In this document: positions 1 through 64,000 of the stretch, piece after piece
Layout of the letters: each line of letters begins with the position of its first letter
Numbering within the stretch: the first letter of the stretch is position 1
Origin: Anthoceros angustus
Taxonomy: Eukaryota > Plantae > Anthocerotophyta
Direction of reading: 5' to 3'
Length of the DNA: 64,000 bases
Assembly (NCBI GenBank): GCA_010909165.1
Contig: MU008161.1
Location: forward strand, 1,922,001-1,986,000
Notes under the pieces: generated by a model
What the model was told of the DNA's origin: nothing
Databases searched by the model: none
Seen by the model: the letters and a program-made list of their open reading frames with translations, nothing else
Position numbers and translations under genes: made by a program

Positions 1-275
1 ATGGCAGAGATGAGGATGCTGCGAGCGCGCTTGTCCTTCCTGGTCCAAGCTGCGATCTGGTCAGAAGTTGCTGGGGGGTTTGATGTGGTGACCGGCTGGG
101 CGATAGTGCCGTCGACTATCCCCATGAGGTCATGCTCCTCCAGCAGCGCAGTGATGCGCATCTGCCAGATGTCATAGTCGCTTCCTGTGAAGCGATCTCG
201 ATCTCTAAACTCTACCTTAGTGGTGTTTACAATTTGAGCCATAGCTGGACGTTGTGCAAGACGGGTAAGTCTCAT
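1..275 (-). mobile_element. Ty1/copia retrotransposon gag N-terminus (runs off window start)
   Basis: The minus strand from ATG 242 (in-frame upstream ATG 275) reads MAQIVNTTKVEFRDRDRFTGSDYDIWQMRITALLEEHDLMGIVDGT...AAWTRKDKRARSILISA. This is the F.G.DY..W...M...L...DL..IVDG / W...D..A...I pattern of copia Gag. Confidence 0.85.
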
Positions 276-801
276 GGCAAGCAATTTTGTAGTATGCTGA
301 CCTAGGGGGTCGAAATTAGGCATTTGCCTACTCACAATGCATTTGATTCAGTGTTCGTGTGTACAGGCAGGTTGGAGATGGCGACGAGGAGTGCCTCCAT
401 CTACGATTTGATTAGTACTAATTGACTCTTAAGATAATCCTCGGAAGAGGTTGTGGGATTACGGAACACTGGAGAGGTTGCACTGCTGCGGTGAGCAGGT
501 AGGGTCTCTACTCTGTGGATTCTTGATGAAATTCTCACTTCGGGTGAAGGATTGGGTCGGCTGACAAAAGTGTCTCCGCGGCAGGCACAGATACACTCTG
601 GTGGAGTTACGTGTCAGGGCAGGCGGTGTGTGCGTCGGTTGGGGGCGTTCTGTTGGGCGACTCGCGGGTGCGCCGAGGCATGGTAGCCTACTCAGGATCG
701 ATGAAGTCCGCTGCCGTTGCTCCGGGCGCGCTCCATGCCGGTGGCTATTGGAAGCCAAGCGCGGGGCGCGTTCGAGAGGCCAAACGGGGCGCGACTTGCT
801 T

Positions 802-1056
802 GCTCTGATACCATAAAGTGAGATGCAATAAAGCAGAAAAGGATATTTTATTGATGAGCACTTGGGCTATTTATGCAATGCACTCATGGCGGTTATAACT
901 ACTAGGAACGATGTGCGCAATAACTGTTTCCACATAACCGTTGAGGTTAATGCAGTAAATGCTATCTACTACATTTAATAATTATTTATTGCTCACGCAT
1001 GTGAAGTGTGCCCTAATGTGCCGCTACCAGCGCAGCCAGCGCATAAGGTCACAACA
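802..1056 (-). mobile_element. tRNA-Met primer-binding site and probable 5' LTR of the copia element
   Basis: 802-813 gctctgatacca is the reverse complement of TGGTATCAGAGC (Met-i PBS), upstream of gag. The putative LTR start TGTTGTGA is on the minus strand at 1056. The LTR boundary is unconfirmed because the 3' LTR is outside the window. Confidence 0.7.
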
Positions 1057-1103
1057 AAACATGTCCATCTTTGTGGCTACTATCTCTTAAAACATCAGTG
1101 GAG

Positions 1104-1183
1104 ACTTTATAAAAAAGGAAGAGATAGGAAAACCCATTTACCCACTTTATAAAAAAGGAAGAGATAGGAAAACCCATTTACCC
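1104..1183. repeat. Perfect 40-bp tandem duplication
   Basis: actttataaaaaaggaagagataggaaaacccatttaccc occurs twice, directly adjacent. Confidence 0.9.
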
Positions 1184-1719
1184 CGAGCCGATGGGGAACA
1201 ACTCATTAAAGGGCCAAGGGCCAAGGGCCAAGGGCTAGGCCCCTTCCCCTCTCCCCTCCCCGAATATCGATCTTGAAACTACCAACCGTCCTAAGTATGT
1301 CGTGGTCAAAGATAAGAAAAGGTGTACCTACGACCGGTGCTACTAATGCTGCGTTTCCCGCGCTCGTTGCTGACCTGTAAACAATGTTGGCCAACGCTCT
1401 CTGCAGAGAAGGCATGGGCGTCTTGCATAGGCCTGTACTTGTGTACCTTGAATGTCACGCCCCAAGCGAGCAGGTCAATAGGCGCGGCAGGGTTTAAATG
1501 ATGCATGATGAGGGGGTTGATACAGATTCTACAGGCATTCAGACATGGAGCGGCTAGTCACCACATCTCTTGTGGCTGACTCGTCAAACACCTTGCGGGC
1601 ATCCTCCAGGCCCCCACAATTTGCAGACATGTCCACCGGGCAGCTCGCAATGAGCACATCGACTTGCAGCCCCATTTCCTGACCCGGTCGTGTAGCTGCC
1701 TTCCCTGCTCCAATGCCCC

Positions 1720-2330
1720 GATTCTTTTACTTGGTGAGCAAGGGATGGGTCAGGAGGCTCTCCTGTGTCACGATCAAATGCTGATGGCAGGCATCCAGCC
1801 GACTGAAATCACCTTACTTTCACTTGGCAACGTGTCTGTGTGCAGTCATGCTGGCCTGGGGTGGGAAGGTGTAATCTAGAAGTGCTTGGAGTTCATGCAC
1901 ACAGATATCATGGGATAGCTCCCAGAGAAGCACTATGGCTGTATGATAGATCTGCCCGCGTGCTGGAGGCTTCACAATGTAGGAGAGCTCTTGCCAAGTA
2001 TGCAAATGCAGCTGTATGTTTCCATGTTGTTGTGTCTGCTGGGGTAATGCAGGATATGAGGCACAGCAATGTATCTCAGGGAAAGCAAGTGTTTGATTGC
2101 GTAGTGCGTGTGCAACCCACAAATGCTTCAGTATCAACACCTTTCAGAGGATGCCTAGACGGCGGACAAGACCAGGAATTAAGAAGGAAGGTGCGTGGGA
2201 AGAGCCTGGCTGGAGGTGGATCGAGCATATGCGTGATGCGGAAGTGCACATTTTGTTGATGGGCACAGGCAACATAGTCAAGAGTATGGCATGTAAGCTT
2301 AAGGAGACAGAAGACCTGGGTGCCCTCATC
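1720..2330 (+). pseudogene. Degenerate PLS-class PPR gene relic (last repeats and E domain)
   Basis: Fragments in shifting frames: QGMGQEAL...MLMAGIQPTEIT, VCSHAGL, YHGIAPRE, NAAV...LLSA, GIKKE...PGWRWIE. Multiple stops and frameshifts. Confidence 0.7.
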
Positions 2331-3218
2331 TCGGTCCGACGGTCCCTCATGAGGCTATCTACCCTCAGGAATTATTCATCTCCGCTTAGCATTCCAGCGG
2401 ACAGCGCCAGTAATGCATGTGCCCACTACACGCACACAGCAACCAACCATTGGTGTAACTTCCTCGCCCTCCTCACAAACGGAACCGGGTTTTAGCTCTG
2501 TGCAGGCAAAGAACGACGTGGACCTCGTGAGAAGGCGCATGGTTGCCTTACTTTCTGGGAAGCCGGCTGCACGAATGGATCACATAGGCCTAGGAATCTA
2601 TCTAGCTGTAGTGCACTCTTGGTGATGAGGAGAGATGGAAGTCCTCAGGAGCGGTGCTCGAGATGCCAGACTCGGCACAACCTTGCCTCAAAATGTAAAC
2701 CCACTTCACACCGTCCTGTACGGATTGGGTGGAATTTGTATAAGAATTAATTGATGAGACTAGAGCTTGCACTAAGGATTCATCTTTCCACGCAGGAGCT
2801 GTGGTCCACAAGAGATATCTCCAGGATTGTAGCGGAGCCCTCCTGCCAGATTGCCAGATTGCCAGATTGCCAGACTGCCAGTGTGAGCCCATTGCTTCAC
2901 TCATACACGATTCGAGTCTGCTGGTATCTTTTCTACTGTTATGTGTTCTATGTAGTAAAATGTGGACTTACTGAGGATGAATAGCTAGGTGGATGCACCT
3001 TCCTTGCAGGCGTGCACTGCATAACGTGCCAGTGAGCTTGTCCAATGGGATCGATGCCGCCGATTTCGTGGAACTGTCCAGAAGCCATGTACATAGGAAG
3101 GTGTGCGTTCGAGTCCGGCCCTGCCTTGCGTAGCTCTGATCGTCCAGCGCTTTCCATTGGCTAGGCAGGAGTCGGGAAAGAAGTGGGAGCTTGTTGTCGT
3201 CGTGAATTGTTTGGGGCT

Positions 3219-6200
3219 ATGGCGGAACTGCCTCTTCCTGCCGCGCTGGTGGAGCTGCTGGATGAGCTGGAGTCCCAGTCGCCGAGCCTGTCGGCTCTCC
3301 CTCCTCCTGCGGGTTCCACTTCATGGGGCGCCTACTTCCTGGACGGCGAACACGAAGATAGGTGGGACGTTCTTGCTCTGGAGCTGGAGGAACTGCTCAA
3401 TCAGCTCAAGTCCCAGTCGCCTGCGGGTCTCACTTCCCGGGGCACATCCTTCCTGGGCGGTCTACATGAAGATGAAGGTTGGACTGAACCGCGTGAAGAT
3501 GAAGCAAATAAACATGAAGCGAGTGTAGGTGCAGGTTCGTCTGAAGTGAGACATGATGAAGATGAAGGTCCGACCGATGAAGACGAAGGTTCGAATGAGG
3601 ATGAAGCGTGGCAAGATGAAGATGAAGGTGAGTCCATGCGGGAGGTGCGCTTGCGCATCATGACCGCTATCGGCAACTGCCGTAGCCTGAGGACCATCGA
3701 CCTGAATCCCGACGGCCATGCTGGGACGTACAGCGTGAGCGACGTGGAAGCAACGGCGCTGCTCAACAGCTTGAAGCACAACAATCCAGCGCTGGAAAGC
3801 CTGAGCCTGTCCCGGTTCAAGGGATTCGGGACGGCTGAAGCGTGCAAAGCACTCGCTGCTGGCGTCGTGCGACCCATTCGCAGCAGATTGGAAGTTCTGG
3901 ATATGCAGGGGGTTGGGCTGAGTGTGGAAGGACTGGCTCATATCTCCGCAGCCTTGCGAGGCAACAGCGCCTCACTACTCTACATGTTGCTTCTCGATGA
4001 CAACGACATGATAGGGGATGCTGCCGGGGCGCGGCACATTGCCGACATCATCACCCACTCGCCTGCACTGCGATACTTGGGGCTGATCGGGATAGGAATG
4101 GATGCTGCGGGCGCCGGGCTGATTGCAGACGCTTTGGTGCGAACCAACACACTGGACCTACTTCTTATCGGATATGACCGGCAGAAGGATCCCGAGCAGG
4201 CAGCCATGTTAACTCGTCTCGTGATTGCATTGACTGGCGATGCCTCCTCCTCGCAGTCTCACACTTCACGTGCCGCTGCTTCAGCCAACCGTTCCATCAC
4301 CAAGCTCTGGCTTGAGGTACGCGGGCTGGCAGGAGGCAATGATAGCGCTGCGGAGGCTGGGCTGAAAGAAGCTGTGGCTGCCATGCTTCTCTCCAACACC
4401 ACTTTGAAATTCCTCCATGTGACCAGCTTTTTCGTGACGCGGGGGTTGTGGGCACTGCCTCGCCACAGCAGCATCACCACACTTCAACTGCTCCACCAGC
4501 ATTCCCTGGATGAGGAGGAGCTGGATCCTCTGCTGCTGTCAATCCTGCAGGAGTGCACCAAGCTGCAGGTGCTGACACTCAGGTTCGACAAACCCTACGG
4601 GGCGAGCAACTTCACCAAGGAGTTGTTCCAGGGCTTGGAGCAAAACAAGCCTAGCGTCAAGAGGCTGGAGTTGGATGGCTGGGATGGGCTGGACGACCAC
4701 ATGTTCCAGGACCTCATTCAATCTCTGTCCACCAACACCAGCCTGGACCACATCTCCATCAGGGGCAGCTCCTGGGAAAAGCAAGGCAAAGCCGAACGTT
4801 TGGAGAAAGCGTTGAGGGATACGAGACTGAAGCTGCTTCATCCGCAGCTGCTTGCGTTGCTTGCAGAGCTGGAGTCCGAGTCCCCAGCGCTGCAAGAACT
4901 CCCATCCGAGGATGTGTGGGGGAGCTACTTCGATTGCCAATGCCAGGTCGGGGAGTGCCAACACCGCGGGGAGTGGCAGGGGGAGGTGCGCCTGCGCCTG
5001 CTCACAGCCATCGGCAGATGCCGCACACTGAGAAAGATCAATCTGAAACCTCTACGCTCGGCGGGTGACAGAAGCTTGTGGCCGGTAGAGGCGTTGGCGC
5101 TCTTATCAGGCTTGCAAGACAATCGTGTGCTGCAGAAGCTGGATTTGTGTGGCTACATGGGCTTTGGGACCACAGCAACCGGCGTGCTGCAGGCACTGGC
5201 TGCCGTCATCGAGAGATCCTACCGCTCGTTGGTGATTCTGGATTTGCAAGATATGGGATTGCGTGCAGAGGGAGTGGGTGACCTCGCTGCAGCCCTCCGA
5301 CGCAATGGCACCTCAGTCCTGTGCCACTTGGATTTCTCTGGGAATGACATCGGCAATGCTGTCGGGGCGCAACACTTGGCCCACATCCTCACCAACTTGC
5401 CCACGCTCCGCGGTCTCGGGATTAGGGAAATAGGGATGGAGGAGGAAGGCGCCGTGGTGATCGCACAGGCCCTGGCGCGCACCACCACACTCACCTGGCT
5501 TTGCATCGGACACATGGAGCCACGGAACCCAAGGCAGCCAGGGTTCACGATTCCACTGCTCGACGCTTTGGTGTGGCCTGAGTCCGACGCATCTCATGAC
5601 CTAGCGTCGGGCCCCAGCCCCATCAAGGAGGAGGAGGAGGAAGACGATCTGTATTACTATGACTTCTGGTGGGGATTGAAGAAGTGGAGTGAGCGAAGCA
5701 AGCACTTCTTCATGGATACTGCTCACTCTGCTGCTCCTATGCCTTCGTCAGGAACTCATAGCCCAGGGCGTGGTGTGACTGGCACGCCGGATCATGATGC
5801 GGCCACGAGTCTGCACCAGGCTCAAGATCCTCCTGCTGCCTTTTACAATCGCTCCATCACAGAGCTTCTTCTTTTCTGTCCGGGAGGCCAGGAGGCCGTG
5901 GAGTCGGGGTTAGGAGAAGCCCTGGCTCGCGTCCTTGGCTCTAACCGGGCTCTGAAAAAGCTTAGTGTTGCCAGCTTCTTCGTCACACGCGGATTGGGCG
6001 CTCTACGTGAAAGCAGAAGCATCACCAAACTCACAGTCACGCACACGTGGTTTGCCGACGACGACGACATGGATCCTGTTCTCATCACCATCCTTGAGGA
6101 GTGCAAGACTGTCAAGGAGCTGCAGCTTGAGTTCCACAAGCCCTTTGCTTCATCCGACTTCACCAAGCCCTTTTTCCGAGGGTTGCACAACAACCGCAGC

Positions 6201-9200
6201 ATCAAGAGGCTGGTGTTGGATGGCTGGGATGGCCTGGATGACCACATGTTTCACGACTTGATGATGTCTCTGCGAAACAACTCCAACAGCGTTCTAGAGA
6301 ACATATCCATCAAGGAAACATCATGGGAAAGCGAAGGCAAAGGGAAACACATTCAGAACGCTCTCATCAAAAACAGAAACATACGCACAAGATCAAGCCC
6401 TGGGCGGCAGGGTAAGTGGCCCAAGCTAGGTAGCTTACCGCGTCTGTTTTACTCTCTCCACTCAGAAACCACAAACACAGACCTGACAGAGCTCTTCTAT
6501 TCTCACATTCGCAGGTTCGTCAGAAGAAGTGCCACAGCAGGTCGCCGCAGGTATGAAACCACCCACTCCATGCATTCGTTCCCACTTCCAAGTAGTTGTT
6601 GGGTTGTTGCGGATGCAGCTGATGCATTCGTTCCCACTTCCAAGCAGTTCTGGCTGATGCAACTGGTTGGCAGTGTGACAATTGACTGATTTCATTGGCT
6701 GTGTGTGTGGTCACCGTAATAATACTCCAGTTCCTGTTAACGTTTGTGAGGATCCGGAGCTGCTCGCCCTGCTGGCCGAGCTCGACTCACCTTCGCCTAC
6801 ACTCCGTAGCCTTCCCGGTGTGAAAGCCTTTGGGCAGTTGTTCAAGAACGACGGTGGGCATCCAAAGGCGGAGCTGGAACTGCGCTTGCGCCTTATGACG
6901 GCTATCGGTAACTGCCCCACCCTCACATCAATCGACCTCGACTCCCTGCGAAATAACAACTCCTACCAGAGGGCGATGGCAGAGGCGACGTTGCCACTCG
7001 TCAACGGCGACGGCGCACTGGATGCTTCTCAGACGCGTGGATTTTACAGGGTGACGGCGGCAGAGGCGACGGCGCTCTTGGAAGGCCTAGCATCCAACGC
7101 AGTGTTGGAACGCCTGTACCTGACCGGGTACGATGGTTTTGGAACAGGTGAAGTCTGCCTTGCACTCGCTGCTGCCTTGCGATCCACCCGCACCTTGCGG
7201 GTTCTGGATATGAGATACACTGGCATGACTGCCGATGGACTGGGTCACATAGCTGCAGCCCTGCGACGTAAACCCCGCACAGTGCTTCGCCGATTGAGTC
7301 TCTCTGGGAATCCGAGGATAGGAGAAGGTGCTGGAGCAAAACACCTGGCTGACATCCTGACCACCACTCCCACGCTTCTCAGCCTGGGGATTCGGGATAT
7401 AGGGATGGATTATGCGGGAGCAGTGACGATAGGGACTGCCCTGGCACAGAGCCCCACTCTTTACAGGCTGAGTATAGGATATCATCACGGGTGGAGCCCG
7501 GAGCAGGCGGGGATGACGGCCACCCTGTTAGCCCGAGCACTGACCCCTGGTATGGCGGACGCAGAGCAGGAACCTCAAGGTGTTGCTGCCAAACCCCCAT
7601 CTGCTAACGGGTCGGTCACAGAACTCAGGCTACTAGTATGGGGAGCAGGAGAGCAGCCTGTCTCCCCTGCGCTGGCAGAAGCTGTGGATCGTATGCTTCG
7701 GTTCAACAGGTCTTTGAAACATCTCCACATTTCTAGCTGCTTCATAAGCCGCGGATTGGAGGGACTGAGTGACAACAGCGCTAGCAGCATCATCCGTGTG
7801 ACAGTTCGGCATGGTGGTTATAGTGATGGTGAAGATTACTGCAAACTGATGCCAATCCTACAGAGGTGCCGGAAAGTGGAAAGTTTGCACCTTAAGCAGA
7901 TGAATGTAGGATCATCTAACCTCTCGGAGACGTTTTTCAAGTCCCTGCAAAAAAATCCCCACCTGAAAGAGTTGGTACTGGATAACTGGGAAGGGCTGGA
8001 TGATGATATGTTTCAAGCACTGATGCAAGCTCTGCAAGGGAACACCAATTTGGAGAGAGTGTCGTTCGAAAACACTCTCTGGAAAAGACAGGGAAAAGGC
8101 GCTGCAGTCGATGAAGCACTACGACAAAATAAGGAATACCGACGAGCGTTAGCAGGAGTTCCGACGATGCCCGTCAAATCATGTCGCCTGGTATTGTGTG
8201 GATTTCCATATGCAGGTAAGCGGTCTAAATCCTTTTTGCTTCTGTCTTTGTCTCTGGAGCAGCATTGTTGCTAACTGATTTTCTTGCTCCTGTGTTCTTC
8301 TCCTAGGAAAAACGACCATACTAAACACCTTGATGGAAACAGAAGGAAACTATGCTGAAATCACGGGCGACACAACTTTAGAGGGAACACCTCGAACGCG
8401 AGGATTTGAGGTAAAAGTACTAAAAGAAACTACAGCATTGAGGATTACGGTTTGGGATCTTGCAGGACATAAAGAGTATCACGCCCTTCATGATCTTGTG
8501 TTTCCAAATGGAAATAATTCTTCTTTATTTATGTTTGTGTATAATCCGTTCAAGGTTGGGGACAATACAAATCCGGACTTCAAAGCTTTGAAGCACCGCA
8601 ACGATTTCAAAGCAGAGTTTATTTATTGGCTCAAGTTTATTGCTTCTAATTCGAAGGTAACGCAACAGGTTAAGCCATATATTCATGTAGTAATTACTTA
8701 TGGTGACAAGTTAGAAGGTAGTAGATATTCTATTGGAATATGCGAGCAAATGGCAGTGGTGAAGGATGAATTCAAGAATATTGTGGAGATTTCAGATGAA
8801 CCTGATCACATCCATGGGCAAAGCTGGAATGATGTGTACACCCTTAGTAAAAAAATAGAGCAAAAGGTCCAACAACTTGTTCGGCAGTTACCTCCGATCC
8901 CTAATATTTGTGAGCAGACACGTATACATGTGCAAAGATGGGCAACACAGCAACAAGGTATGCCGATCATTTCGATCGATAAGTTTATTGAGTTGTTCCT
9001 GGATACATGCAACACGGCATTACGGAGTCCACTTATCTCGCAAGATTACCGAAGATTTCTTATGGATTTCATTGAAAAAGATGATAGTTGGAAAGTAGTA
9101 GCATCATACCTCAAGGATTGTGGGGAGGTTATATATTTCCAGCAGTCGGATCTTATGGTGGTAGACCTAAAGTGGTTAGGAATGGGAGTTTTTGGTGAGC

Positions 9201-11238
9201 TGGTTAGTATATTTGGTGAACCACGACATGGAAGAGATTGGCTTCAACTTCAAAATGGGTTCATAAGCAAAGATGGATTGAGGCAACTTCTAAAAATATC
9301 TTTGGACAAGGTTGGGTTTGGTATGACCAGTGGAAGTGAGGAACAATTCATCCACTTGATGCTTGAATTACATCTTTGTTTTGAAAGTAATGTTGAAGCA
9401 GGTGAAGTGCGCTATTTTATACCCATATGTGCATATGGAGAAGGAGACATAATAGGTGTTGATCGACAATTAGCATGGCCTTCACACGGCGACAATCATG
9501 ACTATATCTTTATGGGTATGCGTTTACAATGTGATAACCAAAATTGCACTTTTTTAACGCCAGGGTTTTTCCCTCGCTTGCAGGTATAGAAGAACATTTA
9601 AGCTTGTGTTTTCTCTTAATATTTACGTGCTCGTACCTTGATCATATTATGTTTTCTTGTTCCTCACTACTTACATTATTCATTTCTTGATATCGGTGAT
9701 AGGTATTATTCCATAATTATGCATCCAAGCATAATAGTCCAATCGATTGGACAGAATTGCAAGCCAACTCCATATTTATATCTGCAGGATTTCTCGATAT
9801 CTTTGTGGAATTCAATGCTGAAATAGGTTGTCACATAGATATCTTAATCCGATCAACTGAAGGTTATTTGAGGTCTCAGTCGTTCTTGCATGAATATATC
9901 ATACCCCAGATTCGTGCATTTTGTGCCTCGTACGAGGGCTGTCCAGGGGTTACACTTGTTGAAGGTGTTCTTAGATGTGAATGTGTTGAATCCCTCACCC
10001 TATGTAGATATAGGGAAAGCCAGTGTATCCTGGCAGATGAGCTCGTCAAGAAGGTGATTGCTGAGAAAAAAAGGGGCTATGCACACTACACTCAGTCTTG
10101 GGCAGATATCTCCGACAACGCTGAAGGCAAGCCACCTATTTTAAGGGCCAACAAAGAGTATGCAAGTGTAATTGATGGTCATGTTATCTTTGGGCGAAAA
10201 GAGTACCTTGCCAAAGCTGAGGTCGAGTTCCAAGGTTCGTACATCTCATTTATGTGTGTGGATAGGCTGTTTCAGATGTCCGGGATGTGCAGATATGCAG
10301 TATAGAATTTCTCTGGAGGTTGGATATGTAACTTGTGCATGTATACTTGTGCATTCTTCCTTGCAAACTCTGAGGTTGCTCCTGTGGCAGAATGCAGATC
10401 CAACAGCAGCTTCTCGGGTGAATCCTCCACTGTACAGCTATCCCCGCAAGTGAAGGCTAAGCAGAAGGGACAACACATTCATGAAAGTTATGCTAACAAA
10501 AGCGTTGACGCAGGCAAACGGAGAGGTTTGGCAGTGATTATGAGCATGGAAGAGGACAGACCTGGAGGAGGTGTAGACAGAGGGCGACTTGAAACTCTTC
10601 TGAAGACCTTGAAGTTTGACACCGAAATTGTGGTGGACGATTCTGAGGAGATCAAAACATGTCTGAAGCAAGTTGTCAAGCTCCAACAGCTAGCTAACGA
10701 CGATTGCTTTCTGTTTTGCATTAATGGTCACGGGGGGATGGAAGAAGACGGAAGACTATACATCCTCATGAGTGGAACCGGCAAGGAGAAGCTTTATGTT
10801 GATGATGATATTTTGAAGCCCATCACTGAATGCAGGTATCTGGCCAAGAAGCCCAAGGTGTTTGTGATCAATGCTTGTCGAGGCACATGCAGCCTTGTCG
10901 CCAGCAAGAAGGCCGAGGGCGCGGACGTTGAGGGGAGCCAAGTCGTGAGCAAGAGAGCCGGAGAAGTTCGACCCCTGGATTCTGTGACCGATTGTCTGGT
11001 TGTTTTCTCCACGAGTCATGGAGACGTATCGTTCAGAGATGCCGAGAAAGGGTCAAACTTTATCACAGCTTTGGTGGACGCCATCGTCGAGGGCTCTCGA
11101 ACAGCAGCAGATCTGTTGAGCATTTTAACACGCGTGATTGACACGGTCACTCAGATGGAGGTCCGGCAAGGATCTGAGATAAGATTCCAGTGTCCTGTGG
11201 TCTACACCACACTCACCAAAAGGCTATACTGGTCTTAA
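3219..11238 (+). CDS. LRR(x3 modules)-ROC-COR (TORNADO1-like ROCO) protein with C-terminal caspase-like peptidase C14 domain; predicted exons 3219-6411, 6515-6550, 6731-8215, 8307-9583, 9703-10234, 10391-11238 (7371 nt, 2456 aa)
   Basis: All five introns are GT-AG and splice in frame. RI-like LRRs. P-loop GFPYAG|KT rebuilt across intron 3, switch RTRG, G3 WDLAGHKEYHALHDLVFP, TRN1-type COR motif FLTPGFFPRLQV|LFHN. The last exon has RPGGGVD, CINGHG, KPKVFVINACRG, SFRDAEKGSNFI and QCPVVYTTLTKRLY. Confidence 0.85.
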
Positions 11239-12224
11239 CCATTCCATGCTCTGGATTCGCTAGCCTGGCCAGCGTGAGTTAGGGTGTGGCCATGGCCCAT
11301 CATAAGTGACCTTCAATCAACTGTGAGGTATTGCTTCCAGCAAGACACTGTCGGTGCAGCAAACTGCTTCTAATACGGCTTCCTCATTTCTCCTTTTCTG
11401 CTCCTTTCTAAAGTTCGGGCTCGCATGCAATGGCAGGAGAGACGTCTCACAGACCCCTTGTGTGGATGAACGGGTAATTGATAGCTCATGGCGGTCAGGG
11501 AGGGAAGGACGAGCGAGTTGTGGAGCTGTAGCTGTGTCGTCTATCAGCGATGTTTCTTACACCTTTCCTACCTTGACCTTTTGAGGATCAAATACCTACC
11601 GTGACCTTTTGAGGATTATTGGATCCCCTTTCAGCTCCTGCTATCCGTTATCAAAGGAATCAAGACAATGTCTTCCAGAAACCTTCATGTTGACACCATT
11701 ACGCTCCAACACGGGAGACTGCAAAACCAACCTGCAGCCATCAGCAAAAAAACCGAAGTGGCATTTGTGTGTTGATCACAAACGTGAAACTCCTATCCTG
11801 TCAGAGGCCACAGTATCCAAAAAATGCATCATGCAGAATGACAAGTATCTGCTAAAGAACGCATCCTGCGCAGTGATTTGCAACACCAGGCAGGTGCCAA
11901 GTCGGCAGTTTCCTCACCGCCGGTAGTTGCAGACATGCATTGCTCTGCTGCCTCCTACAAGTCCCAAGAATCATCAACTCCATGTTGCAAGCCTCAAGAT
12001 GCTTGACATGGTGACTGCTGGTTTCGAGGATGAGTTTTCACTTGGAGAATTGAAATGAAAAATTCGTAGAGCCCATCGTCCATGTCGCTGGGAAAAACTC
12101 GGACCTACCTATTACCTACTCCAGATTCTGCCGCAATATGCCTGCGTAACCCTCTAAGGACCGAGGGTCAGATTTGGGTCCAGAGGCGAGGGCCCCTGCG
12201 AGTTGGGTTCTGCGGTGGGCTGCA

Positions 12225-14708
12225 ATGGCGAGCCTGAGGAGGGTTGCGTCTCCGGTGTCGCCGGCGGGGTTGTATCGGCTGCTTAAGAGGTGCATGTTGG
12301 AGAAGGATGTGGTTGCTGGAAGGAACGTCCATGCTTTGTGTGTGAGGGTTGGATTAGCCTCCGACCCTTTCTTGGCCCACCACATCATTCGCATGTATGC
12401 TGCTCAGGGCTGTTTGCATGAGGCGAGGCAGGTGTTCAGGAAGGTGGCCACTCCCGACCAGTTTGTTTGGGCTTCCATAATCGCAGCACATGGGGAGCTC
12501 AGGGAGCCTGAGCAGGCAATCAGATTGTATGAGGAGATGAGAGAATTGGGTGTGCAGGCGAATGACTACGTTTTTGTGGCAGTCCTGAAGGCATGTGCCA
12601 GTGCAGGGGATCTGGTCTCTGGCAGGCTGGTGCATGCTGATGTTGCAGGCACTCTGTTTGAGGCCAATGCCTTTGTTGGGAGCACTCTGGTGGACATGTA
12701 TGCTAAATGTGGGAGCTTGGAAGATGCTCGTGCAGTGTTTGATAAGGTGAAGTCCAAGGATGTGGTGACATGGAGTGCCATGATTGCAGGGTATGCACAG
12801 GAAGGGCTCGGTCGGGAGGCTCTCGATCTCTACAAGTTGATGCAGCAGGATGGCAGGACTCCGGCTAATAGTTTCACTTTTGTGTGCATTCTTAAGGCTT
12901 GTGGCAGCATAGGGGCCATACAGGAGGGGAAGAGAATTCATGAACAGATTCTGGAGAGGGGACTGGAATGTGATGTGCGCATCGGGAGTGCCTTGGTGGA
13001 CATGTATGTGAAATGCGACAGCCTCGGAGATGCTCGTGCTGTCTTCGACGATCTGCCCATGAGGAATGTGGTCACATGGAGTGCCATGATTGCAGGATAT
13101 GCGCAGCACAGACTTGGTCAGGAGGCCCTTGCACTGTATGACAGAATGCAGGAGCAAGGTGGAGTCGTTCCGGACTCTGTGACTTTCGTGTCGGTTCTGA
13201 ATGCGTGTGCCAGTATTGGTGCCTTGAAGAAGGGGAAGAAGATCCATGCCGAGATCCTGGACAGAGGGCTGGAAGCTGAGGAATTCGTGCGAGTCGGCTT
13301 GCTTGACATGTATGCGAAATGCGGGAGCCTGGATGATGCTTGGACGGTGTTTAACAGGTTGCCTACCAAGAATGCAGTGACATGGAATGCATTAATTGCA
13401 GGATGCGTGCAGCATGGGCTGGGTCATGAAGCCCTGCAGCTTTACGATAGTATGAAGCAGGATTTCACGACGAGCCCAACCACAGTCACATGTGTTTGTG
13501 TGTTGAAGGCATGTGGAAGCATTGGAGCCTTGCAAGCAGGGATGCGTATTCATGCAGAGATTCTTGAGAAGGGACTGGAAGGTAATCTGTTTGTGGGTAA
13601 CACATTGGTAGACATGTACGGAAGATGTGGGAGGGTGGAAGATGCCTGCTCTGTCTTTGAGATGTTGCCAACGAGAGACGTTGGGACATGGACTGCACTT
13701 ATCAATGGCTTCGGCCAATGCAATGACTTCGAAATGGCTATGCAGTGCTTCGAGGAGATGCAGCAAGAAGGCGTGGAAGCTAATGCTGCTACATTTACCT
13801 GCCTTCTTGTGGGATGCAGCCATGTGGGTCTGGTGAGCCAGGGGCAGTATTACTTTAAGATTATGGTTGAAGAGTATGGGATCGCACCGACCATCGAGCA
13901 CTACAATTGCATGGTCGATCTCCTTGGTCGGGCAGGGCACTTGGATGAGGCAGAGGCCATGCTACGAAGCATGCCTTTCCGGTGGCAGGAAAATGTCGTC
14001 GGATGGAAGACTTTGCTGACAGCCTGCAAACAGCACGTAGATATTGAGCGAGCAAGGATATGCTTTGATCGTCTATTACAGCTGGAGCCTCAACACGCTG
14101 CCGGATATATGCTGATGGCAAACATCTTAGCCAGCTGCGGCGAGTGGAATGAGGTGGAGAAAATAGAGGAGATGCGGAAAACAGCTGGTGCTCACAGAAA
14201 GCCCGCGAAAACCTGGATCGAAGTGAACCACAAGGTGCAGGAGTTCATTGTAGGAGAAGAGCGGGACGACATCGTTTCGAAGCTGAGAAGCATGAATCTA
14301 CTGCTGAAGGAGGAAGGACATGTACCTCACACGGACCTGGTGCTGAAGCTAGTATCAGAGCAGGAGAAGGAAGATGCTCTGTGTGGACATGCCGAGAAGC
14401 TGGCTCTGGCCTTCGGCCTACTCACCACTCCGGACGGTACTCCGCTGCTCGTCACAAAGAACCTCCGGATGTGCAACGACTGCCATAGCGGGACCAAGCT
14501 CCTCTCCAGGATAGAAAAACGAGAGATTGTAGTCAGGGACGCACATCGTGTACACCATTTTAGCAATGGCTCGTGCTCTTGCGGAGATTTTCACTTGACA
14601 GTTCAAATCGGGAAACAATCCGAAACTAGTTCCGACTCCAGCTGCGTCACTTCAACAGATCCGATACGGAAGACGCCTCATCATCCTCCTCGTTCAAGAA
14701 CCCGGTGA
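12225..14708 (+). CDS. PLS-class PPR protein with E domains and DYW:KP-type deaminase-like domain (organellar RNA editing factor)
   Basis: Intronless ORF with P-L-S triplets (VVTWSAMIAGYAQ / TFVCILKAC / LVDMYAKCGSL) and E motif. C-terminus has KPAKTWIEV, CGHAEKLALAFGL, KNLRMCNDCH, CSCGDFH and a 37-aa tail. First ATG is at 12225. Confidence 0.92.
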   Translation: MASLRRVASPVSPAGLYRLLKRCMLEKDVVAGRNVHALCVRVGLASDPFLAHHIIRMYAAQGCLHEARQVFRKVATPDQFVWASIIAAHGELREPEQAIRLYEEMRELGVQANDYVFVAVLKACASAGDLVSGRLVHADVAGTLFEANAFVGSTLVDMYAKCGSLEDARAVFDKVKSKDVVTWSAMIAGYAQEGLGREALDLYKLMQQDGRTPANSFTFVCILKACGSIGAIQEGKRIHEQILERGLECDVRIGSALVDMYVKCDSLGDARAVFDDLPMRNVVTWSAMIAGYAQHRLGQEALALYDRMQEQGGVVPDSVTFVSVLNACASIGALKKGKKIHAEILDRGLEAEEFVRVGLLDMYAKCGSLDDAWTVFNRLPTKNAVTWNALIAGCVQHGLGHEALQLYDSMKQDFTTSPTTVTCVCVLKACGSIGALQAGMRIHAEILEKGLEGNLFVGNTLVDMYGRCGRVEDACSVFEMLPTRDVGTWTALINGFGQCNDFEMAMQCFEEMQQEGVEANAATFTCLLVGCSHVGLVSQGQYYFKIMVEEYGIAPTIEHYNCMVDLLGRAGHLDEAEAMLRSMPFRWQENVVGWKTLLTACKQHVDIERARICFDRLLQLEPQHAAGYMLMANILASCGEWNEVEKIEEMRKTAGAHRKPAKTWIEVNHKVQEFIVGEERDDIVSKLRSMNLLLKEEGHVPHTDLVLKLVSEQEKEDALCGHAEKLALAFGLLTTPDGTPLLVTKNLRMCNDCHSGTKLLSRIEKREIVVRDAHRVHHFSNGSCSCGDFHLTVQIGKQSETSSDSSCVTSTDPIRKTPHHPPRSRTR

Positions 14709-15291
14709 TAGCGGCCTGGAGATCCCTCTCCTCACGCAGCAGGTTGCGGAAAAAACGCTCCATGTCCCTAGCTCGTCGCCTTGCCAGCTGTTCCAGCAAC
14801 GCTATTCTCCGCCTGTACAGGTCAAGAAGACTGTTAACATCAGGAGGCAAGGCCGGCTCCAGCTCCCTCATCACGCCGGAGTTGATGCTCCTCTCCCGCT
14901 TCCATCGCTGCGCCGGGGGAAGCCCTTGCCCGCCGTCCGTGGCTGCCGAGGTCGGTGACGATGCGTCCCCGCTCGGCGTGGTTGCAATCTGCAGCCAGTC
15001 GGAATCGACTTGTGCTCCGCCCGGGCTCTGCGGATGGTGATCTGCCGGCTCCGGATCGGGTTGAATCAGATCGAGCAGCCGCGGCACAGCGCTAGCGGCG
15101 CTAGTGCTCGCATCCCGATCTGGTATCAAACTGAACTTCATCCTCCACCGGAATGCACCGCGCAAACTCCCCTGCTGCAGCCCCGGCGGCTTGCAGCTGC
15201 TCTCTGTGGCGGCTGTCGGCTTGGTCGAAGTTCCCGCGGAGATGGTAACTTGGAAGCTTGTGGAATTGGCGGCGCAGAAGGTTCTGGTCAT
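14647..15291 (-). CDS. Hypothetical protein with coiled-coil-like C-terminus, convergent with and overlapping the PPR gene
   Basis: GC-rich 214-codon ORF with a helical charged segment (LLDLYRRRIALLEQLARRRARDMERFFRNLLREERDL) and an acidic end. No family recognised. Confidence 0.3.
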   Translation of the reverse strand: MTRTFCAANSTSFQVTISAGTSTKPTAATESSCKPPGLQQGSLRGAFRWRMKFSLIPDRDASTSAASAVPRLLDLIQPDPEPADHHPQSPGGAQVDSDWLQIATTPSGDASSPTSAATDGGQGLPPAQRWKRERSINSGVMRELEPALPPDVNSLLDLYRRRIALLEQLARRRARDMERFFRNLLREERDLQAAITGFLNEEDDEASSVSDLLK

Positions 15292-15524
15292 GGACTCGTG
15301 ATCGCCTTTGCTGCCATCGCTTGTAGCTGCGGATGTCAGTCCATTGCAGTCTGTCTGACGAACGGCAGGTGGAGACAGTAGACCTCTCTATCAATGCGTG
15401 CTGTACCTTCAGGTAATCTGAAGATGTTCGAATCAACCTCATGACCTATTTCAGTGTAAAGTTAAATTGGTTTAATAATCCCAGCGTAATAAGCCGTCGT
15501 AATTACTACCTCCTGATAAGAGCT

Positions 15525-15855
15525 CTTTCTCCTCCGTCCATTCCACTTTCTGCCTTCCGTTGTTCATTTCCGTTCTTCCTCCTCTATTCATTTCCGTTCT
15601 TCCTCCTTTGTTCATTTCCTTCTCTTTTTTCTTCCTTCCTTACTTCATTTCCTTACTTCCTGTCCTCCGTTCTTTTCCTCTCGCCTTTCCGTCCTTCATT
15701 CCTTTGTCCATGTCCTTTCTTCCTCCCTTTGTTCATCGCCTTCTATCCTTCCTTTGCCCATTTCCATTCTACCTTCCTTTGTTCATTTCCTTTCCTTGCT
15801 CATTTTTCGCAATCCATCCTAGAAATGTTCATTTCTTTTCTTCCATCCCCTATTC
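15525..15855. repeat. Polypyrimidine (CT-rich) low-complexity tract
   Basis: About 330 bp dominated by ttcc/ttcctc/ttcattt units. Confidence 0.85.
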
Positions 15856-15909
15856 ATCGTGATCCACGAGCCCTTGGAAGTCCCTAACCTGAGATTTATC
15901 AAACTCTGC

Positions 15910-16081
15910 GGTTAGGGGACACAAGGGGACACTACAGAGGAAAACCACGCTTACCCTGTGGAAACATTTTCTCAACCCAAGGTTAGAGACACCACACATG
16001 AGACATTGCTTACCATGTGGAAATAGCTTTTCAACACGAGGTTAGAGATCACTACAAAGGAGACTTAGCTTACCATTTGGA
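15910..16081. repeat. Degenerate ~59-bp tandem repeat, 3 copies
   Basis: The unit ggttag(a/g)ga..cac(t/c)aca....gcttacc(a/c)t(g/t)tgga recurs at about 59-60 bp period. Confidence 0.7.
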
Positions 16082-16187
16082 CTTCTGAGCCCGAAGTTGG
16101 GTCAGGAGAATTCGTCAAGGGCAATTTGTGGTTGAGGTTCAAGAATGTCGAACCAAGCTGCTTCAGCCTTGAGTATATGGCTTCACT

Positions 16188-19100
16188 TCAAGGGTGCTTT
16201 CTATCTCCAACCAGAAAACTATGCACCAGTCCTTTCCTGTCTGTCCACCAGCTTTGGCCTGGCTGCTTCCAGGCTCCAATTTGCACTCTCCTAGCCTGCA
16301 TCTCCAGACCCTCCTCCCACATGTGAGCAGCGGTGTATATGTTTGCCATCAACACATATGCTGCGGCATCTTGCTCATCTAACTTCACTGCTTCATAGAA
16401 AGCACATCTTCCCACCTCCAAGTTGCTCCACGTTCCACAGGCACTAAGCAGAGTGTGCCAAACTGCAGCAGGAGGAACTACAGGCATTGCCCGTGCCAAT
16501 GCAAGTGCGGTGTCGAGTTGCCCGGCACGACCCAGGAGATCAACCATGCATGTGTAGTGCTCTGCGGCGGGAGTGATGCCGTAGTCACTGGTCATTGCAT
16601 TGAAGTACTCTTGCCCCTCATTCACTAGGCCCGAATAACTGCATGCTGTCAGTACACTGAGAAATGTGATGGAGTTTGGCTCAGTGCCATCGACTTGCAT
16701 TCTCTGAACCAAGTGAAAGACTGCTTCACAGTCTCCTTGGCAGGTGTATCCTGCAATCAGCACATTCCAGGCCACGACATCTCGTTCGGGTAATGCATCG
16801 AACACCTGGTGTGCATCGACCATGCTCCCGGCCTTTGCATACATGTTTATTAAGCTTTTGGCTACCAGGACATCCGCTTGCAGCCCTTTTTCTTCTATCT
16901 CAGCATGAAGATGCCTTCCTGGATACAATGCAGCCACATTTGCACAAGCTTGTAAGAGGCACATAAATGTCACTGCATTGGGTAGAGTGATGCCTTCATC
17001 TCGCATAGCACTGTAAAGATTCAGGGCTTCCTGGGCCATGCCCTGCTGGGAATATCCTGCTATCAGAGCGGTCCACGTCACGACATCCTTCTCACCCAGT
17101 CCGTCAAACACGCCCTGGGCATCCTCTAGGCTGCCACACTTTGCATACATGTTTACCAGGCTGCAACCTACAAACACATCAGCCTCAAGTCCTTGTTCTC
17201 GAATTTGTGCATGAAGCTGCTTCCCTTCCTGCAAAGCTGGGGTACCCACACCCGCACATGCTTGCAGAAGGCACACAAATGTCATGGAATTGGGTGGAGC
17301 GATGCCTTCTTCTCGCATAGCACTGTAAAGATGAAGGGCTTGCTGGCCCAGATCCTGCTGGGAATATCCTGTTATCAGAGCGGTCCATGTCACAACATTC
17401 TTTTGGCCAATTCTGTCAAACACGTCTTGGGCATCCTCAAGGCTGCCACACTTTGCATACATGTTTACCAGGCTGCAACCTACCACCGCATCAGCATCAA
17501 GTCCTCGTTCTCCAATCTGTGCATGAAGCTGCTTCCCCATCTGCAAAGCCACGGTACCCACACATGCACAAGCCTGCAGGAGGGACACAAATGTTACAGA
17601 ATCGGGTGCAACAATGCCCTCTTCTACCATAGAACTGTAAACACCAAGGGCTTCTTGGCCCATGCCTTGCTGAGAGTATGCTGCTATCATGGCATTCCAT
17701 GTCACCACAGCTTTCTGAGGCAGTCCATCAAACACGAACTGAGCATCCTCTGTGCTGCCACACTTTGCATACATGTTTACCAGACTGCAACCTAAGAATA
17801 CATCAACTTGAAGTCCTCGCTCTCCAATCTGAGCATGAAGCTGCTTTCCCTTCGCCAAAGCTGGGCCACCTACACTCGCACATGCCTGCAAGAGGCAAAC
17901 AATTGTTGCGGGATTGGGTGGAGCAACGCCTTCTTCTTGCATTGAACTGTAAAGACAAAGTGCTTCCTGACCCATGCCCTGCTGGGAATATCCTGCTATC
18001 AGAGCCGTCCACGCCACCACAGATTTTTCATCAAGCCTGTCAAATACTTCCTGTGCATCCTGAAGACTGCCACACCGTACATACATGTTCACCAGACTGC
18101 CACCTACCATCATATCAGCCTGTAATCCATGCTCAGCTTCAATCTGTGCATGAAGCTGCTTCCCCTTCTCCAAAGCCAGTGCACCCATACTTGCACATGC
18201 TTGCAGAAGACACACAAATGTCACAGAATTGGGTGTAGTGATGCACTCTGCTCGCATTGCACTGTAAAGATGAATAGCTTCCTGGGCCATGCCCTGCTGC
18301 GAATATCCTGTTATCAAAGCAGTCCAAGTGACAACATCTTTTCGATCAAGGCTGTTGAACACTCTCCTTGCATCCTCTAGGCTGCCACACTTTGAATACA
18401 TATTGACCAGGCTGCAACCTACAAACACATCAGCCTGAAGCCCTTGCTTTCCAATCTTTGCATGAAGCTCCTTCCCCTTCTCCAAAGCCTGCATACCCAC
18501 ACTTGAGCATGCTTGCAGGAGGGAAACAAAAGTCACAGAATCAGGTACACTGATGCCTTCTTCTTGCATAGCACTGTAAAGACGAAGGGCCTCCTGACCC
18601 ATACCCTGCTGGGAGTAGCCTGCTATCATGGCATTCCATGTCACCACATCCTTTCTGCCAAGTCCATCAAACACTCTTTGACCGTGTTCCAAGTTCCCGC
18701 ACTTTGCATACATGTCTACCAAGCAGTTAGACACAAACAAATCAGGCTCAACCCCACTAGCCAACACGTCAGCATGCACCTGCTGCCCAGTCTTCACGTC
18801 TGCTCCCCTTGCGCAAGCCTGTAGGGCTGCTACAAACACATGGCCATCTGGCTTCACATTTGACCTCCGCATCTCTCGATACAGCTCTATGGCCTGACCA
18901 GCTCGCCCGTGTTTAACATGGGCAGAAATTATGGACGACCACATGAAGGCATCTGGTTTGCCAACCACGGTGAACACATCCATCGCTTCTTGTAACCTGC
19001 CATGAGAAGTATACATCCGCATGATGTGGTTGCACAAGAACGTGTCCGACTCACACCCATTCTCCAGTGCGAGGGCATGAACCCGGCGACCCATCACCAG

Positions 19101-19391
19101 ATCCCTTTTCACAACACATTGCTTGAGGACTGTGTACATGAGAGAAACAGAAACACAGCAGTATGCCTGAACCAAAATTCCCAGAGCCTCCACAGCCTCA
19201 GTGAGCTGCCCCTGCCCCTGCTGGCAAAGTCTGCTCACGGTCTCAGCCGTTGGGAAGTTAAATGTAAAGGCACCACGACCCATCTGCATATCCAGAGCAG
19301 TTACACATCCACGCAAGCTCGATTCTTGAAGCTGAGGACCTGGTGGGCCTTCCTCAGCTGGAAGGCAGGGCACCTCCCCACCAAAGCGCAT
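16188..19391 (-). CDS. PLS-class PPR protein ending in a WW-type PG box/partial E+ (no DYW); possibly a young pseudogene
   Basis: 1067-aa intronless ORF of highly similar PLS triplets ending KQPGQSWWTDRKGLVHSFLVGDRKHP*. In-frame TGA stops lie at both ends with coding-like sequence beyond them. Confidence 0.88.
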   Translation of the reverse strand: MRFGGEVPCLPAEEGPPGPQLQESSLRGCVTALDMQMGRGAFTFNFPTAETVSRLCQQGQGQLTEAVEALGILVQAYCCVSVSLMYTVLKQCVVKRDLVMGRRVHALALENGCESDTFLCNHIMRMYTSHGRLQEAMDVFTVVGKPDAFMWSSIISAHVKHGRAGQAIELYREMRRSNVKPDGHVFVAALQACARGADVKTGQQVHADVLASGVEPDLFVSNCLVDMYAKCGNLEHGQRVFDGLGRKDVVTWNAMIAGYSQQGMGQEALRLYSAMQEEGISVPDSVTFVSLLQACSSVGMQALEKGKELHAKIGKQGLQADVFVGCSLVNMYSKCGSLEDARRVFNSLDRKDVVTWTALITGYSQQGMAQEAIHLYSAMRAECITTPNSVTFVCLLQACASMGALALEKGKQLHAQIEAEHGLQADMMVGGSLVNMYVRCGSLQDAQEVFDRLDEKSVVAWTALIAGYSQQGMGQEALCLYSSMQEEGVAPPNPATIVCLLQACASVGGPALAKGKQLHAQIGERGLQVDVFLGCSLVNMYAKCGSTEDAQFVFDGLPQKAVVTWNAMIAAYSQQGMGQEALGVYSSMVEEGIVAPDSVTFVSLLQACACVGTVALQMGKQLHAQIGERGLDADAVVGCSLVNMYAKCGSLEDAQDVFDRIGQKNVVTWTALITGYSQQDLGQQALHLYSAMREEGIAPPNSMTFVCLLQACAGVGTPALQEGKQLHAQIREQGLEADVFVGCSLVNMYAKCGSLEDAQGVFDGLGEKDVVTWTALIAGYSQQGMAQEALNLYSAMRDEGITLPNAVTFMCLLQACANVAALYPGRHLHAEIEEKGLQADVLVAKSLINMYAKAGSMVDAHQVFDALPERDVVAWNVLIAGYTCQGDCEAVFHLVQRMQVDGTEPNSITFLSVLTACSYSGLVNEGQEYFNAMTSDYGITPAAEHYTCMVDLLGRAGQLDTALALARAMPVVPPAAVWHTLLSACGTWSNLEVGRCAFYEAVKLDEQDAAAYVLMANIYTAAHMWEEGLEMQARRVQIGAWKQPGQSWWTDRKGLVHSFLVGDRKHP

Positions 19392-20476
19392 TCAGAAAAA
19401 CCCGTCCCCACAAGGGCTCCTGCCGCCCGCCTTCACCGGACGATCCTTCTCCAGCCAGACGTTCTCTTGCACGAGCTGGGTTGGTTGCCCGAAAAGAGAT
19501 GCTCTTCCCACAAGATCTGCTATCCCACCAAGATGTCTTTGTCGGGACCAGAACGGGCTCTGTGGCCCCCTGTGTGAATGAAGTGCAAGGGGCCAGGCAG
19601 CCATGATTCGCGCAAGCACTTGCGGAACGCATGGTTTCCCTTCCGGATGATTCACTCAATCACCCAGCTTGCTTCCCGACTTGCAAAGCTAGAGCAGCAA
19701 GACTTTGCTCAGAGTTGGTGATGGCAGGTTGGAATCGGAGGTCCATGCCATCCTGTTCTCTGGGTGACGTGCCGGAGTTCGTGTAATTATAGACAATTTC
19801 CTCACAGCATAAACAGCTTGCAGAGACAAATTACAAATATAACAAATCATGTCATGCCACTTTGCACAAAGCAAAACAGTCATCTTGTGATGAATAGTGT
19901 GGTATGACATGTCACTTTGCACACAGAAAAACCATTCTGTCAAAGCCAAAAAGAAACAGTTTGCGGTGACTATCACAAACCACATGCATGCTCACAAGAT
20001 ACATATTAAATGGTGATGAGCATGTGCTCCAGGATTGCTCACATGCTAGGAAAGGAATTGAAATTACTGGTAACCACAGATCGTGCTTGTGTGCACTTAG
20101 GCAGTATGTGGGCAGGCACTCGTGCCTGTTGCAGACGAAGGGATGAGGTGCGTTCTCCTAACTTCTTCTCGTCTAACTACTTGCCTAACTGGAGCTGTAT
20201 GTCTGGATTCCTATAATACACGCTGTGTCACTGTTGGCACACAGCCTAATCCGGGTCTCGTTGGAAGCCATGTTCACAAGCTATCGAATCCCAGATATCA
20301 CATACGTAAATAATGCAGCCGAGTCTGCTGGGCAGGCATGCCCTGCAGAAGAACAAACGGTCACTTATGGTTCCACATCCTGTTTCCACCTCTCTGGCAC
20401 GGCACCACCCAAAGTGGGGATCCCAATCCCACAGCGCCACTGCATTTCAGGGGATCGGACATGTTACTCCTCAAAT

Positions 20477-21738
20477 TCAACCTCCAAATTTGCGAGGTCG
20501 TAAACATCTATCCAGTGCATGATACACGGTGGCATTGGCCATCCTCCTGTAGTCCTTGAGCTCCAGACGGGGCATGACATTCACTTTGGTTTGCCTCGGC
20601 TTCATATACTCCCCACACTTGGGCATGTCATTCTCCCAAACTCCTTCAAACTTGGACTTGATCGATCCATAGTAGTACACTCCCATGCCTTCCTTCAAGT
20701 CGTTCACAAAATGGCCCTCGTACACATCACCACCCACTGCAGAACCTTTCACAACTTCAGCCCACAAACGACTCCCACAACCTTCTGCAGAAGCACCCAA
20801 CATAACAAGACTAAACCAGCGGACTGTCATTACCCATAACCAATATCCCGACACCTTCTCTCTTGTCATCGACCCACTCTCCGTTATACACATCGTACAA
20901 GTTCTTCTTGCCGGTGAAGTAGGTCTGCCTGCCGTGCCCGTTCCTCATTCCTGATGCAAAATAGCCTTCATACTTCTCCCCACACTCACCCCACAGAGTC
21001 CCCTTGCCCTGAACACCATCACATCATGCATGGTAACACTTGTAACACACACACTCCAACAAAAAAAAACCAACCAAACAAAGAAGAGCTCACGCAAAAC
21101 TCACATGCCACATATCAGCCTTCCAGCTGCCCTTGTACAGAGTCCGGAACCTCATGCCATCATTGACGTAGAAAATGCCTTGCCCATCCCTCAACCCGTT
21201 CTTCCAGAACCCCTCATACCGGGTCCCACTCTTGTAGACGTGGATTCCTTTCCCTGCTCACATCCACGCAACCTGTTCATGACCCTCGCACTAGGACCCA
21301 TATTCACGACCGGCCGCAAACACCCACAACCTCACAACCCACAATGTCATTTCCCCAAACTGCCCCTCCCTGTAAGCAGAGCAGAAAAAGCCCACACGTT
21401 CCACCCACCCTAGGAAGCTTCCTGGAAAATGCCTCCCCGCGAAGCTTCCAGGCACCTTCCGGGGCAGCAGAATCCGTACCTTCCTTCTTGTCGCGGCGCC
21501 ACTCGCCCCAGTACCAGTCGCCCGTGACCCAGTGCACGTAGGGGCGGAATCCCTCCTTGTAGGCGCTGCGTTCGCGCACCTTGGAGGCCCGCTCGCGGCC
21601 CCAGCCGGTGTGGCCCGGCACCAAAGCGCACCAGGCGCTGCTGGGCCTGCTCCCGAACCCCGACACCGGCCGCACCACCGTCTCCCGCGCCTTCAGACTC
21701 GCGGGAGCTGAGGACGGCCTGCCCGTCCTGGACGCCAT
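20477..21738 (-). CDS. MORN-repeat protein (MORN3-like), multi-exon
   Basis: MORN motifs GDWYWGEWRRDKKEG, YKSGTRYEGFWKNGLRDGQG and GDVYEGHFVNDLKEGMG, plus the MORN3-type tail KFEGVWENDMPKCGEY. GT-AG introns. Confidence 0.8.
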
Positions 21739-22169
21739 CCCGGCTCAGTCCATCGCGCTCACAGCAAGCCATCAATCCCTCCTTCCTCCTTTGCAGTTAT
21801 GCTTCCTCCTCACGCGGTATATCGCACCGGGCTATGCGCTCCGTCAGTTACCGCTTTCAGCCGACACGGACACACGGACATGGAATCTCTCTTCCTCCAA
21901 CCAACCAACCAACCGACCAACCGAACGTGTTGTCCGCTTTTTCGTCCCTTGCTAACTCTACATATTTATATACATCACTAAAATATTTTATTTATATATA
22001 TGCATCACTACCTATAATCAGAGAATAGAGTAGACATTATTAATAGACGAGATGGGAAATCCCATCTGAAGTATGAGGAGGAACAACCCAAAAAAGGACT
22101 AATGGTAACAAGGGAAGTCCCATAATGAAAATATATAAGAGATATTGTACTTTCTAACATACGATCATC

Positions 22170-22213
22170 CATCCATTATCAAGTACTCTCATCCATTATC
22201 GAGTACTCTCATC
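22170..22213. repeat. Short 20-bp tandem repeat in AT-rich intergenic DNA between divergent genes
   Basis: catccattatc(a/g)agtactct repeated in tandem. Confidence 0.75.
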
Positions 22214-22942
22214 CATTATCAAGTACTCTCATCTAGTCGAACTCACACGTTATAGGTAGGAGTGAAGAAATTTGCAGTTCAGTATTTATGGAATATAAAT
22301 TATTTTATATAACTTTAATAATTAACTTATATAATTAATTTTACTGTCTTTCATAGAACTTGAGGAAGTATTATTAGTAGCTCTCCATAACCCATTTGAA
22401 AAGCATATTATTGCCAGTACAAAGTTCTTAGAGGTCTTCATGTATGAGACAAGGGAGAACAGTTTTCAACAAAAGCCTAACTACATGAGGAGTTTATCAA
22501 TAGAAAATAATAAAACTGGTATGACAGAGCTCTACAAAGTGGTGTTGATGGCAAGGAGTCAAGTGATATAATTTTATATTTTTTGTTCTAGTCTTTTTGT
22601 GTGATAAGTTATCATATTTTGTGATCTAAGTTGGTACAGATATATGGCAAAAGTCTGTGGATGAACTGCTTGTGTGACATCTCTGATACAACTTGCGTTT
22701 TGATGGATGTATTTCCTAGCAAGCTGATTGAAAGAGATGTCATTATTTTTGCTAAAAAATAGATGATATTATTGAATGGTAAAAGGGATGTGTTTATGCA
22801 TATAACTCGGTCTGAAAGTGACAGTGTTGAGAGGGAGAAAAAAGACTGGCTGTGTTTGTGTTGTTTCTGGCCTAGCGGATATTAGCTGACCTGTATCGTG
22901 TTGGTGCTGGCAGCACACCACTGTGAGCTTACATGAATCAAA

Positions 22943-25900
22943 ATGCAGCGATGCAGCAGCAGGCTCCATGCGTCCTGCAAGTCCCGTGCTCCGGTAGCTG
23001 GAATCTGCATCTTGTGTGGTTGCATTTGTTACATCAGTCGCTGGAATGCTTCGATTTCGTTAGCTGGTCTGAGATGTGGGAGGAATTCCGTCGTTCAGGG
23101 GTTTTGCAAGAGGCTTTTGAGCAGTGCGACAGGCCGTTCGGCTCTGGAGGAGTGGGAGATTAAAGCCACCAAGGAAGCTGGAGGCGAGCCGTGGGAGAAG
23201 CTGTCGTCTTCGTCTCCTGAGGTTTGATTGAAGATTTTTCTGGGTCTGATTTTGGGGCAGTTGAGGCTGGGAGTGAGGAGTGCAGGATGTGGGTTAAATT
23301 GTGTGATGGACGTGGGGAGGTGGCATGGTCATGTGAAGGGGATTCACATCAAGCCAGTGTATACGAAACACGATGTGCCAGATGGAGCAGATGAAATGCC
23401 CGGAGTGTGGCCGTACACCAGAGGGCCTTATGCCAGCATGTACACAAAGCATCCATGGACGATACGGCAGTATGCAGGTTTCAGGTGTGGAGGTCGTGTA
23501 CTGGAATTTTGTCTGGGCTGCTCATTTCATCCTGCCAGTTTGTCTTGATTAGGGTTCTCTTATGATTGACACGGATTCTGATTGCTGGATGATCTTTGTT
23601 GTAGCACGGCGGAAGAGTCAAATGCATTCTACCGGCGTAATTTGGCTGCTGGGCAGAAAGGATTGAGTGTAGCTTTCGATCTGGCTACACATCGGGGGTA
23701 GGCTGTCCGCATCAGTTTGTATGTTCAGCCAATGGTGGGTGTTTAGATGCAGGGGAACCGGAAGCTGATTGGGTTCTTGTTGCACTCAAAACCTGTACAG
23801 GTACGATTCAGACCATCCAAATGTTGTTGGCGATGTAGGCATGGCTGGTGTGGCGGTGGACTCTGTGGAAGACATGCGCCGCTTGTTTGAAGGGATTCCA
23901 CTTGACCAGATGAGCGTGTCCATGACCATGAATGGGGCTGTGCTCCCAATTATGGCATTCTACATTGTTGCAGCAGAAGAGCAAGGTCGTTGAGCCTCCC
24001 ATTTTTGTCTGCGTTGCCATGTGTTGACTGCTCGCTGTGCAAGGTTGCTTGTGCCTGACATGGTTCAATTCTATGGCAGGAGTACAGGCTAGCAAACTAT
24101 CTGGTACCATCCAAAATGATATTCTGAAGGAGTACATGGTTAGGAATACCTACATCTACCCACCCGCACCCTCTATGAGGATTGTGGGTGACATTATGGC
24201 ATATTGCTCCAAAAATATGCCACGGTTCAACTCGATTTCTGTTTCTGGATACCACATGCAGGAAGCTGGAGCAGACAGGTATGTTATCGGGGACATGGGG
24301 ACGGGGAGAGGGGGAGGGCTGATGCTGCTATCCGTAGTAGGGAGATATTTTCTCAGCTCGGCAGGCCTCTGATCCTGGCTGTGTGTGTGCAGCGCTGTGG
24401 AGCTGGCCTTCACCATTGCAGACGGATTGGAATACATCAGGTGTGGCCAGGCAGCTGGTTTATCAGTGGACCAGCTGGCCCCAAGAATCTCCTTCTTCTG
24501 GGCCATTGGGATGAACTTCTACTTGGAGGTTCGACTTGTGCAATCAGCCATGTTCGTTCATGTGCTTCCAGTGAACCTTACTGTTCACTAACTGCAGATT
24601 GCTAAAATGCGTGCTGGACGGCGGCTCTGGGCCAAGCTGGTCAAGGTTAGCACCAGTCTCTTGTTATTTGATGCGGTGGAAAGGAAAATGCCATCCTTAT
24701 CAATTGTGTACTCGGGTAAGCTGTCTTTGTGATGCTGATACCGGTGCTGTTTTGGCAGGAAAAGTTTAGTCCCAAGAATGAGAAGTCCATGATTCTACGA
24801 ACTCATTGCCAGGTGGTGACTTGATTGTGAGTGGAACTGAAGATAACTCAATTTGCTGCATTTATCCACAAGTAACTGCAGCTTCAACAGTAGCAGTGGC
24901 AACATGTGAATAATTGAACGTTCCTTTGAAGGGCAGCAGTAGATATAGTGGCTTTCTCACGGCGTATGTTGGTCTGTGAAGACATCTGGATATAGTCTCA
25001 CTGAGCAGGACCCCTTTAATAACGTGGTTCGGACAACAGTGGAAGCTATGGCAGCTGCATTGGGGGGAACACAGTCACTACACACGAACTCCTTTGATGA
25101 GGTATCTACAGATCTGTTTCCACGATGTGAACACAGCATCATATTCTTCTGTTGATCTCCTGTGTTCCTAGTATTCAGGCATTGGCCCTGCCATCAGAGT
25201 TGAGTGCCAGAATTGCACGTAACACGCAACTGATTCTTCAAGAAGAGACAGGTATCACAAAGGTCAGCTGACTTCTTTCGAAGACCTCTCTTGGAAAGCT
25301 TTTCACCCATCCTTCTTTCAGGACAGAGTATGGCGATAAAGTAACATGTGCTCCAATGGGATCGCCCTCGTGTTGCAGGTAGCAGATCCATGGGGTGGAT
25401 CATACATGATGGAGAGCCTAACATCTGAACTCGAGGCTAAAGCACTGGAAATCATTAAGGAAGTGGAGGATTCCGGTGGGATGACTAAAGCAATCGCTTC
25501 AGGCATGCCAAAACTGCGCATTGAAGAGTGTGCTGCTCGTAAGCAGGTATCACCTAACAGCAACCGCGAAATCACCAAGTCCAGTGCTTGGAGTGGTTAG
25601 CGAACTAACCCGTGATGATGTCTCCTGCTCAATCAGGCTCGTATAGACAGTGGGCAGGAAGTAGTCGTGGGTGTGAACAAATATCGACTAGAGAAAGAAG
25701 AAGTTGTGGACATTCGATCCATTGATAACAAAGCAGTTCTCCAGAGTCAGCTGCAGCAGTTGAAAGACATCCGCACATCACGGGACAATACCAGGTCTGT
25801 AAGATTAGAAATCGACCCTGTCATCTTCAGAGACTCTGTATTAAATATTTTGTTGGTTTCCCTGTTTCTGCACAGAGTGGAGACGGCCTTGAATGCTCTA

Positions 25901-26769
25901 ACGGAGGCAGCTACAAGCAGCAGCAACGAACCCAATCTGTTGGCTCTGGCAGTGGATGCAGCCAGAGCTCGCTGCACACTAGGAGAAATTTCACATGCTC
26001 TGGAGAAAGTTTGGGGACGCCATCGAGCTAACGACCAAGTAATCAGTGGAGCCTACAGGTTCATTCTCGTCTTACACAATGCAATTTCCTGTTCTACATT
26101 CGTCAACCCCTCCAAAATGACTGGTTTCTGGAATCTGCATATATCACAGTGGGGAGTACGGAGAAGGCAACGACTTCGCTCGTGCACGAGCACAGGTGGA
26201 AGAGTTTTCAAAACGGGCCGGTAGGCGTCCTCGTATTCTGATAGCCAAAATGGGTCAAGATGGGCACGACCGGGGAGCAAAGGTATGAACTAGATTATTC
26301 TGTTTCCTCTTTTTTCTCGGCAGTGTCGGGCATGTTTCATGCGTATGCAAATCTGTCGCTGCTGCAGGTGATTGCAACAGGGCTGGCGGATCTGGGTTTC
26401 GACGTGGATATCGGGCCTCTGTTCCAGACTCCAGCCACAGTTGCCAAGCAAGCCATGGAGGCAGATGTGCATGTTGTTGGCGTCAGTTCTCAAGCTGCAG
26501 GCCATCGAGTCCTGGTCCCCCAGCTCATCCAAGCTTTACAACAGGAAGGTGTTGGCGATATTGCCGTCATCGTTGGTGGCGTTATTCCTCCCCAGGACTA
26601 CAGCTTCCTTTTCCAGGCGGGAGTGGCATGTATCTTCGGTCCTGGGACAGTCATCCCTGTGGCCGCCATGGAGATTTTGTCCAAAATCAAGGTCCCTCTA
26701 GAAATGAAGGGAAGCGTGGACCTTGCAGACACCGTTGCTGCAAGACAGCGCGTCACTGGCAATGTTTAA
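22943..26769 (+). CDS. MUT: Methylmalonyl-CoA mutase (adenosylcobalamin-dependent), probably mitochondrial, many exons; start approximate
   Basis: Motifs [86 protein letters not shown] and the B12-binding [10 protein letters not shown] (26247-26276). Spliceosomal introns. The N-terminus is rich in Arg and Ser. Confidence 0.95.
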
Positions 26770-27177
26770 CAGATCATTTGTTCATTCCTCAACCCAAGAA
26801 CCTCGTCACATCGCCAAGGGTTGAGGGGGTAGTTCAGAAGTGAGAAGCAGAGCAACCATGTAGATACTTTACCACTGGGCTTGTTCAATTTCGTAGATGT
26901 GGGTTCAAGATCACCTACTCCCGGAGGATCTGTATTAAAGCTGTCTTACAATACAAGTCTAGTATCTCAGAGCTGGAAGGGAAGAGAAGACTGCACACGC
27001 AAGGTTGTTTTCCCCAAATGTTACAAGCAGCCCACCTGAGCTGACGATTTTCTCACCACGGCAAGATGCAATGCTAGTGGAGAACTACTTATGTCTGCTT
27101 CTAGAAATATCTTACGCAACAGGTTCACAAATAATAGCCACGATGTATCCCTACAACAGATTCTTCATCATACAGGT

Positions 27178-28806
27178 TCACGAAATCTTTCGTGACAAGT
27201 TCCTGTAGCCACTTCCCACGCATGAAAGGAGAACTGTCCCATTTCCTTGGTCGGGCCTGATGCTAAACTGCACACCGAGAAACGCCTTGATGTGCCGCAG
27301 AGTTCTAATCCCGTGCGGAGTTAACTTGCCCACTCGAACTTTGGAGACGTCTTCGGGACATAAAGCACATAGCAAAAATAACAAGCCCTGCATCGACAGC
27401 ACCCGATAGTCATTTCCGCGAGTCGCATACTATAGTTGGACAGGTACCAGTAACAGAGACCAAGCTTCGCCTCAACAGGGAGGGCAAGGTTGGAAAACGA
27501 ACCTGATGCGTCGAGTCCACAACGCCTCCTTGCCTGATTTCTTCAAGAAGAAGTCTTCCTGCCTTAGCCCCTATCTCTTCAGGCAGAACTACCCGCTTGC
27601 GATCAGCCAGTTCCTCGTCTCCAGCATCATTTGAATGGTCCGCAGCACAGTCAGCACTCAAGAGACATCCGCTGGTGGTCTCAGCAACCAGGGAAATTCC
27701 AAAGCCTGGTGACCTGAGGACACCACACGTAACGAGGTTATCCGGTTAGTATGATACCACCCGCAGGACCATTCCCCAGACAAGATGCATCCCGTTACTT
27801 ACTTTCCAGCATCCTGCCCTGAGACATGATCTGTGTAAATGTGGACAGCACGGATGAGATTTTTAAACTCTCCGCGAGCAGCATCCACCATTCTGTTCGA
27901 CATCTGGGGTGACACTCGTGTGGAATAAGCCACACCCCTTATTCTCTTGATCATGCCCTCATCTTCCAACCTCACTGCCTAAACCGAGGGCAAGAAATGG
28001 TAATCCATCAGCAACCATACGATACGAGCAGGAAGAAAGGTTATCAACAGCTTTGTCCCGACACCATGACCCTAAGCATGATCATCTCACCGTAAGCGTG
28101 GTTGAAACCACAGGAACTTTCAGCCTGACTTCTCCACCACCAGAAGGAGGGGCACCTCTAGTGACAATCGTAAGCTCAAGATCTTCCACCGGGACACCAA
28201 ATTGCCTCAGCATAGGCAGGGTGGTAGTCCTGAAGGTGTCCACACAAGGATCTTTCCAGTCATTGGTGACACCTAAAGTATGCCATAAGCCACTAAGATT
28301 TACGTTTCGGTGCAACAATCAAGCACAACAAAACCTCGGCAGCAAGCACAGAATCCAACCTTTTAAAGTAATGTGCAATGCAGACTTGCCGAACAGCCCC
28401 GTCACAATCAAGGGCTCCAGATAATAGCCAATCGCTCTACTGGTGCCACAATCATGAACCAAGCCCCTGCCACCCGTGAGAATGCCTGGTATGTACCTCA
28501 GCTTGGTTCCTGCCAAATCCAAACGGCTTCCCATTAGGAATTACTCTTCCCTTCCATCACAGCTCCGGCTAGGATAAACCAGAGACGCAGTATCTTCCTA
28601 CCCGTTTCGTTGATCTCCACGGTGCAGCCATTGCTGATCTTCTCTAGGAGGCGCAGAAAGGAGGCCTCATAGTCCCGCAGGCCAGGCGCAGAGTCGTTGG
28701 CCCGGATTTCGTCCACACGCAACGTGCTGCCAGCCAAGGTAGCCAGCAGCAGACGTTGCCGGAGATTCTGCGCCCCCTTCAACTTCAAAACATCGCCTCG
28801 ACCCAT
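27178..28806 (-). CDS. RCL1: RNA 3'-terminal phosphate cyclase-like protein (18S rRNA biogenesis), multi-exon
   Basis: LKGAQNLRQRLLLATL, PGLRDYEASFLRLLEKISNG..VEINETG, HDCGTSRAIGYYLEPL, RGAPPSGGGEV, GVVDSTHQ, LSCVGSGYRNLSRKIS*. Confidence 0.93.
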
Positions 28807-29699
28807 CGCCCTTGCTGTGATCAGCCACCTGCTGTCACCATCCCTGCTGCAGCTCCGGGCAGGGTTCAGGGTTTTTAACAACGGAACGTTTGTGCATTAG
28901 TAGAAGTTTGTATGTGCAGCCCGCCTCCCTAGTTTGGACTACCTATATATATACAGCGGCTCTATAGGTCCGATTTAGGGAGGTGGAATTTTTATCATTT
29001 TTTAATTAATTTTGAAATTTTAAAAATAAAGATTCAATTCACTAATATTTCCTTGCTTAGCTGCTCCAAAGCTAGCTTCCTCTCTAACCGGTATCAAAAC
29101 AATTTATTCTAATCAATTATAAATTTATTTTTTTATCATATTGTCCCAGGGTGGACTCGCATATCACTTCAAGATTGAAACGGTTAGATGGTTGACTCAA
29201 AGCCACCCGAATATATCATCTTTGTAAAATGTGGAGTCTAGAGGTACGAGAATGTCATTTTTGCAAAAGGATGTGGAATCAGACAGCATTTGTCACCTGC
29301 ATATGTCGCCTTCGCAAAGGATGTGGAATAAGAGGAACATTGTGTCTACTTCTACTCAATCTATAATGATATCATGAAAGATTCTAACATACTTTTCAAT
29401 GTGCTGGTTTTTCCATACGCAATTTGTTTTCTTTTTTGAATGCCGTACCTGCAGGATTATATCTAGAATAGGTTTAAGATTTACTGCACAGATTATTAAT
29501 CTCACAAATTTAATACAGGCGTGGCACTGCCCACCGTCAGGGAACTCTCCCAAGACCAGTGCCCATAGTCAGGGAGCTCTCCCAAGATGAAACTAAAGTA
29601 AAATATTTCATACATAGTTCCTCTACCAATTCCGATTCTGGGCTATGGTGGTTTATTGGCAAGGTTGGTGCTTGAATTTTTAGATCCCCTTCAAGCGAG

Positions 29700-29764
29700 G
29701 ACGGGGGGACTTTCCATGACGGGGGGACTTTCCATGACGGGGGGACTTTCCATGACGGGGGGAC
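29700..29764. repeat. 18-bp minisatellite, ~3.5 copies
   Basis: gacggggggactttccat repeated. Confidence 0.9.
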
Positions 29765-29850
29765 CTAAAATGACCTTTGAAGGAAAAGAAGGGAGGACCT
29801 GAAGGAGGAGGGAAAATCTATATTCGTTGAAACAAAAAATTCGTTTCATG

Positions 29851-30594
29851 TATGGCCTGTGCAGGTTTTGTTGGCAAACAATTATCCTTTAATATGCCCT
29901 ATGCACGTCTCGAACTTGTGACCTTCACTCTGTTCACATTGTTAATTTGCCTATTGTATGGCCTATGTATGGTTGATTTTATGATGGCCTGTGCTAAACA
30001 TTTGAACAAGCACATGCATCGCTGATGAGCTTTGGTATGCATGTCCGCCCGAACCATATATTCCGTATGGGTTCTAGCATACCATCAAGGATGACTCCTT
30101 CACCTCTAAATTCTTCTCCTTCTAAAATTCAAAGAAGGGATGAAATCAAGGTGTTTTGTCTCATGTCCGAGTGTGTCAGATGGTCCCAGTTGAACAGCTC
30201 AACTGACCCAGTTGTCAGTCCGAGTGTGTCAGATGGTCCCAGTTGAATAGCTCAATTGTCCCAGATGTTAGCCAGATCGTATGTTAAAACATTGCTTTGG
30301 TATGTATCTCACAAAGTTGTTTAGTTGAACATTATTCATGTCCGAACCATATTGCTCTTTATTTATTCTTCCCTTAGTTGAAAATTATTCATGTCCGAAC
30401 CACCGTTGCTCTTTATTTATTCTTCGCTTAGTTAAAAATTATTCAATGGAGAAACGAGAGCTGTGTTAATAATGTGAGCATTATACAAATGACGTGAAGG
30501 TCAAGTTCGGAAGATATGGTCCCATCTCACTTGGTTAGAACGTTGTGTTAACAATGTGAGCGCGCAAATGACGTGAAGGTCACAGGTTCGAAAC
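29851..30594. pseudogene. Cluster of degenerate tRNA-Ile-like relics (minus copy ~29896-29945; plus copies ~30458-30511 and ~30518-30594)
   Basis: 30518-30594 reads ggtcccat-ctcacttggttagaacgttgtgtt-aac-a-[insert]-acgtgaaggtcacaggttcgaaac, resembling the D arm, anticodon arm and T loop of plant cytosolic tRNA-Ile(AAT). No intact cloverleaf. Confidence 0.55.
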
Positions 30595-32466
30595 AACCTA
30601 CTTACAGGAAGGCGCGGCTATGCTCGGTCGGTCGCGTAGGCTCGCCAATGCCATGAGAGCATCTATTTAGCCATAAGGTGTGAGTGAGTCACCCCATCAC
30701 ACGCGGACAATGCTTGACGCAGATGGCAAAGATTCTGCTCTAGAATTGGATCCCACGGTAATGACAAATGGCGATAGTCGGTGGGGTCCTGCTGACAATT
30801 GCATCGAGCTCAGGGCCAGTCACAACCAGCCTTGGAGCAAAGCAAGCCACCTCGCCACCATCAGCTTTTATTGTGCGCGGAGCATTCCCAACGAGGCCAC
30901 ACACAACAGCTCCAGAATCCCCTGGGGGCCGGGAACTGAAAGAGAAGTGCATACAGGTTCACATCTGCACATAAAAGTAAGACCAGGTCTTCTTCGAGTC
31001 TGCTTCCTCGATGCCGTCTCAGATAAGTGCGCCGCGCTGTCCAAGATCATCTGAGCTGGCGGCACATGCATGCCATTGGCTGTGTGCCACAGTCTGCAAA
31101 CTCGTCGACGGAGAAGGTTCCAATGAGAAAACACCATAATTCATATAGTCTAGGTAATCAATTTGTCCGAAATACCACCCGCCAAGGTGTCATCTCCTTT
31201 CGTCTCCGGCATTCCGCTTCCCACGGTCTACGCCGTTAGCGACGATCGTAAAGGGGACGATGTCGAAACAAGCATTCCAATGTCGAGTTTCCTCCATGCG
31301 CTGTTGCTCATCCCGCCGCTACAGCGTCTCCCGACATGGCAATCGGAGGCTGCAGGTGGTCTCCCCTGGCTTCATACCGTCAAACCAGATCCACGACATT
31401 CGAACTCACATTCCATGGCTCCTCCCCGTCACAGGAACCTAACTTGTTGCATCACTCGATCAAGGCAGGTCACTCGACTATCCCTGCCTGAGCTGATGCT
31501 CGACTGCATCACAGGTACCACGCCGTTTCTCCCTTCCTTCAAGCCGGCAAAGACTGCACAAGCTAGCACAGTTTGAGCAAGCTTCCTCATTTCCGCAGTG
31601 CATGTTTTCTTCCAAAATTCAGATCCATCCGACAGATCGTCAGAGCTCCCTACAACGTTCTTGGATCCTCTGGCAAGCTTCTCTGACAGCATAAAACTCC
31701 TGCGGAAATCCTGCAACAACATCAACGCTTTCTCCCAACGTTAACGTCCATCAGCGAAGCTAAGCAGACAGAAAATCGCGCACCTCCTGCTAGGATTCCA
31801 AAATTGCTGCCGACCTGTTCCAAATTCTAATAACCGGATCCCCTTCACAGTCGTTGAATCCGGAAGTTCTGTCCACAACCTCCACTCCCAGTCCACACGC
31901 GTCCATCTCTAAACGGAGCTGCACGTCTCAAGAAGGTGCGAGACGCACACCGGATTTCACCTCGCCGGGGAAAAAAGAACGCCAACGGAAGCTCCTGTTC
32001 CCGCTTTACCGCAGGCGTTAGCAGCAAGGGGCGGTGACAGCAGTAAGAAGGCGTCCTCCGGGAAGTCCCGGGGAGCCGAGGAGAGCCGCGGTGAGTCGCG
32101 TTTGAGTCGAGAACTCGAGATTGAGACGCGTTTGAGTCGAGGCTGAGTCGAGGGGAGTGGATGACCCGAGTTAGGGTTAGGGTAGGGGGTAGAGTAAATC
32201 CGGATAAGGCAAAGGTAAAAAGGGAAACACCGGGCCGGGTGCAGCAAGAAAGGCCGGGAGCTAGATGACGAGCTTGTGTGGCCCGATGGCGGAGCGCGGC
32301 AGCTGCAGCCTAGATTATAAGCGCATGCAGCCTCCAGTTGCGCAGGCCGCCGCTGCTGCTGCCGGTGCTGGTGTTGGAGAGTGCGCAGCGCCGCGGGTCG
32401 TGAACCGCGAGTTGCCGCTCGATCTAACATCCTTGAGTTGAATCGTGCGATGCGCGGATGTCCCGA

Positions 32467-34435
32467 TGCTTAAATGCTTTCTGCGCCAATGGTCAGGCCA
32501 CTCCCGAACTCCAAGGTCGTTGCTCCAGGTGCAGAGGATTTCGCAGGGCAAGGCGCACCTCAACAGGGACTTCACCGTGCTCTTGATGGCCTTGTCGGCC
32601 TGCTGGGCTGGTGACGCCGACTTGGAGGAGGGGAATTTGGAAAAGCTCGAGCGGCAGCACTTCAAGTCCCGGCACCAGGCCCTGGTGTCGGGGCTGGCAT
32701 ACTGCGTCTCCTCCTGTTGCATGATCCTGCTCAACAAATTGGTGTTGTCGAATTATGATTTCGGGGCTGGAATATCGCTGCTTCTCTATCAGGTACCCTG
32801 CGGGCCAGGCTGCTTAGGACTGTCTGGAGGATGCGTGTGGTCAGGAGCCGAAATGGCATCGTGTCATGTCAGCATGCCAGATTTTGAACTGGCTGCGGAA
32901 TTTGGGTTTTGTTCTTGCAGAGCCTTATAAGTGTGCTGGCGGTCTCCTTGTTGCGGCTTACTGGAAGCATCAGTACAGAGCCGTTGACATGGAAGCTGGT
33001 ATACATATGGTTACCTGTGAATGTCATTTTTATGGGCATGCTCGTAACCAGCATCTTCAGGTATACTGCATTTTTTTCGTTTCAGCCTTTCTGATAGTTT
33101 GCGTAAGGTTCTTTGGTTATGCTAGTCCACTGAAGTGTATGACGTGCAGCCTGAGGCACATGAATGTGGCCATGGTGACAATTCTGAAGAACGTGACGAA
33201 TCTTATCACTGCGTTGGGAGAGATTTATTTTTTCAAGAAGCATCATTCCCTTCGTGTCTGGGGTGCCCTCTGCCTGATGGTATGTAGGTTTGGCATTTCT
33301 GTTGCATTTACCCATGCCTGTTGGCTGTTGAGCCCTCCCTCAAGTTGGTTCGAACTGGAAATTTGCATGCGATCAGCTTTCGGTTGAGTGTGGACGTCAG
33401 AGATGACTTCCACTGCATCCAACTTAATGCCGTTCTGTCGTGGTCTTCTTGGTGTGGTCGAGCAAATTGGTACTACTGGCTTTGGGTTTAACAATATGTT
33501 GTTGGATTGGTGTTTGAAGTATATGGTTATGCTTCCAATTGCAGGTTGTATCTGCAATCAGTGGAGGAGTGACAGACATCGCTTTTGATTCTGTAGGCTA
33601 CACTTGGCAAGTTTTCAATTGCTTCTTCACAGCAGGTTACTCGGTAATAAGACGCCTCATAGAAACCCTGATATGCAGGCACCCATGATCGGTTTCAGTG
33701 CATCATATTAACGTGACTGGTTCAGTGTCTAATTTATTTAGAATTGGTACTTGCAGCTGACATTAAGGAAGGTGATGGACACGGCTAAGCATGCCACGCT
33801 GAACGGCTCCTTAGACGAGTTCTCTATGGTCTTGCTGAACAATCTGCTATCCATTCCGCTTGGCCTTGTCCTAATGCTAGCCTTCAATGAGCCCGAATAT
33901 CTTTACACCTCGTGAGTATACTGATGCTTTCTGTCGGCTGTTTGCCGAATCTTCATACTGGTGGATGTGTTTCAGAACCATTTTCTGTGTATGCCATGGC
34001 AGGCCAGTGCTAAGGATCCCTTCCTTTTGGATGGTCGCAACTTTGAGTGGTTTGTTAGGACTTGCAATTAGCTTCACATCTATGTGGTTTCTGCACCAGA
34101 CGAGTCCTACAACCTACAGGTGAGCCGCATTATAGGATATGTTCTTGACTAACAGTGGTGGCTTGCCTTCATCACTTCTCTCTGACAGTTTCTTCACTTT
34201 GTGTCAGTTTGGTGGGCTCGTTGAACAAGATTCCTCTTTCCGTGGCCGGCATCATCCTCTTCCGCGCACCCACAACCATTGCCAACCTTCTCAGCATCCT
34301 TTTCGGTACAAGGCTTTCACAACGCTTTCAACATATCAGCTCTTTTCACGGCCCGAGAGCGCTTTTCATTATCTGTTTGCTGTTGCAGGCCTCTTTGCTG
34401 GCGTTCTATTTGCAAGAGCTAAAGTTCAATTTTGA
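32467..34435 (+). CDS. Golgi GDP-mannose transporter (GONST1/2-like), multi-exon; start codon uncertain
   Basis: SGLAYCVSSCCMILLNKLVLSNYDF, WLPVNVIFMGML, NVAMVTILKNVTN, SFTSMWFLHQTSPTTYSLVGSLNKIP (GxLNK GDP-sugar motif), ending ARAKVQF*. Confidence 0.9.
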
Positions 34436-35063
34436 AGCGATATCTCTCCATGGACTGGGAGATTTTGTCCATCTCCTGAGCCAGGTCGACCGGGAAGGTT
34501 CACAACCAGGACACGAATCTCGCTCTTGAGTAGCCTGTTCATCTGATGTACCCGACATTGTGCGGGTGACGAGTGCTAGATGATATTGCGGGAAACAAGA
34601 AGCCTTCGTTTCGCTGTGTAATTTAGCTTACTGAACTCGAGAATGACTGCCCGTTTTATACCGTTCTCCGTGTGCAGCGCTACCTGGCTCTAAACCCTAG
34701 ACTTCATCAGAGGAAGTATTCCTGATCGCCTCTTTACTTCAGGTTCTCATGTGTAGGCGTTTCGCGTCTCAGCCTGGAACAAACACGACGACCATGTCGG
34801 GGCCAGGGATTGAAGGTCCCGAGACGCCCGCAGCTGGCCTCAGCAAGGCCATGGCCGACGCATTTCTCCGTCTCTTTTCGGCGAAAGCTCCAGCTTAAGC
34901 ATCAAATACAAGGCCGCCAGCCTGAATGCCATCGTCTTCACCGCGGCCCTGAATTCCATCTTCTTCACCAAGATACAAATCTCTGATAGCAAGGAGACGT
35001 CGACAATGCTTTGACCAGGGGGCGTTTTCTGTGCCCTGCCCGAAATTTGGTTTGATTCTCGCC

Positions 35064-36235
35064 ATGGCCAGGTCCCGCTCCCGCTCTCCCAGCCGAGGTA
35101 CGGTTTGTACTGTTTTCTTGTTGCTCCTTCTTACCTTGAAATTGCAAGCTGAGCTAGGTAGTTTGCTAGCTAGCTTAGCTTGTGTTTGTGTCTGTTTGTG
35201 GCGGTGTCCACACTGACTGACCTAGTCTTGCTCCTGTCTGTGTCTCCTCTGGTTTGCAGCTGACAGAGGCAAGGAACGCGAGAGAGTGAGCATCCGGGAT
35301 CGTGAACGGGAACGGGAACGGGACAGGGACAGGGCGCGGGAGCGGGACAGAGACAGAGGCCGTGACGGCAGGGATCGGCGCGGAGACAGGGAGAGGGATA
35401 GGGATAGAGACAGGGAGCGGGAAAGGGAGAGGGAACGGGACAGGGGAAGGGACAGGAGGAGAGCCCGGTCTCCAGAGAGGTCACCAGGGGATCGCCATGG
35501 CCGAGCTCGGTCGCCCCGACGGGACAGAGCCAGGGAGCGAAGCAAGGAGAGGAGCAGGGAGCGGGAGCATGACAAGGGTGATGGCGGAAACTCGGGAAAG
35601 CACCGGGAGCGGAAAGATGAAGACGGGCAGGCGGCTATGGTGGCGGAGTTCGTGGACGAGATAGCGAGAGGGCAGAAGGAACCGGTCGGAGGGACGGACG
35701 CTCAGGCTGAGGCTCAAGCTCTGGCTCTGGCTCAAGCCCAGGCAAACGAGGAGGAGATGATGAAGAAGTTCGGGATTCCCGTCGGGTTCAGTACTACCAA
35801 GGTATGCAGTGGGTCTCATTTCGTCTCGGTGCTGTTTACTCTAGCTTGCATTTGTGTGTGCAGTAGCGTTGCAGGCTGGATTTTGTTGGAGAAGCTGGAT
35901 TTTCGGTGCTGCTTGTGTGCAAGGATGGATTGGTGATCTTGGGGTTTTGTTAGTCAATGCTGGCAGTAACGGGAGCTGTGTGATGGATGTCCTGTAGGGC
36001 AAGTATGTGCCAGATGCAAATCACTCTGCTGTCAAGCTCACGACAAAGCGGACACCGAGGCAGTATATGAACAGGAGAGGTTTGTATAGCAACCACCTAC
36101 CGTCTTTGAAAGTGGTTCGTGTTGTTGTTGTGTTCGGATTTTATGGCTCTCATGTCGTGCCTTGTTAATGCGTTGGCTCGTTTTGTTGTTGCAGGTGGTT
36201 TCAATCGTCCTCTGCCTGCTGAGACAAATCGCTGA
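35064..36235 (+). CDS. SNRNP27: U4/U6.U5 tri-snRNP 27 kDa protein, 4 exons
   Basis: N-terminus rich in RS/RD/RE. C-terminal EEEMMKKFGIPVGFSTTK|GKYVPDANHSAVKLTTKRTPRQYMNRR|GGFNRPLPAETNR*. Confidence 0.92.
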
Positions 36236-37185
36236 TGGCTGCAATTTGTTTTTCGTCTGGCGAGCTATTGTGTACAAGTCGGCAATGCACAGAGCACAGG
36301 TTTGGATAATTTTCAGCGTTTGTTTTATTTCTCAGGAGTCAGCATGTTAAAATTATCTTCCTACGTCATTTGCTTTTGCTAATGTACGAGTCCGTTTTGT
36401 TTTTCAGGGTGATGCCTTTGATGGCTGGCTGCAAAAGAGAGACCAGCTTCAGAAAGCGTAGAAGTAGAGCGTAGAAGTAGTTTCGTAAATGTCAGGTACA
36501 ATTTGTTTAAGTTGGTAGCTCCCACTCTGGGTTCCGCTGCCCTGCAGTCGGATCTGGGTTGGAATTTTGGCCGGCAGCTTCCAGAACTGCTTTTTTCCTG
36601 CATCGCACAGCTATGACGTTGGCAACATCCTCAAGCAGCAGCTTTGGCAAACTTAAGGTGTTCCAAGACTCGTAAGGGTCGCTGTTACAGGACACCCGTA
36701 TTCAGTCACATGGCGCATCCTCGCTCGGGTTCCAGGTCCAAAGTCCAGGGCTATCGGTAAATGTAGCGCCGATCTCCACATGGCCAAGAAGCATCCACGT
36801 TCCAGCCCATAACGTCTTTCACAAATTGTGTAGTTCTGCGCAAACAGTTCAGGCATTGTCGAAATCAGACATGTTGCATTGTTGAAAAGAAGGAGTCCAG
36901 TATTTTGTATTAGCGGACAAACAACGAGGCATTATAAAATATATATCAGAAATTGCACCAATGCGAGGTGAGACGGTGAGACCGGGGGCAGAGCTTTCCC
37001 GCAAGGCTGCAGGGAGGGCAGAGAAGATCGCAAGAACGAGAATAGCATACCAATGCGGGCAAAAATGCTCAAAGGCGTTTCTCGGCATTCGACGTAGTCG
37101 CTCAGGCCGCGGCTCATCAGGTCGCCGCTCAGGCCGTTGCGTGCCTGAGGTGGAGGTAGCGATTTGCCCGCCTCTGATAGCCGCG

Positions 37186-38313
37186 GACATGAGAACAGGA
37201 GAGTCCGGTCCCCAGACAGGTCACCAGAAGATCGCCATGGCCGAGCTCAGACTCCCCGGCGGGACAGAGCCAGGGAACGAAGCAGCGGGAGCAGGAGCAT
37301 AGCTAGGGTGATGGCGGGAACCCGGGGAAGGAGCAGGTTGCAAGGGCTCTCAGGCTCAGGCTCAAGCTCAGGCTAAAGCTCAAGCCCAGGCGAATGAGGA
37401 GGAGACGATGAAGTTCAGGGTTCGAGTGTCGGATTCAATACTACCTAGGTACGCAGTCGGCCTCATTTCTTCCCTGTGCTGCTTATTCCATCTTGCATTT
37501 GCGTGTGCGGTACAGTTGCAGTTTGTTGGAGGAGCTGGATTTTCGGTGCTGCTTGTGTGGAAGGATGGATGATGAATTTAGGGTTTTGTTCGTCAATGCT
37601 GGTCTTCACGGGAGCTGTGTCATGGATGTTCTGTAGGACAAGTATGTGGCAGACGAGAATCACTCTGCAGTCAAGCTCCCGACAACGTGGATACCGAGGC
37701 AGTATATATGAACTGGAGAGGTTTGTATAGCAACCACCTGCCATCTCAGAACTTGGGTTCGTGTTGTTTTTGTTATAAGATTTTAGGGCTCTTACATCCT
37801 GCCATTTTAATGCGTTGGTTCGTTTTGTTGACATAAATAATAATGTTGTTGTTGTTGCTGTTTCAGGTGGTTTCAATCGTCCTCTGCCTGCTGATACAAG
37901 TCATTGATGGCTGCAATTTTATTTTATGGTTACAAGTCGGGAATGCACAGGCAGCACAGGTTTGGATCATTTTCCAAGTTTGTTTTGCTTCTGAGGAGTC
38001 AGCATGTTAAAGTATCTTCTTATGTCGCTTGCTCTTTGCTAATACACGGATCCGTTTTAATTTTCAGGGCGTACCTTAGGTGGGTGACTGCAGGAGAAGA
38101 CCAGCTCCAAGATATCGTGGAAGTAGTTTCATAAATTTAGGTACAATTATTTACGTTTACAGCTCCAACTCTGGGGTCAGCTGCTCTGCAGTCGGATCTG
38201 GGTTCGAAAGTTTTGCTGGCAGCTTCCGGATCTTCCTTTTCCCTGCATGGGTCGCCACGCCGCTATGACGTTGGCAATATCCTCAAGCATCTTTGGCAGA
38301 TTTGGCAAACTTG
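37186..38313 (+). pseudogene. Partial tandem duplicate of SNRNP27 (3' half, introns and 3' flank), disrupted
   Basis: Colinear similarity to ~35451-36654 including intron sequence. Deletions and frameshifts, e.g. aggcagtatatatgaactggagag versus aggcagtatatgaacaggagag. The 5' exon is missing. Confidence 0.88.
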
Positions 38314-41144
38314 GAATTTTATAATTCACATGTGTATCTCTTCCTTATTGTCTACTGTAGGTCTGTGCATATGGTTCGGTAAAGCCGTCGGAGCCCATGA
38401 GTCCTCCGTGTTCAGCCTGCATCACGTATGTGAATGTCTGGAACGAACGGGGCACTGTAACTCAGCATAGTCTGTCGAGCCGCCTGCACGTTCATCGATG
38501 TCCCAGAATTGCTCCGCCGTCGAACATGTTACCTTGTACTTTGATCTAACAGATAACAGTCTGGGTTTTAAGGGCGTGCCTTGCCACATTGTATGTGCTG
38601 CCATTGTCGCCCCCAGAAGCGCAGAGCTGGGAAGCATGTTCGGGTTGTGAAGACTTAATATTCGCAGGTGCGCCTTGGGGGAATCCTGCTCTCCCACATG
38701 GTCTTGCTAAGCCGTAGGATTCAGCGGCAATTGACAAGATGACCAAGCTTTTGACATCTTCATACTCTGTCGTTGGAGCATCTTTGGGAATCGGCAATGG
38801 CAGTAACTTATAGTAGCCTCTTGTTGAGGGATCCAGGATATCTACGTATCTTATTCCCACTGTTGCTGCTGTGTTGGCCTCCCTCCTCTCGCACAGGTGC
38901 TCACTCAGTGCGGAGCCAGCCTCGGAAGGAGGTGTCAGTCAGGCCTTAGTGATGATAAGATCAGACAACGTGACATGGGGTGCTTCCCTCCGGGCTTCCT
39001 CCTTGTTCTGCGTAGACAAGCCCTTGCACGAAGGCCTAGGAAGGGGAAGCAAGTCAGGCGAACACACTGTAGTTCATTGAAAGCGAGTGGACGGCAACAA
39101 CCCCTTGTGATCCGCATGGTGCCGTCCCTGCTCTGACCATCCCTGAGAAACTGGTGTGGCGGCGACGACCCAGTGGGCACCGGTGAGAGAAAAAACCCCA
39201 AGCTTGCTATGTACATGTGTGGTAGTGTATGGGTGGTATCTATGTCAGTGAGTATGCGTGTGTGGGTCTGTGGCACTGTTGGTTTGCCATGAAGCTGCTA
39301 CTACCCTGCTGCTGCTGGCTCCTGTGTACAATGCAGTTTGAACTTGTGATCCTTGGAAACAGCATCACAGGTGCGTCCAGGGCATGATTGCCTTGGTGGG
39401 GTAAGGCCTAACCCCACAGCCACGCTCGTTAATGCACCATTTGTACACACTGGTGCTGATCTAATGGGGAGGTGGGTGTTGTTGACTTTGCAGCAAGACG
39501 GTGTGTTGTGGTACGACGAGCAAGACTTTTGTGGCGGGAGCTTGCTTGCCGGGTCCTGCAGGGTCTACTATTCTACATACATGCAACCTAGGGTTGCCGT
39601 GACTGCCTTGTGGTTGCTTCAATCCAAGCATGGTTACAGTAACATGTACCCACATAGTCTATAACCCTTTCTGTGGACACATGAATTTTACTGACTTCTT
39701 CCCTGGTTGTGGAGTGATGAAATGCGGTGTGAGGACGCTCTTTGCAGCATGAATCATGACCCGGTATGAGCGGTGAAGCAAGGGTGTCCTGTTGGCGACA
39801 GAGATCAAGGTCTGCTGTACAGTTTGTTAAAGAATCCATTTAGGTCGGAAGGAAGCGATGGTGGGGCACGTACTACTGGAGGCAGGCCAGACAAGTGGGC
39901 CCAGGGAGCTCATGATGCAACATGAGTCTACGATCTGTGGGAGAGCTTGGTGCCGGAGAGCGATGTCAGAAGGACCCCCAACTTCCAAGGTGAGAGTATG
40001 TTGGTACAACACTCCCCACCCACGTAGTCGAAGATTTGTACCATCAGTATCTGTTGAAGGAGTCCATGTACAATGACAGCAGCATCAGAAGAGAGATGCA
40101 GATGGAGAAGGGCTGCGGGACTCTGCACAAGCCTAGGCTACGTAAGACGGCGTTTGTGGGTATGCCCTACAACACATGGAGCAAGGGGAAGTGGAAGCTC
40201 CAAGATCTTGTTCCCAGGCGCCAAGTTGCCAACTAACCTGGAGCGGAGGGAACGAGTGACCCGGAACAGGCCGCAGGCTCTGCAAGTCTTGGCCGCCCTC
40301 GAATCCTGCGACTCGCCACGCAGGTACAAGCTGGGCACCCACACTCATGTCCCCACTCAACTCCACTCATGACCGGGCAAACCTCAGATTCCGTAGGAAT
40401 AACAAACCGTTGTGGAATAAACAATGGGCATGTCAGGCCAGCGGACGGGAACACGACAAGCATGCGAGCAGCGAGCAAGGCGAGGGCGGGAAGCAAATCT
40501 CAACTAAGATCCCACCTAAGATCAGGTTATTACCGCTGCCCTCATCGGGGCAAGGCACAGGCCGAATGCCCAGGGGTAGATGCAAGGCGGCAAGGACATG
40601 TTATTACAGCCAGCCATGTTCCTGTTTGACGTCATGTGTGGATCTGTGGGAGGCAGTTGCGGGAAGAGGAATCCCGGAAGCTCACTTATTGGCTGCCCAC
40701 TGCACTGCGCTCCAGTCCTGTGCTGCTGCACCTCCGACCTGACGTGGAACTCTCTCCTCTCCGACGCAAAGAGGGAAAGCCAAGGTGGGTGAGTAACAGG
40801 TTGCAGGTTTGGTTTGGTTTGGTTTTGGGCCCCATATTAATGATGCTCCTCGCTCGCTCGCATTTATTGCAGGCCTGTCAGGGAATCATGGCCTCCCGCC
40901 GAATGATGGCTCCGCCCCTTCCAATCTTTCATGCGCCATTCGCCACTGCCAGCCCAGCCAGCATGGCCGGGGGACCGGGGGGCCGGGGCTCGCCCTTCCA
41001 GGTATATGGCATGTCCATGCACAGTCTTTGTACTGCAACCAGACTATCTGTCTATCTATCACCCATGTCTGGAGTGTGGAGCAGCCGAACGGCTTCCACT
41101 TCCTCCTCCATAGATACATGGAGGCGGTATCTATCGCATCCCTC

Positions 41145-41341
41145 CAGTGCCCACCAGTCAGTCTTACCCTTGTTCCAACTTCCTGGGCTGGTGGCCGGGG
41201 CTCCGGGGCTCGGGCTAAAGGAAGCTTGGAAGGCAGTGGGAGCAGTGCCCACCAGTCAGTCTTACCCTTGTTCCAACTTCCTGGGCTGGTGGCCAGGGCT
41301 CCGGGGCTCGGGCTGAAGGGAGCTTGGAAGGCAGTGGGAGC
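41145..41341. repeat. Near-perfect 98-bp tandem duplication
   Basis: cagtgcccaccagtcagtcttacccttgttccaacttcctgggc...gcagtgggag occurs twice with about 3 substitutions. Confidence 0.9.
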
Positions 41342-44137
41342 GGTGGCACTGGACACGACCCAACATTTCTGTTGCAACCGGCAGGTGTCCAGGAGGAGGG
41401 AGGAAGTGGGGGGGGCAGGAGAGGGGGGTTGGAGGTGCTACCATTGGCTGGCAACTGACTTTGAACTCACCTGCAAACTGCAATTTGCTGCAAGCTGTGC
41501 TGTGTGCTGGGGTTGCTTCCTGCTTGCTTGCCAATGAAGCCCTCTCTTGGACGGCTCGTCACGTCAAGCCAAAGCAAGCAGTGTTCCGGCCCGGCTGCCC
41601 ACTTTGTTATGAGGGCGCGGGGGCCAGGCGGCAGGGCCCAGGACACGGACCCATGTGCCCATCTGGGACATCCGACACCAGGCCGATTTCTGCCCAGGCA
41701 GAGCATATTCCCGTCTTTCCGGCGTTGACATATATATTAAGGGCCTGGCACTGGCAGGCAGGCAGGCAGACTGGCTGGAACGCCATGGAAGTTGAAGGCA
41801 GGGCAGGCATGGAAGTTGAAGGCAGGGCAGGCAAAGGGATTGGAGTCGGAGTTGGGTTGGAACTGGAACTGGAACTGGAATTGCAATACTTGACGGTGCG
41901 CCCGAGGTGAAAGCGGGCTCCTCCTACGATTTGCTGCGATCCCTCGAGGTACGGATCATGGCGTAACCCTGTTTCTTTATGCTGATTATATGAGTGCAAG
42001 TACAAGGGCGGCCATGCCCTGCGTAAGCAAGCCTGAGAGCTTTGACCCCGGGAATCTCCATGCTGCGCTCTGCTCTGCTCTGCTCTGCACACAGGTCCTG
42101 CTCCTGCTCCTGCTCCTGCTTTAGCTGCCTCTAGAGGCACACTGTTCCACAGCCTCACTCACATCCTTCCTGCCTCCGCTCTAATGACAACAGGACGAGG
42201 AGAGGAAAGGAGAGATGCAGGGGCCCCAGGGGAGAAAAAATCCTTCGCTGGCCTGGCCCTGGTCTCGGGGGTGGTGCCGTGTAAGGGAATGGGATGATGG
42301 GCCTGGGGGGCTCGGATCTGATTTGCTGTGATGTGATGTGAGAGAGAGAAGGAGCAGGGGGGGAAGAGGCAGACTGGCAAGCGCTCGCCCAGGCTACTTG
42401 CTGCTGCACTGCTCATTTATGCCCGCACATTGAATTCCAGGTGGCGTCACCAGGGCATGTGGGCAGTCCGGCCCCCCGGGTCCGCCCCACATTCATGCTT
42501 TTGGAACAGTTCGTGCTTTTGCGGCCATGTGGGCGCCTGGAGCCTGCGGCCGGGCCGGATGCCCGCCCTCTCTGCCCGGGCCCCCCCTTACACAGACCAG
42601 TGCATGCACGCACTTCGTCACACTAAATCTTCTCCTGCCTGTGCAGGGCAGAGCATAATTCGAACTTTTGGATTAGGCGGCACCTAATCCCAACAGCCAC
42701 AGCCACAGGCACACGCGGAGGTTTGTTTGTAGGCTTGTCACTTGTGGATGTGGCTTTGCTGCTGCTTTCCGGTGCCAGCATGTGAAACTGTCTTTTTCTC
42801 TTCTACACCCTTTGTTGCATCATTTTTCTGAGAAAGCATGCAAGCTTGCAAGGAGTGTATCTGGTGCAGGTGGTTGTGCGCCACTCATGGACGCATCATT
42901 CGCCGGCAACTGAATGCACTGCTTCTTCCTGCCTTCCTTCCTCCCTTGCTTCTTCCTCTGCTGGGCCCTTCCGTCTGTTCCTTCTCTGCTGCACTGTTGC
43001 GTCTCCTGCTGCAGCCTCCAGCATTTATGGCTGCTTTCATTGACTTGGGTCCAACACAACCCAACTCCCAACTCCACTGTCGTGTCATGTGCCTGCAGAC
43101 CACAGCCCCGTCCCGGAAAGGCCGTCCCGTTCCGTTGCGACAGGACCCAGGATCGGCTACCGACAAGGGAGGAAGAAGGGCACGGGGGCCCGCCCAATCA
43201 GCCAGGAGGCGACGACGAGGTCTTGGCCGCCGCTCCAGCCCCGCCCTCTCATCACTCTCCTGCCTTGCTTTCCTTATTGCTTCCTAATCGCTTTCCGATG
43301 CAGTAATGCTGTACCTGCCTTTACCCCCTATAATATTTAGGTCAAGTGTGGGTTAAGTGGGTCAGTGTGGCCTGACACCCTGCCTGGACAGCCTCCGCCT
43401 GCATGGAAGCCAATGTGTGATGAGAAGATTGTACAAGGCAGGCCACGCCAGCCATGGCCCATGAGCATGCTGTACTTCCACCCGGACCCAGCGCCGCCCC
43501 CTGCCACCCCACCTTGTTTCTTGTTTTTTCAATACGCCTGTCCCCGATATGTCATCAGCTCCCAGATCTGCACTCTCCTTCCTCCACTGTTTCAAGCTCC
43601 GGCCCTCACCGCCCGTCGCATCTATTTTATCGCCATCCATTCTTTAAACGCATTTTATCACATCGTCCCAATCACCACGGTACACCCTTTCATACTGGCT
43701 TCCTCTGTCAGCCTTGGGCGTTCGCTGGCAAGCCACTGCCAGCTGCTATATCCTACTTCATAGCCTTCTTCACATAACAATCACTTTTCATAGCCTTCTT
43801 CACATACCAATCACTTTTCAAAGAACATTGTCATGTGCTATTTAGGTAGGATATAATGTTTCAATCGAACTTTCAACAAACGTCATGTGGCACGTTTTCA
43901 AAAACAACCATCACATCGCTTTTTGGAATTAAAAGAGTTGTTAAAATACAATATGGCATAAGATGCACGATATTCCCAAGTTTCACAACAATCCAAACAT
44001 ATATATTTGGTTCACATTCACAATTGTTTTTTGTATGAGCTTCAAGCCTTTACTACAATGAAAAAAAGTGGGATGAACCCATTTGACGGTGGACTATATG
44101 GTGGAAATCTACAAAGTCATGATTAGTATAAATCATA

Positions 44138-44665
44138 GCTATGATTCATACCAAGAGAACTTTGAGAGGCACTTAACGTAAACGTGGTCTATGATTCATA
44201 CCAAGAGAACTTTGAGAGGCACTTAAGATAAATAATGATCATTTTAGAAAATTGACTGTACAATTATACAAATTGAAAACGTAATTTTCACGTCCACTTG
44301 GTTTCATTGGCACAACTTGTCCAACATTATCATAGTTGATAATGTCCATGTCATCAATTCTTTTTGAAAGCAAAAAGAGAGGAAATCTTTACGTGATACA
44401 CAAAGATGGGATGGTTTCATCTAAACCAAAGGAAACCTGTATGTGAGAGAACCCCTGATGGACAGGATGAGTTGGAGAACTATGCTCCATAAATACTGGG
44501 CTTTCAAGAGGCTTGAACACAAAACCCTACAGGACACCATGAGTTGGAGAGCTATGCTCCATAGTACTAGGCTTTTAACACATCTAATTACAAAACCCCA
44601 AAGACCACCCTGAGCTGAAAAACTATGCTCTATAAATATTAGGCTTTAGAAAGGTCTAAACACAG
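44138..44665. repeat. Short direct repeats: 38-bp duplicate at 50-bp spacing (~44139-44226) and ~71-bp degenerate unit x3 (~44468-44665)
   Basis: ctatgattcataccaagagaactttgagaggcacttaa occurs twice; gagttggaga.ctatgctc.ata..tact.ggcttt....acaaaaccc occurs three times. Confidence 0.75.
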
Positions 44666-45543
44666 TCGGGTTGTTGGAGAGTTATCGCCTGCATTCTTTT
44701 CTAAAAAGTGAAGAATCGAGATGAGTGAACAAACAAGGAAAATTATTTATAAACTCTATTAATATTATTTAATCATATTAAATATCCAAAAAAGCTTATG
44801 AAACTCAGGGAAGATTTTTATTTAAGAAGAGGTCTATCCCCTTCTTTATTCACAAGATTGGAATACAAAAGGGTACAAGAATTTGAATGTATCTTCAAGG
44901 CTGTCAAGGAAGAATGTAGTCGCAACATGCACCTTATGGTTCTAAATTAAGAAGAAAACCAAAATTCAAATGCTCTTGTTACATATGAAAAACTATAGAT
45001 GAAAAGTTAAAAATCCAATATTCAAAGTGGTGTATCACAAACCTAAGATGAAGTTGAGCTCCAAAATATGATCTAGACAGTTGCAATCTAACACCATCTA
45101 CTAACGCGTAGACAATACTACATGAGGCAAAATTCAAAGCTACGTTGCAATAGTTCTTCCGCGCGAGAGGCATAATTGCATATTCTAGTATCATTGCAAT
45201 CGATCCATTTGCTAAAACGCTAAGAGACAAATTTTAACTGTTGATTTTGTTCAATATGCTATTGATCATAATTTGTTGTTGATAAGGCCTTTGATTGATG
45301 TCTCTATACTTCAAGAAGCGACAAATCCAACGTTAATATTGGCTCCTTTTCATTCAGGCAATCCATTCGACCGTTCTCTAGAACGAACTTGGTCATCCGC
45401 ATTTTTTAGTGTGGTGGACCTGCTGAATATGCACAGGCTATGTAGTGCAGCCTAGCATGCCTTTTATTAGACGCCGTCTTTTCCCCTCTCCTCTTCTTTA
45501 TGCTTTTCTCAGCTATTCTCACATGCCATTCCCGGTGCATGCT

Positions 45544-47612
45544 GTATATCCTCTACATGTGTATGTATGTATTAAATTTCTGAAGCAAGCAAGGAGCAAA
45601 GCTAGGCTTCGAAGAAAAGCTGCCTAACCGGAAATGTTCAAAGCGCGATTCACGATACAAGACATTTAAGTATCTTTTTGCAAGAGGAAAAAGCGAGAAA
45701 CATATCTGAGAGAAAAAGGAAAGAGTTGTTTGGCATTTGTTTTCCAAGTAGCTTCACTCGAACTCAATCCTGAGACGTTCAGTGGTGTGTTAGATTAACA
45801 GGATAATCAACTACACCACGAAACCAGTTGCCAGTGTAAGGTGTACAGTTTTTTGTAGTTGCGTCACAAGATTTACAGAGAGACTCCCTTGTGCGAGTTC
45901 AAATTCGCAAGACCACTTCTAATATATGGTATAGTGGTTAACAATCACATAAGCTTTTCTTTACAAACTTTTCGTGCTCGGTTGGGTTGTAGACATTAAA
46001 TATTATTTTGTAAGTAAATCCGTATAAAAGATCCGATTCTCCAAGATGAAGTGGAGAAGCAAATACTATAGAGTAAGACAAAAATGAAGTGCAAATGCGA
46101 ATGGCCAAATGAACACACATTTATAAGAACGTGGTTGTTAAGAATATTGCGCTTCGATAAGTACTTAGATGGGGTGCCTAAATGTAGTTGATGCCCTTGG
46201 TGCTAGTAGCTTAGACATACCGTGGTATAAGTTGTTAAGTACCAAGCCCCATGCTAGGAGAATTCCATCAAAATGGACTATAATAGACTTCTTCTTCTTT
46301 TCTTCAATTATTAATACGTAGCTCTATGTCATTCCTATTGTAGTGCACTTCTCATTTTTTTCATTCAACTATTCTCATTTTAAAAGTATACAAGAAAGCA
46401 TAATTTGTCATTCAAGGACAAAGCATAGAATCGTGGAATATGTAGCTCAAGATTTACATGAAAACTAGGAAACATCCGAATGTCCTTCATAGGATGTTGG
46501 TGAATGTTTCTCATAGAAGACTAGTTTCTCTTAAGAATACTTTTATCTAGATAATAATTGATGTAATCCTTGCATGTCAGTATATCCTCTACATGTGTAT
46601 GTATGTATTAAATTTCTGAAGCAAGCAAGGAGCAAAGCTAGGCTTCAAGAAAGCCCTAACCGGAAATGTTCAAGCGCGATTCACGATACAAGACATTTAA
46701 GTATCTTTTGCAAGAGGAAAAAGCGAGAAACATATCTCGAGAAAAAGGAAAGAGTTGTTTGGCATTTGTTTTCCAAGTAGCTTCACTCGAACTCAATCTC
46801 GAGGCGTTCGGTGTGTTAGATTAACGGATAATCAACTACACCACCGATTACCAGATTAAAGGTGTCGAGTTTTGTAGTTGCGTCACAAGATTTGAGAGAC
46901 TCCTATGTGCGAGTTCAAATTCGCAAGACCACTTCTAATATATGGTATAGTGGTTAACAATCACATAAGCTTTTCTTTACAAACTTTTCGTGCTCGGTTG
47001 GGTTGTAGACATTAAATATTATTTTGTAAGTAAATCCGTATAAAAGATCCGATTCTCCAAGATGAAGTGGAGAAGCAAATACTATAGAGTAAGACAAAAA
47101 AATGAAGTGCAAATGTGTGTGCGAATGACTAAGGCCAAATGAACACACATTTATAAGAACGTGGTTGTTAAGAATATTGCGCTTCGATAAGTACTTAGAT
47201 GGGGTGCCTAAATGTAGTTGATGCCCTTGGTGCTAGTAGCTTAGACATACCGTGGTATAAGTTGTTAAGTACCAAGCCCCATGCTAGGAGAATTCCATCA
47301 AAATGGACTATAATAGACTTCTTCTTCTTTTCTTCAATTATTAATACGTAGCTCTATGTCATTCCTATTGTAGTGCAGCTTCTCATTTTTTTTCATTCAA
47401 CTATTCTCATTTTAAAAAGTATACAAGAAAGCATAATTTGTCATTCAAGGACAAAGCATAGAATGCGTGGAATATGTAGCTCAAGATTTACATGAAAACT
47501 AGGAAACATCCGGAATGTCCTTCATAGGATGTTGGTGAATGTTTCTCATAGAAGACTAGTTTCTCTTAAGAATACTTTTATCTAGATAATAATTGATGTA
47601 ATACTTGCATGT
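45544..47612. repeat. ~1.04-kb tandem duplication in AT-rich DNA (45544-46577 / 46580-47612)
   Basis: The two copies are colinear end to end and differ mostly by small indels. Confidence 0.92.
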
Positions 47613-48699
47613 GTCTTTTGCTTGGTGGAATGAAGCATTTTATTTTTCTTTGTGCTATCTATAAGGATGTAAGGGAGAATTTGGGCATACAAAAAAGGTG
47701 TGTCCATTTGGCCGAAAAGATTATTGCTAGATTTTGTGTGTAAGATTATTGCCATTATTTCGGTGGAGATAAAATTTTGAATTACTATAAAAGAAATATT
47801 GAATTGTGCATGTGCTAGGACTGTAAGGTCTATGAGATAGTTCTAATAACTAGAGAGGAGTTATGAAGATCACGTTTCACTTTCTTGTATTCATTTTATA
47901 GGCCTATGAAAGCTTTAATAAGAGAAGAGTTATATAGATCACATCTCACTTGTTTTTATTCATTTTATATACCTATAAAAACTATGTATAGTCATAGATA
48001 GTAGTAGAAATCATGTATTTGGAACATGCATGTAATACAAACTTACCATGTGTTCTGCTGGCATCTACTTTTCTAAGGTGTTATCCTACTATGTCAATAC
48101 AATTTAATCCACTTGCCACATTAGTTAAGGAATTATATCATCTTGAGTATCTTATTCAAAAACATAGCTACATCGAGCTCGTATCATCAAAATAACCTGG
48201 AGAAATGAGAACTTATCAAGTGCTTTATTGATAAGCATAGCATATAGCTGTATCCAACTTGCAACTTATCACTCAAAATGAATAGGAGGAATCAGAACCT
48301 CTCAAGTACCGCGGTGAGAAGCATACAATAACATAACATACAGCTGTGTCCAACTCGCATCATTCACAATAATATAATACTCAATATATCAACTCAAAAA
48401 CGATACGAAAATCAACTAGTCACACGTGTTAATATGATAGGATGTTCGGAGCACCTCAACTAGGCACACGTGTTAGTATGATAGGATGCTTGAACCACCT
48501 GATTCAAAATAAGATTATCTTGCTCAAATCAACCACAAGACAAACAAACCCCTGATGAGTAGAACCATGATGATGAAATAACCAATACATGCATGATGTG
48601 AATTATATGTTAGTAATAATTTTAAAATAAAATTTAGAGAAATATGAATATGAATTGTACATTATCCGAACTTGTGAGGTTGTAAGTAGTGGCTAGGTG

Positions 48700-49610
48700 G
48701 TAAATTTATGGATTCGGAGTGTGTGGGCTTATGGTTTGTGGGTTGTGAGGTTTGTGTGGAGTTTGTGGGGTTCCGGTTTGTGGATTGTAGGTATGGGTGG
48801 CTTTTTTGGGTCTCGGTTTTGTGGGCTGAAGTGTAGCTGGTTTGTGGATTGTGGTATGAGGCTCTTTTTTGGGTTGTGGTTTGTGATTTGTGGGCTTATA
48901 GGGTTTGTGTGCAGGGCTTGTATATTATTAGTATGAGGGTCTTTTTTTTGGGTTGTGGGTTCGTGGGGATTGTGTGGGCTGTGGGCTGTGGGTTTGTGGG
49001 TTTGTGGGCTGTGGTCATATGGGTTTGTGGGCTGTGGTCATGTGGGTTTGTGGGCTGTGGTTATGTGGGTTTGTGGGCTGTGGTCATGTGGGTTTGTGGA
49101 TTGTGAGTATGGGGCTCTTTTATGGGTTGTGGGTTTGTGATTTGTGGGTTTGTAGGGTTTGGGTGGGCTGTGGGGCTTGCGGGCCGTGAGTAGGAGGGTC
49201 TTTTTTTGGGCTGTGGGTTTGTGGCATGTGGGTTTGTGGCATGTGGGTTTGTGGAATGTGAGTATGGGGCTCATTTTTGGGTTGTGAGTTTGTAGGGGTT
49301 TGGGTGGGCTGTGGGGCTTGTGGGTCGTGAGTATGAGGGTCTTTTTTTGGGCTGTGGGTTTCTGGGCTGCGGGTTGGGGGTTTGTGGGCTGTGGTCATCT
49401 GGGTTTGTGGATTGTGAGTATGGGGCTCTTTTTTGGGTTGTGGGTTTGTGATTTGTGGGTTTGTGGATTGTGAGTATGGGGCTCTTTTTTGGGTTGTGGG
49501 TTTGTGATTCGTGGGTTTGTAGGGTTTGGGTGGGGTGTGGGGTTGTGGGTCGTGAGTATGAGGGTCTTTTCTTGGGCAGTGGGATTGTAGGGATTGTGTG
49601 GCGCTGTGGG
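48700..49610. repeat. G/T-rich satellite (TTGTGGGT/CTGTGGG core with higher-order units)
   Basis: About 900 bp of tttgtggg/ctgtggg with recurring gtgagtatggggctctttttt and gtatgagggtcttttttt spacers. Confidence 0.9.
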
Positions 49611-52393
49611 TGGCGGTGGCGGGGGCATGTGAGGCCGAGGTTCGAGGTCGAAGCCGGGGCAAACCAGTCGCTGTCGGGAAGGCAAGTGAATCCTGAGCCG
49701 AGCCCTGAACTGAGGGCAACTGAAAGCGTGTCAGAAGAAAGAGGGTGTCTGTCCCGTTGCTGTTGCCCCGAGTGAGTGGGCAGGGCAGGGCAGCGCATCC
49801 GATGGCAAGCGCACCAGTGGGCCGTCCCCAGTCCCCAGCCCCAGCCCCAGCCCCAGTAACCTTCGAAATCAGCTTCTGGACGTTTCACACTACGGCCATG
49901 TAACTTATCGCACTATTTTAGCCTTAATTTTCTGTTATCCTTGTCGTTTCGCGTGTCGCAATCGGAGCGATATCCCTTCGCATGGAGCCGCGTTCCCACT
50001 GCGCAGCCGCGGACGGTCGCGATGCCGCGATGCGCCTCATCGACCGCCGCGCAAGCGTTCGAACTTCGCGATTAATCCTGGCCCCCGTTACCCCACTCCG
50101 TAACAGGAATCGGCCCCGGTGAGAACGCGGCGATAAAGGAGTAACTTGATGCCCCTCTCTCTCTCCGTCTCCGTCTCCGTCTGTCTGCCTGTCTGCGTGC
50201 GTCGTCTCCTATTGCAAGCCAAGCGCGGCTGGCTGTGCCTGCCTGCTCTGCTGCTGCTGCTTCTTCCCTTCCTTTCCCTTCCTTCCTTCCCTTCCTCCCC
50301 ACACCCCTCCCCACCCTCCCCTCCCCTCCCGCGGCTCTCTCCCCGCCGCTGCCCGCCGCCTGCCCGCCCGCCTGCGCCACAGGCGAGCTCAGCTGCTGCC
50401 CGCGCGCGGAGTGCCCGCTGCTGCCCGCGGCGGCCTCATTCTCGCCTCGCCCGCTCCGCGATTCCGCTGTGCGCCGAGGAACAGCGAGAGCAGGAAATGG
50501 CGCGACGCCGTGGATCGTGAAGCCCGGGCGCGGTGTGAGCGGCCGGAGCCTGCCGGAAGCAGCATGGATGTGCGGGATTGGGACCTGGATTGAGCGCAGG
50601 ATTGATCGGAGGAACGTTGTGCGGAGGAGAACAGGGGCCGTGGCTGGTTAGGCGGTTGCGCGCGGGAATTTGCGGCTCGCGGGAGCAGGATTGGTGCTGG
50701 TGAGGTGCAATTGTGGCGGCCGCGTGCTCTTGCGGCTGCTGCAGCGGCGGATCAGCACGGTTTTGTGTCCAGTCCAGGGCAAGCTGCGGTGCGGAGGCTG
50801 CTGTGGATTGGAGCGGGAGCTTCCCGAGCAGTGCCTTCCTCTTGCTGCTGCTGCTGCTGCGTGGTGCGTCTCAGTGCAGTTACCTTCCTCGACTCGGAGG
50901 TGTCGCAAGGATTTGCGGTTACGCGCTGGCTGAGTGTGCGTGCGTGTTTGAGAGTGTTTGAGTGCCGCCGTCGCTTGTCTTGATTCCTCCTCTGTGTACA
51001 CTTTCTTCCTGGCTGCCTGCAAGTATGTGTGTCCACCCTAGCTGCTGCGCATTTGTGCTGCGGCTGCGGGAACGCCTTCTGCAATTGTGCATTTAGCGTG
51101 CCGCCGGTGGCCGGGAGCTTGCTTTGTTTGTGTGTGTGAGCCAAGTCCTTGGAGCCTGTGCTGTTCTGTGCTGTGCTGTCCTTCTTAGTACTGTGCCCGG
51201 TCGGCTCGTGGTGGTTGCCTCTTCTCGGTGCCGCGCATTGTGTTCAAGGCGCCGCCGAGTCTTTGAGTCCTTGTTTGCGTGCTCGGAGCTTGTAGTAGCC
51301 CCCGTTTTCTGCCCCTTGCCTTCCTTGCAACCCGGCGCACCCGAGTCTTGCATTCTAGATACTACTTTCCACTCGAATTCAGCAAGTGTGTCCGGTTTCT
51401 TCCTGCAGGGAGTGATACAGGCTGGAATAGTACTGCAGCGCGCGTGGTCGCGCAGGCCTGCTGGCTCTATCGAGGGGGACGACTTCGGCCAGCTCTCTCG
51501 GTGACTCTGTTATCACATGCTGCAGTACAAGCGGGAGCGCGGTTATCCAATTCTGGCAGCGATAGCATCGACAGGCGGTGTTCTTTAAGTGAGCACACTT
51601 TCACCACAGCTGATCTCACAGCAGCAGATGCGCACCTAGTCCTGACAAGCGGCCTCAAGTCTATCTGATTCATTCTTACCTGCACTCTGGCTGGCTTCTC
51701 ACAAGAAGGAGCGCGCCGGATCCTGAGGCCTCCGTCCACCTTACCCTGGGCCGGTGAGATGGTACATTGGCTTTGACGACTGTGGTAGGTGACACAGCAA
51801 TAGCGCTCACATTCAAATCTCCCTGGAGGTGTAAGCTTCCATGGCCAGCACCACTCTGTACACCTCTCCTACCCCGACTACATCGACAGCGTCCTCCAGT
51901 GAGGCCCCGAGACAAAAGACTCAACCCTCGAGTCGAATCCTCCAGGCTCTCTGCGTGTTCGAGCATCTTTCCAATCCAGGTACATTCTCCTCATCTCCTT
52001 CTGCAGGTGTCATGTGCCGTGGCGCTAAGCAAAACTCTTTGGAGTCCGTTACTGCAGTTGCTTCTTTGCGTACCCCCCGAAGAGTCCCATGTTTCTGCTT
52101 ACAGCACTGTGATTGTGATGACAGCTGCTTGCGTTTGAGAGTCCAGATGGTGTCATGAGCTGTATAGGGGGGGTACCGGTGGCCTTATCCTTGTTCCACA
52201 CTGAAGGAATTCGTTCCTCAGCTCGGGCGAGGCACTTAGCTGTCATCATCTATCTTGCCGCATTGTGGTGTTTAGTCTGCACGATCTGATTTCGTCTGCC
52301 TAGATTAGTGTAAAGTAGTAGGCGGTTATGTGTCGGGAAATCTAACTGCCATAGATTTCTGTCGCTGGCAAGAAATGCATGTTATTCAGAGCT

Positions 52394-55380
52394 ATGTCAG
52401 TGGGAAATGCATACTTGGAAGACAAGGTCACGAGCCTGGGGAGCCTGCAATCTGCTCTTCATTGCTTGGAGAGTACATGCTATCCTCTCATTAGCAGTAG
52501 GCGAAGGCGCCAGTTCCGGTCTCTGCCTTCTTTGTCCTCCGCTTCGCAGATGAATGGTCCGCGCGTTGTTCGAAGCTTTAGTTGGAGTAGTCGTCGGATG
52601 AATGTCTGGTAGAATTTTAAGGAGTAGGGCGCTTTGAGATGCATGAGGCGCAGGAATCGATTCCCGATGCCGCCTGACCTGCCCGTCTATCTTCCTGCAG
52701 AGGTCCTCAAGAGTGTGCAACTGTACTCGGAGAATGGAAGCTTGTCAGCCATACAGCAGGAGCTCACATTTTCACCCAACGGGTATGCTCAAATCAGTGA
52801 ACCGATTCCGTCCTATTTCCGGAAGTACAATGCAATCGACTCTGAGGACTTCTTCAATGCTCTAAAGAAGATCAATGAGAAGGACCTATGGAAGTGCATC
52901 TTCGAATATCACACGCACCGAGTTCCGGCAACCATTCCACCTCTTTTGTCCGTGTCCAGGTCGACTCTCTGCCCAGAGCTCATATTTCTGTGAATTTTGC
53001 TGGGATGGTAGCGGACACTAACTCTTTGCCTTTCCTGTTTCTTGCAGTAACCCTCTGTTGCAGAGCTTGCCCTGCCTGGCATATGATCTCATGTTGGTTG
53101 AGAAGGACATTCAGAGCAGAGCCTGCGATATCAACCAAGTCGTGGTGCCTTCCTCTCGCCTTCTGGAGCTGGATCGGCCTCACCATGACAGACGCCACTA
53201 TGGCAGCCTACAATGTACTAGTAGACTGCCCTCCCCTCAGGAGACATCTTTACAGAGTCCAACGAAGTGGAGCATATCGGCCATGTCTGCGTTGACTGGA
53301 CAATCTGGAAACACGGAGGAAGATGCGGAACGAGAAGCTTTGTTGATACGTGGGGATCATGATGCATTGGGGCAACAGGAAGATGAACCTGGTCACATAG
53401 TCGGACAGCATGAAATGGAGATGCACCAAGCCGAGACCAATCTGCATGAGTGGGGCTCAGATTTGGAGCTTGCAAGCCCTCGAATGTTTCACCCATGTCA
53501 GCTGGGGTCGTCTTGGAGCACCAGCACCATGACTTTTGCAGGTGCGTACCCTGTTTCTTACAACTCTCTTCTGTGCTGTTGCTGCTACCCGTTCTATGTT
53601 GTTGACAAACTTATGTACCGTCCTAGATATGTTGGTTCCATTTGACCACTGACGGATCGTCGGTCACCTTGTGAACCCCCTTGTTGCTGTGCAGGTGGTT
53701 TGTCAGGTCTGAGTCCTACTGCCCTCAGTCCTACATCCAGCATGGTTACAAACCAGAAAGGAGGCGGAATGGGCCCTCACTGTTCGTCCTGGAACTCCCC
53801 TCTATTTATTTCCAGCGGCAGTCTCCCCGCTGTTGATGGTTTTCCCTTGGATCCCTCCTCTTCTTTGTCAACCCATAGTAGCCTGGCTCACCTCAAGCCC
53901 CTGTCCACCGCCAGCGATTTCTCTAACTCCCTCACACCTTTGAGTCCCGGATCTTTGTTAGAGTCGAGTGTCAACTCCATTCTAGGTCCCAAGCAGGTCA
54001 GACAGCTGAACTCTGCAGGACACTTGAGGAGGGTTTATGAACGGTCTCCTTCACATTGCAGCGATGACAGCGTGGGCACTCCACTGAACCCAAAGAGAAT
54101 TGGGCAAGCGGAGGCTTTGGCATCTGTTGGGCTCTCTCTCCAGCCCCTAGGAACTTCGTTAGCTGGTGATAAGGAGACTGGGTTGATGTACAGAGACTTG
54201 GCCGGTTACTCAATTGAAGGTGCGGAGGGCTGCCCGACTCCACGGGGTTTTTCTGGTCTTCAGCACGAAGCCTTTCCTGCCTGTGCTAATGACAGCTTCC
54301 TAAAAAATGGGAGGTATTCAAGTGGCCAGCCAGAGGAGGATTTCAGCGCAAGTCGTCTGGAAGTGTTTCCTGCTGCTCAGGTTGAAAATTATGGTGGGTG
54401 TCAGAACGAGTCGTTTTCTGGGTTTCAGAATGACACTATTTATGCACCTCGGGCCGATGCATTTGCTCCTGGTGGCCACGCCGACATATTCTGGAACGAG
54501 AATTTCCTTAGGGACTGTCGCAACGAGGGGCTCCATGGAGTGGGATGCCTGCAAGATAGCCAACTTGGAAATGCTGGCTCCTTGCTGAGAGATCCACCTC
54601 GCAATCAAGGTGGTCTCCTGTCGAGAAACGGCAGGAGTGATGCATTTTCTCTGGACTCCGCAAGGGGTCCAGAAGTCAATTATCTCAACCGGACTTCTGA
54701 CTTGGCCAGTGTGGGCAACAACATATCAACAAAGAACATGCTGGAGAAGGTGACAGGCAATGCACAGGGCCACCACCAGCGGGGTCCCTCCGAGAGGATG
54801 ACAGAGATCACGCTGTCCGAACTCTCTCACTACTTCAACATGCCCATCACTCAGGCCTCCAAAGAGTTGAAGGTGGGCCTGACGGTGCTGAAAAAGAGAT
54901 GCCGTGAGTTTGGCATTCCCAGGTGGCCACATCGCAAGATGAAAAGTCTGGACAGCCTCATCCACAATATTCAGGTGATAGGAAATGGGCGGCTCTCTTT
55001 ACCATTTCTACTTTGATTCTGGTCTTTGAAGTTCTTTGTTCCTCATGCTCATTTTTGACGCGTCTTTGCAGGAGCTGGCCAAAGGTCCTGAAGGGCAGAC
55101 TTCTGGACAAGTGCTGAACGCAGTGAGAGAGCTTGAGTCTCAAAAGAAGAAGATGGAGGAAAGGCCTGGAATTGAGCTGGCTGAGAGAACGAAAAGGTTA
55201 CGTCAAGCTTGCTTCAAGGCAAGCTACAAGAAGAGGCGGCAGGCTCAGCTCGAGGCAGGTCTATCACAATCTAGCCAGAGTCGTCAATCCAAGGACGGCT
55301 CAGCTTCCGTGCGATTCGACCAACTGCCCATGTCAAGTGGAGGACATACAGAGTGCGTATCAACCACTATGGTGTCCTAG
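52394..55380 (+). CDS. RKD: RWP-RK transcription factor, RKD type; predicted exons 52394-52496, 52701-~52959, ~53048-53541, ~53695-54975, ~55072-55380
   Basis: RWP-RK domain [48 protein letters not shown] and C-terminal [17 protein letters not shown]. No PB1 domain, so RKD rather than NLP. The N-terminal [28 protein letters not shown] resembles RKD5-type N-domains. Start codon uncertain. Confidence 0.9.
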
Positions 55381-56247
55381 GACTGGGCTCCCTTCCGTCC
55401 AAACCAACTGACTGCCTGGGGAAATGTAGTGTTCTCGAGTCTTCGTCCTAATCTTATCATAATTTGTGGGAGGAGATGTAGATGTAGATATGCTAGCTGA
55501 GAAGGTTGCCACCGAGAATACTAACAGAAGCCCGTCTTGAATTCTAGGATTCCTCATTACCAGTAGTAGTATCAGAGCGAGTGAGAGATGAAGGAGGCCC
55601 AAGTTTTGCAGATGAGCTTTGTTCCGTCGTGTACAGATCGGATTGCAGATTGTTAGGAAGACTCAGGGGGACTGAGGAGCTTGGACGCTCTTCGGACGAG
55701 GAAGTCTTCGGATCTTCGGTCCTGCAGAGTTCAGTGGCTCGCAGACTAACTTATAGGCCCTGGCATCAGAATTTGGGAATTAGGTTATGCAGCTTCACTG
55801 GGTTCTTCACGTTCGTCGTGTTGTTCAGTCACCTACGCTGAAGTGTTTACGAGGAAACTACTACCTATAAAATATCGAAATTTATTCGTGCTTTCGATTT
55901 TGAGATGGAACTAAGACACCTGTTTTCAAAGGAGCGCGTATGGGTTTGTGAAAGATTTGTTTGTAAACTTATACAGCGTGTCCAACCTAAAAACATGTGA
56001 TTGTGCCAGAAAGGAGTTTGGCTCTACCTACACGTTCGAAGTATGGAATGGAATTTGCCTGCTGAGGGCATTTCGTTGCAATAATAGGGCACTCTGAAAA
56101 TATTATATCTACCTTTGTACAAAAGATTGCCAGATTTGCCTTTCGAGAAAGGGTTATCCCTGACACATGCTCTTTGACCAGGTATACATTAGGTTTGTCT
56201 GTAACAAATGATTCGTGTCTGTACATGTACATGTAGTGTCAACTCAC

Positions 56248-58421
56248 CTACTCTGATAAATAGCTGCGGAGATAGTCCAGGCGGGTAGGATGCTTCAGTT
56301 TGAGCAACCCTCGAGCCTCATATCGTCGTACCATTTCCCTTGACAAATTCAAGTTCCTGCCAATCTCTCCCAGTGAACGTTCACCCTTACCATCCAGCCC
56401 AAATCTTTGCCTGAGGACTATGCTTTCCTTTGGCTTCAGAGAGTCCAACTGTGGCATCAATCAAACATATGAGGAACATTAATAGGACAAGTCAACAACT
56501 GGTCAAACCTGGAGAATGCGTACCACGTCATCCATCCCAAGCCGCAGCAGAGCATCTCCTGATAGTCTCAGCAACTTGGTTTCCAAGTTCTCGCAATCGG
56601 CGAAATTCTGGACGTGCTCTTCTCCGGTAACCCTTGACCGCTCATACAAAGATCTGGTGTAGAGAGTGGACCGGACTATGTCCCGAAACCTGTCCTGCTT
56701 TAGACCTAACTTTGCTGCAACCTCCTCATCTGATGCTGGCCGTTCCAGTTTCAGGAGAAGCTCTAGTCTCGCTCTCTTGATGTTAAGCTTGTGCTGTTGG
56801 AAACAGGGCAACAACCATAAGTGAGAACCCAACCGATCCATCTGGGCACTCGACCAAATATATATATGCGTACTCCCTTACAACAGATCTCTTTCTTCGT
56901 GGGTTTTGCGGAGTACTCACACCGGCCAGATTAAATGGAGATCGCAGGAGGTGTCCAGATCTTGTTTGAGCTCGCAAAATAGAATTCCGAATCCAATAGA
57001 CAGCATATGTTGAAAATCTATGACCCCTTTCAGGGTCGAACTTGTCAACACCTTGGAGCAGTCCTTGAACCCCTTCCTGGCACAAGTCAAACAGGGACAA
57101 GTTCATCTTGTCCCTGTGATATTTGTGTGCTTGAAACAGTACCAACCTCAAGTTGTGCTGCAAAGAAGTTGAGAAAAACTCGCCTCAGGACAACGTACTG
57201 GAAATTTTGTCTACAGTATCACAAACAAGGTAAAACGACTAGACAGGTCGCACACGTAAGAGCACTTGCACCTGGATAAGCTTGTTACGAGCTGCTCTCC
57301 CAAGTGCCATCTGCCTCCGGAAAGAAGCCAGGTCCATTTTGGCCGCCACTGCCAGCTCTTCCTCAGTTGCATCCCTTCGAACTGTCTCGTTGAGAGTCCG
57401 CCGTAATCGTTGCAAGGTCTGTCCACGGACGGATCACAAATGAGCTGGATTGCAATTGAGGGAACGGCAACGCAACTCTTATCATATAGCCCGCCCTTAG
57501 CACATGAACGATCAGCATTACCCGAACACAATGGCTCACCTTCATCGGCTTCATCAAGAGAGCAAGCGAAGTTTCTTCAATCCCAGTCAGGATGCCTCTG
57601 TCAAGGTTGTTCCAACTGCTTCCCAGATCCAAGGCCGTGCCATACCGAGTGACTAAGTCTTCAGCCTGCTCCGACCACATATCTGTGATGTCATAGGTCA
57701 CCTCCTTTAGCACTTTCACATCCCTGGTGACCACATTATCCTTTCGCCTATGTCTTCCTTGAACTACGCTAAGACTTCCAACTATGTCCTCCTTTCCCTT
57801 CCTGATAGCAATGCGAGTTGTGAGATCCAACCGCCGCTTCCTACTTCCTTTCTTTACATCTGCCAACGCTGGAACACTTCCATCCGCTTGTGCTGCCGCT
57901 GACTGTGTCACTTCCATCCCAGCTTGGGCCGCCTTCTCCTGCTTTGCTCGCCTCTTCCCCGCCAGAGCGGGCACGGTATGGCTGGACGAAGGCTCACCCG
58001 TGCACTGACTGTCAAAATCAAGCCTTGGTTGAGACTCTAAATCTGCTACCAACTTCTCAAGCGACGGGACCGTAAAGATAGCCTCCGTTCCAGACACAGT
58101 CTCGTTGAACATCTTCTCCAGATCGGCCGCTCTCTGGTCAAAATCAATGACTTCATCCGCGGGAAACACTACCGTGGAGCGACTAATCGTAGCAGTAGCA
58201 CCAGCAGCAATGTTATTCTTCTTCCCCGACCTCTTCCCCCCCCTGATCCCTGCCACTACGGTGCAGCTCCCGCCTACGCGTTTGAACAACCCGGTCCCGG
58301 GACCAGGACTCCGCGAAATTGTGCCTCCTCCCAAACTATGCCTATGATACACCAGCGGAGAAGCAAACTGCGAATTCTCGAGCGCCAAAGCCGACAACCC
58401 GCCGAGTCTGACCTTCTCCAT
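56248..58421 (-). CDS. SIG5: Nuclear-encoded plastid RNA polymerase sigma factor 5, multi-exon
   Basis: Region 2 [47 protein letters not shown]; region 4 [49 protein letters not shown], typical of SIG5. Transit-like N-terminus. Confidence 0.9.
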
Positions 58422-59450
58422 ATCCTACAACACCAAACCCCGCACAATCACACCAAACCTGAGCTAACACAACACCAACCATTGCACAACCCCGGAAACA
58501 TTCAAACAAGAGCGGAAACAATCTGACAAGAGCGGAAACAATCTAACAAGAGCGAAAGCAACAACAAAGCCTTACAATCTTCCTCAAACCTGACAAATTT
58601 TCTCAAAAACTCCCCTCCAACGTCCCTTACAGCGACCTCACCTCAATGCAATCCCACAACCGCGCACTCCCTCACGACCCGGCCGCGAGCTGGCGAACTC
58701 GGCGAGACGCGATTTTCGACTCAGCAGCAGGATGCAGCAGGTCGGCCGGGTCCCGCAGCTCCGAGGACGGCAGCGGATGCGAGCCGACGTTCTGGCTAGG
58801 CCTTATGCGTTGAGCTGACACGCACAGCCACGCACAATGCAAGGCTGCCAGGCGAGGGAGGCAGATGGTGTGACCGGCGCCGGGAGCACCGGAAGCGGGC
58901 CGTGGAGCCCGGGCCCCGAGGAGGCTTTGGCCGCGCCTGCCGGTCGCCGGTCGCCCGTACGGCACGCCGGGCTGCGCCCATTGGTCCCACAGGCTCGGCA
59001 GGAATCGAGCGCATCCCGGTCGCCCACGCTGGCCGCTGCCTCGCATCCGGCGGGTACCAAGTCGCCAAGTCCTTCGCTTCCAACCATGTGAACCCACTTC
59101 CCCGGCAACCCAAGGTATGTTATCCGATATGTTACACCGGCACTGATAACTGCTCAATTGCCTATCGGTATCCATCTATTACACCCCTATCACCTAGTTC
59201 CTTATCTCCCTTTTATTATCCACATCTTATCTCCCTCTGGGTTTCTATCTAAATCCTATTGAGATATCACACGCTATTAGCGTCTTATACATCTAATACG
59301 ACACATTGTCCTAGTCGTCGTCATTGTGCCAAGGCAAGCCTAAAACAGGCCTAAAGCGTCTCACTCTCCTCCCTCACGACGTCAGTGCCCCGTTTTCAGT
59401 AATTAGCACTGTACAGAAAACCGCCAGGCACTTCGATGTCATCCGATGAG

Positions 59451-61056
59451 CTACTTCGGTAAAGCTGGCCTCTTGTTTTGATTTGGAGCAGGAAGTTGTA
59501 AGAATTGATAGGCCCAGGCTCCTGCGACAGCTCCGATGACAGGGCCAAGAATGTAAATCCAGAGTCCTTTGTAGAAGCTGGCAGCCACAGCTGGACCAAT
59601 CGACCTGGCCGGGTTCATGGATGCTCCCGAGACCGGCCTGGTAGGTAGGATTCACACGAAACATGAAAGTAAGCCTACGAAGTTGGGAGAAATTGCTGCA
59701 GAAAGAGAAGGGAAACGCAGGGAGGACAACGCACCCCGCAAACATGGCATCAAGTCCCACTGTGGATCCGACGGCCAGACCTGCAAACCCGGGAGCCTGT
59801 AACATGGCACGAGTCACAAAATTATGAAGATACTGCCAGCGTTCAAGCTTCCCTATTTGATCCTTCATTGCAGAATGGATTCACGAAACCTGGAATCGGT
59901 TGAATGACGAGATCGGAAACAAAAGACTCCACATGTTAGATGCAAGCAATGCATCCACTAGTAATATGATACAAGACTGCATAGATCGATTGTAATTTTG
60001 GATAGAAGCAACTACTATTTTCATGGACAGGATCTCGATTGCGATAGACCTCAGAATGGACGGAGCGATTTATTGACTGCCTTGCATGACAAAGATTTGG
60101 AAGAGAATCTGGTAGTTGTAGGACACAAAGGGAAGGATTTGAATTTGAGCTTACCGCCATAGGATCAGTGGCGCCTGCGGCGACAAACATGAGGATGAAC
60201 GTGGTGATAATCTCCAGCACGAAGGGCTGCCTGTAGCTTCCGGACGGAAATGTTGCTCCCAAATGGGACGTAAGGCCGTACGGGTTGAAGACGAGTCGAA
60301 GCGCAAAGCTGGCCGTGATTGCACCGATCAATTGAGCTGTGATGTAGATCGGGACCTGAAACCAGAGCATTGCAAACAGGAATTTGAGAAGAAGGTCGGG
60401 GTTAGATAGCGGTGGGGAAAAAGAGGTTGTGGCTCAAGGAGCTCACATAATGCCACTCTATCTTTCCGATGGAAGCGAAGCCGATGCTCACAGCCGGGTT
60501 GATGTGGCACCCGGAGATGTGTCCCAGTGCGTACACCAGCACTGTGACCACCAGCCCGAAGGTGAGCGCGACGCCGACATGTGAAAGCGCCTGCGTATTG
60601 GAATCCACAATCGCTGCTCCGCATCCAGCAAACACGAGGAAGAAAGTGCCTACAATCTCTGCTCCTATCTGTATTGCAGATTGAGTCGCGTTTCAGGAGA
60701 CGCGGATCGAGAAAGAAGCAAATGAAATGTAGTCAAGGAGGACGTGACTGAAACGCATGAGTCGTCTGTCACGGTTTAGTCACCTTTTGGAGGATGAAGT
60801 CCTCGTTAATGCGATTAACCAGTTGGAGGAGCTTGCTATCGGAAGACTTGTGCAGGCCATGCGCAGGAGTAATGTCTTTGCTGCTCTCCCTCTCGGTATC
60901 CCACATGCCGGGCTCGTCACGGTACTGAGTGGCAGGAAGAGCAGAGCCCGGAGGATGCATTCTGGAGGAAGGAACCTTGGAAGCAGGAAACTTGGCGGGA
61001 GGAGCCTTGCCTGAGGTTGGTACAGCTGCAATAGGGATGGTGGTTGAAGCAGCCAT
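59451..61056 (-). CDS. NOD26-like intrinsic protein (NIP aquaglyceroporin), 5 exons
   Basis: [52 protein letters not shown]. Four GT-AG introns. Confidence 0.92.
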
Positions 61057-61610
61057 ATCTGAGTCTGGACGATAAGTGGGAGGACTTGATGGGTCGCCTT
61101 GTTGTTGGAGGGCACACTGGGTCTTGTTGGTTCTCAGTCCTTTTCAGAGGACTGTTGTGAGTGAAGCCACGATTCGGGGAAGCCGGGTTGTTTTGTCAGT
61201 AGCAGAAGGTCGTACCCACAAGAGGAATGTAGGAAAGCTGGTACAGTAAGTTGCTCTTGGAAGTTGGACAAGTGTGGTGGTGGCGTTCTGCAACCAGCGT
61301 GGTACAAGAATCTGCTTTCCGCAAGTTTACATCACTTCGGCAACAGCATCCCTAAAAGGATCCAAAACTGCCTGTACTTAGATCGACCCATCAGGCTTGT
61401 TTGATTCTCCGATAAAAACAAGGTTTGCTGATGGCTGTTCCTTGTCGTAACAACTTCCATGTGAAACTCCGAGGAAGGGACTAGAAAATGACAAGTGCAG
61501 CAAGATGAAATCGTTACCAGGGTTGCTTAAGGGCTGATGATTCCAGGGCCGGCCAGATGACCATTTTCAGATAGTCCAGGGAGAAAGTCTGCAACATGCA
61601 AATGTGAGGC

Positions 61611-64000
61611 TCACATTTTGCGTTTCCTTGGAGAGTCATGGAGGGCCATCTTGCCTGCAGTTTGAGGTCTCAACAGCCAGTACATCAATCCCCCGAAGCT
61701 GGCCATCCATCTACCTGAGTCTTCGGAAGGGTGGAAGGGAGCCCTCAACTTGGACAGTTCTTTCTCTACTGCGGCCTTCACTGTGGAGGTGCCCTTGTGC
61801 CTGCTCAGCTTCCCCCATCCTGTGACTACGGTGACTATTCTAGGGGAGCCAGAAGCACCATCTGATGCTTGCACATTGGGCAGTCGGTACACCTGACCTG
61901 GCAAGCTGCTTGTGTCATGCCAGTATGAAGGCAAGAGAGGTAACACAACCTCCAAGGTGGTTGGTGATTCTGGCACAGTATCTTTAGGGCTATGCAGTGG
62001 TTGGTCTACACCTGGCTCTGTGGGTACCTCATCTGACGAGTTCCTAGGTTCAGACACATCTTGTCGTTTAGAACTTTCAAAATGGACAGCAATGTAGGAT
62101 AAGTGAGACATCCACTGGTAGAAGGCCACTAATGAGCCACCTGTAGAGAGATGTCGAACGTCCAGCTTCCACTCTTGGGAAGACAGAACGCAGATGTCCC
62201 TTAGAACACCACTTCTCATGAGCCACCCAAGAACTAGTGCTGCTCGTCGGAACCACCTGAACATCCACAGGGCATCGATAAGAGCAAAAAAGAAGACGAT
62301 TCGGGTTTTCTCGTCATCCATCTCAAGTAGTGCAAGCATGTCCTTTACATTCTCTGCCACCTGTAGCAAGCCAAAAAACGAGCGATAAGGAATTCATTCA
62401 GAACAGGAACACTCATTGGAGAACCAGGACCAGGATTGCAGACAATAGTGGACTAACCCAGGAGCTGATTGACAGGCTAGGCAGTTGAGGTACCTTATCG
62501 TCACCCAAGACATCTGAAAGCAGAGACAGACAGGTGTGAACCAGCTTGCTCTCAAACTGCTGCAACATGTTTAGAAGGTGGTAGGTGTCCTCGTCATTTC
62601 TGGATTTGGCACCTAGTGCTGAGAGAATCACGGCACATGTCACGATGGTTGGCTCATGACCCGCTGCCTTCATCTCAGCTAAGATATCTGCAGCCTTGTT
62701 TAGTAGACCATCTTTTAGACAAGCATCGAGGGCCTCTGTAAAGGTTAATACATTACACAGCGATGGGGCCGCCTTCACGGAATCATACACACTGAGTACC
62801 TGCACATTCGGAAAGCCATGCCACACCAAGTCAGCCATGCCACATTTGTCAAACCACTAACTTCAGAGCCACAAATATTAAGCATCAGATATCTCTCTTG
62901 CAGAAAGTCCATTCACCTTCTCCACAGCACCAACTGCCTTGTAACAGGTCATCAGAGTTGTAAATGTGACAACATTAGGCTGCAAACCAGCTTTAGACAT
63001 CTTTTCCATGATCTGCTGTGCTCCAGAGGGGTTGCACTGATTGCAATACATATCCATCATGGCATTGAAAGTGGAAACAGTAGGCCGGAGTCCAAGTTCC
63101 TCCATTCCCTCAAAAATGCTCTCTGCTTCCTCAAAAAGACCCTGTTGTGTGCAACCAGCAATGAGAATACTGAAAGTGACAGCACTTGGGCGGCATCCTC
63201 TAGCCACCATCTGTCTGTAGACTTTTAATGCTTCACTGATATTCCCTACAAATGCAGAACAGCAGTAATAGATTAGTGGACCTTGAATGTGTGCCCGTAC
63301 AACCAGCCGCCAATGAACTTGATGCAGGAGGTTCATACCCAACATAAAGCTCACCAGCGCAAATATGTACTCTCATAAGTGAAGTGTATGTGACGACTGT
63401 TGGCTTCAACCCCTTCTTCCTCACAAGGTTAAAGAGGTTCACAGCTTCCTTCACATGCTTTCCGGCGACGCAAGCAGAAAGAAGTATGTTGTATGAAATG
63501 ATGTTTGGCTGGATCCCCTCTTCCACCATTTTCTTGAAGAGATGCAAAACACTGGCCAGCGATGTGCCAAGCTTTACACAAGTATCCATCATGATATGGT
63601 AGGTAACCTCATCCCGCTTACAAGGGAGATGCTCCATCTTCTGAAACAATTCAAGAGCTGCTTCCACCCGTCCTGACCTACTGCGAGCATCAAGCACCGC
63701 ATTGAGCAATTCCGTGTCAACCTTCACCTGCAAATCCTCCAAGCTTGAGTAGAGTTTCTCCACCCAATCCAAAGATCTGGGATGACCGAACATGTTGATC
63801 AGAGTTGTGTACAAGTGTGGATCTCTGGAAGCCAACCCCTGAAACTGCATCCAGCGGAAAACCTGCCATGCAATTTCGGGCAAACCTCTCTGCCCTAGAT
63901 CATGGACTACAGCATGCAATGTGCGTTGCAATCTCTCTTGATTATCTGGAGGGGCAACAACTTCAGCGTCCTGTGTCTCAGAATCAACGACTGTGCATTG
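61611..64000 (-). CDS. P-class PPR protein with C-terminal SMR domain (5' part outside window), multi-exon
   Basis: P repeats (PNIISYNILLSAC, PTVVTYTSLM, PNVVTFTTLMTCY). SMR motifs WKLDVRHLSTGGSLVA and VTVVTGWGKLSR..VK.AVEKELSKLRAPF. Confidence 0.88.

What the first reader, a model, noticed from the sequence alone, without database searches (positions are those of the whole stretch)
3219..11238. A single plant gene fusing LRR sensor modules, a TORNADO1-like ROC-COR GTPase and a caspase: candidate self-contained immune/cell-death receptor
Seen: what the ORF track shows as five separate ORFs splices into one frame through five canonical GT-AG introns (6412-6514, 6551-6730, 8216-8306, 9584-9702, 10235-10390). 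The result is 7371 nt, or 2456 aa, with no internal stop. Intron 3 rebuilds the P-loop GFPYAGKT, and intron 5 joins the COR exon to the protease exon (CAA G|AA TGC). Established: ROCO proteins (LRRK2, bacterial Rocos, plant TRN1) dimerise through COR under nucleotide control, and initiator caspases are activated by induced dimerisation. Inference: the LRRs sense a ligand, ROC-COR acts as the switch and the caspase is activated in cis, an NLR/apoptosome-like logic built on a GTPase. I know of no described land-plant protein with this architecture.
Basis: partly seen in the sequence, partly recalled or inferred. Interest (0 to 1): 0.95.

Follow-up and report, generated by a model that had tools for sequence, protein, structure and literature searches.

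The report
Plant sensor-GTPase gene ending in caspase
This plant has an intact, spliced and transcribed gene that joins leucine-rich sensor repeats and a GTP-driven switch to an animal-type caspase protease, an enzyme class plants are said to lack; it is probably an immune or cell-death receptor, but its activity is untested.

Summary
Confirmed. Six exons (3219-11238) splice through five GT-AG introns into one stop-free frame of 2456 codons. Contigs of a public run (probably RNA) skip all five introns exactly; one error-free contig runs from Roc-COR through the 10234|10391 joint into the protease. The protein is three ribonuclease-inhibitor-like LRR modules, a TORNADO1-family Roc-COR (two intron positions shared with TRN1-like genes) and a C14 domain that folds like animal caspases (Z 31 caspase-8; metacaspase 19), with the His-Cys dyad and both Asp-binding arginines. 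This caspase belongs to a bryophyte clade also found on COR (Nothoceros, other contigs), on NLRs (Ceratodon) and on hydrolases (Marchantia), which supports an immune role. Corrections: the layout is not new to life, since LRR-Roc-COR-caspase is listed among predicted bacterial counter-invader proteins (Kaur 2021); and the model Roco dimerises in the GDP state, not on GTP. I found no plant description in 10 full-text searches. The scan has noted this family many times elsewhere in this genome, often as broken copies; this copy is intact. Protease activity, ligand, substrate and cell death are untested.

The parts
3219..11238 (+). whole gene, six coding exons, 2456 codons: LRR x3 - Roc - COR - caspase
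3219..6411 (+). exon 1: LRR module 1 (about 3219-4862, with an acidic insert and partly doubled N-cap) and LRR module 2 (about 4863-6386, with a low-complexity insert)
   Evidence: modules about 41% identical, 28-30 aa RI-type spacing; reads cover 5400 onward
6412..6514 (+). intron 1, 103 nt, GT-AG
6515..6550 (+). exon 2, 36-nt micro-exon (linker)
   Evidence: both flanking joints in one contig
6551..6730 (+). intron 2, 180 nt, GT-AG
6731..8215 (+). exon 3: LRR module 3 (about 6745-8142) and first strand plus most of the P-loop of Roc (G at 8200)
   Evidence: similar to LRR exons of TRN1-like loci L013/L014, E 1e-23 to 1e-25
8216..8306 (+). intron 3, 91 nt, splits the P-loop Gly; same position in TRN1-like locus L009 and in L002
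8307..9583 (+). exon 4: Roc (P-loop Lys 8309, G2 Thr 8396, G3 WDLAG Asp 8456, G4 TYGD 8696), COR-A (about 9071-9424), start of COR-B
9584..9702 (+). intron 4, 119 nt, after FFPRLQ; same position in TRN1-like genes, L001 and L002
9703..10234 (+). exon 5: rest of COR (homologous to TORNADO1, E 9e-19) and linker
10235..10390 (+). intron 5, 156 nt, joins COR exon to protease exon
   Evidence: 255 letters on the shorter side
10391..11238 (+). exon 6: caspase-type C14 domain (about 10525-11229); Arg179-equivalent 10558, catalytic His 10729, Asn in place of Gln283 10870, catalytic Cys 10876, linker Asp 10924, Arg341-equivalent 11035; stop 11236-11238
8411..8554 (+). possible minor in-frame exitron (144 nt) that would delete 48 aa including G3
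   Evidence: (one low-depth contig, 26 letters on the short side: weak)

Best explanation
An intact member of an expanded, TORNADO1-derived Roco family in a bryophyte (most likely a hornwort; inference) in which the N-terminal LRR domain has been triplicated and the TRN1 C-terminal tail replaced by an animal-type caspase domain. Shown: one spliced transcript, domain order, intact GTPase motifs, intact caspase dyad and S1 arginines, caspase fold. Inferred: it is a cytosolic receptor-protease. The LRR modules bind a microbial or damage-related ligand and release autoinhibition; the Roc-COR unit runs a nucleotide-dependent monomer-dimer cycle; COR dimerisation (by analogy with CtRoco, in the GDP/empty state after hydrolysis) brings two C-terminal caspase domains together, as induced proximity does for initiator caspases; the protease then cuts after Asp, possibly itself at the linker Asp, and a downstream death or defence effector.
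For: Splicing and fusion. COR and caspase in a single exon in two loci of another genome and in a Nothoceros transcript. Roc-COR: TRN1 relatives at E 1e-42, fold hits MbRoco2, LRRK1/2, CtRoco, shared introns. Caspase: pLDDT 92 model, Z 30.9 caspase-8, 29.6 caspase-9, MALT1 22.7, metacaspase 19.1; R179/H237/C285/R341 equivalents kept. Same clade (18 rows, support 100; 13 rows, 99) holds caspases at the N-terminus of Ceratodon NB-ARC-LRR proteins. Bacterial LRR-Roc-COR-effector systems with caspase. Close paralogous transcripts at 90-95%.
Against: No biochemical or genetic data. Gln283 is Asn and Trp348 is Asn, so specificity or activity may differ. The linker Asp is not conserved in the clade and some members have lost the dyad (P0006, P0021, P0023). 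Roc and COR Pfam scores are below threshold; G4 is TYGD, not THxD; L002 has a degenerate P-loop yet an intact caspase, so GTP control may be dispensable. No substrate gene recognised in this window. TRN1 itself acts in development.
Confidence: 0.55

Rival explanations
1. A non-lethal signalling or developmental protease: same receptor-switch-protease logic, but acting like TRN1 in patterning or in processing a regulator, not in immunity.
For: The Roc-COR and LRR derive from TORNADO1, known only from leaf patterning; many animal caspases have non-death roles (own knowledge); the copy is constitutively represented in a public run.
Against: Family expansion with close paralogues and use of the same caspase on NLRs are typical of immune genes; the window's Roc-COR lies on a long branch outside the conserved angiosperm TRN1 clade.
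Confidence: 0.2
2. The protease is real but not gated by Roc-COR dimerisation, or not Asp-specific: it is a zymogen released by cleavage, or a low-activity scaffold or decoy with altered S1 pocket.
For: Gln283 to Asn across the clade, Trp348 lost, dyad lost in 3 of 15 relatives, degenerate P-loop in L002; the same caspase works on three different scaffolds.
Against: Both S1 arginines and the dyad are kept here and in most of the clade over great divergence (30-40% identity); all scaffolds it is fused to (COR, NB-ARC) are oligomerisers except the hydrolase; the six-stranded caspase fold favours dimer activation.
Confidence: 0.2
3. Artefact: chimeric assembly, animal contaminant, or read-through of two separate genes.
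For: No single contig spans the whole gene; only one run, of guessed RNA type, possibly from the source organism. Nearest non-plant caspases are animal.
Against: Exact spliced joints with no mismatches; fusion in one exon in L001/L002 and in a Nothoceros transcript; clade members on Marchantia, Riccia and Ceratodon chromosomes; plant PLS-DYW PPR neighbours.
Confidence: 0.03

Closest known systems
Bacterial AP-GTPase (Roco) counter-invader proteins, LRR-Roc-COR-effector with caspase among at least 24 effectors (Kaur et al. 2021, PMC8195603)
   Same: Same domain order and same proposed logic; multiple paralogues per genome.
   Different: Predicted only; bacterial. Here the Roc-COR is TRN1-type with plant intron positions and the protease is closest to animal caspases (bacterial EACC1 caspase HMM scores only 29 bits, cut-off 140; no bacterial relative found in genome contigs), so an independent fusion is likelier than transfer of the whole gene.
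Plant TORNADO1 (LRR-Roc-COR)
   Same: RI-like LRR, Roc-COR 27-32% identical over 400 aa, two shared intron positions.
   Different: LRR domain triplicated; C-terminal tail replaced by a caspase; long branch outside the conserved angiosperm TRN1 clade; multi-copy family.
Animal initiator caspases (caspase-8/-9; MEROPS C14A) with apoptosome or inflammasome activation
   Same: Fold, His-Cys dyad, Arg179/Arg341 S1 pocket, KPK-F-xACRG motif, flexible intersubunit linker.
   Different: No DED/CARD; sensor and dimeriser are in cis; Gln283 to Asn, Trp348 to Asn; forms its own long-branched plant clade; orthology not established.
Plant metacaspases (C14B) and paracaspase MALT1
   Same: Clan CD fold and dyad.
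   Different: Much lower structural score (Z 19 and 23 against 31); basic rather than acidic S1 residues.
Brown algal and other SAR Rocos with C-terminal peptidase (PMC11378527); LRRK2/DAPK1
   Same: LRR-Roc-COR with a C-terminal enzyme; proposed immune receptors in brown algae.
   Different: Effector is a trypsin-like peptidase or kinase, not a caspase.

Membership tests
Roco proteins | Roc GTPase with G1-G4 motifs | tested here: met
   GFPYAGKT, TRG, WDLAG, TYGD; Pfam Roc 1e-4, below gathering; TIGR00231 8e-5
Roco proteins | COR domain directly after Roc | tested here: met
   COR-A 9e-6; fold hits are RocCOR structures (low TM about 0.3 because the exon lacks the P-loop strand and most of COR-B); exon 5 matches TRN1 COR
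Roco proteins | GTP hydrolysis and nucleotide-dependent dimer cycle | not testable with these tools
   needs biochemistry
TORNADO1 family (homology) | RI-like LRR plus TRN1-type Roc-COR, shared introns | tested here: met
TORNADO1 orthologue | Groups within the conserved TRN1 clade and has the TRN1 C-terminal tail | tested here: not met
   outside the angiosperm TRN1 clade on a long branch; tail replaced by caspase
Caspases (C14A) | Caspase fold rather than metacaspase/paracaspase fold | tested here: met
Caspases (C14A) | His-Cys dyad | tested here: met
Caspases (C14A) | S1 pocket Arg179, Gln283, Arg341 | tested here: inconclusive
   both Arg kept; Gln is Asn, as in 6 of 85 non-plant hits
Caspases (C14A) | Cleavage after Asp; activation by dimerisation | not testable with these tools
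   needs assay
Caspases (C14A) | Nested within or orthologous to animal caspases | tested here: inconclusive
   plant clade is separate and long-branched; tree unrooted and holds no bacterial or metacaspase outgroup
Plant metacaspases (C14B) | Acidic S1 pocket and metacaspase fold | tested here: not met
NLR receptors | STAND ATPase (NB-ARC/NACHT) | tested here: not met
   no such domain; it may work like an NLR but is not one
Bacterial AP-GTPase counter-invader systems | Common descent of the fused gene | tested here: inconclusive
   no bacterial relative of the caspase exon, but these searches see close relatives only; bacterial Roco-caspases were not in the tree

The most novel reading that the evidence does not exclude
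Bryophytes kept a true Asp-specific caspase lineage and use it as the executioner of immune receptors: on a Roco GTPase in hornworts (a one-gene GTPase-gated inflammasome), on NLRs in mosses and on hydrolases in liverworts, with a pore-former such as the gasdermin noted elsewhere in this genome as a possible substrate. This would be a caspase-driven death pathway in land plants.
Probability: 0.35. Interest if true: 0.95.

Novelty: new variant of a known kind. Interest (0 to 1): 0.86.

Why it matters
A 2026 review still states that no true caspase exists in plants (PMC13272413), and surveys of NLR N-terminal domains in non-flowering plants list no caspase class (PMC10952240, PMC11218826). An intact, transcribed gene gives a direct reagent to test whether land plants have an Asp-specific caspase and a caspase-based death pathway. 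It also gives a natural reporter of Roc-COR dimer state: a dimer-activated protease on COR could settle which nucleotide state is 'on' for Roco proteins such as LRRK2, and hints at what the orphan TRN1 family does.

Tried and rejected
As the operators asked, all database searches and folds were done exon by exon by reference; the joined protein was not searched or folded, so domain packing and full-length relatives were not tested directly. Word-indexed homologue search with the caspase exon gave nothing; the exhaustive HMMER search did. PDB sequence search with exon 4 gave nothing; the fold search did. Metagenome scan returned only short, weak caspase hits with no Roc-COR; the genome-contig scan found no relative. 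Source runs of L001-L005 could not be named. The Pfam T3SS_LEE hit on exon 5 (E 0.04) and the faint LRR hits on exon 1 were treated as noise or uninformative. One careful tree was killed by the sandbox; trees are quick or FastTree only. The TRN1 paper was not held. Rejected: five separate ORFs (reads), metacaspase (fold, S1 residues), TRN1 orthologue (tree, tail), animal contaminant (plant neighbours, plant chromosomes), pseudogene (no lesion, spliced). No gasdermin was recognised among long ORFs of this window by eye (not a profile search).

Full report
Observation. All five introns are GT-AG, phases agree, and the coding length is 7371 nt with one terminal stop; retention of any intron breaks the frame. 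The start ATG at 3219 sits at the beginning of a repeat module, since modules 2 and 3 begin with the same cap motif. One public run holds the region (RNA by guess, possibly the source organism). Its contigs skip all five introns at the predicted bases. Exons 1-2-3 are linked in one contig, exons 3-4 in a second, and exons 4-5-6 in a third of 2136 nt with no mismatch, which covers the critical 10234|10391 joint with 255 letters on the short side. Depth rises smoothly from 28 to 61 along the gene.

Host. Neighbours are PLS-DYW PPR genes, an RWP-RK gene and a methylmalonyl-CoA mutase exon. The nearest caspase rows by tree path are Nothoceros aenigmaticus transcripts. A hornwort is the likeliest source; this is inference.

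Sensor part. Exons 1 and 3 hold three copies of a module of about 400-500 aa, about 41% identical, each with an N-cap, about 11-12 repeats at 28-30 aa spacing and a C-cap. Atlas neighbours are RI/tropomodulin-type LRR clusters, and module 3 matches the single LRR exon of TRN1-like loci (E 1e-23 to 1e-25). So the whole TRN1 LRR domain was triplicated.

Switch part. Exon 4 finds 29 proteins, the named ones TORNADO1, at 27-32% over most of its length. G1 to G4 are present. Its model (pLDDT 69) matches Methanosarcina Roco2, LRRK1/2 and Chlorobium Roco first. Introns 3 and 4 lie at the same residues in a caspase-less TRN1-like locus (L009) and in L001/L002. The window's copy lies on a long branch outside the angiosperm TRN1 clade, and the TRN1 tail is absent: a derived paralogue, not the orthologue.

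Protease part. Exon 6 is Peptidase_C14 (5e-32); PDB sequence hits are caspase-8, -7, -3. The model (pLDDT 92) aligns to caspase-8 at Z 30.9, caspase-9 29.6, MALT1 22.7 and Arabidopsis metacaspase 4 at 19.1. The alignment used for folding was mostly animal caspases, which may bias the model, but the sequence motifs say the same: dyad His and Cys, and both arginines that bind P1 Asp are kept; Gln283 is Asn and Trp348 is Asn. The predicted flexible linker holds an Asp at 10924, not conserved in relatives.

Relatives. An exhaustive search puts a small set of sequences above the animal caspases; they form one group with the window's domain (support 99-100). It occurs on three scaffolds. On COR: L001 and L002, where the COR end and the caspase share one exon, and a Nothoceros transcript. 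On NLRs: Ceratodon purpureus KC19_5G008800 (caspase-NB-ARC-LRR) and KC19_5G008700 (with a hydrolase-like segment in related loci), and moss-like contigs L003, L007, L011. On alpha/beta-hydrolases or alone: Marchantia and Riccia. Thus all three bryophyte lineages carry it, which excludes contamination and places it in the effector slot of NLRs. Reads also show close paralogues at 90-95% identity with higher depth than this copy.

Mechanism. Shown: transcript, domain order, intact motifs, fold. From established knowledge: initiator caspases are activated by dimerisation (own knowledge); Roco proteins dimerise through COR (PMC6337361), and CtRoco is dimeric when empty or GDP-bound and monomeric on GTP (PMC5714945). 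Inferred: ligand binding to the LRRs shifts the cycle to the COR dimer, which pairs the caspases. I put an immune or death receptor-protease at 0.55, a non-lethal developmental protease at 0.2, a protease not gated by Roc-COR or of other specificity at 0.2, and artefact at 0.03.

Comparison. LRR-Roc-COR with caspase as one of at least 24 C-terminal effectors is described in silico for bacteria (PMC8195603), a lead I took from note s1-291237 and checked. Brown algal Rocos with a trypsin-like peptidase are also known (PMC11378527). No paper in ten full-text searches described a plant Roco-caspase, a plant caspase-NLR class or a bryophyte caspase; subscription papers are not covered, and databases already auto-annotate some members as 'caspase family p20 domain'. 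A 2026 review says plants have no true caspase. Because the Roc-COR is TRN1-type with plant introns and the protease resembles animal more than bacterial caspases, the fusion is more likely convergent with the bacterial one; the origin of the plant caspase clade is unresolved.

Verdict. A real, intact, expressed gene; a new variant of a kind predicted in bacteria, undescribed in plants as far as I could search. The scan noted this family many times elsewhere in this genome, often broken and sometimes beside gasdermin genes (unchecked AI notes). This copy is the one suited to testing. Interest 0.86.

Noticed in passing
L007:1855-5564; L003:591-6749; L011:744-5841; P0194, P0199: Moss caspase-NB-ARC-LRR and caspase-hydrolase-NB-ARC-LRR genes in tandem (Ceratodon KC19_5G008800/008700); caspase exon joins the NB-ARC exon in frame. 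Not listed as an NLR class in the surveys read. Some copies have lost the dyad.
   Followed up: partly
P0008, P0026, P0038, P0151-P0156: Marchantia alpha/beta-hydrolase-caspase fusions (Mp6g00860, Mp6g00900 cluster) and a Riccia protein with the same caspase clade.
   Followed up: partly
L006:10001-18614: Caspase of this clade followed by multi-exon NB-ARC and LRR pieces on a 164 kb contig of an unnamed organism.
   Followed up: no
L002:495-760: A Roco-caspase relative with a degenerate P-loop but an intact caspase dyad.
   Followed up: partly
window:8411-8554: Possible in-frame exitron removing the G3 motif of Roc; one low-depth contig only.
   Followed up: partly
window:10415-10700: Reads from close paralogues with several-fold higher depth, other letters at 10540-10562 and different sequence upstream of about 10690.
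   Followed up: no
window:7269-7569: One contig joins these places on opposite strands; probably an artefact or paralogue.
   Followed up: no
P0148, P0014: Caspase-like proteins from the green alga Mantoniella antarctica and an unnamed eukaryote lie near, but outside, the plant clade; relevant to its origin.
   Followed up: no
window:12174-14708 (+) and 16188-19391 (-): Two PLS-type PPR genes; the first ends in E and DYW domains.
   Followed up: partly
window:25667-26221: Methylmalonyl-CoA mutase exon (B12-dependent enzyme, unusual for land plants).
   Followed up: partly
window:53700-55016: RWP-RK transcription factor exon.
   Followed up: partly
window:45536-47612: Tandem duplication of about 1040 nt at 95% identity in an AT-rich region.
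   Followed up: no
window:35701-38312: Two copies of about 1 kb at 77% identity (35701-36654, 37349-38312).
   Followed up: no
window:48700-49610: Degenerate simple-repeat array with strong strand skew.
   Followed up: no
window:59377-60732 (-): Exons resembling a NIP-type aquaporin by eye.
   Followed up: no

Follow-up and report, generated by a model that had tools for sequence, protein, structure and literature searches.

The activities of plants that have been called 'caspase-like' are assigned to unrelated enzymes. Reviews place caspases in animals only, with plants lacking them and using metacaspases (PMC5756287, PMC12521494). In a C14A caspase the S1 pocket is built from an Arg, a Gln and a second Arg (Arg87, Gln184 and Arg233 in caspase-7), and the central sheet has six strands where that of a metacaspase has eight, the extra ones being beta7 and beta8 (PMC4357240). 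A different set of described proteins bears on the locus we report here. Roco proteins, among them LRRK2, DAPK1 and plant TORNADO1, combine leucine-rich repeats (LRR) with a Roc domain and a COR domain, and carry an output domain past the COR. Their COR domains are reported to dimerise (PMC7159879). An architecture of LRR, Roc and COR with a caspase effector is known from prokaryotes (Kaur et al. 2021, PMC8195603), where conflict systems made of LRR, an AP-GTPase (Roc), COR and a C-terminal effector, sometimes a caspase, have been described.

The locus is a gene of the hornwort Anthoceros angustus, and it lies in a 64,000-nucleotide stretch of contig MU008161.1 (assembly GCA_010909165.1, positions 1,922,001 to 1,986,000 of the forward strand), which we call the window. 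Our reading, to which we give a probability of about two in three, is that an intact, transcribed plant gene of the LRR/Roc/COR kind ends in a genuine C14A-like cysteine protease domain, which would cleave at acidic residues and be activated through its Roc-COR part. What the analysis establishes is a caspase fold, a His/Cys dyad, a basic S1 pocket and an expressed fusion. Searching the literature on caspases in hornworts, Marchantia and bryophytes, with gasdermin and Roco among the terms, we found no published description of a bryophyte caspase family. The liverwort proteins of this type have only automatic database names, and we found no paper on them.

The coding region (3219..11238, forward strand) opens with an ATG at 3219 and closes with a stop at 11236-11238, its exon ends being set by transcript joints. 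Seven coding exons on the forward strand (3219-6411, 6515-6550, 6731-8215, 8307-8410, 8555-9583, 9703-10234 and 10391-11238) join to 7227 nt, or 2408 aa. Scripted checks found zero internal stops in the joined frame and GT..AG at all six coding introns. The joined model served for the frame and stop check, and searches and folding used single exons; the exon-wise searches covered the main exons, with 6515-6550 and 8307-8329 left out as separate queries.

The transcripts belong to the same species and derive from a single public run, marked as probably RNA, and their comparison with the gene covers the parts outside 3219-5899. The contigs match the locus with 0 mismatches and skip GT..AG introns. 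A single one of them covers 8553-9581, 9701-10232 and 10389-10963 (coordinates before a cut offset of +2): in this processed transcript the exon of the caspase is physically continuous with those upstream of it. The last coding intron (10235..10390, forward strand; 156 nt, GT..AG) appears as a joint at 10232/10389 (cut +2) with 0 mismatches and a depth of 60.8. The resulting junction, 10234|10391, makes 10391 the first base past the AG acceptor. Beyond the stop, the 3' UTR holds a 109-nt GT..AG intron on the same strand (11328..11436; joint 11325->11435, cut +2; depth 57). The gene is intact and transcribed, and it encodes a protein of about 2400 aa.

The seven-exon list omits a 144-nt in-frame stretch (8411..8554, forward strand) that can be skipped with GT..AG ends. 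Keeping it gives a 2456-aa product, and skipping it deletes the DxxG motif of the Roc core; the open reading frame 8330-9589 runs through it uninterrupted. The skip is a weak observation, made in one contig (joint 8408->8553) with a depth of 12.8 and a side of only 26. Since only this low-depth contig with its short flank records it, we read the skip as an alternative form and not the main one.

Upstream of the protease, the sequence suggests that the parts are likely to be LRR, Roc and COR. Repeated leucine-rich-repeat modules at the N terminus (3219..8215, forward strand) form the presumed sensor: three similar modules are discernible in the translated reading frames, weak Pfam matches to LRR_6 and LRR_4 fall on 6682-8271, and Pfam returned no match at E<=0.01 on 3219-6410. 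A putative Roc-type GTPase core follows (8150..8554, forward strand), with a P-loop, GFPYAGKT, lying across the 8215|8307 junction and a switch-II DxxG (WDLAGH) within 8411-8554. The Pfam Roc match (E 9.6e-4) scores 19.8 bits, under the cutoff of 27, and its residues map to 8414-8552. The COR-A-like region (8555..9583, forward strand) also stays under its Pfam cutoff, at 26.1 bits against 35.3 (E 8.7e-6). None of the PDB sequences matched the Roc-COR exon 8330-9583. Between the COR-A-like region and the caspase lies an exon (9703..10234, forward strand) that ends in phase 1, has no Pfam match and resembles the N-terminal part of the protein P0002 (E 4e-8); it is possibly COR-B.

This arrangement has a divergent relative in loci L001 and L002, from another public run, where COR-like and pre-caspase regions stand upstream of a caspase in the same order. 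The COR-A-like region shares 24% identity (E 2e-30) with the stretch upstream of the caspase in L001, and because L001 shares the order of COR plus caspase, the fusion is not a one-off. Set against the Roco proteins, the hornwort protein differs in having a caspase and not a kinase as its output, and in Roc and COR matches that fall below the Pfam cutoffs. It also departs from the animal caspases, for it has no CARD or DED prodomain and its caspase is the C terminus of a giant LRR/Roc-like/COR-like protein.

The terminal coding exon (10391..11238, forward strand) encodes a lead-in of about 40 aa and a complete caspase-type Peptidase_C14 domain, and then the stop, an assignment made with Pfam, phmmer against PDB sequences, AlphaFold and structural comparison. 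The Pfam match (E 5.4e-32) takes in profile positions 2-233 of 233 and, with the PDB matches given below, shows that the resemblance is no accident. We number the domain from the codon at 10393, and its translation is that of 10393-11235. All the motifs quoted in a preliminary description made from the DNA letters are present there (CINGHG, KPKVFVINACRG, RPGGGVD, SFRD, GSNFI and QCPVVYTTLTKRLY), and the positions it gave for the catalytic His (10729-10731) and Cys (10876-10878) are correct.

Aligned with caspase-8, the catalytic His113 (10729..10731; NGHG) falls on the SHG motif and the catalytic Cys162 (10876..10878) on QAC. The first S1 arginine, Arg56 (10558..10560), meets the Arg of DRNG, and the second, Arg215 (11035..11037; SFRD), the Arg of SYRN. 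At the S1 Gln position of QACxG stands Asn160 (10870..10872), the hornwort motif being INACRG against IQACQG in caspase-8; these residues are all on the forward strand. We counted the same positions in 16 plant-clade rows and in 144 other caspase-type domains. Arg56 is Arg in 16/16 and 132/144 of them, respectively, and Arg215 in 14/16 and 136/144; His113 is kept in 14/16 and 140/144, and Cys162 in 15/16 and 138/144. Position 160 is Asn in 14/16 plant-clade rows, and in the others it is Gln in 123/144 and Asn in 13/144. The preliminary description was therefore right about the two S1 arginines, which the plant clade conserves, and the replacement of Gln by Asn that it had noticed is real and common to those 13 other caspase-type domains. 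Three members of the plant clade (P0021, P0023 and P0006) have lost the His, the Cys or the second Arg. Judged by Arg56, Asn160 and Arg215, the S1 pocket of the hornwort domain is basic.

Two Trp residues shape S2 and S4 in effector caspases. Here the pair, that of SWR and GSWF, is replaced by Phe214 and Asn222, so the S2-S4 preferences cannot be read off the animal enzymes. The large and small halves are separated by a linker (residues 165-200; 10885..10992, forward strand) that contains Asp178, Asp196 and Asp200 and for which the confidence of the models is low. Its pLDDT is below 50 at 168-174 and 182-184 in one AlphaFold model and at 167-189 in the other (the mixed and plant-only models described below), and its sequence differs across the plant clade. 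When 160 caspase domains were compared with the 64-kb window by tblastn, only 10513-11235 matched. A Pfam scan of ten long open reading frames of the window, a scope that leaves short or spliced genes outside, contained no member of the gasdermin family.

The domain is clearly nearer to caspases than to paracaspases or metacaspases in both sequence and predicted structure. Phmmer against PDB sequences returned 162 matches at E<=0.01, and the 60 matches listed are all caspases; the best are caspase-8 (3e-15), -1, -7 and -3, with the Arg, His, Cys and Arg positions aligned. We folded the domain twice with AlphaFold, once from a mixed set of 87 aligned sequences (pLDDT 86.4) and once, as a control, from 13 sequences that all belong to the plant clade (pLDDT 80.2). 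Since caspase structures were part of the training of AlphaFold, these models are not wholly independent evidence. Both have six core strands, at 45-51, 75-81, 105-111, 155-160, 201-205 and 269-272. In both, His113 follows strand 105-111 (beta3) and Cys162 follows strand 155-160 (beta4), and from beta4 to beta5 (201-205) there is only the disordered linker of about 40 residues, with no strands. Caspases are active as beta6-beta6' dimers; a homodimer prediction for the hornwort domain scored 0.72, with one control at 0.65, a difference that weighs on neither side.

When the two models were compared exhaustively with 48,161 PDB representatives, the known structures came out in the same order for each. 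Caspase-8 (PDB 4jj7) leads with Z 30.2 and 29.4 for the mixed and plant-only models (rmsd 1.6, 32% identity), followed by caspase-3 (29.6 and 28.5) and caspase-9 (28.8 and 28.2); Sf-caspase-1, caspase-4, c-FLIP, CED-3 and Dronc come at Z 24-26. MALT1 reaches 22.7 (range 20-23), and below it are the metacaspases AtMC4 (19.2, 13% identity) and AtMC9 (18.8), legumain (17.7), and then Yca1 (16.5) and TbMCA2 (13.5). Over structurally aligned residues, identity is 26-32% with caspase-8, -3 and -9, 20-24% with more distant caspases, 18-19% with MALT1 and 13-15% with metacaspases. The top 50 matches of Foldseek are caspases throughout, and the neighbors in the ESM Atlas, by features and shape, are animal caspase clusters throughout.

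With the animal caspases the hornwort domain shares the fold (Z 28-30, rmsd 1.6-2.9 and 26-32% identity for caspase-8, -3 and -9), a dyad of His and Cys placed in xHG and xACRG motifs, the pair of S1 arginines, the layout of large half, linker and small half, and a C-terminal strand of the LTKxLY kind. It differs from them in the Asn at the S1 Gln position, in the missing S2/S4 Trp residues, in forming a separate long-branch clade, and in belonging to a plant. With AtMC4 (PDB 6w8r), AtMC9 (PDB 8a53) and MALT1 (PDB 3v4o) it shares the core fold of clan CD and the His/Cys dyad, but a metacaspase adds two strands to the sheet, works as a monomer and uses an acidic S1 pocket for Arg or Lys, and the S1 pocket of MALT1 is acidic too.

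Among 1.84 billion representatives HMMER found 1590 matches at E<=1e-3, the best full-domain ones being 37-38% identical. The best-matching sequence with a name is a partial transcript of another hornwort, Nothoceros aenigmaticus (48% identical), and the other close named matches are from the liverworts Marchantia polymorpha (MARPO_0108s0037 / Mp_6g00900), M. paleacea (Mapa_003498) and Riccia fluitans (R1flu_002472), bryophyte proteins that UniProt names automatically 'Caspase family p20 domain-containing'. All the remaining named matches are animal caspases (insects, molluscs, a tunicate, amphioxus and vertebrates). Among the matches that carry an organism name, which are a minority of the best 150, there is no bacterium. 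Searching for stand-alone relatives with the domain alone returned none at E<=1e-5 among proteins of 155-490 aa, and a plant-profile query returned only Riccia and animal caspases. A metagenome scan gave seven short contigs and added nothing, and PADLOC gave no match.

Our trees are unrooted trees of caspase domains, built without a C14B or bacterial outgroup and with the partial Nothoceros transcript left out. In them the hornwort domain groups with the liverwort proteins and with unnamed assemblies, with a FastTree support of 99, an SH-aLRT of 98 in a quick IQ-TREE run (LG+C20), and a UFBoot of 100 and SH-aLRT of 99 in a careful one (LG+C20) whose bootstrap had not fully settled. The stem of this plant clade measures about 0.7 changes per site and attaches to a poorly resolved animal backbone; given that backbone, it falls inside no recognizable animal subfamily. 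The liverwort proteins of the clade (UFBoot 100) likewise carry Asn in an INACRG-type motif, and they share the S1 arginines. They differ in being just 29-36% identical to the hornwort domain, and the Marchantia proteins differ further in carrying alpha/beta-hydrolase domains upstream and not LRR-Roc-COR. The domain belongs to a lineage of bryophyte caspase homologues that takes in the liverworts, most likely takes in other hornworts as well, and stands apart from the plant metacaspases.

Could the domain belong to C14B, as a metacaspase or paracaspase whose likeness to a caspase is limited to a few motifs? Plants are known to carry metacaspases, and the Pfam family, PF00656, spans both groups. 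The comparisons speak otherwise, with 20-32% identity and Z 24-30 for caspases against 13-19% and Z 13-23 for MALT1 and the metacaspases. The marks of a metacaspase are also absent, as the S1 pocket is basic and not acidic, both models have six strands with no beta7 or beta8, and the Cys motif is INACRG and not D(A/S)CHSG. As far as sequence and models reach, we reject this identity and consider it very improbable; the choice of C14A in the preliminary description stands, and the superposition on caspases that it proposed gave Z of about 30 and rmsd 1.6 against caspase-8, with metacaspases at Z 13-19. Another explanation is that the caspase does not belong to the plant and comes from animal contamination or a faulty assembly, for the nearest relatives outside plants are animal caspases only. 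Yet the transcripts of the same species join the caspase exon, in frame, to those before it, and the gene is flanked by a PPR-DYW gene (12174-14708), a PPR-E gene (16191-19391, reverse strand) and an RWP-RK gene (53700-55013), with one more PPR gene at 63236-63931 on the reverse strand. Moreover, no sequence from any source matches the full domain at more than 37-38% identity (the partial hornwort transcript reaches 48%), and the closest named matches are hornwort and liverwort proteins. Because of the plant-type neighbors and the same-species transcripts, with their joint at 10234|10391, we take contamination to be excluded and its chance to be negligible; the preliminary description had called it unlikely from the in-frame splice and the flanking plant genes. 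More weight is due to the idea that the fold is that of a caspase and the activity is not that of an Asp-specific protease, so that the domain either has a shifted P1 preference or acts as a non-cutting scaffold in the manner of c-FLIP. The S1 Gln has become Asn and both S2/S4 Trp residues are gone; c-FLIP, whose protease-like domain is dead, also reaches Z 24; and three members of the clade have lost a catalytic residue or the second Arg. Against this, the hornwort copy retains the His, the Cys, the oxyanion Gly and both arginines, columns that are kept in 14-16 of the 16 clade rows, which indicates selection for catalysis and for a basic pocket. We think a shifted or missing activity unlikely, and we continue to favor an active, caspase-type protease that cuts at acidic residues.

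How a protease of this type came to be in a bryophyte is a separate matter, with two candidate courses, which the preliminary description had already named. The caspase domain may have been transferred from an animal or other eukaryote into an early bryophyte ancestor and then shuffled onto plant partners, a course of events to which we give somewhat less than even odds. Among named sequences the clade is confined to hornworts and liverworts, flowering plants are reported to be without caspases (PMC5756287, PMC12521494), animal caspases are the only close relatives, and the domain partners vary, from LRR-Roc-COR in the hornwort to an alpha/beta hydrolase in Marchantia. The long stem, the position of the clade outside any resolved animal subfamily and our finding no donor sit poorly with such a transfer. 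The domain might instead represent an old lineage, passed down from an early eukaryote and then lost in many descendants, or else acquired from bacteria together with the LRR-Roc-COR part, which we regard as possible but more doubtful than not. The plant clade is monophyletic and deep, a model of bacterial caspases of the EACC1 type is weakly matched (5e-7; 29 bits, where the cutoff is 140), and the bacterial conflict proteins have the same order of parts, with sensor, GTPase, COR and a C-terminal effector protease (PMC8195603). The plant caspase differs from those of the conflict proteins in being closest to animal caspases, and our searches for a bacterial counterpart were negative, if weakly so: two motif-limited scans of 185,579 bacterial and archaeal species turned up no relative or donor, tblastn found none in plasmids, a pattern-limited scan of IMG/VR found none in viruses, and no bacterium appears among the named matches.

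How might the protein work? The LRR part would sense a ligand, and the Roc-COR part would then bring two protease domains together, switching the caspase on as in initiator caspases. We infer such activation by induced proximity because COR domains dimerise in Roco proteins and because the caspase comes directly after the COR-like region. Self-cleavage in the disordered linker, at Asp178, Asp196 or Asp200, could follow. The active protease would cut after Asp, a specificity that we infer from three residues of the pocket, one of them different (Gln to Asn). It might also cut after Glu, since Asn is shorter than Gln and may enlarge the pocket. Its targets would be death or immune substrates.

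A caspase homologue that is intact and expressed, has a basic S1 pocket and stands behind a presumed module of sensor and switch is a concrete and testable plant gene, and the hornwort copy, being unbroken, suits experiments. It raises two questions that can be put to the test. Do some plants have true, Asp-directed caspases? And has the coupling of a sensor to caspase activation, the logic of the inflammasome and the apoptosome, arisen repeatedly, or has it spread between kingdoms? We can suggest only tentatively, and with more doubt than belief, that bryophytes have a working caspase pathway of death or immunity, in which one receptor with an LRR sensor, a Roc-COR switch and a caspase output would sense a signal and cut after Asp. 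If that were true, caspase-driven cell death would not be an animal invention.

The caspase gene (3219-11238, forward strand), whose product carries a probable Roc-type GTPase domain ahead of its C-terminal caspase domain, may be transcribed in more than one form. In one low-depth transcript contig, a 144-nt stretch at 8411-8554, in frame and with GT..AG ends, is spliced out. This stretch encodes the switch-II DxxG motif of the Roc domain, and the skipped isoform would therefore probably be GTPase-defective. A transcript contig also reveals an intron in the 3′ UTR, 109 nt long and again bounded by GT..AG, at 11328-11436. Some transcript contigs match part of the last coding exon, which encodes the caspase domain, at 95 to 99% before running into dissimilar sequence (at 10693, 10930, and 10987); these most likely derive from paralogues at other genomic sites.

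Downstream of the caspase gene, the window holds several other ORFs. Long pentatricopeptide-repeat ORFs lie at 12174-14708 (forward strand, DYW type) and 16191-19391 (reverse strand, with an E motif), and a partial one lies at 63236-63931 (reverse strand). An ORF at 53700-55013 (forward strand) encodes an RWP-RK domain (E = 6.6e-24), the mark of a plant-type transcription factor family. The ORF at 25667-26221 (forward strand) matches the C-terminal end of methylmalonyl-CoA mutase (Pfam E = 7e-13), a B12-dependent enzyme family not known to be common among land plants; the ORF could be a single exon within a larger gene. An AT-rich block spans 44001-48000, where GC content falls to 0.34-0.37 against about 0.5 in the rest of the window.

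The joining of a GTPase to a caspase has an animal example in P0168, a 453-residue protein of the abalone Haliotis cracherodii named "caspase-3-like," in which a Ras/Roc-type small GTPase domain precedes the caspase domain. In our trees, P0168 falls among animal caspases, outside the plant clade. Close to one member of that clade, P0004, encoded on metagenome contig L005, there are weak NB-ARC and LRR matches (12013-12501 and 18162-18614), a few kilobases downstream of the caspase gene. In liverwort members, the caspase is preceded by one or more alpha/beta-hydrolase domains, as in P0008 of Marchantia polymorpha and P0026 of Marchantia paleacea, proteins of this architecture being named "SERAC1" in some records. 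Across bryophytes, then, the caspase domain is joined to differing partners.
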